A DNA stretch of 64,000 nt, taken from contig CAYORN010000002.1 of assembly GCA_964406405.1 (NCBI GenBank), positions 64,161 to 128,160 on the forward strand, given 5' to 3'. Origin of the DNA: an uncultured Alphaproteobacteria bacterium. GTDB taxonomy: Bacteria > Electryoneota > RPQS01. The position numbers and the translations under genes are program-made. The notes under the pieces were generated by a model. That model was not told the origin of the DNA, ran no database searches, and was given only the letters and a program-made list of their open reading frames with translations. Below, one piece after another: positions 1 through 64,000 of the stretch. Each line of letters begins with the position of its first letter. Positions within the stretch are counted from its first letter, which is position 1.

Positions 1-116
1 TGATTCCGGCTGGTTCCATCGTTTGCACGGCTGGATCGCCGCTCGCTCCCGCCACTATCGCACATCAACGGTTTGATAGTTCTGCTTGGTGCGGATGTCC
101 GCTGACTGAAGGAATC

Positions 117-935
117 ATGAGTTTCAACCGACAACATCGCTTCGCTTATGATATCGGCTGGACGGAAATCGTTAGATTTCTGATCCTGTCGAATGTGACC
201 ATTTTCGCCGTTCAGGAGATCTTCGGCCTGCAGGCGTTGTTCCGGGAGTATTTTGCGCTCGTTCCGGCCACATTCTTTCAAGGCCGCGTCTGGCAGCTCT
301 TCACGTACATGTTCCTCCACGGCGGGCTGGGGCATATCTTCTTCAATATGCTCGCGCTGTACATGTTCGGCTCCGTACTCGAGCGCGAGTGGGGATCTCG
401 GGAGTTTCTCAAATACTATCTGCTCACCGGTGTGGCCGGCGGCTTGAGTTATGCGCTGTTCAATAACGGGTCCTATGTGCCCACGGTCGGAGCATCGGGC
501 GCGATCTATGGTTTGCTCGTCGCCTATGCCGTCCTCTTTCCCAATAACGTCATCTATGTCTGGTTCGTCATACCGCTCAAGGCAAAGTGGTTCGCGATCA
601 TTTTCGGCGTGATCGAATTTCTGGCCAGCTTCAGCAGCGGCAGTCAGGTCGCGCACCTCGCGCATTTGGGCGGCATGGCCGTCGGCTACATCTACCTGAA
701 GCGTCACCGCTTCGTGCGCCGCACCTTTGGCGGCGTGCAATCATGGAAGGAACGCCGCGACGTGGAAAAACAACGCCGTGACGCTCAAACTCTCGATGAG
801 GTGCGCCGCGAGGTGGACGAATTGCTTGACAGAATCAACCGCGTCGGCATGAACGGCCTGACCAAAGCCGAACAGAAGCGCCTCGAAAAGGCCAGCCGCA
901 TCTTGCGCGAGCGCAAAAGCGAACGCCAGACTTAA
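117..935 (+). CDS. rhomboid family intramembrane serine protease (GlpG-like) with basic/coiled-coil C-terminal tail
   Basis: 272-aa ORF with multiple TM segments; rhomboid catalytic motifs GASGAIYG (Ser) and AHLAHLGG (His); HGG..H..FNM loop. Confidence 0.85.
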   Translation: MSFNRQHRFAYDIGWTEIVRFLILSNVTIFAVQEIFGLQALFREYFALVPATFFQGRVWQLFTYMFLHGGLGHIFFNMLALYMFGSVLEREWGSREFLKYYLLTGVAGGLSYALFNNGSYVPTVGASGAIYGLLVAYAVLFPNNVIYVWFVIPLKAKWFAIIFGVIEFLASFSSGSQVAHLAHLGGMAVGYIYLKRHRFVRRTFGGVQSWKERRDVEKQRRDAQTLDEVRREVDELLDRINRVGMNGLTKAEQKRLEKASRILRERKSERQT

Positions 936-954
936 TCAATCCCGATCTAATGTC

Positions 955-980
955 AGGCGGCCCCCGGCCGCCTTTTCTTT
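955..980 (+). terminator. putative rho-independent terminator after the rhomboid gene
   Basis: GC hairpin GGCGGCC-CCC-GGCCGCC followed by TTTTCTTT. Confidence 0.5.
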
Positions 981-1017
981 ATCCGATTGCCGTGGTCTGA
1001 CTGGGATTTGGGGCTTA

Positions 1018-1047
1018 TTCCCATCCTTCATCCCTCATCCTTCATCC
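1018..1047. repeat. TTCATCC/GGATGAA heptad-array repeat (family H)
   Basis: cccatccttcatccctcatccttcatcc; same heptad array recurs at 11101, 11201, 12614, 25156, 26018, 50383, 56212. Confidence 0.7.
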
Positions 1048-1231
1048 TTTCCCGAAGAGAGGCATTCCCTTCGCCGATTCGGGTCTCTTATCCCCTAACG
1101 CTCGCTATGATCGTCGCTTAGCGACTTTCATCATTCCCTAAAGATGTCTTGCGATTGGCCGTGAACCGATGTAAGTTATAGGGGATGAACCCTTAGAGAA
1201 CCGGCCCTTTTGAATAGCCATAGGATATCTT

Positions 1232-2647
1232 ATGCAACGATCGTATAGCATTTTACTGCTTCTGCTGGCGATAGTAACTCAGACCTGGGCACAAGCCCCG
1301 GATACCTTGTGGACCAAGGCCTACGGCGGTGCGACGGACGATTGGGGATACGACATCATTCAAGCCGCCGACGGCAACTTTGTGATTTCCGGCGCCACCA
1401 AATCCTACGGCACCAACCCGACCTCGGGTAATGCCTGGATTTTGAAAATTGACGGCAACGGTGACACGCTGTGGACGAAGGTCTATGGCGGAACCGGCGG
1501 TGAGGACGTGGACGCTATTCAGCAGACCAGCGACGGCGGTTACATTCTCGCCGGCTACACGAACACGTCCGGTGCAGGGGGTGGGGATTTTTATGTCTTG
1601 AAGCTCGACAGTCTCGGCGACTTGCAATGGTCGCGGACATACGGCGGCGCAAGCCATGAGGAGGCCCGCGCGGTGCAGCAGACCAGCGACGGTGGTTACA
1701 TCATCGTCGGCTACACCCGCTCGTTCGGTGTTGGCGTTCCCAACTACGAGAACTTCTATATTGTCAAAACCAACTCCGCCGGCGATACATTGTGGACGCG
1801 CACCTATGGCGGAGCCAACGGTGAGACCGCCTACGGTGTCGTTGATCAAATGGGGGATGGAGGTTACATGGTCGCGGGTTACACCGGCTCCTACGGAGCG
1901 GGCAGCACCGACGCTTGGCTGCTCAGACTCAATGCCTCCGGCGACACGCTCTGGACGCGCACCTACGGCGGCCCCAGCGGCGATGGAGCCTACTGGTTGA
2001 CTCGCACCGGCGACGGCGGCTACGTGCTCGGCGGAACGTCCGCCTCGTTTACGCCCGGCATTAACGATCTGTATCTGGTGAAAGTGGATTCGGCGGGCAC
2101 GCAGCAATGGTCACGGCACTACGGCGGTACCGATCACGATCAGGGTTTTTCCGTGCAACAGACGTATGATGGCGGTTACATTCTCGCCGGCATCACCAAG
2201 TCGTTCGGCCCGGGCATCCCGACAAACAACAACTACTTCATCGTCAAAACCAATGCCGCAGGGGACTCGCTCTGGAGCAAAGTGCTGGGCGGCGCGTCCA
2301 ACGAAGTCGCCAATGCCGTTCGGCAAGTGGATGACGGCGGCTACATCGTCGCCGGCTACACGCGTTCGTACGGCCCCGGCACACCGAATGCCAACATTTA
2401 CGTCGCGCGCCTCGCGACGCAGGTCACGCTCGTCACACCTGAGCGCCTCGTCACGCTCTTCCGCAACGACAGTCTGATCTTTTGGTGGGACAACGATTCG
2501 AATCCGTTCTACCGTCTCTACAGCGATCTCGCCGTCACCGGCCCCTTCTCCACACTCGAAGGCTCCACCGCCGACACCACATTCGTCATCACAAGCCCGG
2601 TCGCCCTCCGCCGTTTCTATCGCGTCGTCGGCAGCGTTGGTCCCTAA
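1232..2647 (+). CDS. secreted beta-propeller-like repeat protein (seven ~48-aa repeats)
   Basis: N-terminal signal peptide MQRSYSILLLLLAIVTQTWAQA; tandem repeats with core G[DT]TLWT+[TV]YGG...DGGY[IV]..GYT.S[FY]G; paralogous repeat architecture in 16280..17779. Confidence 0.7.
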   Translation: MQRSYSILLLLLAIVTQTWAQAPDTLWTKAYGGATDDWGYDIIQAADGNFVISGATKSYGTNPTSGNAWILKIDGNGDTLWTKVYGGTGGEDVDAIQQTSDGGYILAGYTNTSGAGGGDFYVLKLDSLGDLQWSRTYGGASHEEARAVQQTSDGGYIIVGYTRSFGVGVPNYENFYIVKTNSAGDTLWTRTYGGANGETAYGVVDQMGDGGYMVAGYTGSYGAGSTDAWLLRLNASGDTLWTRTYGGPSGDGAYWLTRTGDGGYVLGGTSASFTPGINDLYLVKVDSAGTQQWSRHYGGTDHDQGFSVQQTYDGGYILAGITKSFGPGIPTNNNYFIVKTNAAGDSLWSKVLGGASNEVANAVRQVDDGGYIVAGYTRSYGPGTPNANIYVARLATQVTLVTPERLVTLFRNDSLIFWWDNDSNPFYRLYSDLAVTGPFSTLEGSTADTTFVITSPVALRRFYRVVGSVGP

Positions 2648-2674
2648 GAGAAGCTTGAAATCTGAAACTTGAAA

Positions 2675-2700
2675 GGCGAACCCATCGGTTCGCCTTTTAT
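2675..2700. terminator. putative bidirectional terminator between convergent genes
   Basis: hairpin GGCGAACC-CATC-GGTTCGCC followed by TTTTAT; lies between the + gene ending 2647 and the - gene ending 2736. Confidence 0.5.
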
Positions 2701-2735
2701 CTATGTTGTTACTTTCGGCGGCCTCTGGCCGCCCT

Positions 2736-4340
2736 TCATTTCAGCAGCACGAGTTTTTGCAGTGCGTGCGGACGGTTGCCAATCGGTTGCCAGACACGGA
2801 CGAAGTAGATCCCCGAAGCGAGACGCGACCCGTCAAACGTAATGGTCTTCTTATGCGCCAAGGGTCCAGACCATACTTGCTGCACTCGGCGACCCAGAAT
2901 GTCAAACAACTCGACTTTGACAATCGCAATCTCGGATGGAATCAACGTCAGCGTGACGGAGGAGTTGAAAGGATTAGGGAAAGCTACAAGCGTGAAACGA
3001 TCCGGCAACGGAGCAGTGATACCACGGACGCTGTTGTAGAACGTGGTATCCGTGTACCAGGGATCAAAGAGTGCACCTCCGCGCAGTTCCGCCCCCTGCC
3101 CCGTGGGATTACGGGCGTTGTTATAAGGGCCCGAGGCATCCCCCCACCAGTTCCAACGGGCATCGCTGTTTCGAACGGTGTCCTGCGTCAAGATGGCGAA
3201 ATCTCCAGCTTCAAACAGATTCTCGTGCAGATCCGTGCCGCTCCAGTAGTAGCCTATGCAGCAACGGTCATGAGGCAAGAGCCCCACGAACCGGTTGCGG
3301 GTCAGCGTTGTGATCGGATCCGTATGCAATGCTTTGATGCCGGGGTCGAGACCCACGTTGTTACAAAAAACATTTCGCTCGATGATTCCAGTATACATGC
3401 AATCGGGCGGGTCTAGGGAATCATTATTCGGCGCATGAAAATCTACGCCCACGTCCCCGTTAATGGCCGTGTTATCGGAGATCAGGTTGTCGCTGAAGAC
3501 GATGGTGTCCTCACAGGCTGCCTCGCAGTTCAGAAGATGGGTGTTCGTCTGAATGTGGGTGAAGGCACAGCGCTCAATCCGTCCCCGAAACAGTTCAAGG
3601 TCGAAAGGAATGAAGACCTGCGCGGGGCCGCCGCAGGAATCAAAAACACAGTCCAAGAGACTGCATTCTCCCAACGCAGCGAGAGTTTCAGCGGGAAAGG
3701 AACGGCCGAATACGCATCGGCTGAACGTTGCGCCCCGCATCCCCGTGTGGACCAACGGGACAAAGTGCTGCACCGTTATGCCGCTAAAGTAGCAGTCTGT
3801 GGCCGTGAGACGTCCAAATTGCGAATGAACCGCATAAGCCTGCGCATCAACAAAGTGACAGTGATCAAGCGTGATGGTGCCACTATCCGATTGCAGGCTG
3901 CGATACGCTGAATCGAAAATACAATGCCGAAAGACGCGGTCGCCCGCCGAATGCACTCCGCCGATGGCGTCATCGAGCCTCGGGTACATTTCGGCCCCAT
4001 TACGAAACCGCAGATCTTCGTAGATCTGCGGTTGAAGAGTCCGTGTAGTCAGGCAGGTCAGGTGATCCGAACCCGAAAGAGACGAAGGATCAATGACAGG
4101 ACGCGGATAATCTCCGGTATCAGGTGGCACGTCACCTTTCAGAACGAATGGCAAGGCCGGAGCGATCAACGCTTCCGAATACGTGCCAAGGGCTACAAGG
4201 ACCGTGTCCTCAGCCTGCACGGCATCCAGAGCTGCCTGAATAGTAGAGTAATCCTGCGGCACGCGCCGTATGACAGCGCCTGAGTAATTGTTAAGAGAAA
4301 ATAGAACGATCAGCGTCAGTTGCAAACCCACGTACCGCAT
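2736..4340 (-). CDS. T9SS-sorted secreted right-handed beta-helix (pectin-lyase-fold-like) protein, paralog A
   Basis: signal peptide; N-terminal ...PQDYSTIQAALDAVQAEDTVLVALGTYSE typical of beta-helix surface proteins; C-terminal Por/T9SS sorting domain FPNPFNSS...IYFVRVWQP...LQKLVLLK; about 100 nt at the 3' end nearly identical to 5010..6620. Confidence 0.75.
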   Translation of the reverse strand: MRYVGLQLTLIVLFSLNNYSGAVIRRVPQDYSTIQAALDAVQAEDTVLVALGTYSEALIAPALPFVLKGDVPPDTGDYPRPVIDPSSLSGSDHLTCLTTRTLQPQIYEDLRFRNGAEMYPRLDDAIGGVHSAGDRVFRHCIFDSAYRSLQSDSGTITLDHCHFVDAQAYAVHSQFGRLTATDCYFSGITVQHFVPLVHTGMRGATFSRCVFGRSFPAETLAALGECSLLDCVFDSCGGPAQVFIPFDLELFRGRIERCAFTHIQTNTHLLNCEAACEDTIVFSDNLISDNTAINGDVGVDFHAPNNDSLDPPDCMYTGIIERNVFCNNVGLDPGIKALHTDPITTLTRNRFVGLLPHDRCCIGYYWSGTDLHENLFEAGDFAILTQDTVRNSDARWNWWGDASGPYNNARNPTGQGAELRGGALFDPWYTDTTFYNSVRGITAPLPDRFTLVAFPNPFNSSVTLTLIPSEIAIVKVELFDILGRRVQQVWSGPLAHKKTITFDGSRLASGIYFVRVWQPIGNRPHALQKLVLLK

Positions 4341-4822
4341 ACATCCTCCGTTCGCCGGTATACTCGGCCCAACGAAGAGCAGCCATCAGGAGTGCACGTT
4401 GGGCAGGGATCGCCGACGGCGCAGGGAATCTTGGCTACTCTGATGGTGTAGGTGACGTTTGGCACCATACGAACGTTCTGGAACAGGTTGGTACATATGC
4501 TGGAGGCGCAATTTAAGGTGTGTGGGCTGGCAATGGGCGTCGGGTTTCCCGTCTCGAAGACCATAACGCACGTCCGGAACGCGGCACAGGAACAGTTGCT
4601 GGGGTTCTGACAACTCGTGGTTGCACTTACCTGATAGAGCGTGTCGCAAGGAACTTGAAAACTCTTCGACACCCAACCCGTCCAATCACCAATTGCACAA
4701 TCACCAGTATTGCAGACCTTGTCGCAGATAGTAATGCAAAAGGCGCAATCAGGCCGATCGCCCTGCGCCCAAAGCAGACTGCTCAAGGCGAGCAGTGCAA
4801 GTAAGACAAAAAGTACTTTCAT
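4316..4822 (-). CDS. small Cys-rich secreted protein (about 20 Cys in ~145-aa mature chain), unknown function
   Basis: start taken at MKVLFVLLALLALSSLLWAQ (signal peptide) preceded by GGGAGG RBS; overlaps the downstream beta-helix gene start by 25 nt (translational coupling). Confidence 0.65.
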   Translation of the reverse strand: MKVLFVLLALLALSSLLWAQGDRPDCAFCITICDKVCNTGDCAIGDWTGWVSKSFQVPCDTLYQVSATTSCQNPSNCSCAAFRTCVMVFETGNPTPIASPHTLNCASSICTNLFQNVRMVPNVTYTIRVAKIPCAVGDPCPTCTPDGCSSLGRVYRRTEDVCGTWVCN

Positions 4823-4883
4823 GATGTGCCTCCCAATACTTGGTTGTTGCCTCGCCGGAGTCGTTCCGGCAAGCGGCACACTT

Positions 4884-4911
4884 AAATTATGCAAAAAAAA
4901 CGGCTTGTCAA
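4884..4911 (-). promoter_or_regulatory. sigma70-like promoter (TTGACA-16nt-TAATTT) inside the conserved 80-nt upstream repeat
   Basis: minus-strand ccggcTTGACAagccgttttttttgcaTAATTT about 60 nt upstream of the start at 4822; the -35 box sits in the palindrome CGGCTTGACAAGCCG. Confidence 0.5.
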
Positions 4912-4970
4912 GCCGGTCAGTTTAAAGAGCCACGCATCTACAATCCAATAATCTATCAGCTTAGATATTG
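4891..4970. repeat. 80-nt conserved upstream module, copy 1 (identical to 7162..7242)
   Basis: gcaaaaaaaacggcttgtcaagccggtcagtttaaagagccacgcatctacaatccaataatctatcagcttagatattg repeated verbatim upstream of both Cys-rich genes. Confidence 0.85.
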
Positions 4971-5009
4971 ACGTGGAATGTCTAAACTGCTTCCCGAATC
5001 AGCCTCCTG

Positions 5010-6620
5010 TCATTTCAGCAGCACGAGTTTTTGCAGTGCGAGCGGACGGTTGCCAATCGGTTGCCAGACGCGGACGAAGTAGATGCCAGAGGAGAGATGC
5101 GAACCATCAAAGGAAATCTTCTTTTCATAGGCCAGCGGGCCGGACCAGATCTCCTGTGCTCTTCTTCCCAAGATGTCGAATAGCTCTACTTCTACTATCG
5201 CAACCTGCGAAGGAATCAGTTTGAGCGTGACGGTGCTGTTGAAGGGATTGGGATAAGCGTCAAGAGTGAAGGCGACGGGCAGCGGTGGCTCAATCTCGTG
5301 CACCGACAGAAATGAGGTGTCCTCATACCACGGTTCGAACAGCAAGTTCCCCTGCACTTCTTCGCCTTGTCCTTGCGGATTTCGTGTTACGTGGAAGGGC
5401 CCGGTGTGATCGCCCCACCAGTTCCAACGCGCGTCTACGAATTCATTCCCCTGCACGGCCACGCCCACTTCATCAAACAAATTCTCGCGCAAAAGCAAAC
5501 TGTCGTCAGGAGATTCCCAATCCGGCCATTGCAGCCGGACAGCCGGAAGTGTATCAGGTTGGAGATCAACAAAACGATTGCGCTGCAAGTTGGCGCCGAC
5601 TCCGTCCGAATGCACCGCCTTGGCGTCCTCCACACTGATCGAATGCTGAAAGCTGTTGCCGCGGATCTCCACGACCTGTCCACTCCCCATCCCTTCTTCC
5701 CATTGCAGATGCAGCGCGTTGCTGATCTGACTCTGGTTGGCCGGGTGGTTGTGTTCAAAGGTGTTGTTCAAAATGCGCAGGGGCGGCTGTCCTTCCCGCA
5801 GTACTGCGTACAACGCGGCCTCGCCCGCACTGCATTGCACAAACAGGTTATCTTTAATCTGCCCGTTGATGGTAGCCATCAGTGCTGCCCAGAAAAGAGT
5901 ATCCGGGCCAAACACACAATTCTCAATGAAGATATCGTCTCCCGAAGCGTGCAGCAGATACATGCCGTTTCGAGTTCCAGCAAAATGGCAGCCGGTGAAG
6001 CGCGAGCCAGTGTAAGCATACGCCAAAATGCTGCCCCCGGACAAGTAGCAGTCCGTGACCTGCCAGACGGTCTGAGGGCTTCCGAGCAGACACCAGGCCG
6101 TGTCGCTTCGAAAAAGGCACTCCGAAATCGTGATGCGGGCTTCGTTTGTGTCCGGGAGCTGCCGCAAACCGACATAGACGGAATCGAATAGGCATCGCTG
6201 CAACACGACATCCAGCGCCGAGCTGCGAATACCGCCAAAGTCCTCGGGATGGGCACGCGGGAACATCTCCGGCCCATTACGAAATCTGAGATCTTCAATT
6301 ACCGGGCGAGCGCCCGCCGGCAGAATCAGACAGGCCAGCGAATCGGAACCCGGGAGAAGGGTCGGGTCGATCACAGGCCGCGGATATTCGCCCGTATCCG
6401 GTACGGTATTCCCCTTGAGCGTAAAACGCAGCGGAGGCGCACTCAGCGCCTCCGCATATGTCCCAAGATCTACCAATACCGTGTCACTCTCCTGCAGGCT
6501 ATCCAGTCCCGCTTGGATCGTCGGCGCCTCTAAGGGCACATGGATCACCCGAGCTACGGCAGGAGCCGCCGCTGCAAGCAGGATCAGAGCCCGGGAAAGG
6601 CGGCGAATCATTGCCCGCAC
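5010..6620 (-). CDS. T9SS-sorted secreted right-handed beta-helix protein, paralog B
   Basis: signal peptide MRAMIRRLSRALILLAAAAPAVA; IHVPLEAPTIQAGLDSLQESDTVLVDLGTYAE; C-terminal YPNPFNSTVTLKLIPSQVAIVEVELFDILGRR...IYFVRVWQPIGNRPLALQKLVLLK. Confidence 0.75.
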   Translation of the reverse strand: MRAMIRRLSRALILLAAAAPAVARVIHVPLEAPTIQAGLDSLQESDTVLVDLGTYAEALSAPPLRFTLKGNTVPDTGEYPRPVIDPTLLPGSDSLACLILPAGARPVIEDLRFRNGPEMFPRAHPEDFGGIRSSALDVVLQRCLFDSVYVGLRQLPDTNEARITISECLFRSDTAWCLLGSPQTVWQVTDCYLSGGSILAYAYTGSRFTGCHFAGTRNGMYLLHASGDDIFIENCVFGPDTLFWAALMATINGQIKDNLFVQCSAGEAALYAVLREGQPPLRILNNTFEHNHPANQSQISNALHLQWEEGMGSGQVVEIRGNSFQHSISVEDAKAVHSDGVGANLQRNRFVDLQPDTLPAVRLQWPDWESPDDSLLLRENLFDEVGVAVQGNEFVDARWNWWGDHTGPFHVTRNPQGQGEEVQGNLLFEPWYEDTSFLSVHEIEPPLPVAFTLDAYPNPFNSTVTLKLIPSQVAIVEVELFDILGRRAQEIWSGPLAYEKKISFDGSHLSSGIYFVRVWQPIGNRPLALQKLVLLK

Positions 6621-7093
6621 GGCACGATCTGCCCGTACCGCAGACAGGCATAGGCGACGCAGTTGCCGTTACAGTGGTCGCAATTCGGCTCGTCGTGGCA
6701 TTTCACCAGACAAACATACAGACGATACGAATGACCAGACACAAGGTTCACAGAGCACGTGTTGTTGCAATCGCCGGTGTCGCAGCCATTATTGTGGCAA
6801 CTGCCACCTTGTATCAGTTGCCCGTTCTCATAGACATAGGCACAAACTTCACAACCGCCGCAATCCGCGCCGTCCGGACACTTAACCCAAACATCAAAAG
6901 CATAGGTCGCGGTGCAGGATGCGGTGAACGCTTGAGCACTACACCCCGTGAGATCATTGTTGCACTCTATGCTCGAACAGCCGGTATCTTGTCCGCTGAT
7001 GAAATCGGAACAATCAGGACTGTCCCCGCCTCCTTGCGCCCACACTCCGCCTGTGATTACAAGAATTACTGCCACCAAGAATAACGCCTTCAT
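6608..7093 (-). CDS. small Cys-rich secreted protein (about 21 Cys), second type, unknown function
   Basis: signal peptide MKALFLVAVILVITGGVWAQ; 13-nt overlap with downstream beta-helix gene; same operon layout as 4316..4822. Confidence 0.65.
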   Translation of the reverse strand: MKALFLVAVILVITGGVWAQGGGDSPDCSDFISGQDTGCSSIECNNDLTGCSAQAFTASCTATYAFDVWVKCPDGADCGGCEVCAYVYENGQLIQGGSCHNNGCDTGDCNNTCSVNLVSGHSYRLYVCLVKCHDEPNCDHCNGNCVAYACLRYGQIVPCGQ

Positions 7094-7154
7094 GTTCCTT
7101 CACCTTACAAATTAGCTTGCCTGCCAGCGGCTCTATGTACGCAAGCCTGCATCC

Positions 7155-7242
7155 AAAGTAAGCAAAAAAAAACGGCTTGTCAAGCCGGTCAGTTTAAAGA
7201 GCCACGCATCTACAATCCAATAATCTATCAGCTTAGATATTG
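7155..7242 (-). promoter_or_regulatory. conserved upstream module copy 2 with sigma70-like promoter (TTGACA-17nt-TACTTT)
   Basis: identical 80-nt repeat to 4891..4970; -35 TTGACA at about 7178-7183. Confidence 0.5.
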
Positions 7243-7279
7243 GCACTGAATATCCAACCTGCCGCCTCGTCACCGTGAA

Positions 7280-8938
7280 TCAGAACTTCACCTTGCGGTT
7301 CAGCGGGAAGCGGATGGTGAACGTGGTGCCTTCGTTGGGTGCGGATTCGACAAAGATTTCCGCGCCGTAGCGCGCGAGGATATTGCGGGTGCTGGCGAGA
7401 CCTAAGCCCGTGCCCGCCGGCTCACCCGGCGCGGCCTCAGCGGCTTTCGGCTTAGTCGTGAAGAAGGGAGTGAAAATCCTGTTCTTGACCTCTTCGCTCA
7501 TCCCGCAGCCGGTGTCACCGACAGTGATGAGCAGCGCCTGCTCGTCGTGCGATGTCCTGACGGTCAGTACGCGCGTCTCGCTATGGAACATCGCGTCAAT
7601 CGCATTGCGCAGGAGATTGCCGATGACCTGCGAAAAGTCAATGTATACGCCATGGATCAGCGGCGCTTCGGAGTCAAGTTCGATCTCCTTCTTCACATTG
7701 TGCTTGAAGAAAAGGTTCGCGTCAAGGAACTGCAGTTCGGTCTTGATGATCTCTTCCACCGAGAGATCCTGCGGCGCGCTCTCCTGCTCGTTGCGCGATT
7801 TCTTGAGCAGATTGGCGATGATGTCCCGCATCACCAGCGCCTGCGAGCGGATATGCTCGATCTCCTTCATGTCGGGTCGCGTGAGCTGCAATAGATCGCA
7901 GAACCCCAGCACCCCCGTGAGCGGGCCGTTCAGGTTGTGCGCAATCCCCGCCGAGAAGGTGCCGAACTCCGCGAGCTTGCTTTCGCGCATCAGCTCGATC
8001 TCCAACTGGTGGTTCTGCTGCTCGATCACCTTCTGGTCCGTGATGTCCTTCGCCATCAGCATCACCGTCGAGCGCCGCCCGGATTCGAAAAGGAAACTGC
8101 GCGTCACAAGGAAGATTCGTCCGTCCCCGTTGTCAATTTCGATCGTCTTGCCTTCATACGCCGAGGTCAACCCCTGCAAATCGGACTTGTCGTGCTTTGC
8201 GAAGTCGTTGAGCCAGCGGTGACACACGATCGGCAGTTCATACGGCTCGAACTTCTGCTCCGCGGCCGGATTCGCATACAGCACGTCGCCCGACGGCGAG
8301 AGCAGCACCAGCGTGTCGCGCATCGAGCGGATGAACAGATTCAGCCGGTCGCGCTCGGATCGCAGATACCGTTCCGTTGCCGCCCGCTCGCCGATATCGC
8401 GTCCCACCAGAATTGCAAACTTCCCGTTCCCGGATTTCGATTCCGACGACGTAAATTCGATCAGCCGCGGCCGCGTGTTCGGAATCACGCAGGGCAACTC
8501 CAGTACATGCACGCCGCCCGCGCCCGCATCCTCAAACAGCGTCCGGGCGATCTTGCGCTCGGAATCATTGAAGAATTCGAGAAATCTGCGCCCGTTCAAC
8601 TGCTCGTGCGTCAAGCCGGTCCACTCGATGAAGCGCGCGCTGACCTCGATGATTTCCCCTTCTTCGCGATGCAGCACGACGATAGCATCCGGCCCCTCCA
8701 AGAGCAGGTCGAGCAGCTCGGGGGGCTCCTCTTCCGCCACCTGTTCCGTGACCGAGGGTTCCGGCGTTGTCGGCAACCCGGCCCGTCGCAGCCGTGAGCC
8801 GCCGAGCAGATTGTCCACAAAATCCGCCAGCCCGCGTGCTCGCTCGCCGGGGGGGACGCCCACAGGCGAAGCCGGAGATGATCCGGCCGCTTGCGGGTTG
8901 GGTGCAGAAGGGTTATCTTGAGGGGGCTTATGTGTCAT
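7280..8938 (-). CDS. cytoplasmic PAS-domain sensor histidine kinase
   Basis: H-box FSAGIAHNLNGPL; HATPase_c motifs GDTGCGM..., GTGLGLA; Pro-rich N-terminus and no TM segment; no cognate response regulator adjacent. Confidence 0.85.
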   Translation of the reverse strand: MTHKPPQDNPSAPNPQAAGSSPASPVGVPPGERARGLADFVDNLLGGSRLRRAGLPTTPEPSVTEQVAEEEPPELLDLLLEGPDAIVVLHREEGEIIEVSARFIEWTGLTHEQLNGRRFLEFFNDSERKIARTLFEDAGAGGVHVLELPCVIPNTRPRLIEFTSSESKSGNGKFAILVGRDIGERAATERYLRSERDRLNLFIRSMRDTLVLLSPSGDVLYANPAAEQKFEPYELPIVCHRWLNDFAKHDKSDLQGLTSAYEGKTIEIDNGDGRIFLVTRSFLFESGRRSTVMLMAKDITDQKVIEQQNHQLEIELMRESKLAEFGTFSAGIAHNLNGPLTGVLGFCDLLQLTRPDMKEIEHIRSQALVMRDIIANLLKKSRNEQESAPQDLSVEEIIKTELQFLDANLFFKHNVKKEIELDSEAPLIHGVYIDFSQVIGNLLRNAIDAMFHSETRVLTVRTSHDEQALLITVGDTGCGMSEEVKNRIFTPFFTTKPKAAEAAPGEPAGTGLGLASTRNILARYGAEIFVESAPNEGTTFTIRFPLNRKVKF

Positions 8939-9094
8939 ACGTTTCGCGCCATACTCAGGAAATGCTTGCCCCCTGCTCAGGCAGCAGAGGTGAGGTGCCT
9001 GTCGGCGTGGATGCAGCTAATTGTAGCAAAGCTCTAAGGTTTGATCCACGGTTAACGATAGGATAGTACGACCTTTTCATTTTGAGCAATTCTG

Positions 9095-10246
9095 ATGCCA
9101 TTTCATTTGTATATGCATATGCCATATTGCCGACGAAAATGTCCCTATTGCGACTTTTTCAAAAAAGTCCCGCGAGCGGGCGAGCGTCAGCGCTTTGTCG
9201 CAGCCCTTGCAAAAGAAATGAAATTAGCGGCTCAGAATTATCTTTGGGCGTCCGGCTCCCCGGCCACGATCTATTTCGGCGGCGGCACTCCGTCGCTCCA
9301 TCCAACCGAAGAAATCGCGAATCTGCTTTCGTGCGTATGCGACACGTGGGGAAATGTCAACACGATGGAAATCACGCTGGAAACGAATCCCGGCACCGTG
9401 GATCTGAACACGCTGCAGGGTTATCGCGCCGCGGGGATCAATCGTTTGTCCATTGGCGCGCAGTCATTTCACTCACGCAAGCTCGCGATGTTGTATCGTG
9501 ACCACACGGTGGAAGAGACACGCGAGTGTGTGCAAATCGCCTGCGCCGCGGGCCTGCGCAACCTCTCCCTTGATCTTATTTTCGGCTTGCCGGGCGAAAC
9601 ACTTGAGGAATGGACGCAAGATATTTACCATGCTCTCGCGCTTAACCCTGAGCACGTCTCGCTGTATAATCTGGAGTTCCACGAAGCCACGCCGTTTGGA
9701 CGCTGGAAACGCACCGGACGCCTCTCGCCGCTCGATCCAGATCTCGAGGCGGAGATGTATTTGATGACGCACGAAATTCTTACGGAAAATGGGTTCGAGC
9801 ACTATGAAGTCTCCAATTTTGCCAAGCCGGGATTTCAGAGCGTACACAACTCCGCCTATTGGAAGGGCTGTCCGTATTTGGGGCTTGGTCCATCTGCCCA
9901 CTCGTTTGACGGCCACACGTTGCGAATCGCCAACGTCGCCGACATACCCGAGTATTTCCGCGCACTCGACGAAGACCGTCTCCCGGTTCATAAGACCACG
10001 AGCCTTGACGAGCCCACGCGGCGCGAAGACTGGATCAGCTTACAACTGAGAAGGAGCGAAGGGATCAGTTATCACGATGCCGTGAACGTCTTAGGTGTGA
10101 AAGAAACAGCGCAATTGTGGCTACGTGCTGAATCCTTGCCCGAATCCACGCGCGTGTTGACGACCGATCGGTTCCATCTGACGGCGGCAGGCTGGTTTCG
10201 CGAAAACACCATCCTTCTCCATCTCGCCGATGCTGTTCATTCCTGA
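9095..10246 (+). CDS. hemW: radical SAM protein, HemW-like (coproporphyrinogen III oxidase-like / heme chaperone)
   Basis: N-terminal YMHMPYCRRKCPYCDF (CxxxCxxC radical SAM cluster motif); 383 aa; HemN/HemW-like C-terminal domain. Confidence 0.8.
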   Translation: MPFHLYMHMPYCRRKCPYCDFFKKVPRAGERQRFVAALAKEMKLAAQNYLWASGSPATIYFGGGTPSLHPTEEIANLLSCVCDTWGNVNTMEITLETNPGTVDLNTLQGYRAAGINRLSIGAQSFHSRKLAMLYRDHTVEETRECVQIACAAGLRNLSLDLIFGLPGETLEEWTQDIYHALALNPEHVSLYNLEFHEATPFGRWKRTGRLSPLDPDLEAEMYLMTHEILTENGFEHYEVSNFAKPGFQSVHNSAYWKGCPYLGLGPSAHSFDGHTLRIANVADIPEYFRALDEDRLPVHKTTSLDEPTRREDWISLQLRRSEGISYHDAVNVLGVKETAQLWLRAESLPESTRVLTTDRFHLTAAGWFRENTILLHLADAVHS

Positions 10247-10485
10247 ATATCCCCTGCTTTCAATCGCATGGGTATTCTCGTGATAACAAAGCCCCCCATG
10301 GGGTTAGCTTTTTGTCGGACATTACGAAGAGGCGTCAAATTGGATAACGGTGCTTAAACCAGCCATGACTTTCATGACTCTAAGTGGCAAGGCGGTTGCG
10401 GATTTTGTTTATTTCCCGTATCTTACCGCCGATCCTCTTGATCGCCAACCCTCTTTCGATCCCAATGTTAATAAGGAGTTTGAAA

Positions 10486-11094
10486 ATGCCTCGCCCGTAC
10501 CTATGGGTTGTGTTGCTGTTGTGCGCCATGCTGGCCGTCTCCGGCTGCTCGAGCAAAAAGAAAGTCTCCCGCATTGATGCCGCAGAAACCGTGGACCTGT
10601 CCGGCAACTGGAACGATACCGATAGCCGCCTGGTCGCCGAAGAGATGATCAGCGACGCCTTGTCGCGGCCGTGGCTCGCGAATCACTTGCGCGATGCCGG
10701 ACAGAACCCGGCGGTGATTGTCGGCGCGATTCGCAATTTCTCCGATGAACACATCGCGACCGGCACCTTCGTCGGTGATATCGAGCGCGCGTTTGTCAAT
10801 TCCGGCAATGTGCGCGTCGTCGCCAAGAAGGAGGAGCGCGAAGGCGTGCGCGATGAGCGCCAGGATCAGCAAGCTAACGCTTCAATCGAAACCGTGAAGG
10901 AGTTCGGTCAGGAACTCGGTGCGGATTACATGCTGATCGGCGAAATCAACAAGATCACGGATCAGGAAGGCCGCGAGAAGATCGCCTTCTATCAGGTGGA
11001 TCTCACGCTGACTCACATGCAATCGAACGAGAAGGTGTGGATCGGACAGAAAAAGCTCAAGAAGTACATCGCGCGCAAAGCCTATAAGCCGTAA
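10486..11094 (+). CDS. lpoB: lipoprotein, penicillin-binding-protein activator LpoB-like
   Basis: start at MPRPYLWVV with AAGGAG RBS; lipobox LAVSGC; from memory aligns with E. coli LpoB C-domain (VIVGAIRNFSDEHIATGTF / FVNSGNVRVVA / LGADYMLIGEI / YQVDLTLTHMQSNEKVWIG). Confidence 0.6.
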   Translation: MPRPYLWVVLLLCAMLAVSGCSSKKKVSRIDAAETVDLSGNWNDTDSRLVAEEMISDALSRPWLANHLRDAGQNPAVIVGAIRNFSDEHIATGTFVGDIERAFVNSGNVRVVAKKEEREGVRDERQDQQANASIETVKEFGQELGADYMLIGEINKITDQEGREKIAFYQVDLTLTHMQSNEKVWIGQKKLKKYIARKAYKP

Positions 11095-11100
11095 CGGAAA

Positions 11101-11230
11101 GGATGAAGGCGGAAGGATGAAGGATGAACCGGAAACATTAGAGTCACCTTCGTCATTCATTTCAATTACCCTGTCATCGAGCACCTTTATGCTGAAGAAA
11201 TTCATCCTTCATCCCTCATCCTTCATCCTT
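11101..11230. repeat. inverted pair of GGATGAA heptad arrays (MITE-like, about 130 nt)
   Basis: left arm ggatgaaggcggaaggatgaaggatgaa (11101-11128); right arm ttcatccttcatccctcatccttcatcc (11201-11230) is its reverse complement; about 70-nt spacer contains the start codon of the next gene. Confidence 0.7.
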
Positions 11231-12604
11231 CTCTTCCTCCTGCTGGGCTGCGCGGGGCCGCGAACTACGCTCATGCAGAAGGTGCGGAACGAGCTGTTCG
11301 CCAATCGCACGCAGGCGGCGTACGAGACTTACAAGAAGAAGGTCGGCGAGACCGAGCGCGTAGATGAACTTTTGAATCTCGGCCTGCTCGCCTATGAAGC
11401 CGGGGATTATGCCGCCTGCCAAACGGCGCTCGCGCGAGCAGATGAACTCGCGGAAGAGCGGCAGACAAAATCGCTTTCCCGCGAAGCGGCGGGCGTGGCC
11501 GTGTCGGATCGCGTGCGCGCGTATCAGGGAACGGTGTTCGACAAGGCCATGATCCACTACTACCGCGCGTTGGCGTTTCTCGCTCAGGATCAATTGAATG
11601 AAGCGGCCATAGAAGGCCGCCGTGTGGCGAGTTACTTTGAAGTGAACTCCCGCGAAAGCAAGCACACGTACAAGGACGACGCCTTTCTCCAATGGTTCAA
11701 CGGCGCGTGCTATGAACACGCAGGACAAACCAATGATGCGTGGATCTCGTATAGGCGTGCGCGAGATCTCTACGGGGATTATTATGGATTGCAAGAGCCG
11801 CAATTTCTCTGCGGAGTGACGCACGCCGCGGCGCGAGCGGTGGGAGAAACGGGTGACACGCTCGATTGTCCCGATGCAGCTTTGAATCCGAACTACGGGC
11901 GTGTCGTGGTGATTTGCGAAGCGGGGCTGGCGCCCCCGATCCGCGAGGAGAATATCGTCTTGCCGATCCTGGAGACGGTGCCTTCAAACTTCGAGAACGA
12001 CGACGAGCGCGATCATTACTACTACGATCTCTACGAGCACAATCACTATGACGCCGGCTATCAGGGCTACGACGAGACGCGGCTGAAGTATCTCTTGCGG
12101 CTCGCGCTGCCGATCTATTCCTCGACGGACAACGGATCTCGCGTTGGGTATGTGAGCGTGCGCGGCGGCGATTCGCTTTGTCAGGAAGCCGAGTTGAGTG
12201 AGGATGTCGGCGCGATTTTGCGGCAGGATTTGAAAGACCGCTATCCGGCCATCGTGGCGCGGGCGATTACACGGGCGATTATCAAGTACAGCGCGACGGA
12301 AGTTGCGCGCGAACTCGGCAAAGAGAAAGACAAAGACGGTAAGCGCAAGGCCGGGCTGCTGAGTGACGTGTTGGGCACAATCGTCAACGCCGCCGGTGCG
12401 GCATCGGAAGCGGCGGACACGCGCTCGTGGGAGACGCTGCCCGACAAAATTTTCGTCGCCGACTTTCCATTACCGCCGGGCAATCACACGCTGCGTGCCG
12501 TGTATGAAGACGATGGCGGGCAGCTCATCTACCGCCATGACTTCGGCGCGGTGGATGTGAAGCCGGGGGAGATTGTGTTCCTCCGGGCGAGATGCATGGA
12601 GTGA
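11189..12604 (+). CDS. lipoprotein with TPR-like region, unknown function
   Basis: start MLKKFILHPSSFILLFLLLGCAG (lipobox LLGC); part of the signal peptide is encoded by the right heptad arm; co-directional and 95 nt downstream of the lpoB-like gene. Confidence 0.55.
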   Translation: MLKKFILHPSSFILLFLLLGCAGPRTTLMQKVRNELFANRTQAAYETYKKKVGETERVDELLNLGLLAYEAGDYAACQTALARADELAEERQTKSLSREAAGVAVSDRVRAYQGTVFDKAMIHYYRALAFLAQDQLNEAAIEGRRVASYFEVNSRESKHTYKDDAFLQWFNGACYEHAGQTNDAWISYRRARDLYGDYYGLQEPQFLCGVTHAAARAVGETGDTLDCPDAALNPNYGRVVVICEAGLAPPIREENIVLPILETVPSNFENDDERDHYYYDLYEHNHYDAGYQGYDETRLKYLLRLALPIYSSTDNGSRVGYVSVRGGDSLCQEAELSEDVGAILRQDLKDRYPAIVARAITRAIIKYSATEVARELGKEKDKDGKRKAGLLSDVLGTIVNAAGAASEAADTRSWETLPDKIFVADFPLPPGNHTLRAVYEDDGGQLIYRHDFGAVDVKPGEIVFLRARCME

Positions 12605-12613
12605 GCAAAGAAA

Positions 12614-12694
12614 GGATGAAGGATGAAGCAGAAGAGGGTCGGCTGCTTGATAACTGTGCTCGATACGCTTGAGATTCGCAGCCGACACCGCAAT
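12614..12694. repeat. heptad repeat fused to palindromic element G (GGTCGGCTGC...GCAGCCGACACCGCAA)
   Basis: aaaggatgaaggatgaagcaga then gggtcggctgcttga...gcagccgacaccgcaa; second copy of element G at 20781..20840. Confidence 0.6.
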
Positions 12695-13028
12695 TGTTGA
12701 ATGGACAAATTTCGGGCAGGTTCTCGGCGATGATCTCTAGTCACATTCGATCTCGTGGAACCTGCCTCGGCGATGCTAATGATTGTGCTTCTTCCGGCGG
12801 GGCTGCGGGGATCTCGCGATTGCTTTGATGAAGGCGATGCGCGGGATCAGGGCGGGAGAGACGATTGAAATTATCGCCCGCGACGCGGGCGCGGCGGATA
12901 GCTTGCGCAGCGAACAAAGTACCCTGCAATAAACAGGTATTAGCAAACCTCATTGTGTGTTCCGCGCAGCGTGACGCTCTTATTCATGAAACTAACGGTT
13001 CCTTTTCAGACAGAAAGGAATAGCGAAC

Positions 13029-13526
13029 ATGGCCGACGATCTTCAAGCTCAATTCCGAAAGTCCGGCTACTGGCTCATTCTTGTGGTGCCGGTGGTCGTG
13101 GCGGCGTTCATCGCGCTCAAGGGAATTACGTGGCCGTGGCAGGTGCCGCCTTCAGCCGATCAGGTGTACGAGCAGCAGTGCGCGGAATACGGCCAGCGGC
13201 TGCGCAACGCATCTCCGGCCAAGCAGACCATGCTGCATCTGCGCGGCGCCGCACAGAAGTTTCATGAGCGCTACGGACATTGGCCAAGTCCGCTTAACGA
13301 AATGCCGCGCTCGCCCTGGTCGGTGATTCCGGCCGAGGTCAAGGCGATGTGGACATTCGAACTCCTTGACGGCGAGGAGCTTTTGCGCGCGACATCCACC
13401 AGCGAAATGCCGGACGGGCCGGGCAAGGTGCTTACTTTGACTCTGCGCGAAACGGTGTGGGATGGCTACGGCATTGAAGAACTGCCGGTCAAACAGCCGC
13501 TGGCGCAAAAAGAGGAAGAGGAATAG
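13029..13526 (+). CDS. hypothetical membrane-anchored protein
   Basis: 165-aa ORF with one N-terminal TM (YWLILVVPVVVAAFIAL); no recognisable domain. Confidence 0.4.
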   Translation: MADDLQAQFRKSGYWLILVVPVVVAAFIALKGITWPWQVPPSADQVYEQQCAEYGQRLRNASPAKQTMLHLRGAAQKFHERYGHWPSPLNEMPRSPWSVIPAEVKAMWTFELLDGEELLRATSTSEMPDGPGKVLTLTLRETVWDGYGIEELPVKQPLAQKEEEE

Positions 13527-13529
13527 GGG

Positions 13530-13613
13530 ATGTATCTGAGTGCGGGGGGGCTGGCGAGCGGGGTGTACATGCTCCGAGCGGATGCAGGCGCGCGGAAAGT
13601 GGTGGTGAAGTGA
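13530..13613 (+). pseudogene. relic of a T9SS C-terminal sorting-domain tail (27 codons)
   Basis: MYLSAGGLASGVYMLRADAGARKVVVK* resembles CTD ends ...LASGIYFVRV...KLVLLK / GSGIYFVTLRTGETTKTQKVLLAR; in-frame TAG immediately upstream. Confidence 0.4.
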
Positions 13614-13638
13614 ACATGCTCATACTCTTGAAAGCCTC

Positions 13639-14316
13639 ATGCTCGATAAACTAATACGATATAGCGAAGTCGCGGATCTGTTAGGCGATACCCCCGACGG
13701 AACAATACTGGAAGTTGGAGCCGGTCCTCTTGGGCTGGGAAGTTGTCTTCCCTATCGCTTCGTGGGAGTTGATCCTTGGTACCCCGAACCGCCGATTTCG
13801 ACCCAGACAGCAGTGAAGGCCAGTGCCGAGGATTTGCCATTTCGCGATCGCAGCTTTGATTACGTGTTATGCATTGAAGTTCTCGAACATATTCCGACCG
13901 AAATACGAGGGCGAATTGTGTCGGAGATGTGCAGAGTCGCCCGCAAGAAAGTCGTGATCACTCATCCCTGGGGTAAGTCGGCACGGTGGGGTGATCAATT
14001 TCTTGGCGTCATCTACGACACCTTGAAAATATTTGGCAAGGGTCGGCCGTGGTGGTTGATTGAACACCTGAAGGCGGACTACCCGGATCCAAGCCAATAT
14101 CTGATGTCAATGCCTGTGGGATTTCGGAGTCGCGTTCGCGGCAGAGAAAATACTTTTGTGCACGTCGCTTTGGTTTTCTTCACTCACTTGAAGTTCGTGC
14201 ATCGGCGCCTGGATCGGGTTCACCATCGCTGGCCGGGCTTGCTTAGGCGGGTCACGCGATGGGTTCACTTTCCTCCTTACAGTCGAGCAGAAGTCATCCT
14301 TGAAAGGCAAACCTAA
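13639..14316 (+). CDS. class I SAM-dependent methyltransferase
   Basis: motif I ILEVGAGPLGLG; post-I acidic residue; YVLCIEVLEHIP (Methyltransf_11-like). Confidence 0.75.
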   Translation: MLDKLIRYSEVADLLGDTPDGTILEVGAGPLGLGSCLPYRFVGVDPWYPEPPISTQTAVKASAEDLPFRDRSFDYVLCIEVLEHIPTEIRGRIVSEMCRVARKKVVITHPWGKSARWGDQFLGVIYDTLKIFGKGRPWWLIEHLKADYPDPSQYLMSMPVGFRSRVRGRENTFVHVALVFFTHLKFVHRRLDRVHHRWPGLLRRVTRWVHFPPYSRAEVILERQT

Positions 14317-14373
14317 AAGAATGAGCGGCTATCAAGGCCGCTCATTCGCTAATATATCTAATGAGGAAGCCAA

Positions 14374-16152
14374 TCACTCCGCGCCTGCGAGCCTTCTTAT
14401 GACATCTTCCATTTTCATTCCTGTTTCCAGGTTGTCAACCCTGGCACCTTCGGCCAGCGCAATCATCTGATAGAACATGCCGCTTGCGTAACTTACAACA
14501 CCTTGATGGACATAATTTGTGCCCGCCGTCCAACCGTGGTAATAAAACGGTCCATTGCCGGACGGAGCATAGAAGACCAAGTACCGTGCCACGGTCACCG
14601 GGCATGCACCTACAGATTGTGTGATTGGATCCCAGTGTAGAACCGCATCCTCACCGGAGATCATAATCACTGACTGAGGAGCTTCCGGCGTGGAGACGCG
14701 TGAGCCTGCCAGCGGAATTCGTACAAATCCATCCGTCTGGTTCGAGGCATCGGACTGAATCAGCAAGGTGTCGTTGTAGCTTCCGTCAATCGCCGGATCA
14801 AAAACGAGAGTCAGGCTGCACGCGCTCATCTGTCCCGGTGCCAGCGCGAACATGCTCGCACATGTGGTCGACAGGGAAAATTCTTCGCTCCCGGGCTCTA
14901 ACGGTTGGAACACTACTATCGCTTGGCTGCCGAAGTTCTTGAGGCGCAAGATTTCAGTATTCGAGGAGGGGCATTCGATCGTTCCTGCGCTCCAGCTGAG
15001 CAGGGCCGTGCCGGGCGCGCTCGGACGGACTAGTGCAAGGTAACCTTGGGAGGGGCCGGAATAGGCGCCAATATCGGCGATTGATCCGTCGATATCGTGA
15101 GCCGATTGCGGATCGCCAGCGTCAATGCAGGGAGAATTCGGGAGAAGACGGAAATCGCCATAGGCCGGATCCACAAGGTTCGGATCGAGAAAGATATTGC
15201 TGTAACCATCGCAAGAGTCACCATTGGCGTTAACGCTATCGATTTGGCCAACGCCGGGGGGGCCTTGCGCCAGATTCGCGATGTTGCCAGCCGAATTGCC
15301 GAAAACGTCGCAGAAGTGGAATGCCGTTTGGGTGGCTGATGCGAAGCGAACTCCTTCTCCAATGGAGTTGGCAACGATGCAGTTGGTCGCCGATCCATAG
15401 CCCCAACTCGAATTTCCACCAATATAGATTCCGCCTCCATTCACCGACGTGTTCCCGTAGACTGTGCAATTCGAAACAACCGGCGAGGATTGGTTCCACC
15501 AGATCCCTCCGCCTCCGTTCGAACTGACGGTGCTATTGTTGACGATAACACAGAAACGTACTGTGGCATTGCTGTGCCAGAAACGCAAACCTCCGCCGTA
15601 GCCGGCAGTGTTGCTCTGGACCAAGCAGTACTCAATTACGGGGTTGCTTAGATCACAACTGATGCCTCCGCCACCTCCAACGCATTGGTTGTTCTGCAAC
15701 AGGCAGTGGGAAATCGTTGGTGAACAAGAGTAACAGAAGACTCCTCCGCCCTCCATGTCATAGCCACTTCCGGTACCATTGCCATACTCGATGCGACAAT
15801 ATTCCAATCGAGAATTGACATTCGCGCTCATGAAGCGTATGCCCCACCACTTCGATGCTTCGGTCGGGTAAGCGCGCGTAAAAATGATTGAATCCGTACC
15901 TGTTCCGATGGCTCGCAACGTTCCATTGACCACGAACTTGTAATGGCCTGTGAATTGTACTTGGACGCCCGGACTAATTTCGAGGGTCTGCCCTGCGGGA
16001 ACGGTGATGTTGCATGTCACCATGTAGGGAGACCCCGCAAGATTCCATATACCGCTCGCGCTGCCACAAACGTCGGTTGCAAGAACTGAGTTTGACCACA
16101 GTAGGCAGAGTAGGATGATTAAGTAGATTTTCTTCAACGCCGTTTCCTTCAC
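14374..16152 (-). CDS. secreted right-handed parallel beta-helix repeat protein (no T9SS CTD)
   Basis: signal peptide KKIYLIILLCLLWSNSVLA; many Gly/Asn-rich beta-helix rungs (CxxxNN, GGGGI, NxxxGGG). Confidence 0.65.
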   Translation of the reverse strand: MKETALKKIYLIILLCLLWSNSVLATDVCGSASGIWNLAGSPYMVTCNITVPAGQTLEISPGVQVQFTGHYKFVVNGTLRAIGTGTDSIIFTRAYPTEASKWWGIRFMSANVNSRLEYCRIEYGNGTGSGYDMEGGGVFCYSCSPTISHCLLQNNQCVGGGGGISCDLSNPVIEYCLVQSNTAGYGGGLRFWHSNATVRFCVIVNNSTVSSNGGGGIWWNQSSPVVSNCTVYGNTSVNGGGIYIGGNSSWGYGSATNCIVANSIGEGVRFASATQTAFHFCDVFGNSAGNIANLAQGPPGVGQIDSVNANGDSCDGYSNIFLDPNLVDPAYGDFRLLPNSPCIDAGDPQSAHDIDGSIADIGAYSGPSQGYLALVRPSAPGTALLSWSAGTIECPSSNTEILRLKNFGSQAIVVFQPLEPGSEEFSLSTTCASMFALAPGQMSACSLTLVFDPAIDGSYNDTLLIQSDASNQTDGFVRIPLAGSRVSTPEAPQSVIMISGEDAVLHWDPITQSVGACPVTVARYLVFYAPSGNGPFYYHGWTAGTNYVHQGVVSYASGMFYQMIALAEGARVDNLETGMKMEDVIRRLAGAE

Positions 16153-16279
16153 GTCTTAAGTTCTTTGTTCGACAATCAGATGTTTGTCACAACCAGCCGC
16201 TCGCTGCGCATTCACTCTGAACCTGCGCCTTTGTGGACGAGGAATCACAGCCTTAAGCGCATGACGGGGTAACGCAATG

Positions 16280-17779
16280 CTACTTCAGATATAGGACCTT
16301 TCGCGTAACTCGTTCGCTGCCATAGCGGAATTCAACGAACTGAACTCCTGTGGTAAGCAGTTCGCCCTTCGCAGCGCCATAGATGAAGCGCTGTGTTCCG
16401 GGAGCCGCTGACTTCTGCGTGTGATATGCAACTTGACCCAAGGCGTTGTGTACCGTGATTTCCACCGCTCCGGCTTCCGGCACTTGATAATCAAAGTTGA
16501 TTTCTGAGTTGAACGGATTGGGATAACCTTCGGTCACACGAAAGTCATTCGGCAGCGGCGAATCCTTCGGAGCGGCAAGCACTTCGTCGTCCATGACATT
16601 GCGATGCTCCGGTGGCACTGCATCCAGCTTCACAATATAGAAATTCGAGTTGCCGTTAGTAATTGTGGAGCCGACCGCGACCAAGCCGCCGTCGTTCGTG
16701 GGCTCGAGACTGTATCCAATCTGCTGCCCCGCACCGCCAATATGCCGACGCCAACGCTGCTGCCCACTCGAATTTGTCACGATGAGGAAGAGATCACCGC
16801 TTTGGCCCCACGAGTACGTGTAACCGACGAGGGCAAAACCTCCCTCGGGGAGCGGTACGAAATCACGCGCATCATCGTTCCCGGTGCCGCCGTAGGTTCG
16901 CGTCCAGAGGACGTTGCCGGCGGGATCGGTCTTGACGAAATACGCATCCTTGCCGCCGTGACCCGATGACGTCGTGAACGAGGCGATGCCGAAACCGCCA
17001 TCGGCGATTTCCCGGATTCTGACATACTCGGCAACTCCTTCCGATCCTGCGCCGCCATACGTATGCTCCCAGACGATTTCACCGTCCTCGTCCAGGCGCA
17101 CGACGTAGATATCCGCCGGACCTGAGCCGAATGACGTGGTGTAGCCGGCCACGACATAGCCGCCGTCTTTGAGCACGTCTACGCTGTGGGCGTCGTCGAT
17201 TGCGTATCCGCCATACGACCCATCCCAAGCCACATTGCCGTTCGGGTCCGTCTTCACCACATAATAGGATGCGGGTCCTTGACCGTAAGACCGCGTGAAT
17301 CCCACGATGATGAAACCGCCGTCACGCGTTTGGCGGAGATCTCGCGGTCGCTCTTCATCCGCGCCGCCGTAATCCCTCTGCCAGAGAACATTGCCGTCAC
17401 CGTCGGTCCTTACCACATAGAAATCCCGCGAAAGCGCGGGACTTGAGTTAGATTCTCCACATAAAACAGAACCGCCGTCGCTAGTGACTTGCAGACCTAC
17501 CCATTCGTATCCATCTTGGCCGGTGCCGCCGTATGTCTGAGTCCAAAGCAGATCCCCGCCTGACGACCACTTGGTAAGATACAAGTCATTGCTGCCATGG
17601 CCAAACGATGTTGTCCATCCAGCCACCAGCAGATCACCGTTCGGCAGTTCATCTACGTCTCGCGCTTCTTCATTGCCGGCGCCACCGTGATTGCGAACAA
17701 AGCCGATCCGGTATTGCGCGAGCGCCTGCGCTGTCAAAACCGTCCACCCAACGATGAGAATAACAAGAGAGCGGCCCAT
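16280..17779 (-). CDS. T9SS-sorted beta-propeller-like repeat protein (paralogous repeat family to 1232..2647)
   Basis: start at MGRSLVILIVGWTVLTAQALA (ORF arithmetic; GGAGG RBS); repeats LLWTQTYGG...DGG..L.G.T.S; C-terminal YPNPFNSEINFDY...VEITVHNALGQ...RKVLYLK. Confidence 0.75.
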   Translation of the reverse strand: MGRSLVILIVGWTVLTAQALAQYRIGFVRNHGGAGNEEARDVDELPNGDLLVAGWTTSFGHGSNDLYLTKWSSGGDLLWTQTYGGTGQDGYEWVGLQVTSDGGSVLCGESNSSPALSRDFYVVRTDGDGNVLWQRDYGGADEERPRDLRQTRDGGFIIVGFTRSYGQGPASYYVVKTDPNGNVAWDGSYGGYAIDDAHSVDVLKDGGYVVAGYTTSFGSGPADIYVVRLDEDGEIVWEHTYGGAGSEGVAEYVRIREIADGGFGIASFTTSSGHGGKDAYFVKTDPAGNVLWTRTYGGTGNDDARDFVPLPEGGFALVGYTYSWGQSGDLFLIVTNSSGQQRWRRHIGGAGQQIGYSLEPTNDGGLVAVGSTITNGNSNFYIVKLDAVPPEHRNVMDDEVLAAPKDSPLPNDFRVTEGYPNPFNSEINFDYQVPEAGAVEITVHNALGQVAYHTQKSAAPGTQRFIYGAAKGELLTTGVQFVEFRYGSERVTRKVLYLK

Positions 17780-18005
17780 GGGTACCTCCGCAATTTGCTT
17801 TATGGCCAAATTTAACAGTCAGTGATCTTGGGCGCAAGCACTTTTTGTGATTTCTGTGGCAGTTGTTGTTATTTTAAGTAATTATATAATATGCACTTGT
17901 GCTATCACGTGACAGGATTTGGGGCCATAGAGAGGCATCCCCTCGTAAGATGAGCAAGATATGGTCGAAATACTTATATTTTACGGCTCACATCACTAAC
18001 TAATT

Positions 18006-19157
18006 TTGACCATGCATTTTAACACAGCTTGTGTCCATGCGGGAGTAGAGCCGGAGCCGGTGACCGGTGCGATTATGACGCCGATTTTTCAGACGTCCAC
18101 GTACGTGCAGCCGGAATTGGGCGTCAACAAAGGGTATGAATATTCGCGGACGGACAATCCGACGCGCACGGCATTGCAGGCGGCGATTGCCGCGCTCGAA
18201 GGCGCTAAGTTCGGCTTGTCGTTCGCGAGCGGAATGGCGGCGACCGATGCCATCATCGCGACGCTGAGCGCGGGCGATCATGTCCTTTCCTGCGACGACG
18301 TATATGGCGGAACGTTTCGCCTGCTCAAGCGCGTGCGGGAAAAGCAGGGCATTCTCTCTGATTTCATAGATTTCGGGGAGCTCAAGACTATCGAAAAGCA
18401 CATCCGCCCGGAGACGAAGCTGATCTGGATCGAGTCGCCGACGAATCCGCTGTTGAAGATTCTCGATATTCGCGCGATCAGCGAGTTGGCGCATGCGCGG
18501 AAGATTCTCGTTGCCGTAGATAATACGTTCATGACGCCGTATTTTCAGCAGCCGCTAAAGCTCGGCGCGGATATGGTCGTGCACAGCGTGACGAAGTTTC
18601 TGAACGGGCACAGCGACGTGGTGGGCGGGGCGATTGCCACGTCGCATCAGCCGCTCTATGAACAACTGAAATTTATCCAGAACGCGGCCGGCGGCGTGCC
18701 GGGGCCGATGGATTGTTTTCTCACCCTGCGCGGACTGAAGACACTGCACCTGCGGATGCAGCGGCATCAGGAAAACGCGTTCGACATCGCCAACTACGTG
18801 ATGGCGCGCAAAGAAGTGACGTGGGTGCGCTATCCCGGTCTGAAATCGCATCCGCAGTATGAGCTCGCCAAGCGGCAGATGAGCGGATTCGGCGGGATGC
18901 TGAGTTTCGAATTGAAGGGCGGACTGGAAGCGGCGCGGAAATTCGTGAAAGGGTTGAAACTGTTTGCGCTGGCGGAGTCCTTAGGCGGCGTGGAATCACT
19001 TTGCGATCATCCGGCGATTATGACGCACGCGTCGGTGCCGCCGGAAACGCGCGCGGCGCTGGGGATTACGGATGGCTTGATTCGGCTCTCGGTCGGGATC
19101 GAAAGCTCCGCCGATCTGTTAGCGGATTTGGAACACGCGTTTGACGGGATGAAGTAG
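18006..19157 (+). CDS. PLP-dependent Cys/Met-metabolism enzyme (cystathionine gamma-synthase / beta-lyase / methionine gamma-lyase family)
   Basis: 383 aa; PLP-lysine motif VTKFLNGHSDVVGG; N-terminal TPIFQTSTY...YSRTDNPTR typical of the family. Confidence 0.85.
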   Translation: MTMHFNTACVHAGVEPEPVTGAIMTPIFQTSTYVQPELGVNKGYEYSRTDNPTRTALQAAIAALEGAKFGLSFASGMAATDAIIATLSAGDHVLSCDDVYGGTFRLLKRVREKQGILSDFIDFGELKTIEKHIRPETKLIWIESPTNPLLKILDIRAISELAHARKILVAVDNTFMTPYFQQPLKLGADMVVHSVTKFLNGHSDVVGGAIATSHQPLYEQLKFIQNAAGGVPGPMDCFLTLRGLKTLHLRMQRHQENAFDIANYVMARKEVTWVRYPGLKSHPQYELAKRQMSGFGGMLSFELKGGLEAARKFVKGLKLFALAESLGGVESLCDHPAIMTHASVPPETRAALGITDGLIRLSVGIESSADLLADLEHAFDGMK

Positions 19158-19224
19158 GAAACGTGGCGCAAATTTGTCGCACACGAACTTGAAAAGATTG
19201 CTGCCCCCGACACACATCAACCTC

Positions 19225-19256
19225 GCCCCCCCTTACCCCCCCGTAAACGGAGGGGA
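19225..19256. repeat. poly-C hairpin element P, intergenic copy
   Basis: gcccccccttacccccccgtaaacggagggg; close match to the lpxB copy gcccccccttgcccccccgcaggcggagggg at 25117. Confidence 0.7.
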
Positions 19257-19262
19257 ATCGTT

Positions 19263-20732
19263 GTGAGTACACCTCTCGTACGACGCACCTTGGGCAATGC
19301 GGGCGCGCTGACGGCGGGAGCGGCGACTGAAGCGCTGCTGCAGTTTGCGTTCCTGCTGATGGCGAGCCGGCAACTCGGGCCGGAGGATTACGGCTTCTAC
19401 GAGTACCTGGTCGGCATCGTCACATTTCTCGTGGCGCTGGTACAATGGGGCTTGCCGGTGGTGTCCGTACGCGAACTGGCGCAAGCGCCGGAGCGCCTGG
19501 ACACCGTATTCGGCGCGTCTTTCCGGATCAGCGCGGCGCTGGCTGTTGTGTGTTTTGCGGGTGGGATCATCGCCGCGACATTCAGCGGAACAACGCCGGA
19601 GCGCTCGATGGCGATCTGGCTGCTGTTCGGCTATTTGTTGTTTCTGCCGTTTCAGCTCGCGGCCGTGTTTGATGCGTTCAAGCTCTCGCGTTGGGATGTG
19701 CCGGGGCGGGTGATTGGGCGCACGGTTTCGGTCTTGACGCTGTTTGTGATCTGGAGAGTGCGCGGACAGCTCACCGTAGCCGATGCGGCGCTCTGCGCGT
19801 CGCTGAATCTGGCGGTGAATGTAGCGGTGGCGTGGTGGATTGCCGCGCGCGTCCACGTGAGGCCGCGGCTGGCTACAGCGTTCGATCCCGCGGCGGCGGC
19901 GGAGATCCGGACAGAGACACGGCGGTTGGCGAAGCGTGCGGCGCCGATCATGTGGTCCAACGTGATGACCACGGTGTACTCCTTCAGCCAGCCGGTGCTG
20001 GTGAAGTGGTATTCGACGGATTTGCAGACGGGGTGGTTCGGACTCGCCAACCGCTTGCTCTTTCCCGTCCTCATTCTGCGCGGTGTTTTGTCGCGACTGA
20101 CGCTGCCGATTCTTTCGGAGGCAGCCGGTGATCCAGCGACGTTTGAATGGCGGTTCGGGCGGATTGTCGTCGCGCTCGCGCTGTTCTTCATGCCGCTGGT
20201 GGCGCTGGCGATTCCGGCCATCGAACTGCTCGTGGTGCCGGTCTTTGGCAGCGCATACTCCGGCTCGGTGCTCCCATTGCAGATTTTGTTCGGGCACCTG
20301 TTTGTTACCGGAGCCGGTTCAATCTTCGGCACGGCGCTGTTTGCGCTCGGCTATCAAAAGGCGTACACGTGGTCGCTGACGATTGCATGTGCATTAAACC
20401 TCGTCGCCGCTTACGTGCTGATTCCCTCATCGGGAGCGCTGGGAGCATCCGTGGCCGTGGCAATTGCCGAGTTGACCGTGGTGGTGATTACCGTTCCGGC
20501 GCTGCTCAAGATAGTGCGCATCGCGGTGTGGGGACGGGTGACGCGGATCGGCGCGATCTCGCTCGCAGGGTTGGCGACGTACTTTGCGCTCACCCGGCTG
20601 TTTGCGGTCAACGCGCTCGTTGCGTTGGGCGCGGAGATGCTGGTGCTGGCACTGTTGTTGTGGATCACAGGCGAGATTTCGGCGGAGCGGGTGCGGGGAA
20701 TCGTGGATTTGGTGCGGAGGAAGAGCACATGA
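19263..20732 (+). CDS. oligosaccharide/polysaccharide flippase (Wzx-like, MOP superfamily)
   Basis: GTG start; 489 aa; about 12-14 TM helices; N-terminal profile typical of polysaccharide biosynthesis proteins. Confidence 0.7.
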   Translation: MSTPLVRRTLGNAGALTAGAATEALLQFAFLLMASRQLGPEDYGFYEYLVGIVTFLVALVQWGLPVVSVRELAQAPERLDTVFGASFRISAALAVVCFAGGIIAATFSGTTPERSMAIWLLFGYLLFLPFQLAAVFDAFKLSRWDVPGRVIGRTVSVLTLFVIWRVRGQLTVADAALCASLNLAVNVAVAWWIAARVHVRPRLATAFDPAAAAEIRTETRRLAKRAAPIMWSNVMTTVYSFSQPVLVKWYSTDLQTGWFGLANRLLFPVLILRGVLSRLTLPILSEAAGDPATFEWRFGRIVVALALFFMPLVALAIPAIELLVVPVFGSAYSGSVLPLQILFGHLFVTGAGSIFGTALFALGYQKAYTWSLTIACALNLVAAYVLIPSSGALGASVAVAIAELTVVVITVPALLKIVRIAVWGRVTRIGAISLAGLATYFALTRLFAVNALVALGAEMLVLALLLWITGEISAERVRGIVDLVRRKST

Positions 20733-20780
20733 GGCATTTCTTGCAGAAATCATGGTCAGAGAAGAAATGATAAGCGAGAA

Positions 20781-20840
20781 GGTTCGGCTGCTCAGGTGCT
20801 GTCGGCGGTACACTCTTGATTAGCAGCCGACACCGCAAAT
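20781..20840. repeat. palindromic element G, copy 2
   Basis: ggttcggctgctcagg...gattagcagccgacaccgcaaat; inverted repeat GGTCGGCTGC/GCAGCCGAC. Confidence 0.6.
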
Positions 20841-20880
20841 GTTTGTGAAGGTTCGGATCGCCGCCGACAAGTCAAAACAT

Positions 20881-20915
20881 GAGATCCTTCAGCCGAAGAC
20901 GGCTTCAGGATGACA
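20881..20915. repeat. REP-like palindromic element E (GAGATCCTTCAGCC...GGCTTCAGGATGACAA), copy 1
   Basis: gagatccttcagccgaagacggcttcaggatgacaa; other copies at 41069, 49029, 51388 (inverted), 51458. Confidence 0.7.
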
Positions 20916-20975
20916 AACAGAGAATGACCGTATCTTGTTGCTTTTTTCCGATCTTGCACCTATCTTGCATTTTCT

Positions 20976-21221
20976 ATGGTGATTCCCCGCAGTCCGTCGA
21001 AGTTCGACCGGCACTATAACACGCGGCTGAACAAGCGGTGGCGGGATGTGTGCCTGAGCCTTTCTGGTATTGCGCTGTTGGTGACGGCGCTGATTTTTCT
21101 GGATCCGCTCTTCAGCGGGGGGCCGCAAAGCCCACGGGCGCTGATCTTCTGCGGATTCTTATTTATTGTTTTTCTTGCATTTTCGTTGAGCTTTCATCTA
21201 CGGTATAGGAGCCGTGAGTAA
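20976..21221 (+). CDS. possible small membrane protein (81 aa, 2 TM), uncertain
   Basis: ORF with two hydrophobic helices ending over the RBS/start of the next gene; no homology recognised. Confidence 0.25.
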   Translation: MVIPRSPSKFDRHYNTRLNKRWRDVCLSLSGIALLVTALIFLDPLFSGGPQSPRALIFCGFLFIVFLAFSLSFHLRYRSRE

Positions 21222-22212
21222 CTTACGTGTGGGCCTTGTGGGAGCCGGGTATTTGGGGACCATTCATGCCCGACTGCTTGCCCAACAACCTGTGGAATGG
21301 ACTGGAGTGTTTGACCTTGACCCGGCCAAAAGCCAGAAGGTGGCCGCGGAATTCGGCGGCAAGGCGGCGGGGTCCTTGGAGGACGTGATCGGCGGGTCGG
21401 AGGCGGTGGTCATTGCGGCAGCTACCTCGTCCCATTATCTGACGGCGAAGCGGGCGCTCGAGGCGGGCAAGCACGTCTTCCTCGAAAAGCCGATGACCAC
21501 AACCCCCGCCGAAGGCGCGGAGATCGTGGCGCTGGCGAAGCAGAAGAACGTGTGCTTGCAGGTCGGGCACGTGGAGCGCTTCAACCGCGCATTTCGGTCG
21601 TTAGGAGATCAACACCCGCGGCCGCAATTCGTGGAGTCGCACCGGCTCGCGCAGTTCAAGCCGCGCGGTACGGACGTGGCGGTCGTGCTCGATCTGATGA
21701 TTCACGATCTCGATTTGATTTTGAAACTGATGGGTGAGTATCCGACGAAAGTGGATGCGGCGGGCGTGGCGGTGATCTCCGAAGGCGCGGACATCGCCAA
21801 TGCGCGGCTGACGTTTCCCTCGGGCGCGGTAGCCAACGTGACGGCGAGCCGGATCAGCGCGAACCCGATGCGCAAGCTGCGGATGTTCGCCGAAGACAGC
21901 TATATCTCGCTCGACTTTGCCACCGGCCAAACGCAGGTCTTCCGCATTGCCAAAGCGGACGAAGAGCATCTGCCGGGAACGATGAGCTTGGGCGAGATCG
22001 AAAAGGCAGCCGTGAAGCGACACATTCTGTTTTCCTCCCCTTCCGCTCCGGAAGGCAATGCGATTCTGATGGAGCAGCAGGCGTTCTTCACGGCGATCGA
22101 GACCAAAACTCCGCCGCCCGTGACGGGAGAAGATGGCTTGAACGCCCTGCGCCTCGCAACGGAAATCTTGGAGAAGATCGGGACGACGGAAGTGGCGACA
22201 GGAAGAGAGTGA
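21214..22212 (+). CDS. Gfo/Idh/MocA family NAD(P)-dependent oxidoreductase
   Basis: GTG start after AGGAG; Rossmann motif LRVGLVGAGYLG; 332 aa. Confidence 0.8.
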   Translation: MSNLRVGLVGAGYLGTIHARLLAQQPVEWTGVFDLDPAKSQKVAAEFGGKAAGSLEDVIGGSEAVVIAAATSSHYLTAKRALEAGKHVFLEKPMTTTPAEGAEIVALAKQKNVCLQVGHVERFNRAFRSLGDQHPRPQFVESHRLAQFKPRGTDVAVVLDLMIHDLDLILKLMGEYPTKVDAAGVAVISEGADIANARLTFPSGAVANVTASRISANPMRKLRMFAEDSYISLDFATGQTQVFRIAKADEEHLPGTMSLGEIEKAAVKRHILFSSPSAPEGNAILMEQQAFFTAIETKTPPPVTGEDGLNALRLATEILEKIGTTEVATGRE

Positions 22213-22243
22213 CACTTCTGTTTCACAACAAACTGAGAACTTT

Positions 22244-23848
22244 ATGGCTACGCTACATGAGTTCGTGAAAAACAGCCCGATGCTCGCCTATATTGAGAAG
22301 CGCCGGATGCAGGTATCAAAAGTCGCGTCACCCGAGACTCGAAAACATCTCGGTCAGTTTCTTACACCTGCGCCCATCGCTCACTTCATGGCCTCACTTT
22401 TCACATGCAGGTCAAAGCACGTTTTCTTGCTTGACGCAGGGGCTGGCATCGGATCGCTAACGGCAGCATTTGTTGACCATGTTCTTGCCTTGAGACAGCC
22501 CCCGGAATGCGTGTCGGTAGTCATGTGGGAAGTAGACCCGGAAATGCTCGCGCATCTCTCGAATGTGGTAAGACGTTGTCATGATGAATGTCACAAGATT
22601 GGGATCAAGTTCACGGCCGTCATTATTCCGGAAGATTTTACCGAATCCGGTGCAGAGATAATCTTAGACCGTTTATTGGGGAAGCGCACCTATGCCTTCA
22701 ACTGTGCAATTCTAAACCCGCCCTACCGCAAGATTCAGACAAACTCTCCAGAGCGGTTGGCCCTCCGAAAAGTTGGACTGGAAACCAGCAATTTGTACGC
22801 GGGCTTCGTGGGTCTGGCCATCAAACTGCTGAATCCTGGTGGACAGCTTGTCGCAATCACACCGCGAAGTTTCTGCAACGGCCCATACTTTAGGCCTTTT
22901 AGAGAACTGCTTCTGCGGGAGATGCGATTTCGACTCATACACACATTCGAGCGAAGGGATCGAGCTTTCGTCGGCGATGGTGTCCTCCAAGAGAACATTA
23001 TCTTTCATGCCGTCAAGAATACGCGTACCGAAAAGTGGGTTACTATTTCTTACAGTCATGGAGCTGAAGACGCGACGTTGTCTTCCCGAAAGGTGCAGCA
23101 TGATGCCGTGGTATCGTTATCTGACCCAGAGTTGATCGTGCATGTTCCACACAGCAAGTATGACCAGGCCGCACGTGAGAAGATCGACCTGGAAAAGATG
23201 ACTCTCGTTGATTTGGGCATTAGTGTTTCGACGGGCAGGGTGGTGGATTTTAGAGCGCGGGAATTTCTCCGCATGCAGCCGGGCAGTGACACAGCGCCGC
23301 TGATATACCCGCTGCACTTTGAAAGCGGTTTTGTCACCTGGCCAAGATTATCTGCGAAGAGGCCGAATGCCATTGAGGTTAACGACACTACGCGACATAT
23401 GTTGGTGCCCAAGGGGTATTATGTGCTCGTGAAGCGCTTCACTTCCAAAGAGGAACGCCGCCGGATTGTGGCGGTAGTGCTTGACCCTAATCGCATTGCG
23501 GCCCCTGAATTTGCTTTCGAGAACCACATCAATTTCTATCACGCAAACGGACACGGTTTGCCCGAAGCGTTAGCGAAGGGACTTGCGGCATACTTGAATA
23601 CAACGACCGTCGACCGGTATTTCCGGCAATTCAGCGGGCATACTCAGGTTAATGCATCCGATTTACGAAAGCTGACTTATCCGGATCGCGCGGCACTGGA
23701 AGCGATTGGCTCTCAATTAGGTCCAGCGTTTCTCTTTCAGGAAGAACTGGACACACTCGTAGACGAGGAACTCGCATCGTGGCGAAACAAGCAACAAAGC
23801 AGCCAGCCGAAATTCAAAGCCGCATCAAAGAGGCTCTCACTGTTCTGA
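22244..23848 (+). CDS. type II N6-adenine DNA methyltransferase (PstI/BsuBI-like gamma-class)
   Basis: motif I FLLDAGAGIGSLTAAF; motif IV NPPY (AILNPPYRK); 534 aa, close to M.PstI/M.BsuBI size; visibly lower G+C than neighbours. Confidence 0.75.
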   Translation: MATLHEFVKNSPMLAYIEKRRMQVSKVASPETRKHLGQFLTPAPIAHFMASLFTCRSKHVFLLDAGAGIGSLTAAFVDHVLALRQPPECVSVVMWEVDPEMLAHLSNVVRRCHDECHKIGIKFTAVIIPEDFTESGAEIILDRLLGKRTYAFNCAILNPPYRKIQTNSPERLALRKVGLETSNLYAGFVGLAIKLLNPGGQLVAITPRSFCNGPYFRPFRELLLREMRFRLIHTFERRDRAFVGDGVLQENIIFHAVKNTRTEKWVTISYSHGAEDATLSSRKVQHDAVVSLSDPELIVHVPHSKYDQAAREKIDLEKMTLVDLGISVSTGRVVDFRAREFLRMQPGSDTAPLIYPLHFESGFVTWPRLSAKRPNAIEVNDTTRHMLVPKGYYVLVKRFTSKEERRRIVAVVLDPNRIAAPEFAFENHINFYHANGHGLPEALAKGLAAYLNTTTVDRYFRQFSGHTQVNASDLRKLTYPDRAALEAIGSQLGPAFLFQEELDTLVDEELASWRNKQQSSQPKFKAASKRLSLF

Positions 23849-24765
23849 AGGCTATTGGTATGCCCAGAGAGCAGATCAATGAGCGATCCGCGCTGACCTT
23901 GCTTTCACTCGTGGGGCTAAGGCCTCAAGTACGTTGGAAGAGTGCACGAACGGAGTCTCGCGGTGTAACGCAGATGATGGAGTTCATGGCGACCGAATAT
24001 CGGAAACGCTATGCACCTAACACGCGCGAAACCGTCAGGCGATATGCGTTGCATCAATTCGTTCAGGCTGGAATTGCCCTAAAGAATGCCGACGATCCGT
24101 TGCGCCCCACAAACAGTCCGGACACAGTTTATTGTGGAGCACCTCCGCTGCTTGAACTCTTGAAAACTTTTGGAACTACTAAGTGGGAATCAACTCTCCG
24201 CAAGTTCCTTATTGCGCAGCCCGCTCTGAGCCAGAAATATGCCGCCGAACGAACGCTCCCGAGACTAAGAGTCAAGCTTCGAAAAGGACAGAGCATTGCG
24301 TTATCGCCGGGCGGTCAGAATGTACTCGTAAAGCGGATTGTTGAAGATTTCTGTCAGCTTTTTACTCCAGGTGCATCCGTTGTGTATGTTGGCGATACAA
24401 GCAAGAAATGGGCTTACTTTGATCAAGCACTGCTTTCGACTCTCGGCATTGACATAGAAAAGCATGGAAAAATGCCTGATGTCGTAGTGTATCAGGCAGA
24501 GAAGGGTTGGCTCGTGCTGATTGAGGCTATCACCAGCCATGGACCGGTAACTCCAAAACGGCAAAACGAACTCAAGGAGCTATTTGGGAGCACATTAGCA
24601 GGCTTGGTATTCGTCAGTGCGTTTCTGAGCAAGAAATCCCTGTTGAAATACTTGCAGGAAATTGCCTGGGAGACAGAGGTTTGGGTCGCAGAGCATCCTA
24701 CTCACATCATTCACTTCAACGGTGAAAGATTTCTGGGACCCTACGAATCAACGACCAGTGTCTGA
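23779..24765 (+). CDS. putative type II restriction endonuclease (BsuBI/PstI-like); start uncertain (alt. ATG 23860)
   Basis: 328 aa immediately after the MTase; N-terminal KEALTVLKAIGMPREQINERSALTLLSL; PD-(D/E)xK-like MPDVVVYQAEKGWLVLIEAITSHGP; low G+C. Confidence 0.5.
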   Translation: MAKQATKQPAEIQSRIKEALTVLKAIGMPREQINERSALTLLSLVGLRPQVRWKSARTESRGVTQMMEFMATEYRKRYAPNTRETVRRYALHQFVQAGIALKNADDPLRPTNSPDTVYCGAPPLLELLKTFGTTKWESTLRKFLIAQPALSQKYAAERTLPRLRVKLRKGQSIALSPGGQNVLVKRIVEDFCQLFTPGASVVYVGDTSKKWAYFDQALLSTLGIDIEKHGKMPDVVVYQAEKGWLVLIEAITSHGPVTPKRQNELKELFGSTLAGLVFVSAFLSKKSLLKYLQEIAWETEVWVAEHPTHIIHFNGERFLGPYESTTSV

Positions 24766-26038
24766 GCATCTCATCTTCATTTCCGCCGGCGAGGCCTCCG
24801 GTGACACCCATGCGGCGGGAGTAGTTCGTGAGTTGAAATTGCGTTATCCGGATGCGACGTTCTTTGGCATTGGCGGGGATCAGATGCTGGAAGCGGGAGT
24901 CGAACTGATCGAGCACGCGCGGCGGATGTCGTTCATGGGATTCGCCGAAGTTGTGCGGCATCTGCCGTTCATCTACGCCACGCGCACGCGCGTGCTAAAA
25001 GAGATCGTCGTGCGGCGGCCCGATCTGATTTTGCTCGTTGACTATCCGGGGTTTCATTTTTCGCTGCTCAGAAGTTTGAAGCGGATGAAGATCATTGGAA
25101 AGCCGAGTCAAAGTTCGCCCCCCCTTGCCCCCCCGCAGGCGGAGGGGAAATCTGCTTCATCCTTCATCCTTCATCCTTCATCCTTTCCGAGAGTTCTCTA
25201 CTACATTCCGCCGCAGGTGTGGGCGTGGAAAGCGGGACGGGCGAAGGAACTGGCGAAGCTGGCGGATCGGATTGCGGTGATCTTTCCGTTTGAGGTAGAG
25301 ATCTTCAATAAGGTGACCCCCCCTGAATCCCCCCCGCTAAAGCAGGGGGGAAAGGCGGTGTTTGTCGGGCATCCGCTGTTAGATGAAGTGGGAGACATTC
25401 CGCCGCGGGGGCAGTTTCTCAAGAGCATCGGGCTGGAGCCGGATGACCGGGTGATCGGGTTGTTTCCGGGTTCGCGCAAGCAGGAGATCCGGCGCCATCT
25501 GCCGGTGTTAGTGGAGACGGTGCGCCTGCTGCGGCGGTTTCATCCGGAATTGAAATTCATTCTGGCCGAAGCGCCGGGCGTGCCGCTGGATCTGTACACG
25601 CGGTTGCTGCGCGACATTGCGGGAATCGTGCGCGTGGGCGGCGTGTCGCACGAAGTGCTCGCGCATTGCAACGCGTCCTTCGTGAAGTCCGGCAGCAGCA
25701 CCGTGGAAGCGGCGTACTTCGGCAATCCGTTCGTGGTGTTCTACAAGGTGTCGGCGCCGAGCTATGCGATCGGCAAGCGCATCGTGAAGGTGCCGTACAT
25801 TGCCATGGCGAATATCCTCGCGGGCGAGATGGTGGTGAAGGAGCTGATTCAGGATCAGGCCACGCCGGAAAATCTCTTCGCCGCCATGCTGCCGCTGATC
25901 AATTTGCCGGAGAGCGTGGAAGCCTGCCGCGCGGGACTCAGGAAAGTTCGCGCGCAGTTGGGCGAACCGGGCGCGGCAAAGCGAGTGGCGGAATTGGCGG
26001 GGGAACTGGTGGAAGAAAGGATGAAGGATGAAGGATGA
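24758..26038 (+). CDS. lpxB: lipid-A-disaccharide synthase LpxB carrying two in-frame repeat-element insertions
   Basis: GTG start (GTGTCTGA overlap with REase stop); LIFISAGEASGD, VSPxVWAW-like YIPPQVWAWK, FPFE; 30-aa and 14-aa extra segments coincide with repeat elements. Confidence 0.85.
   Translation: MSEHLIFISAGEASGDTHAAGVVRELKLRYPDATFFGIGGDQMLEAGVELIEHARRMSFMGFAEVVRHLPFIYATRTRVLKEIVVRRPDLILLVDYPGFHFSLLRSLKRMKIIGKPSQSSPPLAPPQAEGKSASSFILHPSSFPRVLYYIPPQVWAWKAGRAKELAKLADRIAVIFPFEVEIFNKVTPPESPPLKQGGKAVFVGHPLLDEVGDIPPRGQFLKSIGLEPDDRVIGLFPGSRKQEIRRHLPVLVETVRLLRRFHPELKFILAEAPGVPLDLYTRLLRDIAGIVRVGGVSHEVLAHCNASFVKSGSSTVEAAYFGNPFVVFYKVSAPSYAIGKRIVKVPYIAMANILAGEMVVKELIQDQATPENLFAAMLPLINLPESVEACRAGLRKVRAQLGEPGAAKRVAELAGELVEERMKDEG
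25117..25179. repeat. composite element: poly-C hairpin P + TTCATCC heptads, in-frame within lpxB
   Basis: gcccccccttgcccccccgcaggcggaggggaaatctgcttcatccttcatccttcatcc translated as SPPLAPPQAEGKSASSFILHPSSF. Confidence 0.75.
25317..25350. repeat. poly-C hairpin element P variant, in-frame within lpxB
   Basis: ccccccctgaatcccccccgctaaagcagggggg translated as TPPESPPLKQGG. Confidence 0.7.
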
Positions 26039-26050
26039 GGGAGGAAGGAA
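26018..26050. repeat. GGATGAA heptad array at the lpxB 3' end
   Basis: aaggatgaaggatgaaggatgagggaggaagg; gives the LpxB ORF a ...ERMKDEG tail. Confidence 0.65.
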
Positions 26051-26145
26051 TACAAACTCCAAACCTCAAACTACAAACTTCAAACCTCGTTCAAGCGATA
26101 CTCTTGTTTTCAATTTTCGATTTTCAATTTTCAGTTTGAGTTTTT

Positions 26146-26595
26146 GTGATCGGAGGAACTATGCAACGCATCATCGTAACCCTCTTCTGTTTTCTGATTG
26201 TGCTGTCATCCGCCTACGCTTGCATGACGGCGAAGCCCAACAGCGCGCTTGTGCTGGAGCAAGTGCCGGAGGTGGACCTCACCGGACCGGTGTACGACAT
26301 GCCGGCTCCGCCGATCACCTTCAACTCCGTCCTTTCCGGAGTGGTATCCGCTGTCACGTACGTTACCCACCACACGCTCCGGATCGCGGCGGACGTGCCG
26401 CACTACGCCTGCAAAACTCCACGGCTCGCACTCGGCAGCTATCACCACGCGACTACGGTGGCGAATAACGGCGCGCAGCAAGCGAAACAAGCCGCAACCC
26501 AAGGGATGAACGGATTTTCCACCGTCACGAGTATTCTGCTACGAATCGCTTACTCTTCTTTCTCGGCTCTCGTTTCGGGCATCTTGCGCTCCTGA
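26146..26595 (+). CDS. hypothetical small secreted/membrane protein (uncertain)
   Basis: 149-aa ORF with hydrophobic N-terminus MQRIIVTLFCFLIVLSSAYAC; no homology recognised; its 3' part overlaps the likely true N-terminus of the next gene in another frame. Confidence 0.3.
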   Translation: MIGGTMQRIIVTLFCFLIVLSSAYACMTAKPNSALVLEQVPEVDLTGPVYDMPAPPITFNSVLSGVVSAVTYVTHHTLRIAADVPHYACKTPRLALGSYHHATTVANNGAQQAKQAATQGMNGFSTVTSILLRIAYSSFSALVSGILRS

Positions 26596-26615
26596 TCCTT
26601 GGCGCCACGTGGCGG

Positions 26616-27185
26616 GTGCGCGTGATCGGCCTCGAACGCGTCGAGCAGGCTCATGCCGCGCGGCGCGCGATGATCTATATCCTTTGGCATGGCCGCATGA
26701 TGGCGCCCGTCTGGCACCGCCGCGGAGTCAATGCCGTAGCCATGGTCAGCCGTCATCAGGACGGCGAATTGGTTTCGCGTATGGTGCATCAACTCGGGTA
26801 CGAAACCGTGCGCGGAAGCTCCACGCGCGGCGGCACGCAGGCGGCGCTCGAACTGCTCGATAAATTGCGCGACGGGCGAGCAGCGGCGATGATCTGTGAC
26901 GGGCCGCGCGGGCCGATTTACAAGATGAAGCCGGGCACGCCGTATCTTGCCCTGCAATCCGGCGCCACGATTATCCCCACGACCTGCGGCGCGTCCTCGG
27001 CGTGGATTCTGCACTCGTGGGATCGCTTTATGATTCCCAAACCATTCGCCCGCGTTTACATTTTGTTCGGCGAACCCATCCTTCCTCCCCTTCCCGATTC
27101 CGACTTGAAGTCTTTCACGCGCCAGCTCGAAGACAAGTTGAACGACTTGACCACTCGTGCCGACGACATGGCGCGTCCTGCATAA
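26616..27185 (+). CDS. DUF374-family protein (lysophospholipid acyltransferase-like, LPS/Kdo-associated); N-terminus probably extends upstream
   Basis: YILWHGRM, VRGSSTRGG, ICDGPRGP, SWDRFMIPKPF motifs; in-frame upstream codons encode a TM segment ...LLFFLGSRFGHLALLILGATWRVRV but contain no ATG/GTG/TTG. Confidence 0.65.
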   Translation: MRVIGLERVEQAHAARRAMIYILWHGRMMAPVWHRRGVNAVAMVSRHQDGELVSRMVHQLGYETVRGSSTRGGTQAALELLDKLRDGRAAAMICDGPRGPIYKMKPGTPYLALQSGATIIPTTCGASSAWILHSWDRFMIPKPFARVYILFGEPILPPLPDSDLKSFTRQLEDKLNDLTTRADDMARPA

Positions 27186-27245
27186 TCCCGGCATCCCGCC
27201 TGACGAGATTCATCTTCTTCATAGACGATAAAGGTACATTGACGC

Positions 27246-28769
27246 ATGGGTAATCCTCTGTTTGCCAAGAAATCGCTCGCGATGCTGCTCGACGAGATGA
27301 AAGGTGAAAATCGCCTGCGTCGGGTGCTCGGTCCGGTCACGCTGACCAGTCTCGGTGTCGGGGCCATTATCGGCACCGGCATTTTTGTATTGACCGGCAT
27401 CGCCGCTCACGACAAGACCGGACCGGCGCTGATTCTCTCGTTCGTGGTCTCCGGCACGGCGTGCATTTTTGCCGCGCTGTGTTACGCCGAATTCGCTTCG
27501 ATGGTCCCCGTCGCCGGATCGGCATATACCTATGCGTATGCGACGCTCGGCGAACTGATGGCCTGGATCATCGGCTGGGACCTCGTGCTCGAGTACTCGG
27601 TCTCATCCTCGGCGGTGGCGCATGGGTGGTCGCATTATTTTCAGGCATTCATCGGGATCTTCGGTCTATCCGTTCCTCATGCGTTATCGCTGGCGCCTTT
27701 TGATTTCGATCCGGCGGTCGGGCATCTCGTCTCGACCGGGACGATTATGGATTTGCCGGCGCTCCTGATCACAGCTTTGATGACGATCTTGCTCATAAAG
27801 GGAATCAAAGAGAGTGCGACGGTCAATACGACCATGGTGATCGTGAAGCTGGCTGTTGTCCTGTTTGTGATTGTCGTCGGCGCCTTCTACGTGGATCCAG
27901 CCAACTGGAAGCCGTTCGCGCCCTACGGCATGAGCGGAATCAGCTTCTTTGGAACCCCCGTCGCCGGAAAGGTCGGCCTGGGCGGTGAGCCGTTAGGCAT
28001 GTTGGCAGGCGCGGCGATTATTTTCTTCGCTTACATCGGCTTCGATTCGCTTTCGACGCACGCCGAGGAAGCGCGCAACCCGCAGCGCGATGTGCCCATC
28101 GGCATCATCACCTCACTGATCCTGTGCACTGTGCTCTACATTGCGGTGGCAGCGATTCTGACCGGCATGGTGCCCTACGACAAGATCAACATTGACGCGC
28201 CGGTGGCCGATGCATTTCAACAGAAAGGCTTGCACTTCGCGCACTTTCTGATTTCGATCGGCGCGCTGACGGGGATTACTTCGGTGCTGCTCGTAATGAT
28301 GCTCAGCCAGCCCCGGATCCTGCTGGCGATGGCGCGCGACGGGTTGATACCGGTCAGCTTTTTCGGCGCGGTGCATGATAAGTTCCGCACGCCGTGGAAG
28401 TCCACGATCCTGACAGGAATTTTCGTCGGCACGCTGGCCAGTTTCATGCCGCTGCGGATTCTGGCGGATCTGGTGAACATCGGGACATTGCTGGCCTTTG
28501 TCTTTGTGTGTTCCGCGGTCCTGATTATGCGGGTGCGACATCCGGAAGCGCACCGGCCATTTAGAGCGCCGTTTTATCCGTTTGTGCCGATCCTGGGCAT
28601 TCTCTTCTGTCTGCTGCTGATGTTCTCACTGCCGGAGGAAAACTGGCTGCGGCTTGCCGTTTGGCTGGCGATCGGGTTTGTGATTTACTTTGCCTACGGC
28701 CGGCGGCATAGCGTCCTCCGGAAACTGCACGATCAGGCTGAGACTGCGCGTAGTCGCGTCGTGCAGTAA
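27246..28769 (+). CDS. APC-superfamily amino acid permease
   Basis: 507 aa, about 12 TM; GAIIGTGIFVLTG signature region. Confidence 0.85.
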   Translation: MGNPLFAKKSLAMLLDEMKGENRLRRVLGPVTLTSLGVGAIIGTGIFVLTGIAAHDKTGPALILSFVVSGTACIFAALCYAEFASMVPVAGSAYTYAYATLGELMAWIIGWDLVLEYSVSSSAVAHGWSHYFQAFIGIFGLSVPHALSLAPFDFDPAVGHLVSTGTIMDLPALLITALMTILLIKGIKESATVNTTMVIVKLAVVLFVIVVGAFYVDPANWKPFAPYGMSGISFFGTPVAGKVGLGGEPLGMLAGAAIIFFAYIGFDSLSTHAEEARNPQRDVPIGIITSLILCTVLYIAVAAILTGMVPYDKINIDAPVADAFQQKGLHFAHFLISIGALTGITSVLLVMMLSQPRILLAMARDGLIPVSFFGAVHDKFRTPWKSTILTGIFVGTLASFMPLRILADLVNIGTLLAFVFVCSAVLIMRVRHPEAHRPFRAPFYPFVPILGILFCLLLMFSLPEENWLRLAVWLAIGFVIYFAYGRRHSVLRKLHDQAETARSRVVQ

Positions 28770-28810
28770 GCAGGATCCCGATTCGTGTTCCAATCGCGCA
28801 GGAGGATGAT

Positions 28811-30310
28811 GTGACCGATCCCGCCACCATTCCCGCTCCGCCCGCGAGTTCAGCGCATCTTAAGCGTGAGCTGAAGCTGTTCGACGCGACGATGATCGTG
28901 ATCGGCTCAATGATCGGTTCGGGCATCTTCATCGTGAGCGCGGACATCGCACGTACGCTCGGATCGGCGGGCTGGCTGCTCGTGGTGTGGCTCGTGAGCG
29001 GAGTCGTCACGTTAATCGCCGCGCTCAGCTATGGCGAACTGGCGGGGATGTATCCGCAGGCGGGCGGGCAGTACGTCTATCTCCGCGAGGCGTTTAACCC
29101 GCTCGTCGGATTTTTGTACGGGTGGACGATGTTCCTCGTGATTCAGACCGGCTCGATTGCGGCCGTGGGCGTGGCCTTTGCCAAATTCACGAGCGTGCTG
29201 ATTCCGTGGTTCGGTGAAGGGAACATTCTGTTTGAGATCGCGGGTTTAAAGATATCGGCAGCGCAGCTTTTGGCCATCGCCTCGATCACGCTGCTCACCT
29301 ACATCAATACGCGCGGACTGCGGCAGGGTAAGCTGATCCAGGACACATTCACCTTTACCAAGGTGGCGGCGCTGCTGGGGTTGATCGTGCTTGGTTTTGC
29401 AATCGGGCGGAATCCGGAAGCGATCTTTATCAATTTCGAGAGTTTCTGGAATACGAACTTTGCTTACTTCCCCAATGCGAACGTAATGACCACGCTCCCG
29501 CTTTCGGGGATGGCGCTGCTGGCCGCGCTGGGCGTCGCGTCGGTGGGGTCGCTGTTCGCGTGCGATGCATGGAACGGCTCGACCTTCACCGCCGCGGAAA
29601 CCGTAAACCCCAAACGCACAGTGGCGAAAAGTCTGGCGCTGGGCGTGGGAATCGTGGTCGTGTTGTACATACTGGCGAATCTGGTTTACATTCTGGTCTT
29701 GCCGGTGACCGGTGAGCCGAATGCCGCCAACGCGATGGGGCGCGGAATTCAGTTCGCCACGAACGACCGCGTGGGAACGGCCGCAGCATCCATGATTTTC
29801 GGCTCGGGCGCGGTGGCGATCATGGCGCTGTTCATCATGATCTCGACATTTGGCTGCAACAACGGAATGATTCTCACCGGCGCGCGCGTGTATTACGCGA
29901 TGGCGCGCGACGGATTATTTTTCCAGAGCACGGGAAAGCTGAATAAGAAAGCGGTGCCGGGCGTGGCGCTGGTGGTGCAAGGGATCTGGGCGAGCGCGCT
30001 GTGTCTGTCGGGAAAGTACGGCGATCTGCTCGATTATGTAATCTTTGCGGTGCTGATCTTTTACATTCTCACGATTATCGGAATCTTTGTGCTGCGCCGG
30101 ACGCGGCCCGATGTGGAACGGCCCTACAAGGCCTTTGGATATCCGGTACTGCCGCTGATTTACATTGTCGTGGCCTCGGCCGTGTGCATGGATCTTCTGA
30201 TCTACAAGCCCACGTACACGTGGCCGGGGGTAATTATTGTGCTCCTGGGGATTCCGGTGTATTACGTGTGGCGTGCGCTTGGGTCGGGGCGAATTGTGAA
30301 GGCTGAGTGA
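28811..30310 (+). CDS. APC-superfamily amino acid permease (second, tandem)
   Basis: GTG start after AGGAGG; GSMIGSGIFIVS; about 12 TM. Confidence 0.85.
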   Translation: MTDPATIPAPPASSAHLKRELKLFDATMIVIGSMIGSGIFIVSADIARTLGSAGWLLVVWLVSGVVTLIAALSYGELAGMYPQAGGQYVYLREAFNPLVGFLYGWTMFLVIQTGSIAAVGVAFAKFTSVLIPWFGEGNILFEIAGLKISAAQLLAIASITLLTYINTRGLRQGKLIQDTFTFTKVAALLGLIVLGFAIGRNPEAIFINFESFWNTNFAYFPNANVMTTLPLSGMALLAALGVASVGSLFACDAWNGSTFTAAETVNPKRTVAKSLALGVGIVVVLYILANLVYILVLPVTGEPNAANAMGRGIQFATNDRVGTAAASMIFGSGAVAIMALFIMISTFGCNNGMILTGARVYYAMARDGLFFQSTGKLNKKAVPGVALVVQGIWASALCLSGKYGDLLDYVIFAVLIFYILTIIGIFVLRRTRPDVERPYKAFGYPVLPLIYIVVASAVCMDLLIYKPTYTWPGVIIVLLGIPVYYVWRALGSGRIVKAE

Positions 30311-30322
30311 AAGATAGAGAAC

Positions 30323-32812
30323 ATGTCGCGGATTGATCTGCACGTCCATAGCCGGTACTCGGATCGGCCCACGAACTTCTTCCTGAAGAAGATGAAGGCG
30401 CCGGAGAGTCTGACCGAGCCGGAGGCCGCCTATCGGCTGGCCAAGCGGCGCGGCATGGACTTTTTTACGCTGACCGATCCGGACACGCTGGAAGGGTGCT
30501 TGGAATTGTCCAGGCATCCCGATGTCTTCCCGTCGTGCGAAACGACGGTGGCGTTTCCCGATAACGATTGCAAGATCAAGCTGCTGCTCTATGGCCTGAA
30601 CGAAGCGCAGCTCAAGCATCTGCTTGCGTATCGCGGGAACATCTTTCAGGCGCGGAATTATCTGCTCGCGGAGAATATCTTTCATGCCGTCGCCTCGCCG
30701 CTGGAGCCCTTGAACGCGCGGCTGGGTGTGGATCACATCGAGAAGCTGCTGCTGCTGTTCGATCATTTCGAGACGCGCTCCGGAATGCGGCACCCGCGGA
30801 CAAACGAGTTCATCACGGCGCTCCTGGACAGCTTGACGCCGGAGTTTCTCTTTGATCTCGAGCGCAAGTGGCGGATTCAGCCGGCGAGCGAAAAGCCGTG
30901 GCAGAAGGGGTATCTCGGCGGCTCGAACGATTATTGCGGGCAATACATCGGCCTGACGTGGACCGATGTGCCCGGCGTGCGGACGACGGGAGAATTGCTG
31001 GACAGTTTGCGGCGGCGCAGCGGCACGCCGGGAGGGATTCACGGCAGCACGCTCGCCGCGGCGCACTCGATGTACCGCGTGGCGTTTCAGTTCTACCAAA
31101 AGAACTTGCGGCGGAAAAACGTCCGCGAGCCGGACCTGATTTCGCTCCTGCTCTCGCGAGTGCTGCAGCCGGAAGAAGCGCAGCGCCTGACCGTACGTCA
31201 AGCGGCGGCGATGACAATGGCGATGCTGCGGCGGCTGCTTCACCCGCGGCGCGGGCCGTCGTACATTGAGCGGCGGTTAATGCGTGAATTCATCCGGGCC
31301 TATAACCGCATTCCGGCGAGCGAACGTCTGCGCGATATTCCGCGCGACGATTTGGTGACGTATGACGAACGGCTGTACAGTCTTGTGGATCGCGTGATGG
31401 GGGAAGTGACGTACCGGCTGCTGGAGCGGGCAACACGGGAGTTCGAGCGCGGGCGTGTGGGAAATGCGCTCTCTCTGGGCGCGGCGATTCTGCCGGTGCA
31501 GGCGGTGCTGGGGCCCTATCTTTATTCCTTCAACCGGATGAACTCCGACCGGCCGCTGCTGGCAAAGTTGGAAGCACGCTTTTCTCCGGCGCTCGAATTG
31601 CCGCCGTTGCGCGCACCGCGAAAAAAGATCGCCTGGTTCTCGGACACGATTACGGACGTCAACGGCGTCTCGCTCACGCTGCACAAAATGGCCGAGGTAG
31701 CGGAAAAGCTGAACGCGGATCTGACGATTATTTCGTCGGTCACGCGGGACAAAGCGCCGCAGGGACCGAAGTTCTTGAATTTCGAGCCGGTGGGCGAGCT
31801 GCCGGTTCCCGATTATGAATTGCAGAAGCTCGCGGTGCCGCCGGGATTGCAGATCATTCGCTATCTCGAACAGGCAGGATTCACGGAATATGTGATCTCC
31901 ACGCCGGGGCCGGTGGGCATGATTGCGCTGCTCGCCGCGAAGATGCTGCATGTTCCGGTGCGGGCAATTTATCACAGCGATTTTCCGGAGCACATACGCC
32001 ACATCACCGGCGACGAGGGCTTGTATCAGGCCGCGTGGACGTTCATGCGCTGGTTCTACGGCAAGGCCGACGCCGTGTACTCGCCCAGCGCCTTCTATCG
32101 CGACCAGTTGATCGAGCACGGTTTCGATCCGACGCGAATGTTTATCTTTACGCGCGGAACGGATCTTGATTTCTTCAATCCCAAGCATCGCGACGACACG
32201 TTCTATCAGGCATGGGGGATCCGCGGCCGGGTGGTGTTTCTTTACACCGGACGAGTGTCGCGCGAGAAGAATCTTGACACGGTGCTGGATGCGTTTTGGG
32301 GCGATGACGAGTTGAAGGCGAAGGCCGCGCTGGTCATCATCGGCGACGGACCGTACGCCGGCGAGTTGAAAGAACGCTACAAGCATCCGGCGATTGCGTT
32401 TCCGGGATTTATGAAAGGCAAGAATCTCGCGCGGGCATATGCGTCGGCGGATGCGTTTGTCTTTCCCTCGACGACGGACACGTACGGCAATTCCGTCCTG
32501 GAAGCGCAGGCGTCCGGCTTGCCATCGCTGGTCTCGGACGAAGGCGGCCCGAAGGAGATTATTCTGCCGAATCAGAGCGGCTTCGTGCTGCCAGGGCATG
32601 ACGTGCCGGCGTGGCGCGCGGCGATGCGCGATTTGACAATGGGCACAGAGCTTCGCGCCCGCATGGCCTCGGCGGCGCGGGCACGAGCGGCGACAAGGGA
32701 CTGGACCACGGCGTTTCGGGAGTTTTGGGAGGTAGATCCGTACGGAAAAAGTTCAAACCCAAAATCCCAGATCCAAGATCCCAAATCCCAGTCGGAAGTA
32801 CCCCGGCCTTAG
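30323..32812 (+). CDS. fusion protein: N-terminal PHP-domain phosphoesterase + C-terminal GT4/GT1 glycosyltransferase
   Basis: IDLHVHSRYSD...FFTLTDPDT (PHP); C-terminal ...FLYTGRVSREKNLD...EAQASGLPSLVSDEGGPKEII (Glycos_transf_1); low-complexity tail from an A/C-rich repeat. Confidence 0.7.
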   Translation: MSRIDLHVHSRYSDRPTNFFLKKMKAPESLTEPEAAYRLAKRRGMDFFTLTDPDTLEGCLELSRHPDVFPSCETTVAFPDNDCKIKLLLYGLNEAQLKHLLAYRGNIFQARNYLLAENIFHAVASPLEPLNARLGVDHIEKLLLLFDHFETRSGMRHPRTNEFITALLDSLTPEFLFDLERKWRIQPASEKPWQKGYLGGSNDYCGQYIGLTWTDVPGVRTTGELLDSLRRRSGTPGGIHGSTLAAAHSMYRVAFQFYQKNLRRKNVREPDLISLLLSRVLQPEEAQRLTVRQAAAMTMAMLRRLLHPRRGPSYIERRLMREFIRAYNRIPASERLRDIPRDDLVTYDERLYSLVDRVMGEVTYRLLERATREFERGRVGNALSLGAAILPVQAVLGPYLYSFNRMNSDRPLLAKLEARFSPALELPPLRAPRKKIAWFSDTITDVNGVSLTLHKMAEVAEKLNADLTIISSVTRDKAPQGPKFLNFEPVGELPVPDYELQKLAVPPGLQIIRYLEQAGFTEYVISTPGPVGMIALLAAKMLHVPVRAIYHSDFPEHIRHITGDEGLYQAAWTFMRWFYGKADAVYSPSAFYRDQLIEHGFDPTRMFIFTRGTDLDFFNPKHRDDTFYQAWGIRGRVVFLYTGRVSREKNLDTVLDAFWGDDELKAKAALVIIGDGPYAGELKERYKHPAIAFPGFMKGKNLARAYASADAFVFPSTTDTYGNSVLEAQASGLPSLVSDEGGPKEIILPNQSGFVLPGHDVPAWRAAMRDLTMGTELRARMASAARARAATRDWTTAFREFWEVDPYGKSSNPKSQIQDPKSQSEVPRP

Positions 32813-32890
32813 GGTTGGTTTGTGCGTGGTCGTTTCGGCGGGTCACTTTGCTTGTTTCAGGTTTCAAGTTTCACATTTCAAATATTCTTT
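32745..32890. repeat. A/C-rich heptad array and complementary T/G-rich heptad array (inverted, about 60-nt spacer)
   Basis: aaaagttcaaacccaaaatcccagatccaagatcccaaatcccag ... gtttcaggtttcaagtttcacatttcaaatattc; similar pairs at 26040..26145 and 49480..49530. Confidence 0.55.
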
Positions 32891-32893
32891 TCC

Positions 32894-33541
32894 GTGCCTG
32901 TTATTGACCACGCCCGCGCGGCGAAACCAAAGGGATATAGCTCGAACAACCTGAGCAAATGGGAGTTCGATAATATCCTCTACCAGAAGCATCTCGAGCT
33001 GTACCTCGACAAAATGTACAGCTATTTGCGAAGCACAGGCGCACACAATGTGCTGGACGTGGGCTGCGGAGAAGGGATTGTGTACCGGGCGATGCGCGAG
33101 CGCGGCTACAACGGCGCGTGGACCGGCTTCGATGCCAGCGACGAGGCGGTGCGCTTCGCGCGGCAGGCCTCGCCCGAAGCGAATTGGCGGCAGGCCAGCG
33201 CGTATCAGATTCCGTTTCCGGACAACAGCTTCGACCTGATCTTCTCATCACAGGTTCTGGAGCATCTGCCGAGTCCCGAGCAGCCGCTCAAGGAATGCGC
33301 CCGAGTGGCGCAGCGCTGGCTTTTGCTTTCGGTGCCGCTTGAGCCGTGGTTTCGGACGTTCACGTGGCTCTCGGTGAAAATGAAGATTGGCCAAGACCCG
33401 GGACATGTGAATCACTGGACGCCGCGACAGTTCCGCAAATTCGTGAAGAGCGCGGGAAAACTGGCCGCTTGGAATTGGACCACCGTTTATCAGCTTGCGC
33501 TGATCGAGGTTCCTGATCCACGCGGGAGGTCCTCAACATGA
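32894..33541 (+). CDS. class I SAM-dependent methyltransferase (start uncertain: GTG 32894 or ATG 33014)
   Basis: VLDVGCGEGIV motif I; LIFSSQVLEHLP; Methyltransf_11-like. Confidence 0.7.
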   Translation: MPVIDHARAAKPKGYSSNNLSKWEFDNILYQKHLELYLDKMYSYLRSTGAHNVLDVGCGEGIVYRAMRERGYNGAWTGFDASDEAVRFARQASPEANWRQASAYQIPFPDNSFDLIFSSQVLEHLPSPEQPLKECARVAQRWLLLSVPLEPWFRTFTWLSVKMKIGQDPGHVNHWTPRQFRKFVKSAGKLAAWNWTTVYQLALIEVPDPRGRSST

Positions 33542-33697
33542 GCGGTGCATAACACCCACAGGCAACACGGAGCAACGTTTTCGGTGGCAGTTCGCAAACG
33601 GATCTGTCGCGATCCTGCAACCGGCTTCGCACTTCCGGTTTTTTGACAGAAAACAGACCCGGTCGTTAGCGTAAGCTAACCCGGTTACTCTCTTAGG

Positions 33698-33738
33698 CTT
33701 CGCCGCCGCAGGACTCTGCGGCGGCGAAGTTTTTGTTT
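33698..33738 (+). terminator. strong rho-independent terminator
   Basis: perfect 14-bp stem CTTCGCCGCCGCAG-GACT-CTGCGGCGGCGAAG followed by TTTTTGTTT; weaker hairpin+T-tract at about 33633-33655. Confidence 0.7.
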
Positions 33739-33801
33739 CCGGCGCGAGCTTTGCCAAATAGGATTTCTGAGTAGATGATGAAATGATGGCCGCGCGATAC
33801 G

Positions 33802-34281
33802 ATGAGACGAGCAAAGAACACGATGATAACTCCTCACGTTCCGATTGAAATCTTACTGATCGAGGACCGCGACGACGAGATCGAGCGGATCGAAGAAGCG
33901 ATCAACGCCACGGACTTGCAGAACCGAATGATCGTGGCCCGGAACGGGATCGAAGCCTTGCTGTATTTGCGGAAGTGCGCGCTTGTGCGCCGCGACAGGA
34001 CGAACAATTCAGCGCCGCCGGGGCTAATTTTGCTCGACGTCAATATGCAGGGCAAACGCGGGTTCGACGTGCTGCACGAGCTGCGCACGGACCCGAACCT
34101 GATGACAATCCCGGTGGTGATTCTTACGGACTCGCTTGACACAACGGACCTGGCGTGCACGCTATCCCACGGAGTCACCGGCTACTTCCTGAAGCCAATG
34201 GACGGCGAGCAACTCGAGAAGGTTGTGCGGGACGTGGAAGAACACTGGTCGCTGCTGTTGGCGGCGCCCTGCGCAAACTGA
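33802..34281 (+). CDS. single-domain response regulator (CheY-like receiver)
   Basis: ILLIEDRDDE...LILLDVNMQGKRGFDVL...PVVILTDS...YFLKP REC motifs (D-D-K). Confidence 0.8.
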   Translation: MRRAKNTMITPHVPIEILLIEDRDDEIERIEEAINATDLQNRMIVARNGIEALLYLRKCALVRRDRTNNSAPPGLILLDVNMQGKRGFDVLHELRTDPNLMTIPVVILTDSLDTTDLACTLSHGVTGYFLKPMDGEQLEKVVRDVEEHWSLLLAAPCAN

Positions 34282-34390
34282 ACGGATAGAGAAACCGACA
34301 TACGATGAAATAGGCCAGCGACACGATGAAAAGAGCAGCGCCCGACCGGGAGACCGGTCGGGCGCTGTGCGTTTTGGATGCGTGTTGGCG

Positions 34391-37300
34391 TTAGACTGTC
34401 ACCTTTAGCGGCGGTACGGCAACAGTCGTGTTCGGGCGCAGATAGTAGAGAAGAAGTTCGGCGACGGGCTTGCCGGCGATTTTCTCCATGGCTCGCCGGT
34501 ACGCATGCAATTGCGCAGCGTAGTGCTGAGCCGAATCCGGCAGTTCATTCGTGCTGATCGCATCGGTCTTGAAATCTACGATGATCAGCTGATCCTGTTC
34601 GACGAACATCAGGTCAATCACGCCCTCCCATAGGACCCCGTCCTGCACGTCGGCAAAGGGGACTTCGCGGTAGAGCGCCTCCGCTCGATAGGCGCGTTGG
34701 AAGAGATCCGACTTCAAAGCCGCACGCACGAGGTCGCACCCTTCTTGAATCCGGTTTTCACGGATGCCAAACTCCTCCGCGGATGAAAGGCAAATCCGCC
34801 CGAGGTTAGCGCCATCAGGAAGAGTGACGCGCTCGAGCAGACGATGCACATAGCTGCCGAATTTCGCGGCGTCGCGATTCACGCCGTGGCCGTTCGCGCT
34901 AATCCCCAGAGAAGAACTTCGACTCGGAGTAGCGAAAGCCCGAGAGCGATTCAGCTGCTCAACCGCGACACGACGCTGCTGCTCCCACCCGGCCTTAGCC
35001 GCGATCGAAGCTCCAACTCTCGGGTCGTTCTCCGGCATGTCCAACTCAATCTTGAGCGCTTCGGTGGGGGGAACGTCGAGCGAATAGCGGCTGGAATCGT
35101 GAACGGTAAAGCGGGTATGGCCAGTCTCCGGCATCTGCCCGAGCGACGTGTAGCGCGTGCGGAGTAGCTTATAGAAACCCTTTGTAGCATCACACCAGTA
35201 GGCGGGAATGACAAGCTGTTCTCGCGCGCGGGTCATGGCCACATAGAGCAGGCGCATGTGCTCGCAGGCTTCACGATCGTGGTCGTCTTCGCTCGCCGCA
35301 AGATACCCCGCTGTGGCGAACCCCTTGCGCGCGCTGAACTCGAGCGCTTTCGTGCCGCGTGCAATCAGCGGCCCCTCGGGACGATTGTTCACGTGACCGA
35401 GCCGAAAGAGCATAACCAGCGGAAACTCCAGGCCCTTCGCCTTGTGGAAGGTAAGCAACTGCACGACGTTGTCGCCGGTCTCGGCCGTGGCGGAATCATC
35501 TTCCGCGGCCCGTGTGTCTTCGAGTTTCGCCAAGCGGCGCGCCAAAGCATGAAACGAACTGCCGGCGTCGTTCTCGAGGGCGCGCGCCATGTCCAGAAGT
35601 TTGAGCAGATTCGCCACGCGGCCGTCGCCGTGCGGTTTCAGCGCGTAGATCTGCAGCCCTTTCGCCCGCGCGAAGAGATCCGCAATCGTCTCTGACGGCG
35701 CGCGCCTCGCCTTCTGACGGTGCAACTCGCGCAGCAGGGCAAGGCACTCTTCCACATGCGGGAGTGCGCCGTCGCAACGCAGATAATTGAAACCGTCGCC
35801 ATCCCAACGCTGCACGAGCAGATCTTCATCCGAACAAGCGAAAAAGGGCGAGCGCAGGGCGCCGACCACGCTGCTTTCGTCGAAGGGGTTGTCGAGCGCG
35901 GCAATCACCGTTCTGAGCGCCGTGACTTCACTGCGCTCGATGAACTTCTTCCCGCCGGCCACCTGATAGGGAATCTCGCGGGAACGCAGCGCGTGCTCCA
36001 ACTCCGTCAAGTGCGTTGTTGCGGAATAGAGAATGCCGATGTCGCGATACGTTCGACCGTGCTGCTGCACTTGCTCGCGAATATACTCCGCGATGCACGC
36101 GGCTTCGGCCTGCGCCTGTTGCTTGGCGTTGGGTTTGTTGTCCCACCAACTGTCAGGAGGAGCCAAGAACACCGTCTGCGGCGAAGTGACAGCATCACGA
36201 TATGGCTCGAGCGCAACGTACTCCGGCTCATAACGGCCATTGCGCTCGCCGGTCATATGCGCGGCGAAGACATCATTGACTTCATGCAGAATATCCGGCA
36301 CGCTGCGGAAGTTCATGCGGATATGCAGGCATTTTCCGCACGCTTCGATCTTTTCGCGCACCTTGCCGTAGAGATCCAGATCCGCGCGGCGGAAGCGGTA
36401 GATGGATTGCTTCGGATCGCCCACGATGAAGAGCTTGCCCGGCACCAGTTCTACGTCTTCCCACTCGCCGGCAAAGGAGTCCGGCTGCTCCGCGAGAAAA
36501 AAGACAATCTCCGTTTGCAGCGGATCGGTGTCCTGGAACTCATCCACGAGGATAAAGGTGAAGCGCTCTTTGAAGAATGCGCGTGCCGCGCGGCTCGTTT
36601 GCAGCATGTTCCGCGCCAGCAGGAGCAGGTCGTGAAAATCGAGCCGTCCGCGCAATGTTTTCGCCTGCGCGTACGCTTCCGCGGCTCCCTTGAGCCACTG
36701 CACCGCGTTATCGGCCCAACGGCTGACGAACTCGGCATAGACGGCATCCGCACGCGTTTCGAATTCGGCGCGCAGCAGTTTTGCGCGCTCCTGAATCTCT
36801 TTCGAACTCCAGTTGGCTTGCTGACCCGGCGAGCGTTTCGAAAGTTCCGGCTTCTGTTCAAGCCACGTCGCGGCGTTCATCAGGTCGAGAGTATCGCCGC
36901 GCGCAAGCCATTCCTGAATCTTCAGCAGCTCCTTGGCAAGGCCGTCTTCGCGATTCTTGCACGCGTCCAGAGCCGTTAGCTCGCTGCGCAACTCCTCACG
37001 AAAGGCCGCGAACCGCTTGCTGAGCGCGTCATCATTCAGCGTCGCGACATGAAGCGCGTCCAAGTCCTCGCGGTAATTCAGCAGGACTTCATACAGATCC
37101 CGCAGCGAAAAGCCGCGCGACGACAGAGCGGAGATCCCGCGTTCAAGCAGCGGACGCGCGGCCGGGCATTCGCCGCTGAACTCGCCGGCGATCCACTCTT
37201 CCCAGACTTCCGCGCGAAGGAGCTCGGCGGTGGCTTGATCGGCGACGCTGAAGTTCGGCTCGACTCCCGCTTCGACGGGGCGTTCTTGAATCAGCTCGCG

Positions 37301-37627
37301 GCAGAAGGAGTGAATCGTGCTGACCGGCATGGTGTCGAGTTCGAGCAGGGCGCGCCGGTACGATGCACGGTCCGGCGCGTTCTCTTGCGCGCGCGCTTCG
37401 AGTTGTTTCCGCAGCTTGATTTTCAGTTCGCCCGCGGCCTTTTCGGTGAAGGTGATCGCGACCACCTGCGCCAACGGCACTTGCCGCTCGCGAACAATGG
37501 TTAAGATGCGTTCCACCAGCAGCGTAGTTTTTCCGGTTCCCGCGGCGGCTTCGACGATGTAAGTCGTGCTCAGGTCGCTGGCGGCGAGCGTGCGCTCGTG
37601 TTGATCTACAATCGGGCGCTCGCTCAT
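34391..37627 (-). CDS. addA: ATP-dependent helicase/nuclease subunit A (AddA/RecB-like UvrD helicase + PD-(D/E)xK nuclease)
   Basis: Walker A AAAGTGKTT; UvrD motifs; C-terminal nuclease VIDLMFVE...IIVDFKTD; start ATG overlaps addB stop (ATGA). Confidence 0.85.
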   Translation of the reverse strand: MSERPIVDQHERTLAASDLSTTYIVEAAAGTGKTTLLVERILTIVRERQVPLAQVVAITFTEKAAGELKIKLRKQLEARAQENAPDRASYRRALLELDTMPVSTIHSFCRELIQERPVEAGVEPNFSVADQATAELLRAEVWEEWIAGEFSGECPAARPLLERGISALSSRGFSLRDLYEVLLNYREDLDALHVATLNDDALSKRFAAFREELRSELTALDACKNREDGLAKELLKIQEWLARGDTLDLMNAATWLEQKPELSKRSPGQQANWSSKEIQERAKLLRAEFETRADAVYAEFVSRWADNAVQWLKGAAEAYAQAKTLRGRLDFHDLLLLARNMLQTSRAARAFFKERFTFILVDEFQDTDPLQTEIVFFLAEQPDSFAGEWEDVELVPGKLFIVGDPKQSIYRFRRADLDLYGKVREKIEACGKCLHIRMNFRSVPDILHEVNDVFAAHMTGERNGRYEPEYVALEPYRDAVTSPQTVFLAPPDSWWDNKPNAKQQAQAEAACIAEYIREQVQQHGRTYRDIGILYSATTHLTELEHALRSREIPYQVAGGKKFIERSEVTALRTVIAALDNPFDESSVVGALRSPFFACSDEDLLVQRWDGDGFNYLRCDGALPHVEECLALLRELHRQKARRAPSETIADLFARAKGLQIYALKPHGDGRVANLLKLLDMARALENDAGSSFHALARRLAKLEDTRAAEDDSATAETGDNVVQLLTFHKAKGLEFPLVMLFRLGHVNNRPEGPLIARGTKALEFSARKGFATAGYLAASEDDHDREACEHMRLLYVAMTRAREQLVIPAYWCDATKGFYKLLRTRYTSLGQMPETGHTRFTVHDSSRYSLDVPPTEALKIELDMPENDPRVGASIAAKAGWEQQRRVAVEQLNRSRAFATPSRSSSLGISANGHGVNRDAAKFGSYVHRLLERVTLPDGANLGRICLSSAEEFGIRENRIQEGCDLVRAALKSDLFQRAYRAEALYREVPFADVQDGVLWEGVIDLMFVEQDQLIIVDFKTDAISTNELPDSAQHYAAQLHAYRRAMEKIAGKPVAELLLYYLRPNTTVAVPPLKVTV

Positions 37628-40600
37628 TCGGAACCTTCGCGCAAAACGCGCAACGCGTCGGTTTGCGGCAGCTCGTAATCCCACTTGTGCGTGAAGCGTC
37701 CGGTGCCGCACGCCGCTTTCGCCGCGCAGAACTGGCAGACATCATTGGGCGTGGGGAAGAACTGGCCATGACCGACGAGGCCGGACACCTCCTCTATAAG
37801 CCGGGTGATGCTGGCGCGGTTCTGCTCCCAGGACTCGCGCGAGATTTCTATCGTCTGCGCTTCCTCCGTGCCGAGGAAATAGTACGCAAACGCGCCCACA
37901 TCGAGACCGAGCGCGGCGGCCGCGAGACGGGCGACGTGCGGCTCCAGTCCTGCCGCCGTGTCGTGCTGTTTAGCGCGATTCTCGAATTTTGCTGTGGTGT
38001 AATCCACCAGCCGCACCGCGCCATCCACGCCGATGTCCACGCGATCAATCCTGCCATGCAGCCGCAGCGTGTAACCGTTGCCGATTGGCAAGGTAACCGG
38101 CTCACGGCGAGACAGCTCGGAATCGCCCTCGTCTAAGCCATAGGTCACGTTAAAGTGCGCCGGACGAAAGGAGGAGGCTGCATTCACTTCGCACGAGAAA
38201 AACGCTTGCAACCGTTGTTTGATCCGCTCCTTTTCAATGTCCCAGAGGAGCGGCAGCCCGGGCACAAACTTGCGCTCAAACTCGGCGAAGCTCTCGTCCG
38301 CCGTGGAGGCCAAGCGCGGCCAGGCGTCGGCCGTTAAGGGCCAGCGGTTCGCCCGGGTTTCGGCGCGATAAAAGTGCTCCAAAATGTCGTGGATCAGCAT
38401 GCCGCGCGCGCGCGGTTCGAGCGGCTGAAGCCAATGCGGTTCGGCGGTGGGTTCCAGTTCGAGCAAGTGCATCACAAAATATTGAAACGGGCAGTCGAGG
38501 TAGCGTTGGATGCGACGCGGCGAGAGTGACGGGATCCATACCTTCAGACGCTCGCGCAAGCTTTGCGATTCGATGCTGCCGTCGAAAGGCGTGAACTCGC
38601 GCGCGCGATACCGCATGTGTTCCGCGTGCACGCCACGCTGGAATGCGGGATCCGCGCAGAAGAGATAGGCGACGTTGTCCGCGCTTTTCGTATGCAGAGC
38701 CATGCCGAGGCGGGCGAGGTCATATTGAAACGGCGTAACGGCCTGATCGGGGCGCTTTCCTTGCAGGCGATTGAGCGCCACGCGCCGCGCTTGCGGACTG
38801 GTACGGACAAAGGACTCCAACGACTCATAGTCGGCGGCATTCCCCGTTGCCGCCTCGAGCGCGCGCAGCAGAAATGCCGAGGCCAGCCACTCGCGGCCTT
38901 CCACCGGATCGAGGCGCGAGTAAGTGAGCACGACGCGGCGGCGCGCGGAGTTCACCGCGGTACGAAAGAGAAAACGCTCGCGATGGCGCAGCCGCGAGCG
39001 CAGCGGAATGGCAATGTCCGGGTGGTGCAGAGCACGCTGCAATTGCAGGCGCTCGTCGTCGAGCAGCAGCGGGTCTTGCGCGGTGGGACGCGGGAACTCT
39101 TTCTCCACCACGCCGCAGAGAATCACATCATCGAACACGACGCCAAACGCATCGGAGATTCTCGCAATGGTCGGCTCATGGACCTCGAACTTGCCTTCGC
39201 GGTCGAGCGGCTGCGACAGCAACGATTCAATGAAAGAAGAAAACTCGGCGGCATCCGGCTTTAGTCCCAGAGCATCGAGCAATGCCGCGTGCGTGAGTTG
39301 CTCGCGGATCAACTCCGCCTCGCCGTTACTCTCCACGAACTCGACATAGAGTGCGGCGGTGCGCTCGCCGATCTCCCGCCATGTTTTCGCCTTGCGGACG
39401 GCCGTGATTCCGGCAAACAACCGCTCGATGTACTGCTGGAAAACATCCAGCGACGCCAACTGGCGTTGCAGCGGAGCGGCAGGATCATCCATCTCCCGTT
39501 CGCGGCGCGCGAGTTCTTCCTCAAGCTGATGACATAAGCGGGATAGGTTCTGCCGCCACGGCGTCTCGCCGGCGATGATCTGCGCCTTGAGCGTGAAGTG
39601 ATTCCACTCCGCGGCAGGGACTTCGGGCAGTTCCGGAGGGAAATAGGCTGGGCGGCGGAGCGGCGACGAGAGCAGGAATTCCATCACGTCCGTACGACGG
39701 AACACGCCGTCGAAGAGCCTTACCAGCCAGCGCAGCGCGCGGCCCGAGGGCGTGTCGCCCAGCCTGCGGCACTCATGGATGTAACTCGTGATGCCGGCGC
39801 GCGACCACTCCTCACGCACGAGCGGGAGATAACTTGCGCTCTCGCGCATCAGGACGCCAATTGTTTCTCCCCTCCGTTCACGGGGGGGACTAAGGGGGGG
39901 CGAATCTGGTCCAATGCCGAACGACTTCGGATGCGATGCCGACCCGTACACCACCTCCCTCAGTATTTCCTCCACTTCACTGTCCCGGCCCGCCGCCGAA
40001 ATCACCCGAAAACTCTCATCTCCCCCTACTTCAGTAGGGGGATTAAGGGGGTCATCTTCAAGTGTCTCTTCAAACACTCCCAGTTGCACCCGCGCGAGCG
40101 CGTTGTCCTGCCCGGCGCGCTCGTCCGGCTCCAGCAGCTCGGCTTCGAAACCCTGTTCGAGATACCATTGGTAGAGCGGTTCGCTCCAGACATAGGCATC
40201 GGACGCACGAAAGGGCAAATATGCGATTGTTTCACATCCCGCCATCGCCCGCAGGATCAACTGCCGCTTCATGGCACTCAGATCATCCAGGCCATAAACG
40301 ACCAGACCCGCTTTCACGTTGCCTGCGGCTTGCCCTGCTAACTCGATCAGCATCGCGTGATCGGCGAGCTTGTGCCTTCGCATCAGTCCGTCCAACGCAC
40401 GCCAGATCGCGGCTATCTCTTTTAGTTTTTGGCGCGTGAGATCGCTGACCTGCGGACGATCGGACGCCGGCAAGATGTCTTCGGCAGTGAGCCCGACGGC
40501 TTTGAGTTCGTGAATCGTTGTCCACGCGGCGCGCTGGAAGCCCTTGCGAGGGGCCATGCGATGGAAATAGCGCAGTGAACACATTTCGACTGCGCGCTTC

Positions 40601-40905
40601 ATCAGCGGGTCCCGTTCGACATCGGAGATCATCCGCCAGCCCCGCTCGACCAGAAGCGGTGACGCGAGGTCATGCGCGTAATCTGTGAGCGTGCAGAAAC
40701 GAAGATTGGCATGACTCACGCCGGCGCGCGCCAATTCCCGTCGCAACGACAGCCCCGCCAGCACGCCGGGGACGAGCACAACCAATGGCGCCAGCGGATC
40801 GCGTTGGCGCCATTCGCGCAGGTCGGCGATGAATTGCGCCTGCAATTCGGGGAAATCCCCGGCAAAGAGGCGGCGGCTTGGGGAGGATGGGTCAGGCAGG
40901 GTCAC
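37624..40905 (-). CDS. addB: helicase-nuclease complex subunit B (AddB/RexB-like) with two in-frame poly-C element insertions
   Basis: C-terminal PD-(D/E)xK nuclease with Fe-S cysteines GRIDRVDIG...LVDYTTAKF...CQFCAAKAAC; immediately upstream of and overlapping addA. Confidence 0.8.
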   Translation of the reverse strand: MTLPDPSSPSRRLFAGDFPELQAQFIADLREWRQRDPLAPLVVLVPGVLAGLSLRRELARAGVSHANLRFCTLTDYAHDLASPLLVERGWRMISDVERDPLMKRAVEMCSLRYFHRMAPRKGFQRAAWTTIHELKAVGLTAEDILPASDRPQVSDLTRQKLKEIAAIWRALDGLMRRHKLADHAMLIELAGQAAGNVKAGLVVYGLDDLSAMKRQLILRAMAGCETIAYLPFRASDAYVWSEPLYQWYLEQGFEAELLEPDERAGQDNALARVQLGVFEETLEDDPLNPPTEVGGDESFRVISAAGRDSEVEEILREVVYGSASHPKSFGIGPDSPPLSPPRERRGETIGVLMRESASYLPLVREEWSRAGITSYIHECRRLGDTPSGRALRWLVRLFDGVFRRTDVMEFLLSSPLRRPAYFPPELPEVPAAEWNHFTLKAQIIAGETPWRQNLSRLCHQLEEELARREREMDDPAAPLQRQLASLDVFQQYIERLFAGITAVRKAKTWREIGERTAALYVEFVESNGEAELIREQLTHAALLDALGLKPDAAEFSSFIESLLSQPLDREGKFEVHEPTIARISDAFGVVFDDVILCGVVEKEFPRPTAQDPLLLDDERLQLQRALHHPDIAIPLRSRLRHRERFLFRTAVNSARRRVVLTYSRLDPVEGREWLASAFLLRALEAATGNAADYESLESFVRTSPQARRVALNRLQGKRPDQAVTPFQYDLARLGMALHTKSADNVAYLFCADPAFQRGVHAEHMRYRAREFTPFDGSIESQSLRERLKVWIPSLSPRRIQRYLDCPFQYFVMHLLELEPTAEPHWLQPLEPRARGMLIHDILEHFYRAETRANRWPLTADAWPRLASTADESFAEFERKFVPGLPLLWDIEKERIKQRLQAFFSCEVNAASSFRPAHFNVTYGLDEGDSELSRREPVTLPIGNGYTLRLHGRIDRVDIGVDGAVRLVDYTTAKFENRAKQHDTAAGLEPHVARLAAAALGLDVGAFAYYFLGTEEAQTIEISRESWEQNRASITRLIEEVSGLVGHGQFFPTPNDVCQFCAAKAACGTGRFTHKWDYELPQTDALRVLREGSE
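39869..39902. repeat. poly-C hairpin element P (reverse orientation), in-frame in addB
   Basis: revcomp cgcccccccttagtcccccccgtgaacggagggg translated as DSPPLSPPRERRGE. Confidence 0.7.
40022..40051. repeat. poly-C hairpin element P variant, in-frame in addB
   Basis: revcomp ccccttaatccccctactgaagtaggggg translated as DDPLNPPTEVGGDE. Confidence 0.65.
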
Positions 40906-41005
40906 AGGCGTTCAAAATACGAAATCCTCAGACAACTTGCACGTAGTTAATATTGTGGAGGTTAATCGGAGACCTGGACGGCATGCCAGCATCCCATGAC
41001 AAAGG

Positions 41006-41040
41006 AAACCGCCTTGGCGCGCGGCGCGCCAAGGCGGTTT
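41006..41040. terminator. perfect palindromic hairpin (putative terminator/insulator)
   Basis: AAACCGCCTTGGCGCGC|GGCGCGCCAAGGCGGTTT, 17-bp stem; downstream of the T9SS gene ending 41118, upstream of addB. Confidence 0.45.
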
Positions 41041-41068
41041 TTGCATAGCAGGAGATAAGTCTCTACGA

Positions 41069-41106
41069 GAGATCCTTCAGCCCGCAGACGGGCTTCAGGA
41101 TGACAA
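41069..41106. repeat. REP-like element E, copy 2
   Basis: gagatccttcagcccgcagacgggcttcaggatgacaa. Confidence 0.7.
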
Positions 41107-41117
41107 CGAAAACATGG

Positions 41118-42089
41118 TCACTTAAGAAGCACCAGCTTCTTGGTGTTGGTGAAGCCGTTCACGGAGAGCTTGTAGAGATACACGCCCGTCGCGAGCTTCG
41201 AACCGTTGAACACGACCGAATGCGGGCCACTGCTCATGGGGCCGCTCACCAGCGTGCTCACCTTCTCGCCCATCACACTGTAAATCGCCAGATCCACCGA
41301 ACCGGCCTGCACGAGATCGAACGCAATGCTCGTCTCGGGGTTGAACGGGTTCGGGTAGTTCTGATACAGTGCATAGGCGGTCGGCATCGGTTGCGCACTC
41401 GGACGCACGCCGCTGATCGTCTGCAGTTCTTCGCGGACGCCGTTCACGTCCACGGACACCAGCGTGTAGCTGTAGTCGAGGCCATTGGTTACCAGGTGAT
41501 CGGTCCACGAATAATTGCCGCCAGTGGCCTGGTTCAACGACGGGACATCGGCCGCTCGCACGCCGTCACGCACGATCTCAAAGTGATCATTGCGCGACTC
41601 CGAAGTCGTGGTCCAGTTCAACGTGATCTGGCCGTCCCCCGGCATAGCCGTGAAGCTTTGCAGCTCCGCGGCCAAATAGTGCACAAAACGCATATAGACG
41701 AACAGGCAATTGCTCTCCCCATAATAATCCAGCGGGTAGAACGGATCGCCGCCGAGGACGAGTGCTGCCGGCGGGACAACTGGGCTGCACGTTTCAGTGC
41801 ACGTCGCATTCTGGCAGCCCGGAACCATAGTCACTGTCGGCACACCCTGCGGGCTGTTATCCTGGCTTACGTAGGTCAGGCAAAAGCAACCGGTGCAGAC
41901 GGAAAAGGCCTCAATGGACCAAGTATGTGTGCCTACCAAATTGATGTTCACCACCTCCCCGGCACAGACCTGGATGCACTCGCTGGTGCCGATAAAGACG
42001 GTGTATTCTTCCTCGCACTGTGCCCACGCGGATGTTGCCATCAGCGCCAGCATCAGCACACTAAAGATCGAAACGGTAATTCTCTTCAT
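41118..42089 (-). CDS. T9SS-sorted secreted protein with Cys-rich N-domain and FN3-like domain
   Basis: signal MKRITVSIFSVLMLALMATSAWAQ; FTAMPGDGQITLNWTTTSESRNDHFEIVRDG (FN3-like); C-terminal YPNPFNPETSIAFDL...GVYLYKLSVNGFTNTKKLVLLK. Confidence 0.7.
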   Translation of the reverse strand: MKRITVSIFSVLMLALMATSAWAQCEEEYTVFIGTSECIQVCAGEVVNINLVGTHTWSIEAFSVCTGCFCLTYVSQDNSPQGVPTVTMVPGCQNATCTETCSPVVPPAALVLGGDPFYPLDYYGESNCLFVYMRFVHYLAAELQSFTAMPGDGQITLNWTTTSESRNDHFEIVRDGVRAADVPSLNQATGGNYSWTDHLVTNGLDYSYTLVSVDVNGVREELQTISGVRPSAQPMPTAYALYQNYPNPFNPETSIAFDLVQAGSVDLAIYSVMGEKVSTLVSGPMSSGPHSVVFNGSKLATGVYLYKLSVNGFTNTKKLVLLK

Positions 42090-42140
42090 GGTGTCCTGTC
42101 TCCTTTTGGGGGTTGGTGTGATTGACCTTTTGGGAAACGG

Positions 42141-43469
42141 TTACTTTAAGAAGAGAAGTTTCTTCGTGTCACTGTATTGGCTGGTCGTCAGCTTATAGAC
42201 GTAGACGCCCGTGCTCAAGCCTTCAGCCGACCAGTTGATCGTGTGGTTGCCCGCGTTCATGTCGCGATTCAACACCGTGGCAACTTCCCGGCCCAGCAGA
42301 TCGAACACCCTCAGCGTTACATGGTCATTGGCCGGTAAGCCAAAGCTGAAGGAGGTCTGACTGTTGAAAGGATTCGGGTAGTTCTGCGAGATGCTGAACT
42401 CGTTGACCAGACCGGCCTGCGGCGTGGCGCTGCGCACGACGATGTTGCCGTCAATGTTATAGACGTGCAGACCGCCGTTGACATCTTCCACGTGCAGTTT
42501 GTAGTAATAGGTCCGGTCGTTCAACACGTTGCGGTCCACAAGCGAGTAGCTCGCGCCGTTCGCGTCGTTCTGGGCGTCCACCGCGCCGATGAAGCTAAAG
42601 CCATCGGTGGGATCGTCCGAACGGGCGATACGGAACTTGTTCAACTGGCTTTCCGAGGCCGTGCTCCAGTTCAAAGTCACCTGCCCGTCGCCGGGGGTGG
42701 CTGTGAAGCTGGACATCTCGACCGGCAGATAGCGGTCCGAACGCCAGATGCAGACGCAAACGGGACCTTGACCGCAATAGGTGACACTCAGATACAGTTG
42801 GCAGTTCGGGAAAACGCGCTTGCGCCAGCTGAAGAGGCTCCAGTCCGCCGGGGTGCAATCAGGGTTGTTGCAGGCGGTCACATCGGGGTGACAGCCGTTG
42901 GTGACGGTGACTTCGATCGAGTCCGGACCCCACTCATTGTAGTGTCCAGTCTCGCAGTAGATCGGAATGCTGCGCGAACCGTGACAGATCGTGGCGCAGA
43001 AGGCGGTGTTCGTGTCGATAATGGTCGGCAGCACCCACGTGCAGTTCGGATCCGTGTACAGATAAAACAGGCCGCTGCCGTCCGTGGCGGACACGAGCGT
43101 ATCGCGCGTGACCAACGTGTACAGATATTGGTTATCTGCGTTATAGAAGTCAACGTTCGCGCTGATGATATTCTCTTCACCGGCGGGAATGTCCGTCAAG
43201 CGGTTCGGATCATCCGGGCTGATCGGCGCTTCGCACACAAACTCGCGTGTGCCCTGGCCGTAGCTGTTATAGTCGCCGATCCACCCACCGGGGTTGGACT
43301 GATCGAGAGTCACATATACTTGAATCTCTTGATCACCGCGGACGACGGCGAACATTTTCTGGTTTACCTCATCGAAACCCATGAAGAGGTAATCGGTCGC
43401 GTAACACTGGGCTGCGAGCAACAGTCCCAATAGCACGGCAAAAACAAATCGGGTTCTTCTCATCCTCAT
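42141..43469 (-). CDS. T9SS-sorted secreted protein with FN3-like domain (paralog-like neighbour)
   Basis: start MRMRRTRFVFAVLLGLLLAAQCYA with AGGAG RBS (ORF arithmetic); FTATPGDGQVTLNWSTASESQLNKFRIARSD; C-terminal YPNPFNSQTSFSFGL...VYVYKLTTSQYSDTKKLLFLK. Confidence 0.7.
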   Translation of the reverse strand: MRMRRTRFVFAVLLGLLLAAQCYATDYLFMGFDEVNQKMFAVVRGDQEIQVYVTLDQSNPGGWIGDYNSYGQGTREFVCEAPISPDDPNRLTDIPAGEENIISANVDFYNADNQYLYTLVTRDTLVSATDGSGLFYLYTDPNCTWVLPTIIDTNTAFCATICHGSRSIPIYCETGHYNEWGPDSIEVTVTNGCHPDVTACNNPDCTPADWSLFSWRKRVFPNCQLYLSVTYCGQGPVCVCIWRSDRYLPVEMSSFTATPGDGQVTLNWSTASESQLNKFRIARSDDPTDGFSFIGAVDAQNDANGASYSLVDRNVLNDRTYYYKLHVEDVNGGLHVYNIDGNIVVRSATPQAGLVNEFSISQNYPNPFNSQTSFSFGLPANDHVTLRVFDLLGREVATVLNRDMNAGNHTINWSAEGLSTGVYVYKLTTSQYSDTKKLLFLK

Positions 43470-43705
43470 CTCCTGTGACGTTAGGTATGCAACTGCCCCC
43501 ATGCCTATCGGGCGTGGAGACCCCCGGCTACGATCAAGAATACGGCATAAATATAGTTCGCATAGTTGTCGTTGTCAAGAGAATTCACTCGAATTTCGAG
43601 TTTTTGTCTACACTTACACGTTCGTAATCGACCAAAAGCGTACATAGGTAAGCCTTTAATTATATAAAGTGTAGAATGTAATCTGTAGCATTTCATTTAG
43701 CTGTT

Positions 43706-43734
43706 TGAAGGAAAATGACCCGTTTGACGGGTCA
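43706..43734 (-). terminator. rho-independent terminator for the tatD-DUF2203 operon
   Basis: minus strand TGACCCGTCAAACGGGTCA followed by TTTTCCTT. Confidence 0.55.
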
Positions 43735-43811
43735 ATTATGCGTTTTTGACTCCCATTTGGATGAAGATGTCCTCCTTTACACAAGTTCGTGCCTCCGTGA
43801 TGGAGTAGCCG

Positions 43812-44198
43812 TCAAAGGTGTTGCCGTCCCCGGTACCCGGCGGCGAGGTCATGCCAGAATGTAATGTCGTCCTCGCCTTCGGCCCAGCAGAGAAAGACGA
43901 TTTCCTCGTCCCGCCACGAGGGAAAGTCCACCAGAACCGGTTGAAAACCTTTGACTTCAACTCCGATTTCGTCCAATTCCAGAGTGAGGGCCTCGATCCG
44001 CTCTTTCCACTCCCGGGCCTGCGCTTGGATTCCGGCGGGCAATTCTTCGAGTGGGGATGCCCCATACAATAATGAGGTACCGCTGGGCAGCTTGGTCAAG
44101 TGGTTGACGGCCTCCTGCATGTCGGCCGCTATCTGGCGCACGAGCGGCAGCGCGCGACGGGCTTCGTCGAGCGTAAACATTCTCCGCGTTTCTACCAT
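43812..44198 (-). CDS. DUF2203-family protein
   Basis: 128 aa; N-terminal FTLDEARRALPLVRQIAADM recalled as typical of DUF2203; overlaps tatD stop. Confidence 0.5.
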   Translation of the reverse strand: MVETRRMFTLDEARRALPLVRQIAADMQEAVNHLTKLPSGTSLLYGASPLEELPAGIQAQAREWKERIEALTLELDEIGVEVKGFQPVLVDFPSWRDEEIVFLCWAEGEDDITFWHDLAAGYRGRQHL

Positions 44199-44965
44199 GA
44201 AGCGGGTCCGTTGGTGAAGAAGAGCTGTTCGGCGGCGTGACTGGTCAAGCGATCCACCTCGTCAAACGTTGTGTGATGCACTTCGGCAAGTTTTTGGGCG
44301 ACTTCGCGCACATGCATCGGTTCGGCGCGTTGGCCGCGAAACGGCATCGGCGCCATGAACGGCGCGTCGGTCTCGAGTAATATCCGATCAAGCGGCAGCG
44401 CCTTGGCAATCTCCGGCAATCGGGAGTTCTTGTACGTGATATTTCCGGTGAACGACACGTTCAATCCTTGATCGAGCACGCGCTTCGCATAGTCAAGGTC
44501 TTCGGAAAAACAGTGAAACACGCCGCGCGTGACGTTGGCTTCCTTCACCACATCCAGAGTGCGCCCTCCGGCGGCACGATGGTGCACGACGACCGGCAGC
44601 CCGGCGTGACGCGCCAATTCCAACATCCGAGCGAATAGTTTCTCTTGTGCGGTCAGATTGGTTTCGCCACGGTAAATATCCAACCCGATTTCTCCGATTG
44701 CTACCACCGCCGGATCACCCGCCATCGCTTCGATCCACAACAAGTCCTCCTCGCTCACCTTATCCACTTCTGACGGATGTACGCCGACCGCTGCATAGAC
44801 GATCCCGGGGAATTGCGAAGTCAAGCTCAGGCAGCGTTCCGCCGTGGGCTTGTCCACGGCAATCGTAAGGATGCGGCTCACCCCCACGGCTTGGGCGCGC
44901 GCAACAACCTCCGGCAAATCGCCGTCAAAATCAGGGTAGTAGAGGTGGCAGTGGGTATCAATCAC
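44192..44965 (-). CDS. tatD: TatD-family metal-dependent hydrolase (DNase)
   Basis: MIDTHCHLYYPDFD...; LETDAPFMAP; 257 aa. Confidence 0.9.
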   Translation of the reverse strand: MIDTHCHLYYPDFDGDLPEVVARAQAVGVSRILTIAVDKPTAERCLSLTSQFPGIVYAAVGVHPSEVDKVSEEDLLWIEAMAGDPAVVAIGEIGLDIYRGETNLTAQEKLFARMLELARHAGLPVVVHHRAAGGRTLDVVKEANVTRGVFHCFSEDLDYAKRVLDQGLNVSFTGNITYKNSRLPEIAKALPLDRILLETDAPFMAPMPFRGQRAEPMHVREVAQKLAEVHHTTFDEVDRLTSHAAEQLFFTNGPASW

Positions 44966-45180
44966 AGAAATTCCAAATCCCAGTCGGAGAAGAAAATCGC
45001 CGAGGCGGGTTCGACGAGATCAGATACACGACGAGAACAGCGGCGAGAACCCGCCCGGAATCCGCCCAAACCGTTCATTGTTCATCCCTTCTTCGCCGTC
45101 GGCTTGACTTAGTCGAGATATTCCAGTATACTTTGCTCAGGTTTTGGAAATGTTAACCCGCAACCGTGAAAGGATTTAGG

Positions 45181-47136
45181 ATGCGCCGCACGCTTTGGAT
45201 GCTGCTGCTGACGGCACTGATCGCACTCTCCGGAGCTTCGTTTGCCATCGAACGCTCGCAAATTGACAAGCTCTACACCTGGAAGACCTCGGACATTTAT
45301 CCCAATTTGGAGAAATGGGAAGCCGATGTCAAGGCATTGCGCGCGGAGATTGACAAATTGGCCGCCTACAAAGGTCGCTTTGCGGGTCCGGAGGCCAAGG
45401 ACCCGGTGAAAAGCCTGATCGAGTTCAACGCCTTGAGCCAAGAAGCCGAAAAGAAGCTTGATCGGGTCGGCAGCTACGTGTCCTATAGCCATGACGTGGA
45501 CTTGGCCGATGCGGCGTGGAGCGGCCGCGAGCAAACGCTTATGGATCTGTACACCGACTTCGGACAGAAGCTCGCGTGGGAAGAACCGGAGCTGCTGCTG
45601 ATTCCGCGTGAGACAATGATGAAATGGGTGGACGAGCATTCCGAACTTCAGCCGTACCGCAAAGAGTACGAAGACATGTACGCCTTGCAGGAGCACACGC
45701 TGAGCGAACCCGAGGAAAGAATTCTGGCGCTCTCCGGGAGGATCACCGGCACGGCGGGCAACGTATTCGAGAAGTTCACCGACGTGGACATGCGCTACGA
45801 TTCGATCCGCGACGAGAGCGGCAAGCTGGTGGAAGCGAGCGACGCCGGCTGGACGAGCTGGCGCGTGCATCAGGATCGCCGCGTGCGCGAGGATTATTTC
45901 AAGTCGGTGTGGGCGCAATATGACAAGTACGGCAACACGTTCGCCGAGATGATGGCCGGGAACATCAGCAAGGACATCTATCTGACCAAAGCGCGCAAGT
46001 ACAAGAACACGCTCGAACGCGCCCTCACACCGTCCTTCATTCCTGCCGACGTCTATATCAACCTCGTCAGTACAACGCGCCACAACACCGCGCCGTTCCA
46101 CAAGTATGATGCCCTGCGCAAGCGGCTCCTGAAGGTGGATCATTACCGACACTGGGACTACTATGTGAGCCTCGTGCCGGAAGACGAGACGCGCTTCAAG
46201 TGGGAAGAGAGCGTGGCGAAAGTCAAGGCAGCGCTGCAGCCGCTCGGCGCGGAGTATGTGAAGGACATCAGCTATGCGCTCGACCCGCACAACGGCTGGG
46301 TGGATCCCTATGCCAGCCAAGGCAAGCGCGGTGGGGCGTATTCCGGCTCGGCCTACGGCGTACATCCGTTCATGCTCTACAATTTCGATTATGAGAAGGG
46401 TCTCACGCTCGATGACGTAAGCACGATTGCGCACGAAGTCGGCCACGCAATGCACACATCCTACTCGGAAAAGAACCAGCCCTTCCCGACGCGAGATTAC
46501 GCCACGTTCAACGCCGAGGTCGCTTCGACGACGAACGAAACGTTGATGGCGATGAAGCTCTTGGACGAAGCGCGCACGGCTTACAAGCAGGCGAAGGGCA
46601 AGGACAAGGCCGCGGCCAAGCTGCGCTTGACGTATCTGCTCGAACAGAACATCAACGGCGTGCGCGACACGTACTATCGGCAGGTGATGTTTGCCACGTG
46701 GGAATGGGAAGCGCACCAGATGGGTGAGAAGGGCGAGCCAATGACCAAGGAGAGCTTCTCCAAACTCTACAGCGACCTGCTGAAAGAGTGGCACGGCCCG
46801 GCGGCGGAATACGAAGACATTTCCGGCATCACGTGGGCGCAGGTGCCGCATTTCTATCGCGGTTACTATGTCTATGCCTACGCGACGAGCTATGCTGCGG
46901 CGGTGGCGCTGGCCAACGACATCCGCGCCGAAGCCAACGGCGACAAAAAGCACAAGGGCGCGACGGCGAAGTATCTGGCCTATCTCAAGAGCGGTTCCTC
47001 CAAGCATCCGGTGGAACTATTGAAGGACGCCGGCGTGGACATGACCACTCCTGCGCCGATCGAATCGCTAATCGCGTACTTCTCCACGCTCGTGGATGAG
47101 CTGGATAAGCTGACGAAATCAACGCCGAAGAAGTAA
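45181..47136 (+). CDS. pepF: secreted M3-family oligoendopeptidase F (PepF-like)
   Basis: signal peptide MRRTLWMLLLTALIALSGASFA; zinc motif IAHEVGHAMH (HExxH); AAGGA RBS before ATG 45181. Confidence 0.85.
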   Translation: MRRTLWMLLLTALIALSGASFAIERSQIDKLYTWKTSDIYPNLEKWEADVKALRAEIDKLAAYKGRFAGPEAKDPVKSLIEFNALSQEAEKKLDRVGSYVSYSHDVDLADAAWSGREQTLMDLYTDFGQKLAWEEPELLLIPRETMMKWVDEHSELQPYRKEYEDMYALQEHTLSEPEERILALSGRITGTAGNVFEKFTDVDMRYDSIRDESGKLVEASDAGWTSWRVHQDRRVREDYFKSVWAQYDKYGNTFAEMMAGNISKDIYLTKARKYKNTLERALTPSFIPADVYINLVSTTRHNTAPFHKYDALRKRLLKVDHYRHWDYYVSLVPEDETRFKWEESVAKVKAALQPLGAEYVKDISYALDPHNGWVDPYASQGKRGGAYSGSAYGVHPFMLYNFDYEKGLTLDDVSTIAHEVGHAMHTSYSEKNQPFPTRDYATFNAEVASTTNETLMAMKLLDEARTAYKQAKGKDKAAAKLRLTYLLEQNINGVRDTYYRQVMFATWEWEAHQMGEKGEPMTKESFSKLYSDLLKEWHGPAAEYEDISGITWAQVPHFYRGYYVYAYATSYAAAVALANDIRAEANGDKKHKGATAKYLAYLKSGSSKHPVELLKDAGVDMTTPAPIESLIAYFSTLVDELDKLTKSTPKK

Positions 47137-47206
47137 CTGCAGCATGTTAGCCCGGAGAGTGCTTCGGCACTTCGGGTAACATCGGAGAGTGCTGCGGCGC
47201 TCCGAT

Positions 47207-48469
47207 CTAATTGGGCGGCCTGTGGGGCCGCCCAATTCCTTTGGGCTTAGCCCGGCCACTTTTAGACTTCTTGCCTTCGCCACTTGCATTTGAGGAAAGT
47301 GCCTTAAACAAGGTGTCTGTACGCGCAAAGAATACGTCCCAATTGGCTCGCCATTTACCTTCATTTCGTGTGACCTTCAGCAATTCTGCCAGGCGGGGAC
47401 CTGTTTCCTCCCATAAGCCGCGATAAGACGACCATTGACGCGAGCATCCTCCGCACGTCACAAGGACCTTTTGCCCGCCCGACTTAAACTCAATATCAAT
47501 ATGTGTCTCCCCGCATTCAGGGCAACGCATATCATATTCACTACATGTCTGCTCCAGTTCCTCCAAGCTAACCAATTCTAAACGCCGCACGTGAGGGCGG
47601 ACCTTATGGTACCCTTCGCTTACCGGATTGTGTCTTATGTGCTGGTGTACAATCGTGAAATATCTTGTCTTGATTTCACCCCATATCCGTTCATGTCCGG
47701 CCTGTGGTTCAATTGAGTGGTGAAAATCACAGAGTGTAACCAAGTTTGACGGCGTGTGTTCCCCTCCCTGCGAGACAGGAAGCTTATGGTGAATATGTTT
47801 GGGAACTCTCGAAGGACATCCGGTTACTTGGCATCTCTGGTCATCTCTGTCAAGAACGATTTGTCTAAGATAGCCCCAAAATGGCGGGTAGCCTGGCCAG
47901 TTGTCGAACACGTGCATGACCTTAAGGTCCGTCCCAGACAATACTGCCTCGGGATCATGAAAGTGTCTAAGCGTGGGCTCAAGTGGCGGTACATAAATCT
48001 CATTCCACCGCCTTAGTCTCCTTACATGAATATTCCCTAACGCAAGAGCTACGCAAGAGACAACAACCGGGACAAAAAAGAGCCACCAGTGAACAAATAG
48101 TAGCAATAATAATCCAGCGGCAAGTATTCCTACCAAATTGGATGTTTTGTTAAATGGGCAATTGTGTCTAAAGGTGTCCCTGGCGAGTCGGTGAGCTTCT
48201 TTCTCCTTGAGATATTCGCGCCAGAGTTTTTCGTACTTCTCTGGATAAGTGATAGATGCTATCTTCTGAAAACAAGTCTCGCAGAGAAATGATTTATCAT
48301 TAAGTGAAAGTCCAGCGTTTCTGTTTGCGTCACAAAATAAGCACTTTGTTCCTACACTGGACACTTGATGATCTGCGTCGACTTCAGCCCGCTTGATGAG
48401 CTTGCCTACATCCACTTGCGACAAAAATTGTTTGGGATTATATAATGAATGCCAGCGTTCTATTGACAT
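47207..48469 (-). CDS. membrane-anchored HNH endonuclease with N- and C-terminal zinc ribbons (Zn-ribbon/2TM/HNH/Zn-ribbon), low-GC island
   Basis: CLFCDANRN...CETC; two TM (LVGILAAGLLLLLFVHWWLFFVPVVVSCVALALG); HNH core CQVTGC...HIHH...GGEHTPSNLVTLCDFHH; CPECG...CGGC; G+C visibly about 50%. Confidence 0.6.
   Translation of the reverse strand: MSIERWHSLYNPKQFLSQVDVGKLIKRAEVDADHQVSSVGTKCLFCDANRNAGLSLNDKSFLCETCFQKIASITYPEKYEKLWREYLKEKEAHRLARDTFRHNCPFNKTSNLVGILAAGLLLLLFVHWWLFFVPVVVSCVALALGNIHVRRLRRWNEIYVPPLEPTLRHFHDPEAVLSGTDLKVMHVFDNWPGYPPFWGYLRQIVLDRDDQRCQVTGCPSRVPKHIHHKLPVSQGGEHTPSNLVTLCDFHHSIEPQAGHERIWGEIKTRYFTIVHQHIRHNPVSEGYHKVRPHVRRLELVSLEELEQTCSEYDMRCPECGETHIDIEFKSGGQKVLVTCGGCSRQWSSYRGLWEETGPRLAELLKVTRNEGKWRANWDVFFARTDTLFKALSSNASGEGKKSKSGRAKPKGIGRPHRPPN
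47209..47237. terminator. 12-bp perfect hairpin (bidirectional terminator candidate) overlapping the 3' codons of the HNH gene
   Basis: AATTGGGCGGCC-TGTGG-GGCCGCCCAATT; preceded by two ~24-nt hairpin units (GGAGAGTGCTTCGGCACTTCGG / GGAGAGTGCTGCGGCGCTCCG). Confidence 0.45.
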
Positions 48470-48568
48470 CTTGCACCTGTAATCATCGCTGGGTTATGAT
48501 CCGATCAGCCAAGACACCCACAAAGGCGTGGTCGAACATGTCTGACCAAATTTTTCGAATTGCGTTTG

Positions 48569-48690
48569 TCATAACGTCCGCAGCTCACTCTTCGGATAAT
48601 AATGTTCCAGAATCCCCTCCACACTCTTCCCCGCCTTCGCCATGGCGCGATAGCCGGCAAGTCCTTGAAGGAGCGTCCATGACCACCTGA
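48569..48690 (-). pseudogene. 3'-terminal relic of a SpoIID/LytB-like gene (about 40 codons)
   Basis: minus-strand translation ...LLQGLAGYRAMAKAGKSVEGILEHYYPKSELRTL* matches the C-terminus ...LCQLGAAAMAKAGRSVESILEHYYPHSELREL* of 49760..51343; coordinates approximate. Confidence 0.4.
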
Positions 48691-49028
48691 TCTTCACATC
48701 TCCAGATTAGCAGATCCGGCGTTCATCGTTCAAAGCCTGCACTGGACACCGTCTGCGGGAGTCCAGTGTTCCGCGTTCATCGTTTCGGCAATTCCTCTCT
48801 TTTCGCATTGCTGACTTTTCCGATCCGATTGCAAGTGCAAGGTCAGTTTTGCGTATCCAGAATCGGCATCGGCAATTACCCCAAAAGAAACCTTTTCCCT
48901 TCCTCCCGCGTCCAACCCTTAGCCCACCACCTTGTCATTCTGAAGGCCATTCCGATGGCCTGAAGAATCTCAGCCCCCGTGCCTAGCCTCAGTCTTCTCC
49001 CCGATTATCCCGTCATAGCCTCGAAGCT

Positions 49029-49060
49029 GAGATCCTTCCCGCAGACGGTCAGGATGACAA
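49029..49060. repeat. REP-like element E, degenerate copy 3
   Basis: gagatccttcccgcagacggtcaggatgacaa. Confidence 0.6.
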
Positions 49061-49759
49061 TTGCAACAGCACACGGCCGTGTGCATCTACCTTCTCTACC
49101 TTCCTCTTTCCTACTTCTCATTTCCTATCTTCTTCTTCCGCCGCTAAACCGGACATCCCGAGACCCCCGGTTCTTCTCTTCAATAGAGCACCAGCGCCAG
49201 GACCAGCCGAATGTGGAGCAATCCGCTAAGCCCCTGCTGTCTGGCAACATGAACCGGGGCATCCTCTCTTCTCCCTTTCTCCACTCACACCATCAGTGAA
49301 TCAATAATCCACGAATTCCGGCTTTACCTTCCCCCATACGAATGGGGGAAGAATCAAAGAAGGGGGTGGGGAAAGGGCCGGGGATAGGGGTTCACCATCT
49401 CTCGACATGGCAAGCCGGAGGCCCCAGGGCTGTGCCTGCTCACAGCCGACCGAAAACTGGCATGACGGAACGAAGAACGGCAAAAATCAAGAATTGAATC
49501 CGACTTCATTTTTTAATTTTCGATTTTTGTCTGGCAGGCTCTGATCCCAAGAACGTTTGGGGACCTGCGGATGGACGACAATATCATGTCGGACGTCCCG
49601 CCCGCAGGGGTTTCACGAAATCAAAATGAAATGGAAGCATGTTGGCTTGTCGGATTGTCCGCTTGTCGGCATGTTCCTGCATACGTCCGGCTATATCTTG
49701 TTTCACACAAGACGAACGGCTATTTGACAATTGAAAACAACGGGCGATGCAATCGGCCC

Positions 49760-51343
49760 CTACAACTCCCTCAACTCGGAGTGTGGATAATAGTGTTCGA
49801 GAATACTCTCCACACTCCGCCCCGCTTTTGCCATGGCCGCCGCGCCTAATTGGCAGAGGCCGACGCCGTGGCCCCACCCGCCGCCCGTCAAGGTGATCGT
49901 GTCGCCGTGGATGTCGAAGACGAAGAACGACGAGGGCAGGTGCGATGACGAGAGTGCGCGTCGGATGTTGAGTTCGCCATAGATCACGAAGGAGGCTGAT
50001 CTGCCGACAATTTCCAGGACGAGAATACGCCCTGAGGACCCGCGGCGCTTGACGTGCAGCGATTTGATCGCACCGACTTTTGTGCCGGTTTTGCTCGCGA
50101 TCAATTCGCCCAATTCCGCGCACGAATAGGTGCGTTGCCAGCGGAAGAGCGGGTCTGTGTCCCACGGCTCGGGATAGGGAAACAGCTTGTCGTTGCACCA
50201 CGCCGGCGGATGCGAGAGCACGAACGCGCGCGCATGCTCCTCGTCCGTCAAATCGAGCACGGGGAACTCGCCGCACGCGCGTACCGCGAAATACGCCGGC
50301 CCTTCGTCACCCCACGCTTCTTCATAAAGTTCGCTCACGCCGCCGCAGGACTTCGCATACCTCGCGTCTACGACGCGGGGAAAGGATGAAGGATGAAGGA
50401 TGAAGGATGAAGCAGACCCCCCTTTTGTCCCCCCACTAAGGTAGGGGGAGACTAAGACTTTTCCGGCGGAATCACGAATCGGAGCCACAACTGCGTTGGC
50501 TTCACGATACGTACCTTGATAACACTGGCAGTGATCGTCGTTGCAGAGATCGAAGCCGTCGGCGCGGTGATGGCGGCCCGCCGTGGCGAGCACCGTGGAA
50601 CGCGCGGCAATCGCCTGCGCCTGCGAGAAGGCCGGCGGCAAATCGGAACGCATCTCGCTGCCGACCGCGCTCTCAAGGTACATTTCGAGCGGCAGAATAT
50701 TGACCGCCGTGAGATCGTGCCCCTGCGGCTGAAAGAGTTTCAACGAACCGCGATATTCGAGCTGCTCCTTGTGCTCCCAATGAAAGCCGCGGCCGATCGG
50801 CACGTCGTAGAGCCAGAACACCGCAACGTCGTTCAGCGGCCGCGTGCGCACCTCGAGCACTTTCGCGGAAAAATCGCCGAGCGTAAATTCGAAGTACTCG
50901 GCAGGCTTGGCTTCATTCAGCTTGACGACGGTGAAGCCGAGTACGTTCAGCTCGTGGCGCGCACGCAGCACCTCCATCACGTTGGCAGCGTGCTCGGGCG
51001 AATTGACGCGCACGGTCGGCCACCAGACGCGGTTGTCGAGCGTGCCGTTGGGCGTTTCCCATTGCCGCCCGGCTTCGAGCATCAAGAGATCCTCGTTGGC
51101 CGCGAGATCGCCAACGAAGGAAAGCGTGCGCTCGGCATGTTCACGCGAGAGCGATTCGGCCAAACGCAAACCATAGCTCTCGTTGGGTTCGCTGGTCACC
51201 GCGTGAGCTTCGAAATATCCGGCAATCTGGTCGAATTTCAAACTGCGGCAGCAATCCGTGATGCAGATCACTTCGTGATCGCAGATCAGTTCGCCGCGGA
51301 TGTGCGGCTCTTCCCAGAGCAGGCCGATGGAAACGGAAAGCAT
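49760..51343 (-). CDS. SpoIID/LytB-domain protein (amidase-enhancer-like) with in-frame repeat insertion
   Basis: LPLEMYLESAVGSEM...AQAIAARSTVL...HHRADGFDLCNDDHCQCYQG (SpoIID domain); ...ARYAKSCGGVSE; start taken at MLSVSIG (51343) because upstream in-frame codons are repeat-derived. Confidence 0.7.
   Translation of the reverse strand: MLSVSIGLLWEEPHIRGELICDHEVICITDCCRSLKFDQIAGYFEAHAVTSEPNESYGLRLAESLSREHAERTLSFVGDLAANEDLLMLEAGRQWETPNGTLDNRVWWPTVRVNSPEHAANVMEVLRARHELNVLGFTVVKLNEAKPAEYFEFTLGDFSAKVLEVRTRPLNDVAVFWLYDVPIGRGFHWEHKEQLEYRGSLKLFQPQGHDLTAVNILPLEMYLESAVGSEMRSDLPPAFSQAQAIAARSTVLATAGRHHRADGFDLCNDDHCQCYQGTYREANAVVAPIRDSAGKVLVSPYLSGGTKGGSASSFILHPSSFPRVVDARYAKSCGGVSELYEEAWGDEGPAYFAVRACGEFPVLDLTDEEHARAFVLSHPPAWCNDKLFPYPEPWDTDPLFRWQRTYSCAELGELIASKTGTKVGAIKSLHVKRRGSSGRILVLEIVGRSASFVIYGELNIRRALSSSHLPSSFFVFDIHGDTITLTGGGWGHGVGLCQLGAAAMAKAGRSVESILEHYYPHSELREL
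50383..50449. repeat. composite GGATGAA heptads + poly-C hairpin P, in-frame within the spoIID-like gene
   Basis: ggatgaaggatgaaggatgaaggatgaagcagaccccccttttgtccccccactaaggtaggggg read on minus strand as SPYLSGGTKGGSASSFILHPSSFP. Confidence 0.75.
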
Positions 51344-51387
51344 AGAGAAAATTGAAAAATGAAAATCGAAAATTGTCGTCTTTTTGT

Positions 51388-51497
51388 TTGTCATCCTTGA
51401 ACGAAGCGCGTCTGCGCGCGTAGTGAAGGATCTCTCCGGGCAACAATCTGAAGCAGAGAGATCCTTCAGCCCGAAGACGGGCTTCAAGGATGACAAG
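51388..51497. repeat. inverted pair of REP-like E elements flanking a 23-nt spacer
   Basis: ttgtcatccttgaacgaagcgcgtctgcgcgcgtagtgaaggatctc ... gagatccttcagcccgaagacgggcttcaaggatgacaag; preceded by A-rich heptads gaaaaattgaaaaatgaaaatcgaaaattg. Confidence 0.65.
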
Positions 51498-51505
51498 AAA
51501 CCAAT

Positions 51506-52258
51506 CTATTGCGTTAGTGCATACGCAAATACCGCGGCGGCGGTGACGAGGTTCAGGCTCTCGGCGTCGCCGTGGGGGTCGAGAGTGAGTTTGTGGGAGC
51601 AGGCGGCTTCAATTTCTTCTGAAAGACCGCGAGTTTCGTGGCCGAGGACGAGCAGCACGGGCGAGGGTAGTTTGGGCTTTGCGCGCAATGATTCGCCGCC
51701 GCGCGCGACCGTGGCGACCGTGGCGCCGTCCCAGTTCTCGATCAGTTCTAGCAGCTCGACGTCGGCGCGCACGGGCTGATGAAAGATCGAACCCATCGAG
51801 CCGCGCACGACCTTTTCGTTCCACACGTCGGCGGAGTCGGAGCCGAGATAGAGTTCGCTCGCGCCGAAAAAATCGGCGACGCGGATCAGCGCGCCGCAAT
51901 TGCCGGGATCGGAAACCTGCTCGCAGGCGATGGCGAATTTGGTTTTGCGCGCGGGGAGCGAAAACATGCGGCCCACGGCAACGATGCCCTGACTGGCTTC
52001 GACTTTGGAGACACGCTGAAACGCGTCCGTGGGCAGCATGTACTGCGGGACATTTGCCGCACCGGCGAGCAGTTCGTCCCAGCGTTCGGCTTCGGTGGAG
52101 AGCACGAGTAGCGCTTCGAGCCGGGCGCGGGCTTTCAATGCTTCGCGCGTGCAGACCTCGCCTTCGATCAGAAACAGCCCGCGTTCACGCCGCGCGCGCT
52201 TCTGCCCGAGCCGCGCCCAGTCGGCGAGTTGGGATTTGGTAGGAGAAAGAAGTTCCAT
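51506..52258 (-). CDS. TrmH/SpoU-family RNA 2'-O-methyltransferase
   Basis: 250 aa; LFLIEGEVCTREAL; SPOUT motifs VSDPGNCGALIRVADFFGA, LVLGHETRGLS. Confidence 0.8.
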   Translation of the reverse strand: MELLSPTKSQLADWARLGQKRARRERGLFLIEGEVCTREALKARARLEALLVLSTEAERWDELLAGAANVPQYMLPTDAFQRVSKVEASQGIVAVGRMFSLPARKTKFAIACEQVSDPGNCGALIRVADFFGASELYLGSDSADVWNEKVVRGSMGSIFHQPVRADVELLELIENWDGATVATVARGGESLRAKPKLPSPVLLVLGHETRGLSEEIEAACSHKLTLDPHGDAESLNLVTAAAVFAYALTQ

Positions 52259-52279
52259 CAGATGTTATTGTAGAACCAC

Positions 52280-52372
52280 CCCTTGTGGGTGGTCTGGTGA
52301 TAGACCCTGTGATTGTGACACAAATGTCTTAGACGCTCGCGCTGTCCTGCAAACACCCACAAGGGGTGTTCC
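52280..52372. repeat. pair of mutually reverse-complementary hairpins (CACCCCTTGTGGGTG / CACCCACAAGGGGTG)
   Basis: accaccccttgtgggtggtct at about 52280 and acacccacaaggggtgttc at about 52356, 55-nt spacer; between trmH start and SSS stop. Confidence 0.5.
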
Positions 52373-52390
52373 TACAAAAGAAACGAGACA

Positions 52391-54064
52391 TCAGGTTGTC
52401 CTCAAATACCCTTCTTTCCACAAGCCCCACGCGCCGACGATGGAAATGGCGCACCAGATGGCGGCGGGGATGGGGTTCAAGAGCAGAAAATAGCCGAGGC
52501 CGATCGTCAATCCAATCACGAAAGCGAGACCGTAGAACCAGCCGATGAGCGGCTTGCTGACGGAAGCGGCCTGCGGCACGATTTGTCCGTTCGCTCGGCC
52601 CCATTGGCGCACCGGCTCCCAGCGGCCAATCGGTTTCGTGCGCTGATAGAATTCCATCAGGTTTTTTAGCGGCGCGGGCTTGGTCAAGAATGTCACGGTG
52701 ATCCAGACGGCAGCGCTGCCAAAGGTGATAAACGCGAGCTTGGCGCCGAAGGGAAGGTCGGGAAAGACATAGGGAATGCCGAGCGTAATCACCGATGACG
52801 CAATCATGGCGCTGATTTCGCTCCACGCGTTGATCCGCCACCAGAACCAGCGCAGAATGTACACCGGGCCGGTGCCGGAACCAAAAGCAATGATAAACTT
52901 GAACGCGTCGGTGACAGACTCCGTGAACCACGCGGCCAGCCCCGCGCAGATGAGCACGACAAACGTGGCCACCATGCTCGCGCGGATGTAATGGCGCTCG
53001 CTTTTGTGCTTGACGAAGACGCTGCGGTAGAAATCGTGAACGAGATAGCTCGCGCCCCAGTTCAATTGCGTCGAGATCGTGCTCATGAACGCGGCCAAGA
53101 GCGAAGCTACCATCAATCCCTTCAAGCCGAACGGCAGAATCTCCATCATCAGCCGCGGGTAAGCCATTTCGGGATCGTCAATCGTGGGATAGATGACCAT
53201 GGACACGAGCGCGACGAGGACCCACGGCCACGTGCGAAACGCGAGGTTCGTCAGGCTGTACCAGAGCGTAGCGAGAAGCGCGTGCTGCTCGTTTTTGCAG
53301 GAGTTCTGCTTCTGAATCACCTTACCGCCGCCGTCGGAATTCACGTTCGCCCACCAGGTCATTGAGACATAGACCATGAAGCCGATGAACGCCGGCGTCC
53401 AGAAGTCCGCCGAGAAAATCGAACCCGCGCCGGGGGAGGGAGTCATCGCCACGACGTCCGGCTTCGTAATCACCGCCGCGAGGTTGTCCTTGAGCGCTTG
53501 CAGCCCGCCGACATGGTTCACGGCGTAAACGGCGAAGATGATCGCACCGCCCTGCATGATCACGTACTGCACGAGATCGGTGAGCGCCACGCCCCATTGC
53601 CCGGCGAGCAGCGTGTACATGAACGCGAGGCCGGTGAAGATGAGGATGGCCGCCGGTTTGTCGAGGCCGACGGAGACGTTCATGATCTTGTACATGGCGA
53701 GAATCACCCAGCCCATCGCGATCACGTTGATCGGCAGCGCGAGCCAGAGCGCGCGGAACGTGCGCAGGCCCGTGGATTCCGGCCCGTCGCCGTAGCGCAA
53801 TTGCGTGAGTTCTACGTCCGTGAGCACTTTCGCGCGTCGCCACAGCGGCGCGAGAAAGAAGGTGGCGAAGAGCGAGCCGATCCCGAAGCACCACCATTGC
53901 CAGTTCTCGTAGATCCCCGCCGTGCGCACGAGTTTGGTGACGTAAAGCGGAGTGTCGCAGGAGAAAGACGTGGCGACCATCGTGGTGCCGGCGATCCACC
54001 ACGGCAAAGCCCGCCCCGCAAGAAAATATTCTTCCGTGGAGCGGTGTGCGCGCTTGGTCATCAC
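52391..54064 (-). CDS. sodium:solute symporter (SSS family); true N-terminal TM1 probably encoded upstream without a canonical start
   Basis: EEYFLAGRALPWWIAGTTMVATSFS; about 13 TM; upstream in-frame codons after TAA encode TQAFLISNLSSLDWAIIIAYNVISLIVGL (classical SSS TM1) with no ATG/GTG/TTG. Confidence 0.8.
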   Translation of the reverse strand: MMTKRAHRSTEEYFLAGRALPWWIAGTTMVATSFSCDTPLYVTKLVRTAGIYENWQWWCFGIGSLFATFFLAPLWRRAKVLTDVELTQLRYGDGPESTGLRTFRALWLALPINVIAMGWVILAMYKIMNVSVGLDKPAAILIFTGLAFMYTLLAGQWGVALTDLVQYVIMQGGAIIFAVYAVNHVGGLQALKDNLAAVITKPDVVAMTPSPGAGSIFSADFWTPAFIGFMVYVSMTWWANVNSDGGGKVIQKQNSCKNEQHALLATLWYSLTNLAFRTWPWVLVALVSMVIYPTIDDPEMAYPRLMMEILPFGLKGLMVASLLAAFMSTISTQLNWGASYLVHDFYRSVFVKHKSERHYIRASMVATFVVLICAGLAAWFTESVTDAFKFIIAFGSGTGPVYILRWFWWRINAWSEISAMIASSVITLGIPYVFPDLPFGAKLAFITFGSAAVWITVTFLTKPAPLKNLMEFYQRTKPIGRWEPVRQWGRANGQIVPQAASVSKPLIGWFYGLAFVIGLTIGLGYFLLLNPIPAAIWCAISIVGAWGLWKEGYLRTT

Positions 54065-54167
54065 CAGCCCGACGATCAGGCTGATGACGTTGTAGGCGAT
54101 GATGATCGCCCAGTCGAGGGAGGAGAGGTTAGAAATGAGAAATGCCTGTGTTTATCTATGAACTGAA

Positions 54168-54767
54168 TCACTTCGGCGGATCAAGCGGCTTCCAGACGAT
54201 TTTGACTGGTTTTGACAGCAAACCCGATGTGGCTTTAACCAGTTCGGCGTGGAAGAGTTTGAGTTCTTGGCATTGTTTATCCCAGAATTCCCTCATAATA
54301 GCACCGCCATGCAGTTTGATTGTTGCATGCAGGTAATTCCCCAGGTGATCAAAGATATACTTCGCTCTATCCTTCGGCAACACTGTATACCGCATACCCA
54401 TCCAGCTTGTTGGAGCTTCGTGTGGCGAAGGCGAAGAGCCTATTGCCCATTGTTGTGGCTGCATTGAATCTGGATCAGTCTTTAACATGCGCTCGATTAA
54501 CTTCGCAGGGCGTGTGTTTTCGCTCTTTGGCTTTTGTTTCTTGCCGGTGATTGCCTCGCTCCGCGTAATGAGGAATGATTCCAGAGCAAGCCGCATTTCG
54601 AGAGCAGCATAGATCAAAAAGACTGCGTCGAGCCTTTCTGCCTCCCATCTCACAATGTGGTCTGCCGCACGGTCGAGGCAGCTTCGCGAATCTAGCTTTG
54701 TCTTTCTGACAAAAGGTGTGTCGTCCATAAGCGCGTGGTTGTTTTTCGAACTTGAATCTGCAAGCAC
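54168..54767 (-). CDS. hypothetical protein, low-GC orphan
   Basis: 199-aa non-repetitive ORF in a visibly AT-richer stretch (about 54150-55050); no recognisable motif. Confidence 0.35.
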   Translation of the reverse strand: MLADSSSKNNHALMDDTPFVRKTKLDSRSCLDRAADHIVRWEAERLDAVFLIYAALEMRLALESFLITRSEAITGKKQKPKSENTRPAKLIERMLKTDPDSMQPQQWAIGSSPSPHEAPTSWMGMRYTVLPKDRAKYIFDHLGNYLHATIKLHGGAIMREFWDKQCQELKLFHAELVKATSGLLSKPVKIVWKPLDPPK

Positions 54768-55106
54768 AGTGACTTTGCTTGTGCTAGTCCCTCACGCCCC
54801 ATTTGGCGAGGAGGTAGTTGATGGGAAGGGCGGAAGAAAACTTGAAAAAGAGGCCCGAGAGGTTCTGGACGCCCACCGAGGACGGTGGTGTCCAGAATGA
54901 CAAAATGTTGAATTGCGGACCCGCAGATTCCGCACGGCGAATGAACGATAAAGATAACCTTTTCTTCCACATGGTCAAACCGGACATGGGAGGGGGTTTT
55001 CTTGCCTTTCTGCGGAAAAACTCGTACTTTTGAAATTGGTGAAAAGCCGCACGTAATTGTTTCTCAAGCGAAACAATAACAATAACCTACAAAGATCGAG
55101 CGACTC

Positions 55107-56207
55107 ATGCACGACAAGCTGTTTATTCCCGGCCCGATTGAAGTCCGGCCGGAACTCCTCCAGGAGATTGCGCGCCCGCAAGTGGGGCATCGTACCCAAG
55201 CCTACCGCGATGTTCATCAGGCCGCGGTGGAGATGACGAAAAAGATCCTCTATACCGAGCAGGAAGTGCTGCTCTTTACCAGCTCCGCGACCGGCGTAAT
55301 GGAGGGCAGTGTCCGAAATCTGGTGCAGAAGAAAGTACTGCACGGCGTGAACGGCGCGTTCTCGCAACGCTGGTTCAATATCTCGTCGAAGTATAACGGC
55401 ATTCCCGCCGACAAGCTCGAAGTGCCGTGGGGACAGGCGATCAAGCCGGACATGATTGACGCGAAACTGAAGACCGGCGAATACGACGCATTCTGTTTGG
55501 TCTTCAACGAGACCTCGACCGGCGTGCGTGCACCGGTGGAAGAAATTGCGCAGGTCATGCGCAAATATCCCGACGTGATGTTTTTGGTGGACGCCGTGTC
55601 CGCGATGACGGGGGACAAGATCGAGTGCGACAAGCTCGGGCTTGATGTTTGCTTGGCCGGGACTCAAAAGTGCTGGGGTCTGCCCGCCGGGCTTTGTGTG
55701 ACCATGGTGTCCAATAAGGCGCTGGCGAAGGCGGCCACGACCAAGAATCCGGGGTACTACGTGAACTTCGTGGACGCGAAAAAGTACAACGACAAGCACG
55801 AAGTGCCGCATACGCCGGCGGTGCCGCTGATCTTCGGCTTGCGCGCGCAGGCGGATTACATCCTGAACAAGGAAGGGCTCGAAAATCGCTGGGCCCGGCA
55901 TAAGGAGATGCAGAAGATTGTACACGCGTGGGCGCTGGACAACGGCTTCTCGCTGTTCCCGGAGAAAGGCTACGAATCGGTAACGCTCTCGTGCATCAAC
56001 AACACGAAAGGCATGGAGATTTCCAAGCTGAACAAGGAACTCTCGAAGCGGCATCACGCGATCATCTCGAACGGCTACGGCGACATCAAGGAGAAGACCT
56101 TCCGCATCGCGCACATGGCGGATTGGCAGGTCGCGGACATCAAGCAGCTCTTAGGATGGCTGGACGAGATCATTCCGGTCGCGATGCCGCAACCGGTGGA
56201 AGTATGA
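55107..56207 (+). CDS. class V PLP-dependent aminotransferase (serine-pyruvate/alanine-glyoxylate or phosphoserine aminotransferase type)
   Basis: 366 aa; N-terminal KLFIPGPIEVRPELL; overall class V aminotransferase profile. Confidence 0.8.
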   Translation: MHDKLFIPGPIEVRPELLQEIARPQVGHRTQAYRDVHQAAVEMTKKILYTEQEVLLFTSSATGVMEGSVRNLVQKKVLHGVNGAFSQRWFNISSKYNGIPADKLEVPWGQAIKPDMIDAKLKTGEYDAFCLVFNETSTGVRAPVEEIAQVMRKYPDVMFLVDAVSAMTGDKIECDKLGLDVCLAGTQKCWGLPAGLCVTMVSNKALAKAATTKNPGYYVNFVDAKKYNDKHEVPHTPAVPLIFGLRAQADYILNKEGLENRWARHKEMQKIVHAWALDNGFSLFPEKGYESVTLSCINNTKGMEISKLNKELSKRHHAIISNGYGDIKEKTFRIAHMADWQVADIKQLLGWLDEIIPVAMPQPVEV

Positions 56208-56211
56208 TTCA

Positions 56212-56235
56212 AGGATGAAGGCGGAAGGACGAAGT
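56212..56235. repeat. GGATGAA heptad remnant + hairpin
   Basis: aaggatgaaggcggaaggacgaagttccctccgcctt. Confidence 0.5.
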
Positions 56236-56290
56236 TCCCTCCGCCTTTATCTTTACTTGGCAAAGAACAAGCAATCTGGAGACGAAGAAC

Positions 56291-56470
56291 ATGAAGTGCG
56301 AAGGTTGGCAATGCGGGTCGGGGGGAATCTACGGACTGGCGTTCATTGGCGCCGCCGTGTATTACATTCAGCACGCCGCGACGTTTTGGGAGGGGCTGCT
56401 GGGAATCGTGAAAGCGCTGTTTTGGCCGGCGATGCTGATCTACAAGGCGCTGGAGTTGCTCAAGATGTAA
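56291..56470 (+). CDS. small membrane protein (59 aa), below the ORF-track cutoff
   Basis: ATG 56291 with GGAG upstream; MKCEGWQCGSGGIYGLAFIGAAVYYIQHAATFWEGLLGIVKALFWPAMLIYKALELLKM; high GC3; followed by hairpin CCCCCAAAAC-GAG-TTTTGGGGG (56486-56507). Confidence 0.45.
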   Translation: MKCEGWQCGSGGIYGLAFIGAAVYYIQHAATFWEGLLGIVKALFWPAMLIYKALELLKM

Positions 56471-56565
56471 ACCCCCTTTGTGTTTCCCCCAAAACGAGTT
56501 TTGGGGGAAAGAGCATTATGCTCTCGAACAAATATTCATGAAAGAACCTTAAACAGGAGGCCGCG

Positions 56566-58020
56566 ATGAAGTACTCACTTCTGATTCTGCTGGCGTGTGC
56601 GGTGGCGGGGTTTGGGCAGCCGGTGGAAGGGCCGTTTATCGTTATTGAAAGCGACTCGGCCATTCACCACATTCACGTCGCTGCGCGAAATGATTCGGTG
56701 GCGGATGTGTTTTATCAGGTGGGGAATGCGGCGTATCACGTTGCTTTTGCGCTCGATATTGGGGTGGTATATGCAGGGCCGGATGCTCTTCCTATGCGGA
56801 GCGCAAGCGACGCTCGAATGCTCTGCGATGTAACATCAACCACAGTCGGCTGGGCAGCTCTGACCTACGACTCATCTTCCGGATGGAATCGAACGATGGC
56901 CTACTCTGGATCTGACAACCCGGATTCCGGCATGATGCTTGACTCGGGAATTGTGATGAGCAGCGGGGAATGGGTTTCGATCAGTCAAAATTACGCGCTT
57001 CGGCTTTCATCGAGAACGTCAGGCGGATTCTTCGCGGCATGGCTCAATGAATGGGCCTACGATCGTCCGTGGTTTTGGGGTGAAGCCGGGGCTGGACCGG
57101 TTGTCCATGAGTTCTCACCTGGCGGTGTGCATCGGTGCGCGCAAAACGGTTATGAGGGCCCTTTTCAAAACGAAAGCCAGTCTGTAGATGTTTTCGAATG
57201 GAGTCCGGATACGTCTCTTGTCCTCATAAGTGAACCCGACGGCATCACAATAAGCGCTGCTCCGTGGGGCGAATTTGGTTGCGGCTATGTTAGCTCCTTA
57301 AATTGGCTTTGGCGAGGGGTGCGCAATGTCGGCAGCTTGTTTACGAGCAGCGGTACAATCTTTGTTGTCTCTCGCAGCGTGGGATCTTCCCAAGCCTGCA
57401 TTCTGCGTATTGACGATTTCTCATCATACACTCAATTGGATACTCTGGACAGCGAGCCGATCGTCGCTGCTTCTAACCTCTCCTTCGGCTTCGCGTGGCT
57501 CTCTCAGCCTTCGAGCGGATTACTCCTGAATCGTGCCGACACGACCGGAACGCTCGTTCATCCGGCAGGTGTGGTGTGCTGGCCGGATGAAGGAATGGCT
57601 ATAACCGGAAGCAATATTGCCATTTCGGATAACGGCAAGATTGTGATCGTTTGGACGACGCAAGCCATCGCGAATCCGGAATCCACGCAGCTTTGGATTG
57701 AAGCCGTGGATTGGCTCACTCCGCTTTCGGTTAGTCCACAACCGGAGGTTGTGGGCAGTCCGTCGGATTTTGCACTTTCCGCCTATCCGAACCCCTTCAA
57801 CAGCGAGCTGCAGATTGCGTATGACCTGCCGCGCGCGCAGACGATTGAGTTGGCGGTGTACAACGTGCTCGGGCAAAAGGTGGCGGAATTGGTGAACGGA
57901 GTGCAGACCGTGGGAAATCATCAGGCGATGTGGTCGGCCCATGAAGGGAGCGGGATCTATTTCGTGACGCTGAGGACGGGAGAGACTACTAAGACACAGA
58001 AGGTGCTGCTGGCGCGATAG
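56566..58020 (+). CDS. T9SS-sorted secreted protein, tandem family member 1
   Basis: CAGGAGG RBS; signal MKYSLLILLACAVAGFGQPVEGP; C-terminal YPNPFNSELQIAYDLPRAQTIELAVYNVLGQKVAEL...GSGIYFVTLRTGETTKTQKVLLAR. Confidence 0.7.
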   Translation: MKYSLLILLACAVAGFGQPVEGPFIVIESDSAIHHIHVAARNDSVADVFYQVGNAAYHVAFALDIGVVYAGPDALPMRSASDARMLCDVTSTTVGWAALTYDSSSGWNRTMAYSGSDNPDSGMMLDSGIVMSSGEWVSISQNYALRLSSRTSGGFFAAWLNEWAYDRPWFWGEAGAGPVVHEFSPGGVHRCAQNGYEGPFQNESQSVDVFEWSPDTSLVLISEPDGITISAAPWGEFGCGYVSSLNWLWRGVRNVGSLFTSSGTIFVVSRSVGSSQACILRIDDFSSYTQLDTLDSEPIVAASNLSFGFAWLSQPSSGLLLNRADTTGTLVHPAGVVCWPDEGMAITGSNIAISDNGKIVIVWTTQAIANPESTQLWIEAVDWLTPLSVSPQPEVVGSPSDFALSAYPNPFNSELQIAYDLPRAQTIELAVYNVLGQKVAELVNGVQTVGNHQAMWSAHEGSGIYFVTLRTGETTKTQKVLLAR

Positions 58021-58100
58021 AATATTTTCTCGATAAGGACGGCCATAATAAATCATGGCCCTACGAATATTCGTTGAAGAACATCGAACAGGAGGCCGCG

Positions 58101-59561
58101 ATGAAGTACTCACTCTTGATTTTGCTGGCGTGTGCGGTGGCGGGGTTTGGGCAGCCGGTGGAAGGGCCATACGTTGTAACAGATAATCCCTATTGGGCTG
58201 ATCCGCTGTCTCTTGCGCTGCGCAACGACTCGACAGCGGACATTTTCTACGGCGAGCTGTTCGCATATCGTCAGCCATTCTCCTTTGCGACAGATGATAT
58301 TGAGGGCGATGCGCAGCTACTGTCTTTCGAGAACTCTCCTCACAACGTACGTATTCTCCCTGTGGATGCAGCCAGCGCAAATGGATGGTGGTACGTGCTG
58401 GGTTACGGAGACGACGGGACAAATAACCTGACCATGCTGGCGTACGGTGATGCAAATCCGGAGAACACGCAGTTCGCCTTTATTGACGACGGCGACAACG
58501 TACTCGAGCAACCGTTTGGTGAGACGAGCGTTAGCCGCAGTCGTGCGATCTGTCCACGCGTCGGCGGCGGCTGCATTATCAGTTGGATGGATGACTGGAT
58601 GTATGACAACGGCTGGTGGCAAGAAGGCGGCAGCGACTTTCGCGCGATCGTAATGGATCCATCAGAACCCGAGCAAACTTATGAACGAAACCTGGGCTTT
58701 TCCTGGTTTGAATCAGCCCAGGCGTTATCACTCACGCGAGACACTTTAAGAATGGTGGGAACCGTGTACGACGGACTCTGCGTCCAAGACATTACAGAGG
58801 AATGGACGATAGGCTGCTTCGATGAAAACCCGTACTCTTCCTGCTCACTATTTGTCGTCGAATACTTGCGAACATTTACGGGCCGCGAATTCGCGCTGGG
58901 GATTGAGAGTAACTTCTGGCAATTTGCCTACGCTCCGCGATTGGTAGAACTTGATTCCGTCACGCAAACTTGCCAAGAAGTCATGGACATTGTGCACAAT
59001 CCAATCGCCTGGGCATCACATCCCTTGTGGGGAATGGCATGGCTTTCCAAACCGGGAGCTGGACTGCTGCTGACCAGAGTTGATACTGCAGGAAGTGTTT
59101 TTTCGCAGGATGGTACTCTTTATTGGCCCGAGGCCAACTACCGTGTCTTGAATGCTGACCTCGCCATATCACCGACAGGCTGGTTGGTGGCCAGTTGGTG
59201 GGAAATTAACGAGGATGTGTGGGATGAGTCGCGAATCATGATCGCGCGGGTGTTCTGGGATACACCCCTCTTCACGAACCCCGAGCCCGAACGCACAGCC
59301 GTGGGGCGCTACGAATTGCAGACGTATCCCAATCCCTTCAACAGCGAATTGCAGATTGAGTATGATTTGCCACGCGCAGGAGACGTGGAACTTGGGGTGT
59401 TCAACGTCCTCGGGCAGCAGGTGGCGGAGTTGAGTCACGGAGTCATGCCGGCGGGGCGGCATCAGGCGATGTGGTCGGCCCATGAAGGGAGCGGGATCTA
59501 TTTCGTGACGCTGAGGACGGGAGAGACTACTAAGACACAGAAGGTGCTGCTGGCGCGATAG
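58101..59561 (+). CDS. T9SS-sorted secreted protein, tandem family member 2
   Basis: identical leader and signal peptide; C-terminal 37 codons identical at nucleotide level to member 1. Confidence 0.7.
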   Translation: MKYSLLILLACAVAGFGQPVEGPYVVTDNPYWADPLSLALRNDSTADIFYGELFAYRQPFSFATDDIEGDAQLLSFENSPHNVRILPVDAASANGWWYVLGYGDDGTNNLTMLAYGDANPENTQFAFIDDGDNVLEQPFGETSVSRSRAICPRVGGGCIISWMDDWMYDNGWWQEGGSDFRAIVMDPSEPEQTYERNLGFSWFESAQALSLTRDTLRMVGTVYDGLCVQDITEEWTIGCFDENPYSSCSLFVVEYLRTFTGREFALGIESNFWQFAYAPRLVELDSVTQTCQEVMDIVHNPIAWASHPLWGMAWLSKPGAGLLLTRVDTAGSVFSQDGTLYWPEANYRVLNADLAISPTGWLVASWWEINEDVWDESRIMIARVFWDTPLFTNPEPERTAVGRYELQTYPNPFNSELQIEYDLPRAGDVELGVFNVLGQQVAELSHGVMPAGRHQAMWSAHEGSGIYFVTLRTGETTKTQKVLLAR

Positions 59562-59641
59562 AATATTTTCTCGATAAGGACGGCCATAATAAATCATGGC
59601 CCTACGAATATTCGTTGAAGAACATCGAACAGGAGGCCGCG

Positions 59642-61120
59642 ATGAAGTACTCACTCTTGGTTTTGCTGGCGTGTGCGGTGGCGGGGTTGGGGCAGCCGGT
59701 GGAAGGGCCGTGGGTGGTGATGGAGGTAGACACGTCTTCCGAATACGCGTATGCGCCGCTCGTTGTTGATATCGATGTGCAGACAGCACGCATATTCTTC
59801 TCTCTTGATTCAGCCAGCCATCATACAGTGAACACCGTTCTTTATGACATGGAAGAGCATCAGTTGATGGCCGACCCTGTAATTGTGCGATCTGACTCTC
59901 TGCCGGCACATCTCAAGAACGCCATCGCCGATGGAGTTGATTCTTGGGTTGTGGTTATGGTACGGCCGGTGTCTGAAACGGCAACAAGGACGCTGTCGAT
60001 AATTGGGCATCAGGACGGGCACTTCGAATACACAATCGGCAGTTCGTATCCCGGCAACCAGTATTTCGCCGGGCAGTGTGTTTCCAAAGTGAATTTAGCG
60101 CCCCGCATCGGCGGGGGATGGCTCATGACCTATGTGATACAGCGACTACCGCCACCGTATTTCGAAAATGAGAGTCAGGTCTATGTCGTTGGTGTTTCCT
60201 CTGATTCGATTGAGTATCGCCAGCCACTGATTCCCTACGAGAACCAGCTTTTCGGCCCATATCAGGCAGCAGCGGTGTCATTTTCGCATGATACCAGTCT
60301 TGTGTTGACGCAGACGCTTTGGGGTCAGGGATGGCCGGATTTCGGTTCTGTCTTGCTACGGGCGGTGGCCGGTGGCGATTCCAATATACTCGACACGGTG
60401 TGTACTTTCTCCTGCGGTCTCAGTGCAACGGATTTGCGGGCAAGCGGTCAAGGGGAATTCATCACGTACTCCGCCGAGTACGCTTCCCACAATTCCTTGT
60501 TTCATGTTGACGAGACGGGATCATGCACGGTTTTGGGATCGTTGGCCTTCACGTATGAGCCAGAAAGGCTTGCCTTTGAAGCGGGCTTTGGTTACGCCGC
60601 ACTTTGGCGCAATTCAAGCTGGATCAAAGTGGCGCGAATAGGCGAAGACGGAACATCTACCGAGCCGGGTGTTTTTTACTGGCGCAGTGACGGCTATCGG
60701 ATCGGTGAAGCCGATTTGACAATCACTCCAGATGGCCGAATTCACGTCCTTTGGACGGAAGCCGCGAACGGCTACGCGAATGCGTCACGTCTAATGACGG
60801 GTTGGATCAACTGGGATACTCCGCTTTCCGCAAACCCTTCTGACTTCATCCCTTATCCTTCAGGCTTCAGCCTTTCCTGTTATCCGAATCCGTTCAACCC
60901 TACGACGACGATCTCGTTTGAACTGCCGCGGGGCGGGCAGGTGACGCTGGACGTTTACGACCTTATGGGGCGATTGGTGCAGACATTGGTGAATGAATCC
61001 ATGACCGCTGGCTCACACCAGATTGCGTTTGACGGCAGTCATCTCGCCAGCGGGATCTACTGGAGCCGACTGAATGCAGGGGGCAAGCAGGTGGTGCGGA
61101 AGATGGTCTTGCTTCGTTGA
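59642..61120 (+). CDS. T9SS-sorted secreted protein, tandem family member 3
   Basis: same leader/signal (MKYSLLVLLACAVAGLGQPVEGP); divergent body; C-terminal YPNPFNPTTTISFELPRGGQVTLDVYDLMGRLVQ...GIYWSRLNAGGKQVVRKMVLLR. Confidence 0.7.
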   Translation: MKYSLLVLLACAVAGLGQPVEGPWVVMEVDTSSEYAYAPLVVDIDVQTARIFFSLDSASHHTVNTVLYDMEEHQLMADPVIVRSDSLPAHLKNAIADGVDSWVVVMVRPVSETATRTLSIIGHQDGHFEYTIGSSYPGNQYFAGQCVSKVNLAPRIGGGWLMTYVIQRLPPPYFENESQVYVVGVSSDSIEYRQPLIPYENQLFGPYQAAAVSFSHDTSLVLTQTLWGQGWPDFGSVLLRAVAGGDSNILDTVCTFSCGLSATDLRASGQGEFITYSAEYASHNSLFHVDETGSCTVLGSLAFTYEPERLAFEAGFGYAALWRNSSWIKVARIGEDGTSTEPGVFYWRSDGYRIGEADLTITPDGRIHVLWTEAANGYANASRLMTGWINWDTPLSANPSDFIPYPSGFSLSCYPNPFNPTTTISFELPRGGQVTLDVYDLMGRLVQTLVNESMTAGSHQIAFDGSHLASGIYWSRLNAGGKQVVRKMVLLR

Positions 61121-63273
61121 TTCCTAAACTGAGATTGCAGAACTTGAAATACACTCCAAGAAACAGCGTCCTGGCGATCGCGCTGCTCTGCATTGGGCTG
61201 GCGCGTGCGCTCTTCGCGGCTGATCTGAATTTGGATACCGTCAAGTACGTCCTGCCGGAACAGACCGTGATCGGCACGCGCTCGCAGACGAATTGGCTGC
61301 ACAATCCGTCCGCAGTGACCGCGCTCTCGGCGACCGACCAGCCCACGCGGCGGCTGATCGGCGTGGCCGAGCATCTGCTGCTCGTGCCGGGACTGGTGGC
61401 GCTGCCGCAATTCGGCACGGATGACATGCGGCTCTCGATGCGCGGCATGGGCATGCGTTCGAACTCCGGCGAGCGCAGCGTGCGCGTGCTGTACGACGGC
61501 ATTCCCGAATCGGAACCTGACGGGCAAACGCGCCTCGAAGGCATCGAGACCGGAAACATCGAGCAGGTCGAAGTGCAGCGCGGCGCGGGTTCGTCGCTCT
61601 ATGGCAATGCGGCGGGCGGGGTGATCAATCTGCGCACCATGGAAGGCTTGGCCGAAACGGGCATGAAGCTGGACGCGCAAGGCGGAGGCTTCGGCTTTTC
61701 CAAAGTCAAACTCACGGCGGGAACGCGCGCGGCGAAAGAAGATTCTTCCATTACGTTTTCGTTGGATCTGAAAAGGCTGAAATTCGCGGCCGATCTGGGC
61801 ACCAGCAGCGAAGGCGGTTTGGCGTCGCTCTCGCAAATCAAGTCCGATGGCTACCGCGTGCATTCGAAGTATGAGAGCCAACTCGTGAACGGGTCATGGA
61901 CCGTGAAGGCCAACGCGTTCTCGAATTTGCGCGTGCTGGCCTACTTCACGAACGCGCGCGCGGAGCTGCCGGGAACGCTGACCCGTGCGCAGTATGAATC
62001 CAATCCCGATCAAGCCGATCCGCAGTACATTGACCGGGATGTCCGCCGCTACACGCGCAAGGGCCGCTTCGGTTTCGCGTATCAACGGGTGTTCGGTGAG
62101 CGCGTGCTGCTTTCCTTTACCCCTTACGCGGCATTGAAGAAACTCGATCGCGCGCGGGAGACGGGAAAATATCAAACGATTACGCGCTACGTGTTAGGGG
62201 GAATGCTCCAGGGGCAATGGAACACTTTGATCGCCGAGCGAAAGTTCCAGCTCGTCGCCGGCCTGGATGAACAGTTCATGGATGGGCCGGTGACGCAATA
62301 CGTGGCGGATCATGGCCGCCGCACCGAGGAATTGGTCAGCCAGGAACAGGAGCGGCAGTGGGAACAGGGCATGTATGCGGAAGGGAACCTCACGCTCAGC
62401 GAACACTGGGAAGCCACGCTCGGCGGAAGGGTGGAGCGCGTCGAACTGACCGGCATGCCGCTGAATGAAGTGAGCACAGAGAAGAAGGAGGAAGCGGAAC
62501 CCGCATTCATTCCGCGCGCGGGGTTGCGCTATGCCTTCAATCCGGAAACCGTGCTCTTTGGCGCCGTGTACGGCGGCTACGAAACCGCAACGCTGATGGA
62601 GCGCGAGAAGTTCGATGAGGCGTTTGGGACGGAATTGAAGCCGCAGAAATCGCTGACGGCGGAATTGGGTCTTCGCGCGGAGCGGAAACTCTCGTGGAGC
62701 GATGCGCAATTCGAAGCGACGTTGTACCGGATGACTGTGGACGATTACATCATGCCTGCGCCGGGCCAAGGCGAAAAACTGTGGGTCAACGCCGGGCAGA
62801 CGGTGCATCAGGGAATTGAAGTCTCCGCGAAACTCATCCGGCAGGGCCTGGGTTACGTGGGGGTGGCGGGCAGCATCGGCGATTTCCATTTTGCCAAATA
62901 TGTCACTGACTCGACGAACTACAACGACAAGAAGTTGCCGGGCGTTTCGCCCAATCTGTTCAACGCGATCGTGCGCTGGACGCCGCGCGACTATTTCTAT
63001 GCGGAGCTGAGTTCGCGCTTTTCCGGATCGGCCTTTGTGAACACGGAGAACACGGATAAGGCCGACGGATTCATGGTGCTGAATGCGGCGATCGGCGGGC
63101 GCCTGCCGGTCAAGGCGCTGGCGGCGGCGTGGCACCTCGGCGTGCAGAACCTCGCCGATGAAAAGTACGTGTCCTACATTCAGGTGAACGATTCGCAGGA
63201 CCGCTTTTTTGGTCCCGGGCTGCCACAGACGGTGTTCGGCGGAATCTCCATCGGCACTGGAGGAGTGTTTTAA
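61117..63273 (+). CDS. TonB-dependent outer-membrane receptor
   Basis: TTG start overlapping previous stop (alt. TTG about 61144); signal peptide; plug-region DTVKYVLPEQTVIGTR; 22-strand-barrel size; C-terminal aromatic ...GGVF. Confidence 0.8.
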   Translation: MIPKLRLQNLKYTPRNSVLAIALLCIGLARALFAADLNLDTVKYVLPEQTVIGTRSQTNWLHNPSAVTALSATDQPTRRLIGVAEHLLLVPGLVALPQFGTDDMRLSMRGMGMRSNSGERSVRVLYDGIPESEPDGQTRLEGIETGNIEQVEVQRGAGSSLYGNAAGGVINLRTMEGLAETGMKLDAQGGGFGFSKVKLTAGTRAAKEDSSITFSLDLKRLKFAADLGTSSEGGLASLSQIKSDGYRVHSKYESQLVNGSWTVKANAFSNLRVLAYFTNARAELPGTLTRAQYESNPDQADPQYIDRDVRRYTRKGRFGFAYQRVFGERVLLSFTPYAALKKLDRARETGKYQTITRYVLGGMLQGQWNTLIAERKFQLVAGLDEQFMDGPVTQYVADHGRRTEELVSQEQERQWEQGMYAEGNLTLSEHWEATLGGRVERVELTGMPLNEVSTEKKEEAEPAFIPRAGLRYAFNPETVLFGAVYGGYETATLMEREKFDEAFGTELKPQKSLTAELGLRAERKLSWSDAQFEATLYRMTVDDYIMPAPGQGEKLWVNAGQTVHQGIEVSAKLIRQGLGYVGVAGSIGDFHFAKYVTDSTNYNDKKLPGVSPNLFNAIVRWTPRDYFYAELSSRFSGSAFVNTENTDKADGFMVLNAAIGGRLPVKALAAAWHLGVQNLADEKYVSYIQVNDSQDRFFGPGLPQTVFGGISIGTGGVF

Positions 63274-63372
63274 TGTCCAAGTCCCTCGTTTGAGATTCCG
63301 TCGGTGTTTCTTCCTCTTTCTGATTTCTATTTTCTAATTGTTTGATTCTGCATTCCGTTTCCGGAGGTTCGC

Positions 63373-64000
63373 ATGGATGACCTGCGGCTGAATCGCAAGG
63401 ATGGCGTATTTATCACGCTATGCTTGCTTGTGCTCGTGGCCGGCGTGCTGGTGAGTTTTCGCTATTTCAAGAAGGCCTTTCCCGAAGCGGCGATCGAGTT
63501 CCGCTACGACCGCGCGCAATCGGGGCGGCTCGCCGGACAATTTGCCGACAGCCTTGAGTGGGAGATTCCCAAAGGCTATCGGCACGCCAGCCGCTTCGGC
63601 TATGACGGCCTGGCAAAGACGTATCTGGAAAAAGAGCTGGGGGTGGAGGGGGCGCAGAAATTTCTGGGCAAGCCGGTTCGCCTCTGGTATTGGCAGCATC
63701 GCTGGTTCAAGCCGGCAACCAAGGAAGAGTATCGCGTTTTCGTGACGCCGGAAGGCGACGTCGTCCGGGTCGCGCATGACGTCGCAGAGGATGCGCCGGG
63801 AGCGGATCTAAGCGAATCCGGCGCGCGGGAGCTGGCCGAGCGTTTTCTGTTCGGCCCGATGAAATCGGATTCGGCCAAGCTCACGTTTATTGAATCGCAG
63901 CGCATCGGCCGTCCCAATCGCGCCGATTGGAGCTTCACGTGGCGCGCGACCGGCATCGAGCCGGTGAAAGGCGCGGAGTATCGCTACTCCGTAGATATTA
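63373..64000 (+). CDS. hypothetical membrane-anchored protein (partial; runs off the window)
   Basis: ATG 63373 after CCGGAGG RBS; one N-terminal TM (VFITLCLLVLVAGVLV); open to the end of the window. Confidence 0.45.
   Translation, partial: MDDLRLNRKDGVFITLCLLVLVAGVLVSFRYFKKAFPEAAIEFRYDRAQSGRLAGQFADSLEWEIPKGYRHASRFGYDGLAKTYLEKELGVEGAQKFLGKPVRLWYWQHRWFKPATKEEYRVFVTPEGDVVRVAHDVAEDAPGADLSESGARELAERFLFGPMKSDSAKLTFIESQRIGRPNRADWSFTWRATGIEPVKGAEYRYSVDI

Follow-up and report, generated by a model that had tools for sequence, protein, structure and literature searches.

Two consecutive units were found in tandem on the minus strand of the window (the whole 64,000-nt stretch of DNA that was analysed), at positions 7242–5010 and 4970–2736, with a direct-repeat period of 2272–2274 nt. 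Each unit comprised an upstream module, a gene for a Cys-rich protein with a signal peptide (cys) and a gene for a beta-helix protein with a type-A T9SS C-terminal domain (bh and CTD, respectively). The open reading frames and the direct repeat bore out the preliminary description of this layout, and the Cys-rich proteins, described there as 160–170 aa long with about 20 Cys, were found to have 161 and 168 aa with 20 and 18 Cys, respectively. The features were located as follows:

7262–7165, minus strand: upstream module copy A, 98 nt, 93% identical to copy B; core at 7242–7165
7187–7164, minus strand: hairpin copy A, CGGCTT-GAC-AAGCCG followed by T9, 93 nt past the stop of a histidine-kinase gene
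7183–7155, minus strand: putative unit 1 promoter, TTGACA (7183–7178), 17-nt T-rich spacer, TACTTT (7160–7155)
7093–6608, minus strand: cys1, 161 aa, 20 Cys, Sec signal peptide (cleavage near VWA-QG), jelly-roll beta-sandwich
6611–5010, minus strand: bh1, 533 aa from the ATG at 6611, signal peptide, right-handed beta-helix, type-A T9SS CTD
about 5285–5010, minus strand: bh1 CTD
5096–5010, minus strand: 3′ end of the bh1 CTD, 90–95% nucleotide-identical to 2822–2736, gene-conversion tract
4990–4893, minus strand: upstream module copy B; core at 4970–4893
4915–4893, minus strand: hairpin copy B, CGGCTT-GAC-AAGCCG followed by T8, 95 nt past the bh1 stop
4911–4884, minus strand: putative unit 2 promoter, TTGACA (4911–4906), 16-nt spacer, TAATTT (4889–4884)
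4822–4316, minus strand: cys2, 168 aa from an ATG preceded by GGGAGG, signal peptide, 18 Cys
4340–2736, minus strand: bh2, 534 aa, its ATG (4340) inside cys2 and preceded by GGAGGA, beta-helix, type-A CTD
2822–2736, minus strand: 3′ end of the bh2 CTD, conversion-tract partner of 5096–5010
2670–2733: two GC-rich hairpins between the convergent bh2 and the gene at 1232–2647

The two genes of each unit overlapped. The bh1 ATG at 6611, which was called as the start in an independent assembly as well, produced a 4-nt ATGA overlap with cys1; an alternative GTG at 6620 would give a protein of 536 aa. Overlaps of 13 and 25 nt had been proposed for the two junctions. The second was found between cys2 and bh2, together with an internal GGAGGA, whereas the 4-nt overlap is more likely than the 13-nt one for cys1 and bh1. 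Such tight or overlapping junctions would imply coupled expression, in line with the translational coupling suggested before. The two hairpins at 2670–2733 likely form a bidirectional terminator that closes the array.

The cores of the two module copies were identical at 78 of 78 nt, in agreement with the ~80-nt identical module noted earlier. This core occurred only twice in the window (0 expected) and was absent from all other loci compared. The preliminary description had extended the nucleotide identity to the CTD as well, which did not hold: the CTDs of bh1 and bh2 were 76% identical over 284 nt and reached 90–95% only in the last 60–90 nt. Within the last 31 codons, 23 of 27 codons were identical, compared with 30–50% elsewhere. 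The two Cys-rich proteins, which had been taken to differ from each other, turned out to be homologous paralogues (28% identity, E 4e-14).

Unit 1 was nearer to the pair at locus L007 (bh 55%, cys 50%) and unit 2 to the pair at L006 (cys 64%, bh 56%), whereas the two units shared only 46% (bh) and 28% (cys) identity with each other; cys2 was the orthologue of P0002 (64%). As each unit was nearer to pairs in other metagenomes than to its neighbour, a recent duplication was rejected. The two units are therefore old paralogues of the whole pair that were retained in tandem. Given an old duplication, the identical tracts represent short gene-conversion patches, and short-tract gene conversion has thus homogenised the 78-nt module with the promoter as well as the final ~90 nt of the CTD. 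Of the two origins offered earlier, gene conversion or recent duplication, the codon identities favoured the former. An assembly artefact is unlikely to account for the identical tracts, since the contig of an independent Logan assembly breaks exactly at both repeats. A second tandem T9SS array was present in the window at 56.5–61.1 kb, and its junction was homogenised in the same way.

When cys1 by itself was used in a word-indexed homology search, nothing but the query came back; the cys family was recovered only with an exhaustive profile search. This search yielded about 179 representative clusters at 50% identity, 96 of them below 1e-10. No conserved stretch of 7–10 residues was present in an alignment of 60 members, and the family alignment displayed ~17 near-invariant Cys columns. 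The mature proteins were ~145 residues long with a Cys density of 13%; their median Cys count was 20, and the count was even in 102 of 137 members. The genes showed pN values of 0.22–0.34 against pS values of 0.66–0.86. Thus, cys is a real gene, and its product is probably disulfide-bonded; disulfides were favoured because the Cys parity was even and the location extracytoplasmic.

Structure prediction of the Cys-rich protein, which had been suggested as a check, gave a confident AF2 model (pLDDT 90.5) of an 8-strand beta-sandwich (jelly-roll) with 9–11 disulfides. Its best structural neighbours were jelly-roll accessory domains (PPC, collagen-binding, CBM, and C1q-TNF-like). The family had no significant match in Pfam-A, NCBIfam, PADLOC, or the sequences and folds of the PDB, and Por_Secre_tail and TIGR04183 were absent from cys1, cys2, and 60 family members, which thus carry no CTD. 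The statement that the arrangement is not a described one agreed with our searches of Pfam, NCBIfam, PADLOC, the PDB, and the literature, in which no such partner was found.

The CxxC-type spacings in cys would also fit a metal-handling pair, in which cys binds Cu, Zn or Fe via thiolates and exchanges the metal with a NosD-like beta-helix. This is very improbable. Even Cys parity and the extracytoplasmic location point to disulfides, His (1.8%) and Met (0.7%) are scarce in the family, and the matches of cys to MopE and CorA were generic jelly-roll hits. For the beta-helix, NosD (PF05048) scored 17 bits against a cut-off of 23.6. In the known NosD–NosL system, a periplasmic beta-helix protein and a small Cu chaperone take part in N2O reductase maturation; in comparison, cys had no lipobox, and no nosZ, nosF, nosY or nosL neighbours existed in the loci examined.

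Both beta-helix proteins carried a type-A CTD above the cut-offs of two models, Por_Secre_tail (PF18962; 34.7 bits for bh1 and 33.4 for bh2, cut-off 27) and TIGR04183 (32.5 and 33 bits, cut-off 23), and both fell just below the cut-off of Pfam Beta_helix. Both had a predicted N-terminal Sec signal peptide: the N-termini, read directly from the sequences and the alignment, were hydrophobic and ended in AVA-R or SGA-V before a conserved RVP motif. Structure prediction, which was made on database orthologues, indicated a right-handed parallel beta-helix (pectin-lyase) fold resembling those of polysaccharide lyases, hydrolases and tailspikes. The invariant residues belonged for the most part to structural ladders of Cys, Phe, and Asn, and the conserved polar residues clustered at the N- and C-terminal caps, not in the central cleft. 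None of the CAZy-type structures matched bh at the level of sequence. Given where the polar residues lie, a polysaccharide-directed enzymatic activity of bh is tentative. A prophage or tailspike origin of bh was rejected, as no relatives were found in viral contigs, and PADLOC returned no hits, so that a reading as a defence system was rejected as well. Genes for the T9SS machinery (SprA, PorV, PorU, and GldK-N) were not seen among the window ORFs scanned; at least eight CTD proteins were encoded in the 64 kb, and the presence of a T9SS is thus argued indirectly.

The pairing of the two genes was strongly conserved elsewhere, in many uncultured bacteria. Searches that started from cys and, independently, from bh recovered 32 non-redundant cys genes in at least 10 MAGs or metagenomes, and every one of them had a same-strand bh/CTD orthologue directly 3′. 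The lack of conservation that was to speak against the pairing was therefore not what we found. At the junctions the two genes either overlapped, by 1, 4, 10, 13 or 25 nt, or lay no more than 70 nt apart, and a Shine-Dalgarno sequence was located internally; some loci had 23–70 nt between the genes, so that coupling by overlap is not universal. One bh copy, at 5917–7518 of locus L009, had no cys gene in front. The flanking genes were not conserved among the loci compared, and the pair itself therefore constitutes the unit. Whole pairs formed tandem arrays in L007, L008, L012, L013, and L015, and one MAG possessed at least seven pairs.

The identity matrices of cys and bh were correlated (r 0.56, Mantel 0/5000), although simple linkage also predicts such a correlation. 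The distant bh relatives examined that had no cys partner (L016b, L020a, and L020b) also lacked the PDTGxYxRPxIDPS and FRNGxxMxPR segments, which are specific to the family. No Rosetta-stone protein that fuses cys to bh turned up; P0131 was rejected as a spurious Ig-repeat protein, and P0079 looked like a frameshift artefact. The conserved pair points to a dedicated protein partnership.

The other loci also bore on the function of the upstream module. The promoter form proposed earlier, TTGACA-16/17-TAnTTT, was present in both copies, and in unit 1 it lay ~90 nt ahead of the cys1 ATG. These putative promoters are of the sigma-70 type, with a perfect –35 element and a weak –10 element (3 of 6 positions). 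Neither was listed in a generic promoter scan, because the –10 hexamers match at 3 of 6 positions only. Of 24 loci in other genomes, 11 carried TTGAC[AT], a ~17-nt spacer (mostly T-rich), and TAnnnT ahead of cys, compared with 0.68 in shuffles. This recurrence lends comparative support to the promoter reading, in which the activity is predicted.

The –35 TTGACA overlapped the loop region of the CGGCTT-GAC-AAGCCG hairpin, which together with its T8–9 tract scored as terminator-like on the gene strand. It could thus be argued that the 78-nt repeat serves chiefly as an intrinsic terminator or insulator copied with the unit, rather than as a promoter, and that unit 2 owes its expression to read-through or a different start. 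The position of both hairpins on the coding strand, 93–95 nt past upstream stop codons, would suit this explanation, as would the absence of the sites from the promoter scan list. The stem is short (6 bp with 4 GC pairs in both copies), and hairpin and promoter occupy the same stretch. However, the promoter pattern recurs at the same distance from cys elsewhere, mostly without the hairpin. In those genomes the upstream gene is often a different one or lies on the opposite strand. The terminator explanation is therefore quite improbable as the main role, and promoter and terminator roles can coexist. No Rfam match was found in the region or the whole window, the 130-nt leader folded no better than shuffles (z –1.05), and 5′UTR hairpins across the loci were not significant. 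Each of the two units is a conserved operon of two genes that stands by itself, with a predicted sigma-70-like promoter. The original observation was thus confirmed as a whole, with corrections on the CTD identity, the kinship of the Cys-rich proteins, the junction, the hairpin and the promoter scan; its interpretation stood for pairing, coupling, promoter, and gene conversion, but not for recent duplication, CTD identity or unrelated Cys-rich proteins.

What the Cys-rich protein does for its partner was considered in three ways. We favour, with somewhat less than even confidence, that cys is a cognate 1:1 extracytoplasmic partner of bh and is exported with it to modulate or extend its specificity. 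The two proteins would be made at about 1:1, fold in the periplasm, where cys would be oxidatively cross-linked, and form a cognate complex. The CTD of bh would then carry bh, most likely with the bound CTD-less cys, through the T9SS to the surface or the medium. Outside, the hyper-stable, disulfide-rich cys would adjust or broaden the specificity with which a polysaccharide-directed bh binds or acts as an enzyme. The presence of many diversified pairs in a genome suggests a whole set of such specificities.

The second explanation, which is rather unlikely, is that cys is a periplasmic cognate inhibitor or immunity protein. Translated first, it would silence bh, and so spare the envelope glycans of the producing cell, until the T9SS removes cys and exports bh alone. 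Small disulfide-rich proteins are common enzyme inhibitors, and plants have proteinaceous inhibitors of beta-helix pectin enzymes. The inhibitor-first gene order, the coupled translation, the lack of a CTD in cys, the co-diversification of many specific pairs per genome, and the fold of bh, which it shares with polysaccharide lyases and hydrolases, are all in keeping with such a role. However, bh showed no recognisable set of conserved catalytic residues, about ten disulfides are heavy armour for a protein that resides in the periplasm, and cys resembles none of the known inhibitor families. The pectin methylesterase–PMEI, polygalacturonase–PGIP, and bacterial effector–immunity pairs likewise combine a pectin-lyase-fold protein with a small, disulfide-stabilised specific partner, and they likewise co-diversify in many copies. 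Nevertheless, cys is related in neither sequence nor fold to PMEI (a helical bundle) or PGIP (an LRR protein), and it shares a bacterial operon with bh; an inhibition of bh by cys is hypothetical.

Third, cys might be a folding or secretion helper, i.e., a private periplasmic chaperone or adaptor for the folding of bh or its targeting to the T9SS. In Flavobacterium, T9SS cargo of type B is known to have cargo-specific helper genes next to it, and the logic would be analogous to that of lipase foldases or of the SprF/PorP-like partners of such cargo. The strict adjacency and coupling of cys and bh are compatible with it, and the SprB/RemA systems also pair a cargo with a private, adjacent, co-diversifying partner. 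However, their CTD is of type B, whereas that of bh is of type A, for which a private helper is not normally required. Moreover, cys is a soluble jelly-roll of ~145 aa with ~10 disulfides rather than a barrel, lies upstream of the cargo, and shows no PorP/SprF signature or Pfam hit. A chaperone tends to be conserved at its surface, whereas the conservation of cys is mostly that of its Cys scaffold. This role is improbable.

To return to the exported partner that we favour, bh resembles known T9SS type-A cargo with a pectin-lyase-fold passenger in its signal peptide, its right-handed beta-helix and a CTD above curated cut-offs. The general view is that T9SS cargo is autonomous and needs no more than a signal peptide and a CTD. 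The type-A cargo known so far is likewise described as sufficient in itself, whereas bh orthologues, except for the L009 copy, are preceded by a dedicated CTD-less Cys-rich gene. No precedent for the T9SS export of a CTD-less passenger was found in the literature. We further speculate, although the chance is a minor one, that the untagged cys leaves the cell bound to bh as the first case of T9SS "piggyback" export, and that the co-diversifying, multi-copy pairs are unrecognised two-component modules for surface or secreted glycan recognition or attack in an uncultured FCB-like lineage.

The homogenised promoters and CTD ends in two tandem arrays provide a concrete example of the evolution of T9SS cargo arrays, in which the bodies diverge and the regulatory and sorting ends stay uniform. 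The Cys-rich proteins form a sizeable unannotated family with a Cys density unusual for bacteria and a new-looking jelly-roll model. A cargo family with a coupled, CTD-less, disulfide-rich partner raises the possibility that protein complexes pass through the T9SS; alternatively, a private inhibitor or helper may be necessary for some T9SS cargo, or cys and bh may represent a new kind of two-subunit extracellular module.

Two head-to-tail units occupied the minus strand, repeating every 2272–2274 nt. Each comprised an upstream module, a gene for a small Cys-rich signal-peptide protein (cys1, cys2) and a gene for a beta-helix protein with a T9SS C-terminal domain, or CTD (bh1, bh2):

7280–8938, minus, PAS-HisKA-HATPase histidine kinase gene, the same-strand upstream boundary of the array
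7262–7165, minus, upstream module of unit 1
7093–6608, minus, cys1, 161 aa with 20 Cys
6611–5010, minus, bh1, 533 aa from ATG
4990–4893, minus, upstream module of unit 2
4822–4316, minus, cys2, 168 aa with 18 Cys, GGGAGG ahead of the ATG
4340–2736, minus, bh2, 534 aa

Both bh proteins carried a type-A T9SS sorting domain scoring above curated cut-offs, together with weak Beta_helix and NosD signals. The bh2 ATG, preceded by GGAGGA, was 25 nt within cys2. The preliminary description gave gene overlaps of 13–25 nt, which held for cys2/bh2; the cys1/bh1 junction is read here as an ATGA overlap of the bh1 ATG with the cys1 stop, the longest bh1 ORF beginning at GTG 6620. No response regulator gene adjoined the histidine kinase gene. 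An imperfect palindrome (7229–7241/7249–7261) between this gene and the unit 1 promoter was partly repeated before unit 2, and at the downstream edge of the array there were two GC-rich hairpins with a convergent gene opposite.

Absence of the pairing from related genomes, a possibility raised in the preliminary description, was not what was found: a bh gene followed all 32 non-redundant cys genes. From the cys side, a bh orthologue was directly downstream in four database-hit loci and eight metagenome-scan loci; from the bh side, with one genome per species scanned, each of 13 loci with full-length orthologues had a cys gene directly upstream, including loci whose public gene call missed it. 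The two genes overlapped by 1, 4, 10, 13 or 25 nt or were separated by gaps of at most 70 nt, and the flanking genes varied from locus to locus. Tandem whole pairs were found in several genomes, with at least seven pairs in one MAG, and a Mantel test showed the protein identity matrices of cys and bh to be correlated (0/5000). At the level of sequence, the pair formed a conserved, self-contained operon predicted to encode two Sec-exported proteins with tight translational linkage, and it was evidently duplicated and diversifying as a unit.

In locus L009, a long-read assembly in which frameshift errors are possible, a bh orthologue (5917–7518) directly followed another bh with no cys gene before it, and in the first pair the cys gene (3999–4349) was truncated to model positions 58–161. 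The MAGs with the closest pairs (loci L007–L019) were titled "uncultured Alphaproteobacteria bacterium" or "bacterium"; the Alphaproteobacteria label was doubtful because of the dense T9SS-CTD gene content.

Conservation in bh was concentrated at both ends, in an N-terminal cap (RVPxxYxTIQ, GDTVLV, PDTGxYxRPxIDPS, and FRNGxxMxPR) and a C-terminal cap (DARWNWWGDxTGP...NPxGQGD...PW..DT). Internal ladders of Cys, Phe, and Asn were conserved, and the central turns were highly variable. By its fold, bh would be polysaccharide-directed, though no conserved set of catalytic residues was recognised. More distant beta-helix/CTD proteins (Zixibacteria, Ignavibacteria, Gemmatimonadota, and other groups) had no cys-family partner, and no bh relatives were found in viral contigs. 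The nearest outliers, at loci L016 and L020, lacked the PDTG and FRNG segments, and upstream of the L020 copies there were instead different small secreted ORFs with Cys. There, a three-gene unit repeated in tandem (3773–10561) consisted of a ~215-aa lipoprotein, a small Cys-containing signal-peptide ORF and a more distant beta-helix/CTD gene (5215–6924 and 8729–10561). The small ORFs (112 and 150 aa, one overlapping its bh-like gene by 22 nt) had hhalign probabilities below 1% against the cys family, hence no significant similarity to it; thus, more than one family may supply T9SS beta-helix cargo with small secreted partners.

A sliding-window nucleotide alignment of unit 1 against unit 2 gave a mosaic of identities:

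78-nt core of the upstream module (7242–7165 vs. 4970–4893), 100%
cys genes, ~40%, near random
N-terminal third of bh, 50–70%
centre of bh, ~40%
CTD, 65–77%, increasing toward the end
final 60–90 nt of the CTD, 90–95%

The module described as an identical 80 nt was thus confirmed as a 78-nt core, and the CTD, described as nucleotide-identical, approached identity in its final 60–90 nt alone. The two Cys-rich proteins, considered different from each other, were distant yet clear homologues (28% identity, E 4e-14). The proteins bh1 and bh2 were 42% identical in a pairwise alignment, and 46% identical to each other in the comparison that took in other loci. The nearest relative of unit 1 was the L007 pair (bh 55%, cys 50%) and that of unit 2 the L006 pair (cys 64%, bh 56%). 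Each unit was nearer to pairs elsewhere than to its neighbour, which indicated an old duplication and not the recent one proposed. The alternative proposal of gene conversion agreed with codon usage: where bh1 and bh2 shared a residue, codon identity was 30–50% along the gene vs. 23 of 27 in the last 31 codons. Short-tract gene conversion therefore accounts for both identical patches, which are not remnants of a recent copy. Logan contig L001, from a separate assembly of this organism, broke exactly at both repeats, so the repeats are real.

A second tandem array, unrelated to cys-bh, held three T9SS type-A cargo paralogues (56566–61120, plus; 29–38% protein identity). Its junctions (CTD 3′ end, intergenic, and signal-peptide 5′ end) were 85–93% identical in nucleotides, reaching 93% over 300 nt (57855–58154 vs. 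59396–59695), the same pattern of diverged bodies and homogenised ends. A TonB-dependent receptor gene (61117–63273) followed. Two more adjoining CTD proteins (41118–43502, minus) were partial paralogues (37% over 247 aa), bringing the CTD-bearing genes in the 64 kb to at least eight; no T9SS machinery genes were seen within the window. Two paralogous beta-propeller-like proteins (1232–2647, plus; 16280–17809, minus; 36% identity) had DUF5122-type internal repeats of ~53 aa, and only the latter had a CTD. A 592-aa ORF (14374–16152, minus) had a signal-peptide-like N-terminus, 20 Cys, and neither a Pfam match nor a CTD. An apparent type II R-M pair (22244–24765, plus) comprised an Eco57I-like methylase and, after it, an overlapping BsuBI/PstI-family endonuclease ORF.

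The upstream module comprised TTGACA, a T-rich spacer of 17 or 16 nt and TACTTT or TAATTT, ~90 nt ahead of the ATG. The 78-nt sequence itself was absent from all other loci examined. Its architecture, TTGAC[AT], a ~17-nt, mostly T-rich spacer and TAnnnT, was shared by other genomes: of 24 non-redundant loci there, 11 had it 70–140 nt 5′ of the cys start, against a shuffle expectation of 0.68 (maximum 4), in line with the promoter first proposed; looser versions were visible in most remaining loci. We read it as a predicted conserved promoter. The TTGACA also lay at the loop of a short hairpin with T8–9 after it, listed as terminator-like in the scan, and in this genome the promoter may at the same time serve the upstream gene as a terminator or insulator. 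Rfam gave no match in the window, and no significant RNA structure was found. The cys 5′ leaders of ~50–60 nt (window and loci L012, L013, L015, L016, L018, and L019) often began with a GC-rich stem-loop, with folding energies no better than shuffles (z −2.8 to +1.3).

An exhaustive profile search recovered 179 representative cys clusters (50% identity), of which 96 fell below 1e-10; Pfam, NCBIfam and PADLOC gave no match, nor did PDB sequences. The family is real, large and unannotated. Nearly all members were 150–170 aa with a signal peptide, and ~17 Cys columns were near-invariant with little other conservation. Non-synonymous divergence between orthologues (0.22–0.34) was far below synonymous divergence (0.66–0.86), indicating purifying selection. 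AlphaFold2 predicted an 8-strand beta-sandwich with confidence (pLDDT 90.5). Mature proteins had a median of 20 Cys in 145 residues (13% Cys overall), an even number in 102 of 137 members, which fits 9–11 predicted disulfides rather than metal thiolates; a role in metal handling seems very improbable. A private chaperone for bh is a somewhat better, still quite unlikely, reading.

No paper describing such a partner of T9SS cargo was found in literature searches. The nearest known logic is that of SprB/SprF-type pairs of type-B CTD cargo and helper, whose defining features cys-bh lacks. That the cys protein is a periplasmic inhibitor or immunity protein of bh is rather unlikely, although the upstream position of its gene and the lyase-like bh fold suit this almost as well as they suit a co-exported subunit. 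We tentatively favoured the co-exported partner subunit, since proteins that have to survive outside the cell typically show extreme disulfide cross-linking and T9SS handles folded cargo. Outside the cytoplasm, the cys and bh proteins would bind each other as a cognate complex.

Follow-up and report, generated by a model that had tools for sequence, protein, structure and literature searches.

Between a gene for an LpoB-like protein and the gene for its partner lipoprotein, the 64,000-nucleotide (nt) stretch of DNA analyzed here (the window) carries two arrays of the heptad GGATGAA in inverted orientation, the second of which appears to run into the lipoprotein coding sequence. This raises the question of what kind of element the pair represents and how such DNA could come to encode part of a protein. 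The LpoB-like gene (PF13036, E value of 3.5e-38) occupies positions 10384 to 11094 on the + strand, and its stop codon abuts the left, purine-rich arm of the pair, which sets in 5 nt past the TAA (11092 to 11094). This arm (11099 to 11128, + strand; AAGGATGAAGGCGGAAGGATGAAGGATGAA) consists of AA followed by the units GGATGAA, GGCGGAA, GGATGAA, and GGATGAA, and each of its reading frames contains a TGA and an ATG; an SD-like AAGGA and a mini-ORF beginning MKDE are also present. The right, pyrimidine-rich arm (11201 to 11231; TTCATCCTTCATCCCTCATCCTTCATCCTTC) has its GGATGAA sense on the − strand and reads TTCATCC, TTCATCC, CTCATCC, TTCATCC, and TTC on the + strand, that is, 4.4 units interrupted by the CTCATCC variant, with no stop codon in any of the three frames. 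Both arms were recognized as period-7 arrays by Tandem Repeats Finder. An earlier note, made from the DNA letters of this stretch, had described the arms as reverse complements about 70 nt apart, and the exact gap between them is 72 nt (11129 to 11200, + strand); this spacer, the loop of the predicted hairpin, is conserved only among close relatives and contains the probable true start codon of the lipoprotein, ATG 11189.

The earlier note had also called for RNA and DNA folding, and in both types of fold of the 161-nt region from 11085 to 11245 the focal arms are predicted to pair with each other (−50.8 kcal/mol for RNA, with a z score of −4.33 and 0 of 200 shuffles equal or better; −26.1 kcal/mol for DNA, with a z score of −3.81). 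The stem is interrupted by internal loops at the variant units GGCGGAA and CTCATCC. Terminator prediction, which looks for a G+C-rich stem followed by a U tract, gave no candidate site at 11099 to 11240. Rfam gave no match in the whole window at gathering thresholds and, at relaxed thresholds, returned only generic eukaryotic miRNA-hairpin models far under their cutoffs.

The downstream gene encodes a lipoprotein of 471 amino acids (11189 to 12604, + strand), for which no Pfam family was found and whose distant homologues are TPR-like. Read from ATG 11189, its N terminus is MLKKFILHPSSFILLFLLLGC followed by AGPRTT, and the right arm is contained in it as FILHPSSFIL. The predicted signal peptide (11189 to 11251, + strand) has 21 residues, with an MLKK n-region, the h-region FILHPSSFILLFLLL, and the lipobox LLGC ending in Cys21, and the right arm supplies its codons 5 to 15 (FILHPSSFILL). 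Among 68 homologues of the lipoprotein, about 45 have a complete N terminus, and in nearly all of these the lipobox is followed by AGPRT or AGKRT. Homologues of the window's proteins carry names pointing to KSB1/Calditrichota-like MAGs. The 9-residue Kyte-Doolittle peak of the window protein is 3.19, compared to 2.8 to 3.3 in orthologues lacking an array; several orthologues have heptad-derived h-regions (FFLHTSYFIV, FIPHPSSLIL, and FIVHRSSFIV).

The NCBI gene call (P0001, 495 amino acids) begins at ATG 11117, within the left arm, and this start would add an acidic extension of 24 residues. We prefer ATG 11189, which is probably the true start, because of that acidic extension and because the spacer length and frame are not kept in the relative L001. 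The start, of the form ATG-(L/I)-K-(K/N)-F, is itself kept in relatives L001 and L120. A start downstream of the repeat, named in the earlier note as the outcome that would speak against its proposal, finds no candidate: the stretch from the array to the lipobox cysteine has no ATG, GTG, or TTG in frame, and the next methionine (Met 28, in LMQKV) lies past the lipobox. With a conserved start, a conserved lipobox, and no alternative start, the right arm is predicted to be translated as residues 5 to 15 of the signal peptide. The placement of the ATG in the spacer and the translation of the right arm, both proposed in the earlier note, therefore hold, and the comparison of homologues shows that the predicted signal peptide of the lipoprotein has exapted the right arm of the array.

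The relatives of this locus differ in what flanks the junction. In L001 (86% amino acid identity), the LpoB stop is followed by (GGATGAA)n with one TTATGAA unit, and the signal peptide is built on TTCATAC and TTCATCG; the arms have thus drifted (GGATGAA against TTCATAC), and their complementarity is lost. L120 (77%), L121 (75%), and L124 (73%) all have (CAAATCC)n, a different heptad family, past the LpoB stop, with (CTCATCC)n, (TTCATCG)4, and no evident array, respectively, in the signal peptide. C/G-rich hairpins follow the stop in L122 (60%), whose signal peptide contains (TTCATCG)3. In L123 (59%), the stop is followed by a 30-mer identical to the left arm of the window, and (TTCATCG)3 comes 15 nt downstream. 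The unit type in the signal peptide therefore varies among TTCATCC, CTCATCC, TTCATAC, and TTCATCG, and the number of units also changes from species to species. Judged by these relatives, the pyrimidine array of the leader peptide is old, with a unit type that turns over, and the left side of the LpoB/lipoprotein junction is a place that different elements have occupied over time. Since the left side is replaced in relatives, the focal pair is not a coinherited unit, and its pairing is not conserved. The earlier note had treated the inverted pair as one element; this stands insofar as the arms are inverted copies of a dispersed repeat, but they have not been inherited together at this locus, as L120, L121, and L001 illustrate.

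The repeat is not restricted to this junction. The 14-mer GGATGAAGGATGAA, that is, (GGATGAA)2, has 15 matches with at most one mismatch in the 64-kb window, compared to 0.05 expected from shuffles, and these belong to eight GGATGAA arrays, counting both focal arms and a degenerate copy at 56212 (+ strand). At least five other heptad families were also found in the window by Tandem Repeats Finder. The recurrences given in the earlier note (1018, 12614, 25156, 26018, 50383, and 56212) are all present, the last of them in degenerate form. One single array (1022 to 1049, − strand) is intergenic, past a rhomboid gene and its terminator, and is found in the same place in L001. A short single array of 2.4 GGATGAA units plus GCAGA (12612 to 12628, + strand) lies 8 nt past the lipoprotein stop, next to an unrelated hairpin. 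At 56211 to 56254 (+ strand), 4 nt past the stop codon of an aminotransferase gene, a degenerate mini-pair (AAGGATGAAGGCGGAAGGACGAAG and TTCCCTCCGCCTTTATCTT) is predicted to form a tight hairpin (−26.8 kcal/mol; z score of −5.05) that is followed by the U-rich tail UUUAUCUUU. It looks like a terminator, which suggests that some copies may act as terminators. An array at 26017 to 26049 (+ strand) supplies the stop codon of lpxB, and the protein ends in ERMKDEG within it, just as the earlier note had described. Its broader statement that the arrays often add KDEG tails does not hold in the window, where lpxB is the sole such case among the eight arrays and three others begin 4 to 8 nt past a stop codon.

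Two further arrays are in-frame insertions inside genes, an observation absent from the earlier note. The array at approximately 25155 to 25188 (− strand), (TTCATCC)4TTTCC, lies in frame inside lpxB, where it encodes SSFILHPSSF, and is preceded by a C/G-rich hairpin block at approximately 25112 to 25155. The second, (GGATGAA)4 at approximately 50382 to 50412 (+ strand), lies inside a SpoIID/LytB-like gene, is translated from the − strand as SSFILHPSS, and is adjoined by a 39-nt C/G hairpin block (50412 to 50450). In LpxB, the loop before VLYYIPPQVWAW has three residues in most orthologues, and the window protein carries KPSQSSPPLAPPQAEGKSASSFILHPSSFPR there; the insert is absent in P0073 (80% identical) and P0075, and other relatives have different versions of the loop, such as LIAHRSS or PP..GG blocks. 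The corresponding loop of the SpoIID/LytB-like protein, before RVVDARYAKSCGG, has one or two residues. Peptides of the SSFILHPSS type occur there in a patchy set of orthologues (56 to 87% identity), and other orthologues have inserts of the C/G-hairpin type. At the nucleotide level, L268 has no insert at the SpoIID-like locus, L267 has exactly (TTCATCC)4TTTCC, and the window has (TTCATCC)4TTTCC plus the 39-nt (13-codon) C/G-rich block between flank and array. This series, together with the LpxB variants, points to gain and loss in discrete, frame-preserving blocks that are nested at hot spots. Genome-wide concerted evolution would give every genome one unit flavor at all of its sites, and this was only partly borne out: a NODE_356-type genome has CGATGA-type arrays in its SpoIID gene and after its lipoprotein gene but GGATGAR at the end of lpxB.

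Which orientation can persist at a given site is determined by the codon properties of the two senses. Three units in the GGATGAA sense spell GGA TGA AGG ATG AAG GAT GAA, so that every frame meets both a TGA and an ATG; an SD-like AAGGA precedes each ATG by 6 nt, and the mini-ORF MKDEG* results. The TTCATCC sense reads as cyclic FILHPSS and is free, in all frames, of stop codons as well as of ATG, GTG, and TTG. Among 178 arrays, mapped on foreign loci with greedy longest-ORF maps rather than curated annotation, 108 are intergenic; 14 run in the GGATGAA sense and supply a stop codon, and 52 are located within ORFs, where they are read as TTCATCC. The stop codon of the upstream gene lies 0 to 12 nt before the purine arm in most pairs, and of 26 single arrays beside a codirectional gene end, 21 have the stop at a distance of −22 to +8 nt. 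Probable downstream starts are typically found 1 to 8 codons past the pyrimidine arm. We rejected the possibility that the pyrimidine arm is commonly N-terminal coding sequence, as most of the 26 candidates have an in-frame start a few codons past the array; the real start is thus likely to lie just downstream of the arm, and the window lipoprotein is an exception. Of the flanking gene pairs that could be scored (40 cases), 28 are codirectional, 8 divergent, and 4 convergent, which resembles the usual bacterial mix of adjacent gene orientations, taken here as general background rather than as a computed control.

A scan of species-representative genomes recovered the exact 21-mer (GGATGAA)3 in at least 118 stretches, which belong to nine or more phyla (our own arithmetic gives a chance expectation of about 0.3 in 596 Gb). 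Carriers belong to the Planctomycetota, Acidobacteriota, Chloroflexota, Cyanobacteria, Verrucomicrobiota, Armatimonadota, Hydrogenedentes, Bacteroidota, Proteobacteria, and others, and include the isolates Chthoniobacter flavus Ellin428, Mongoliitalea lutea, and Belliella kenyensis. An assembly artifact confined to this contig, which the earlier note had raised as a concern, is ruled out by the presence of the arrays in more than 100 other genomes, cultured isolates such as C. flavus Ellin428 among them. In IMG/VR, (GGATGAA)3 occurs in 95 viral stretches, compared to 15 and 16 for two control heptads of the same composition (an approximately 6-fold excess). Three contigs dense in elements (L133, L146, and L147) derive from genuine (pro)phages, as they carry genes for terminase, head protease/major head protein, and replication initiator, and in such contigs the elements lie flush between structural genes. 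A literature search returned no report with GGATGAAGGATGAA or the peptide signatures, and the one match to the reverse string came from a paper about a human splicing protein, which has no bearing on the repeat; the GGATGAA hairpin element is apparently previously undescribed.

Across these loci, the element has the form 5′-AA(GGATGAA)3–5, a spacer of 11 to 170 nt, and (TTCATCC)3–5TT-3′; as it is palindromic, the purine arm comes first on either strand. Inverted doublets are over-represented relative to other arrangements, and their polarity is close to absolute. Among the matches listed for the genome loci, neighboring arrays within 250 nt of each other were +− in 46 cases, −+ in none, ++ in 3, and −− in 3, and the viral loci gave 47 +− and 1 −+. 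Exact gapped patterns in viral contigs recovered +− in 20 stretches and −+ in none, and in 241 million metagenome records −+ was present in 6 stretches, 3 of which are junctions between tandem +− elements. The control heptads formed two pairs and no pairs, respectively, in the viral data. Of 89 arms, 86 have R-AA-GGATGAA as their outer end, and none has a GTAG or CGTC tag there. Among the units, the double mutant GGCGGAA ranks fourth in frequency; it is present at 9 loci, accounts for 9 of 20 double-mutant units, and often stands second when units are counted inward from the outer end. It is mirrored between arms in only 2 of 13 pairs; as variants are not mirrored, pairing of the arms does not seem to be under strong selection. 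The 30-nt left arm of the window, found unchanged at the orthologous junction of L123, is also identical in L125, there between two tRNA genes. Spacers are related within a genome, in both orientations (three copies in L083 and two in L021), but are not conserved between phyla, and L125, L126, and L128 carry tandem copies of the whole element. The polarity, the GGCGGAA hallmark, the identical 30-mers, and the spacer families argue for a dispersed element of common descent and against independent local slippage, and we infer from them that GGATGAA copies descend from one another rather than arising locally.

The earlier note had called the pair MITE-like, a label that does not fit well. In 44 pairs, the lengths of direct repeats in the flanks equaled those of a shuffled-partner control, giving no sign of target-site duplication, and no linked transposase was seen. 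Inspection of the genome loci as 8-kb snippets per genome revealed no transposase or autonomous copy between distant arms in +...− arrangement (the enclosed ORFs are housekeeping genes) and no RAYT gene in 118 such snippets. No neighboring protein family recurs (maximum of 5 of 118 loci), and for full pairs the loci yielded no site that was empty in one genome and filled, with clean element ends, in another. In its architecture the element comes nearer to REPINs, and on balance we consider it the likelier account that the focal feature of 130 nt represents an old member of a family of dispersed, nonautonomous, palindromic heptad elements of a REPIN-like kind.

An explanation that we regard as unlikely is that these are ordinary long simple-sequence repeats (SSRs) generated by local slippage or conversion, with arms that arose independently and coding constraints that selected their orientation. 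Bacteria have an excess of heptamer SSRs (Mrazek 2007, as cited in PMC4692102 and PMC4679880), for which slippage has been proposed as the cause. At least five other heptad families share the window with GGATGAA, the 15 and 16 matches of the control heptads are themselves far above the near-zero random expectation, the unit type changes coherently at orthologous sites, where the left arm has been swapped for another family, and the focal arms do not covary; the unit-type differences among relatives fit local turnover as well as they fit insertion. Slippage leaves unexplained, however, the polarity of 46:0 and 47:1, since coding constraints would allow −+ equally well in intergenic DNA. The same holds for the recurrence of GGCGGAA at a preferred position in many phyla, the identical 30-mers in unrelated contexts, the within-genome spacer families with tandem duplication of whole elements, and the roughly 6-fold excess over control heptads that rarely pair.

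Somewhat less credible still is the view that the hairpin is a selected cis-acting RNA or DNA structure that punctuates operons as an RNase III site, a 3′ stabilizer, a weak terminator, or a coupling device. At the focal locus, a stem of 25 to 30 bp would then control translation of the lipoprotein, with the start codon in the loop and the first 15 codons in the stem. The strong predicted folds, the flush placement between a stop codon and the next start, the presence of elements in several phage structural-operon junctions, and the copy at 56211 to 56254 with its U-rich tail are in line with such a role, and the intergenic RNase III hairpins of phage T7 provide a parallel. The arms, however, show no compensatory changes, the pair is not kept as a pair in relatives of the focal locus, and the loop is unconstrained (11 to 167 nt). 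Gene-pair orientations look like background and include 8 divergent pairs, no terminator-like site was called at 11099 to 11231, and Rfam yielded no family but only sub-threshold matches to generic hairpins. Function would also not explain the strict polarity.

It is very improbable that the right arm is a contingency (phase-variation) tract that would switch the lipoprotein by gain or loss of 7-nt units, by analogy with the CTCTT repeats in Neisseria opa leaders, which switch expression: the unit length is not divisible by 3 and the leader that contains the tract belongs to a surface-directed lipoprotein, but the tract has only about 4 units interrupted by CTCATCC, the same arrays are in frame in lpxB (essential in most Gram-negative bacteria) and SpoIID, and orthologues keep the frame with decayed arrays. 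Readings of the motif as a CsrA site (ARGGAUG), a Chi-like or uptake sequence, or a FokI site (GGATG) were set aside, as the motif is buried in the stem, no such system is common to the phyla, and the polarity would not be accounted for.

Returning to the dispersed palindromic element, the closest working model is a REPIN-like, single-strand hairpin that would be mobilized in trans and would spread within and between genomes, including via phages, with the arrays turning over by conversion or slippage after insertion. On entering such an insert, an upstream ORF would be ended at once by the TGA in all three frames of the entry arm, and the exit arm would be silent for starts and stops; the hairpin may loop the insert out and thereby keep the upstream stop near the downstream start. 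These coding properties of the arms, together with the benefit of looping out, could explain why the element is tolerated at gene boundaries, and at the focal locus it fills the gap between the LpoB-like gene and the partner lipoprotein gene. A role at the RNA level, such as RNase III processing, termination, or translational coupling, may follow from the structure. A bolder version, which we offer tentatively and think doubtful, is that of a pan-bacterial, phage-borne, self-looping mobile element. A conserved trans-acting copying activity would read the heptads of the hairpin and target stop-start gaps and permissive loops, and the element would serve both as operon punctuation and as a recurrent source of new coding sequence in the form of stop codons, segments of signal peptides, and surface loops of essential enzymes.

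REPINs consist of inverted conserved repeats with a less conserved spacer and form a hairpin in single-stranded DNA or mRNA; doublets are over-represented, singlets exist, and tandem clusters, GTAG tags, RAYT partners, and compensatory changes have been described (Bertels and Rainey 2011, PMC3116915). The GGATGAA element shares with them the inverted doublet with its spacer, the predicted hairpin, the occurrence of single arrays and tandem units, the extragenic location, and the lack of target-site duplication. Its arms are tandem heptads rather than an imperfect palindrome of 20 to 40 nt and have no GTAG or CGTC tag, compensatory changes are lacking, and copies are also found in ORFs and phages. 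REPs are typically specific to a species or a RAYT, whereas the GGATGAA arm sequence is common to many phyla. Like MITEs, the element is small, noncoding, and multicopy, with terminal inverted repeats and hairpin potential, but it shows no target-site duplication, no cognate insertion sequence was seen in the 8-kb snippets, and its spacer is not conserved across lineages. The Rickettsia palindromic elements (RPE), which Ogata and colleagues reportedly described in 2000, are said to be 100 to 150 bp long, to lie in frame in genes, and to add extra surface segments. Palindromic repeat DNA that is in frame in protein-coding genes and translated is common to both cases; the RPE are unrelated in sequence and confined to Rickettsia, whereas GGATGAA copies are mostly intergenic, and those in coding sequence mostly consist of one arm, to which a C/G-rich block may be joined. 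As in the Neisseria opa leaders, the hydrophobic signal peptide of a surface protein is encoded in part by a short tandem repeat with a unit length not divisible by 3. The opa tracts are long and demonstrably phase variable, whereas the window tract is short and interrupted and the same repeat is also present in housekeeping genes.

Bacterial heptamer repeats have been on record since 1990, and among long simple-sequence repeats no class is more over-represented. The TAACTGA repeats (MacGregor 2015, PMC4679880) occur across phyla, have stops in all three forward frames, and are open and occasionally translated in reverse; they are direct repeats, with one indirect repeat among 170 sets. Other heptamers are GGGAATC of Xanthomonas, with some inverted pairs, and GGGGAYT of Nostoc (Rehm 2015, PMC4692102). 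GGATGAA resembles the cyanobacterial STRRs, TAACTGA, GGGAATC, and GGGGAYT in its 7-nt units in 2 to 6 copies, its mostly intergenic location near gene ends, and the presence of several families per genome. Its patchy spread across phyla is likewise shared with the heptamer families, suggesting horizontal transfer, and, like TAACTGA, it has stops in three forward frames and is open and sometimes translated in reverse. It differs from these families in its unit, its dominant inverted pairs with near-absolute polarity, and its wider range (at least nine phyla plus phages), as well as in its documented in-frame presence in conserved enzymes.

The GGATGAA family therefore offers a handle on the origin of heptamer repeats, given its sharp architecture, its near-absolute polarity, and variant units that can be traced across phyla and phages. 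Cultured carriers such as C. flavus make its processing, mobility, and effects on expression open to testing. The family also affects annotation, since gene callers start ORFs in the purine arm (MKDE...) or run through the pyrimidine arm. For protein evolution, the arrays donate stop codons, persist as in-frame loops in LpxB and the SpoIID-like protein, and form part of a predicted signal peptide.

The lpxB gene (24785-26038, + strand) contains an in-frame insertion of ∼29 codons (25100-25188) in a conserved loop of LpxB, which consists, in this order, of a C/G-rich hairpin block (translated as PPLAPPQAEGK), TCTGC, and (TTCATCC)4TTTCC. This insertion is absent from the close orthologues P0073 and P0075, and other LpxB orthologues carry different repeat-derived inserts at the identical site. 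The stop codon of lpxB lies within a GGATGAA array (26017-26049), giving the protein the tail MKDEG*. Since the orthologues end differently (MRDEG*, MRAEG*, or INAER*), the LpxB tail is both repeat derived and variable.

A comparable insertion was found in the SpoIID/LytB-like gene (49763-51343, − strand), where a (TTCATCC)4 array and a 39-nt C/G-rich hairpin block lie in frame at positions 50384-50450. At the corresponding loci of two relatives, one (L267) has the array without the C/G block, and the other (L268) has neither; heptad-derived peptides occur at this loop in many orthologues (56 to 87% identity). The C/G-rich blocks constitute a second family of repeats, namely, hairpin blocks of the form C6...G6 (25112-25150 and 50412-50450), whose translation yields PP.PP..GG or SPL.KGG motifs. 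Such blocks frequently adjoin heptad arrays, are frequently swallowed by gene calls, and are also present in N-terminal extensions of five homologous proteins (P0015, P0032, P0033, P0036, and P0046).

The public NCBI gene call places the lipoprotein start at the ATG at 11117, within the left arm of the GGATGAA pair (MKDEPETLES...); this start is probably miscalled, drawn by the AAGGA and ATG of the array. In three relatives (L120, L121, and L124), (CAAATCC)n follows the LpoB stop in place of the GGATGAA arm. Arrays of further heptads (CAAACYW, TTTTCAA, CAAATCC, GTTTCAA, and GAAAATT) are located in intergenic leaders of the window (26053-26088, 26107-26137, 32754-32790, 32854-32881, and 51347-51375), and several of these families share a TTCA-NNN core with TTCATCC.

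Downstream of the lipoprotein, a TusA-like gene remnant (…GCGDLAIALMKAMRGIRAGETIEIIARDAGAA…; ∼12800-12935) lacks a start and has a divergent end, and the DsrE-like gene that follows the TusA-like gene in the relative L001 is missing here; these features indicate a rearrangement or deletion adjoining the array and hairpin at 12612-12690. A heptad-derived mini-hairpin (56211-56254; −26.8 kcal/mol, z −5.05), beginning 4 nt after the stop of a class-V aminotransferase gene and followed by UUUAUCUUU, is probably an intrinsic terminator.

Hairpin elements also occupy several of the junctions between genes in three IMG/VR contigs (L133, L146, and L147) that are genuine (pro)phage sequences. In metagenome sequences (L125, L126, and L128), entire elements occur as tandem duplicates, which in L125 lie between two tRNA genes. 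T9SS C-terminal sorting domains (Por_Secre_tail) are encoded at 1232-2647 and 56566-58020 and in the relatives' loci; together with the names of the homologues, these domains place the organism near KSB1/Calditrichota-like MAGs of the FCB group.

Follow-up and report, generated by a model that had tools for sequence, protein, structure and literature searches.

Probable insertions of very short dispersed repeats in the lpxB gene of an uncultured bacterium

How does an essential gene come to carry, within its reading frame, stretches of DNA that look like dispersed repeats, and is it still a working gene? The question is raised by an lpxB gene (lipid-A-disaccharide synthase) in a 64-kb stretch of DNA from an uncultured bacterium, hereafter called the window; all coordinates are positions in it. 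A sequence-only reading had proposed that this gene contains two extra segments made of a poly-C hairpin element and TTCATCC heptads, and had compared them with the Rickettsia palindromic elements (RPEs). The ORF, both in-frame segments and their DNA motifs are found at the positions given (Table 1). The database labels of relatives read KSB1, Calditrichaeota or unclassified bacterium, and some are clearly unreliable ('uncultured Alphaproteobacteria'); judged from the labels of related MAGs only, the host lineage appears to be KSB1/Calditrichota-like.

The lpxB gene and its two expanded loops

The product of the ORF gives a full-length match to the Pfam profile PF02684 (LpxB; E=5.2e-86, 289 bits, cut-off 22.6) and is similar to E. 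coli LpxB, 5W8S (E=2.7e-42). An identical 426-residue protein, P0001, is present in a public collection. The AlphaFold model (pLDDT 90, pTM 0.87) has the GT-B fold with two Rossmann domains, and its best fold match in Foldseek is again 5W8S (E=2.5e-25). Residues D93, S237/R238 and E315 are in invariant columns of a 33-sequence LpxB alignment, i.e. the catalytic and nucleotide-binding residues are present; in the E. coli enzyme D98 is the catalytic base, and S200/R201 and E281 are nucleotide-binding (PMC5785501). The dN/dS values of 0.10-0.14, in which a pair of two insert-bearing alleles is included, correspond to strong purifying selection, and synteny is conserved. The lpxB of the window is an intact gene under selection.

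It is conspicuous that two loops of this protein are unusually long. Site 1 has 33 residues as compared to 5 in 16 of the 33 LpxBs, and site 2 has 18 residues as compared to 8 in 28 of the 33, outgroups included. The net gain at site 1 is about 28 residues relative to the modal loop and 25 relative to the closest empty allele, and at site 2 it is 10 residues (30 nt). The insert sizes of 30 and 14 residues originally proposed are corrected accordingly. The terminal GGK of the second one aligns with the native Gly-Gly-x of the host loop. At site 2 the element's 3' G run falls on native Gly-Gly codons of this loop. The HMMER alignment to 5W8S has a break precisely where insert 1 lies (query residues 110-142), and a 10-residue gap at insert 2.

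In the AlphaFold model both inserts are coils between secondary structure elements; the sequence-only reading had proposed to check whether the insertion points fall in surface loops. The site-1 insert lies between helix 95-107 and strand 143-147, with a mean pLDDT of 53-68 in blocks of ten residues, and the site-2 insert between helix 175-184 and strand 197-200. The pLDDT drops at these two places only, and the rest of the model is confident. The inserts are most probably translated, to judge from the preservation of the frame and the absence of stop codons. The tryptic peptides expected from the sequence include SASSFILHPSSFPR and VTPPESPPLK. A further array forms the 3' end of the gene, and the C-terminal peptide that it encodes is also found in P0002 and P0003.

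Table 1. Location of lpxB, its expanded loops and the repeat modules in the window
Feature	Position	Strand	Remarks
lpxB CDS, host gene	24758..26038	+	426 aa, GTG start; Pfam, PDB, model, dN/dS
Expanded loop, lpxB site 1	25088..25186	+	33 residues, KIIGKPSQSSPPLAPPQAEGKSASSFILHPSSF; modal length in relatives 5; empty allele in L018; coil, low pLDDT
Poly-C hairpin, lpxB site 1	25117..25150	+	G-C7-TTG-C7-G-CAGG-C-GGAGGGG-AAA, read PPLAPPQAEGK
Heptad module, lpxB site 1	25151..25188	+	TCTGC(TTCATCC)4TTTCC, read SASSFILHPSSF; 38 nt, same as module in SpoIID-like gene
Poly-C hairpin, lpxB site 2	25316..25350	+	A-C7-TGAAT-C7-GC-TAAA-GC-A-G6, read TPPESPPLKQGG; net +10 aa
Reverse heptad array, lpxB 3' end	26017..26049	-	(AAGGATG)n on + strand; encodes C-terminus ...ERMKDEG and TGA stop
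Poly-C copy outside confirmed coding region	19224..19256	+	ends 7 nt upstream of GTG 19263, which opens a Polysacc_synt ORF
Poly-C copy, addB-like gene (37624-40905, minus)	39869..39901	-	C-rich strand is sense, read SPPLSPPRERRGE
Second, shorter poly-C copy, addB-like gene	40022..40051	-	C5 runs, read DPLNPPTEVGG
Composite insert, SpoIID-like gene (49760-51496, minus)	50379..50448	-	poly-C, then TCTGC(TTCATCC)4TTTCC (SASSFILHPSSF)
TTCATCC array, N-terminal region of ORF 11117-12604	11201..11231	+	MLKKFILHPSSFILLFLLLGC
Reverse heptad array (AAGGATG)n	11099..11128	-	directly 3' of stop of ORF 10384-11094
Reverse heptad array with TCTGC end	12612..12628	-	directly 3' of stop of ORF 11117-12604
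TTCATCC-type heptad array	1022..1049	+	spacer between ORFs 117-935 and 1232-2647

Repeat modules and their distribution

The modules are strongly over-represented in the window. The motif TTCATCCTTCATCC occurs 15 times with at most one mismatch (0.05 expected from shuffles), and CCCCCCNNNNNCCCCCC gives 14 matches at 5 places (0.26 expected). A looser poly-C pattern adds a sixth copy, the shorter one of the addB-like gene. The poly-C hairpin is about 30-35 nt long and consists of C7, a linker of 3-5 nt, a second C7 and a G-loop-C stem-loop closed by a G run; together with a heptad module it reaches 72 nt. The heptad arrays have defined non-repeat ends, e.g. TCTGC(TTCATCC)nTTTCC, and the two modules occur singly or joined. 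At least 11 separate arrays of period 7 are present in the window, mostly at gene boundaries, and they belong to at least six unit types (TTCATCC, CAAACCT, TTTTCAA, CAAATCC, GTTTCAA and GAAAATT). Wherever a heptad array lies inside an ORF, it has the TTCATCC sense, which is free of stops. The reverse sense has a TGA in every frame and was found only at or just past the 3' ends of genes. The N-terminal region of ORF 11117-12604, which carries one of the arrays, is in our own reading signal-peptide-like, with a candidate lipobox.

Five of the six poly-C copies in this one 64-kb window lie inside long ORFs, and four of these five were confirmed as insertions by alignments with homologues. The addB-like gene, for which one copy had been reported, has two. 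The segment of about 15-17 residues encoded by the first is missing from all nine aligned homologues; at the position of the second, relatives have heptad-encoded peptides (SSFILHPSS, SLIPHPSSL). The 21-residue segment of the SpoIID-like protein, where the element had also been noticed, is missing in distant homologues and variable in close ones. The copy near 19225, which had been called intergenic, lies outside confirmed coding sequence and ends shortly before the GTG of the following ORF (Table 1). The 24-nt hairpin core of this copy is identical to that of the site-1 copy in the lpxB of L001.

Presence/absence variation, which the sequence-only reading had proposed to look for in sister genomes, was observed. 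P0004 (L018), about 87% identical over the aligned residues, has clean empty sites at both lpxB positions, and two other relatives are in mixed states: in P0003 (L021) site 1 holds nothing but heptads and site 2 a poly-C copy, and in P0005 (L024) the poly-C element is found at site 1, whereas site 2 is occupied by an unrelated one that ends in TCTGC(TTCATCC)4. The site-1 poly-C copies of the window and L024 differ at 1 of 38 aligned positions. The site-2 element of the window is common to L001, missing in L018 and replaced by another one in L024. In distant orthologues, namely the LpxBs of Gemmatimonadota, Zixibacteria, Kapabacteria and E. coli, the two loops are short, with 2 and 8 residues, and no homologous sequence stands at either position. 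The loop lengths among the 33 LpxBs together with the empty sites of L018 speak for insertions rather than ancestral loops. We consider it very likely that this lpxB is functional and that its extra segments are genuine insertions of repeats.

The same inserts are seen at the same sites in independent assemblies from different samples (L001, L024, L021-L023), which argues against misassembly. The tree of the closest clade requires at least three events of gain, loss or replacement, with site 1 filled patchily across three clades, and the relatives' LpxBs show the same peptide signature at five different positions.

Nature and origin of the inserts

The reading that we favour, and hold to be probable as a whole, is that lpxB has been colonised by very short, modular, dispersed repeats that are presumably mobile and selfish, and that the copies in the gene are passengers filtered by selection. 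In this KSB1/Calditrichota-like lineage, copies would be gained and lost at many genomic positions, irrespective of coding status. In an essential gene the surviving copies would be those that sit in a permissive surface loop, add a total multiple of 3 nt and have a stop-free frame and orientation. What results would be a loop extended by residues rich in Pro, Gly and Ser (e.g. PPxxPPxxGG(E/K) or FILHPSS), unstructured by prediction. The enzyme would tolerate it, the peptide would be a by-product, and the conserved repeated unit would be the DNA.

The last point can be approached through the reading frames. In the window the first nucleotide of the site-1 element falls on codon position 1 (PPLAPPQAEGK), in L001 on position 2 (TPPTPPVNGGE), and one poly-C copy, that of the SpoIID-like gene, has its G-rich strand as sense and is read SPYLSGGTKGG, i.e. 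the copies occur in both orientations with respect to transcription. Since copies of the same DNA differ in reading frame, what is repeated is DNA and not peptide. Orthologous copies are far better conserved than neutral DNA when all positions are free to vary (P about 2e-4 and 7e-4), which counts against pure junk and agrees with constraint or homogenisation; the significance is lost when only third codon positions are free. It is the difference in frames on which the argument for DNA as the unit stands.

We regard it as unlikely that the elements are instead functional nucleic-acid structures under selection, i.e. a three-tetrad G-quadruplex (G4) of the form G7-N3-5-G7 or a G.U hairpin. Such structures might play a part in the pausing of transcription, the stability of mRNA, replication or recombination, and the protein insert would then be a cost. 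It fits this view that the C7 and G runs are kept between orthologous copies while four-fold sites of the same gene differ at 25-35%; the same conservation could, however, equally reflect a recent insertion or gene conversion between copies. All five copies examined have a C.A mismatch on the C-rich strand; its counterpart on the other, G-rich strand is a G.U wobble, and this strand folds more stably. The hairpin as such, predicted on both strands, is real, but its z-scores of -0.5 to -2 against dinucleotide shuffles mean that it is no more stable than sequences of the same composition; these scores tell nothing, since C and G runs make any sequence fold well. When folding allows for quadruplexes, a G4 is predicted in three of the five copies (-26.8 vs -19.6, -29.3 vs -16.4 and -20.2 vs -20.0 kcal/mol), which is a thermodynamic prediction only, made with RNA parameters. 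Three copies precede start codons by about 7-40 nt, and the generic architecture is widespread in metagenomes. Against a structural role stand the two orientations relative to transcription and the close relatives that have no element at the same sites, so that no site-specific function is required.

A local origin seems improbable to us. According to this explanation the heptads arose by replication slippage and the hairpins by fold-back or template switching on native G-rich Gly codons, as independent expansions at indel-prone loops. The heptad units do differ between genomes at one and the same lpxB site (CCAAATC, CTCGAAA, CTCATCG, TTCATCC), as fast local evolution of arrays predicts, and the overlap of a G arm with host codons, seen at site 2 and at host-like G-E-R codons in the addB-like gene, would also be in line with it; note that these are two cases. 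However, stretches of 38 nt and 24 nt are identical at unlinked loci and in different genomes, with non-repetitive junctions included (TCTGC..., ...TTTCC, the GTAAAC loop and the GGGGAATC tail), and the composite order of the modules is the same in different genes. The independent origin of such strings is very unlikely.

Selection for the peptides themselves is in our view quite improbable. The Pro/Gly-rich and FILHPSS segments would then be flexible linkers, membrane-interacting segments or interaction motifs in envelope and DNA-repair proteins. That the inserts are kept in two lineages at a dS of about 0.7, that the C-sense reading is dominant in the coding copies of the clade and gives a recurrent PPxxPPxxGG, and that conservation with only third positions free matches a constraint at the peptide level could all be understood in this way. 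The frames, and in one case the strand, nevertheless vary to give unrelated peptides, copies are present outside genes, the segments are predicted to be unstructured, and the host proteins are functionally unrelated; moreover, the nearest relative has neither insert and its LpxB is under the same constraint.

An assembly error in repeat-rich sequence, or an lpxB pseudogene with a backup copy elsewhere, is scarcely credible: homopolymer runs and short tandem repeats are error-prone in sequencing, generic copies are often at contig ends, the relative P0006 (on a 2-kb contig) looks chimeric, or as if the stretch from one insert site to the other had been deleted, and the inspection for a second lpxB covered 64 kb of the genome, but the independent assemblies, the intact ORF with its conserved catalytic residues, its dN/dS and the kept synteny all speak against it.

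Known systems and significance

RPEs are about 100-150 bp long, and each family has a conserved peptide. The elements described here have a core of about 30-35 nt, an architecture of homopolymer runs plus heptads, several frames and both orientations, and the lineage is KSB1/Calditrichota-like and not Rickettsia. PMC10969869 describes RPEs as dispersed palindromic repeats, inserted in frame in unrelated housekeeping genes, whose host proteins are apparently still functional and with whose fold the insertions are compatible. The likeness consists in in-frame inserts in loops of unrelated essential or housekeeping genes (lpxB, addB-like, SpoIID-like). The RPE parallel drawn at the outset is retained as no more than a functional analogy to a much longer element of other architecture, the comparison being one of descriptions.

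REPs are extragenic by definition, and REP/REPIN sequences are mobilised by RAYT (Y1) transposases. Like REPs, which are short (20-40 nt) imperfect palindromes in many copies, the poly-C element is present in six copies in 64 kb; unlike them, it is in this window mostly inside ORFs. The 64 kb of the window, part of a contig of at least 968 kb, contain no recognised transposase, RAYT or other gene for mobilisation, and tblastn gave no Y1_Tnp homologue there. The one Y1 transposase gene seen nearby in a relative, a Y1_Tnp gene next to lpxB in L018, was considered as a mobiliser and set aside: the inverted repeats on its flanks (GCGGGGTCT...) are unlike the poly-C element, and it has no homologue in the window.

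The heptads recall the STRRs, tandemly repeated heptanucleotides of heterocystous cyanobacteria, in being dispersed tandem 7-nt arrays with several unit types per genome, mostly at gene boundaries. They differ in unit sequence, in the lineage, which is non-cyanobacterial by database labels, in their defined non-repeat ends and joined hairpin module, and in that arrays lie in frame inside essential genes. Bacterial MITEs (ERIC, BOX, Nezha-type) are small and non-autonomous, and are sometimes found in ORFs where they add peptide segments (PMC10969869). The present element is several-fold smaller than typical MITEs. No target-site duplication, target preference or terminal inverted repeat was recognisable in alignments of filled and empty sites, where the divergence of the alleles (dS about 0.5) could have erased short duplications. 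Across the window no Rfam family exceeded its threshold, and when positions 25000-26200 were searched permissively, the only match was a spurious lncRNA (17 bits, cut-off 60).

To our knowledge, in-frame colonisation of housekeeping genes by repeats is textbook knowledge for Rickettsia only. That it should occur in a lineage of the FCB group which is free-living and uncultivated, with an element far smaller and of another build, suggests a greater generality, and in essential enzymes very short repeats can apparently remodel surface loops within little evolutionary time. The few LpxB loops that are used again and again amount to a natural chart of where an enzyme that is an antibiotic target tolerates insertions. 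In practical terms the elements break assemblies, give false N-terminal extensions in gene calls and inflate metagenomic protein diversity.

More tentatively, and with considerable doubt, the C7-N-C7 hairpin and the heptads may be part of a widespread, undescribed class of miniature repeats that has a conserved G4 or hairpin structure and in some lineages, this KSB1-like one among them, enters coding sequence as freely as spacers, without the known REP, MITE or RPE machinery. If so, much of the variation in loop length among essential proteins would come from it, and the interest would be considerably higher if the G4 or hairpin proved functional or a new mobilisation mechanism were found. The literature searched contained no description of this element, of KSB1 repeats or of similar small dispersed repeats, which is not proof of novelty. 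The generic C7 architecture is common in metagenomes (at least 120 matches, GC 40-80%, many subfamilies). Among the pooled matches listed, 42% are in long ORFs, somewhat below the baseline of 59%; the scan pools unrelated organisms against an ORF-spanning heuristic, and the figure is no measure of the coding fraction in this lineage. Generic copies among the matches listed are frequently found as overlapping inverted forms as well as at the ends of contigs.

Two expanded loops in the LpxB protein

The lpxB region contains a lone long ORF (24662-26038, + strand). Translated with the GTG at 24758 as start, it gives the same 426-aa protein as the public entry P0001, which is encoded on a 968-kb contig. 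It is an LpxB according to Pfam (PF02684, E=5.2e-86) and to comparison with the E. coli enzyme (PDB 5W8S, E=2.7e-42). The gene is alive. The dN/dS value is 0.10-0.14 in every pair (342 shared codons), also between the window and L001, an lpxB locus of a related genome, both of which carry the inserts (dS 0.69), and the equivalents of E. coli D98, S200/R201 and E281, whose roles are described in PMC5785501, are invariant in the LpxB alignment. The AlphaFold model (mean pLDDT 90, pTM 0.87) has 5W8S as its top structural match; the rmsd is large, as expected for a crystal form in which the dimer is C-terminally swapped.

A sequence-only reading had proposed that lpxB carries two in-frame repeat inserts of 30 and 14 aa, similar to Rickettsia palindromic elements (RPEs). 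The HMMER alignment to E. coli LpxB splits exactly at the first segment, where query residues 110-142 face one E. coli residue, and has a 10-residue gap at the second. The sizes had to be corrected: the first position (site 1) has gained +25 to +28 aa net and the second (site 2) +10 aa, i.e. 30 nt. The terminal GGK of the second segment as first proposed aligns with a native Gly-Gly-x. The site-2 loop has exactly 8 residues in 28 of 33 aligned LpxBs, Gemmatimonadota, Zixibacteria and Kapabacteria outgroups included, and 18 in the window. At site 1 the loop has 5 residues in 16 of the 33 and only 2 in the outgroups, compared with 33 in the window.

The lowest model confidence is seen at the inserts (10-residue-block means 53-68 at residues 111-140, about 72 at 181-200). 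Both are modelled as loops, which answers the structural question raised by the same reading: residues 108-142 are predicted coil between helix 95-107 and strand 143-147, and residues 185-196 between helix 175-184 and strand 197-200. By the E. coli alignment, both are clear of the hydrophobic membrane patch (E. coli residues 66-76) and of the catalytic residues.

Empty, filled and replaced alleles

The five closest lpxB alleles were aligned as DNA. Both sites are cleanly empty in L018 (protein P0004, about 87% identical over aligned residues). In L021, site 1 holds heptads alone and site 2 a poly-C copy; L001 has both poly-C copies in common with the window and different flanking heptads; L024 is like the window at site 1 and has at site 2 an unrelated element with the same TCTGC(TTCATCC)4 at its end. 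The presence/absence variation that the earlier reading suggested looking for thus exists. The neighbour-joining tree of non-insert columns is ((P0004,((P0005,P0006),window)),(P0003,P0002)), where P0005 and P0003 are the proteins of L024 and L021; together with the allele states it implies a minimum of three gains, losses or replacements in a small clade, and site 1 is a filled/empty patchwork spanning three clades. Judged from these alignments, the segments are insertions and not old lineage-specific loops.

In relatives, the signature PPxxPPxxGG(E/K) is found at three more LpxB positions (a third loop inside the protein and both ends, as an N-terminal extension and at the C-terminus); some N-terminal cases are probably gene-calling extensions across an upstream copy. 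The site-2 element of L024 (about 1290-1400) is a third repeat type, encoding ...QRKHEILQPADGSAFGEISSHGLQDDK... and fused to TCTGC(TTCATCC)4. P0006 (1969-bp ENA contig; alignment A1 columns about 180-320) is without the conserved VLYYIPPQVWAW...FPFE block between the insertion sites and its two repeat regions are joined directly; it is either a dead allele produced by recombination or deletion between repeats, or a chimeric assembly. In the window a type II restriction-modification pair fills the slot bounded by the GFO_IDH_MocA gene and lpxB, where L018 has a Y1 transposase and L021 two hypothetical genes; this slot looks like a variable integration hotspot.

Copies in the window and the nature of the repeat

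By chance 0.05 occurrences of the heptad dimer are expected in the window, which has 15, and 0.26 of the double C-run pattern, which is present at 5 places; relaxing the C-run pattern brings in a sixth copy. The 38-nt heptad module of lpxB is identical to that of the SpoIID-like gene, and a 24-nt hairpin core (CCCCCCCGTAAACGGAGGGGAATC) of the 19224 copy recurs unchanged at lpxB site 1 of another genome, L001. On this sequence identity the lpxB segments are copies of dispersed elements; a chance likeness of Pro/Gly codons is ruled out as their origin by the same stretches.

Poly-C copies, heptad module and genes next to lpxB (window positions)
Feature	Position	Strand	Remarks
Poly-C copy	19224-19256		ends 7 nt upstream of GTG opening Polysacc_synt ORF
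Type II restriction-modification pair	22244-24765		directly upstream of lpxB
Eco57I-family methylase	22244-23848		first member of the pair
BsuBI/PstI-family endonuclease	23779-24765		its stop overlaps lpxB start
Poly-C element, site 1	25117-25150		lpxB; G-C7-TTG-C7-G-CAGG-C-GGAGGGG-AAA
Heptad module, site 1	25151-25188		TCTGC(TTCATCC)4TTTCC
Poly-C element, site 2	25316-25350		lpxB; A-C7-TGAAT-C7-GC-TAAA-GC-A-G6
Poly-C copy	39869-39901	-	addB-like gene
Poly-C copy	40022-40051	-	addB-like gene
Poly-C copy	50417-50448	-	SpoIID-like gene

Insertion is not confined to lpxB. The sequence-only reading was right in naming the addB-like and SpoIID-like genes, but the former has two copies. The 39869 copy lies within a segment of about 15-17 aa missing from 9 of 9 aligned homologues, and at the 40022 site relatives have the heptad-encoded peptides SSFILHPSS and SLIPHPSSL instead. 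In the SpoIID-like protein, 21 aa (SPYLSGGTKGGSASSFILHPSSF) flanked by invariant blocks are missing in distant homologues and variable in close ones. In the roughly 30 kb that are syntenic with the P0002 genome, an indel of at least 5 aa is absent from most genes, and two of the few real ones are repeats of this kind. The sequence-only reading is supported in its observation and interpretation, apart from the insert sizes and the copy count. We are highly confident that the lpxB segments are true repeat insertions in a functional gene.

The element consists of short modules that can be combined, with a heptad array on either side of a poly-C hairpin, and the heptad unit varies among genomes at one and the same site. 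Judged by its reading frames, the repeated unit is DNA and not peptide, because copies are read in different codon phases and on opposite strands: the first base of the site-1 element is at codon position 1 in the window (PPLAPPQAEGK) and 2 in L001 (TPPTPPVNGGE), the addB-like copies use positions 1 and 3, and the SpoIID-like copy is read from the opposite strand. Each coding copy is in a frame that happens to be open, and its other frames are often interrupted by stops. No frame of (TTCATCC)n contains a stop, and all those of its complement (AAGGATG)n contain TGA; arrays inside ORFs are all in the (TTCATCC)n sense, and the (AAGGATG)n sense is found only at or just after gene 3' ends (11099, 12612, 26017), the last array providing the lpxB stop. 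This is the pattern that a selection filter on indiscriminate insertion would give.

Selected structures or peptides are the alternative. A C.A mismatch on the C-rich strand, present in 5 of 5 copies examined, becomes a G.U pair on the G-rich strand, which has the more stable fold, yet no better than shuffles. When quadruplexes are allowed for in the folding, G7-N3-5-G7 is predicted to form a three-tetrad G4 in 3 of 5 copies. Conservation of orthologous copies far exceeds that of neutral sites (P about 2e-4 and 7e-4), and this excess vanishes under an assumed peptide constraint. On balance we lean towards selfish passengers. The best explanation would be a miniature dispersed-repeat family that colonises coding loops in-frame and is tolerated by the host, indiscriminate insertion being followed by selection for open frame and orientation.

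The (AAGGATG)n arrays (11099-11128, 12612-12628, 26017-26049) contain an AAGGA Shine-Dalgarno-like motif 6 nt before ATG in every frame, and could act as stop-and-restart cassettes at gene ends. Three different serial arrays, (AAGGATG)n, (CAAACCT)n and (TTTTCAA)n, make up nearly all of the spacer after lpxB (26017-26137). In L018 and L021 the gene after lpxB encodes a SpoIIE/PP2C-family protein of 325 aa; this gene is missing in the window and L024, i.e. its loss coincides with heptad-rich DNA. The hydrophobic core of a putative lipoprotein-like signal peptide (MLKKFILHPSSFILLFLLLGC; 11189-11260) in ORF 11117-12604 appears to come from a TTCATCC array; directly past the stop codon of this ORF, and past that of its predecessor, lie reverse-orientation arrays. 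Further gene-boundary arrays, (CAAATCC)n, (GTTTCAA)n and (GAAAATT)n, lie at 32754-32790, 32854-32881 and 51347-51375, and one of them provides the coding sequence for the C-terminal tail of ORF 30323-32812 (829 aa). At 51257-51293 a palindromic 18-nt unit, CGTGATCGCAGATCACTT, is repeated in tandem (2.1 copies); depending on where the SpoIID-like ORF truly starts, it belongs to the N-terminal part or lies upstream.

Known systems and wider distribution

RPEs, as summarised in PMC10969869, are the closest known phenomenon and behave in the same way; the present element is several-fold smaller, consists of homopolymer runs and heptads and has no single conserved peptide. It is not extragenic as REPs are by definition, and no MITE termini were recognisable when filled and empty alleles, which are diverged (dS about 0.5), were aligned. 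No Rfam family matches it, a literature search found no published description, and no transposase could be linked to it in the window or through the Y1_Tnp gene of L018. The latter (1052-1715 of L018; 169 aa, IS200/RAYT-like, with an HLH (HUH-type) motif) has its own inverted repeats on each side (GCGGGGTCTATGGGTCC... / ...GGACCTATAGACCCCGC; GAGACCCCGCCGAAAT / ATTTCGGCGGGGTCTC); this REP/RAYT-like unit was rejected as the mobiliser since its flanking repeats are unrelated in sequence to the poly-C element and the window has no homologue of the gene.

A generic C7-N-C7-hairpin motif is very common in metagenomes, where a scan gave at least 120 loci (L025-L144). Among the matches listed, GC is 40-80% and there are many sequence subfamilies, e.g. 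CCCCCCCAACCCCCCCGACATCGGGGGGG and CCCCCCCTAGCCCCCCCGCAAGCGGGGGGG; the motif is frequent at contig ends, which suggests that it breaks assemblies, and as inverted overlapping forms. In this pooled sample, a long open frame runs through 42% of the interior copies among the matches listed, where the baseline is 59%; outside the present lineage the motif is therefore often intergenic. In one metagenome locus, L073, three matches lie in the same 959-aa ORF.
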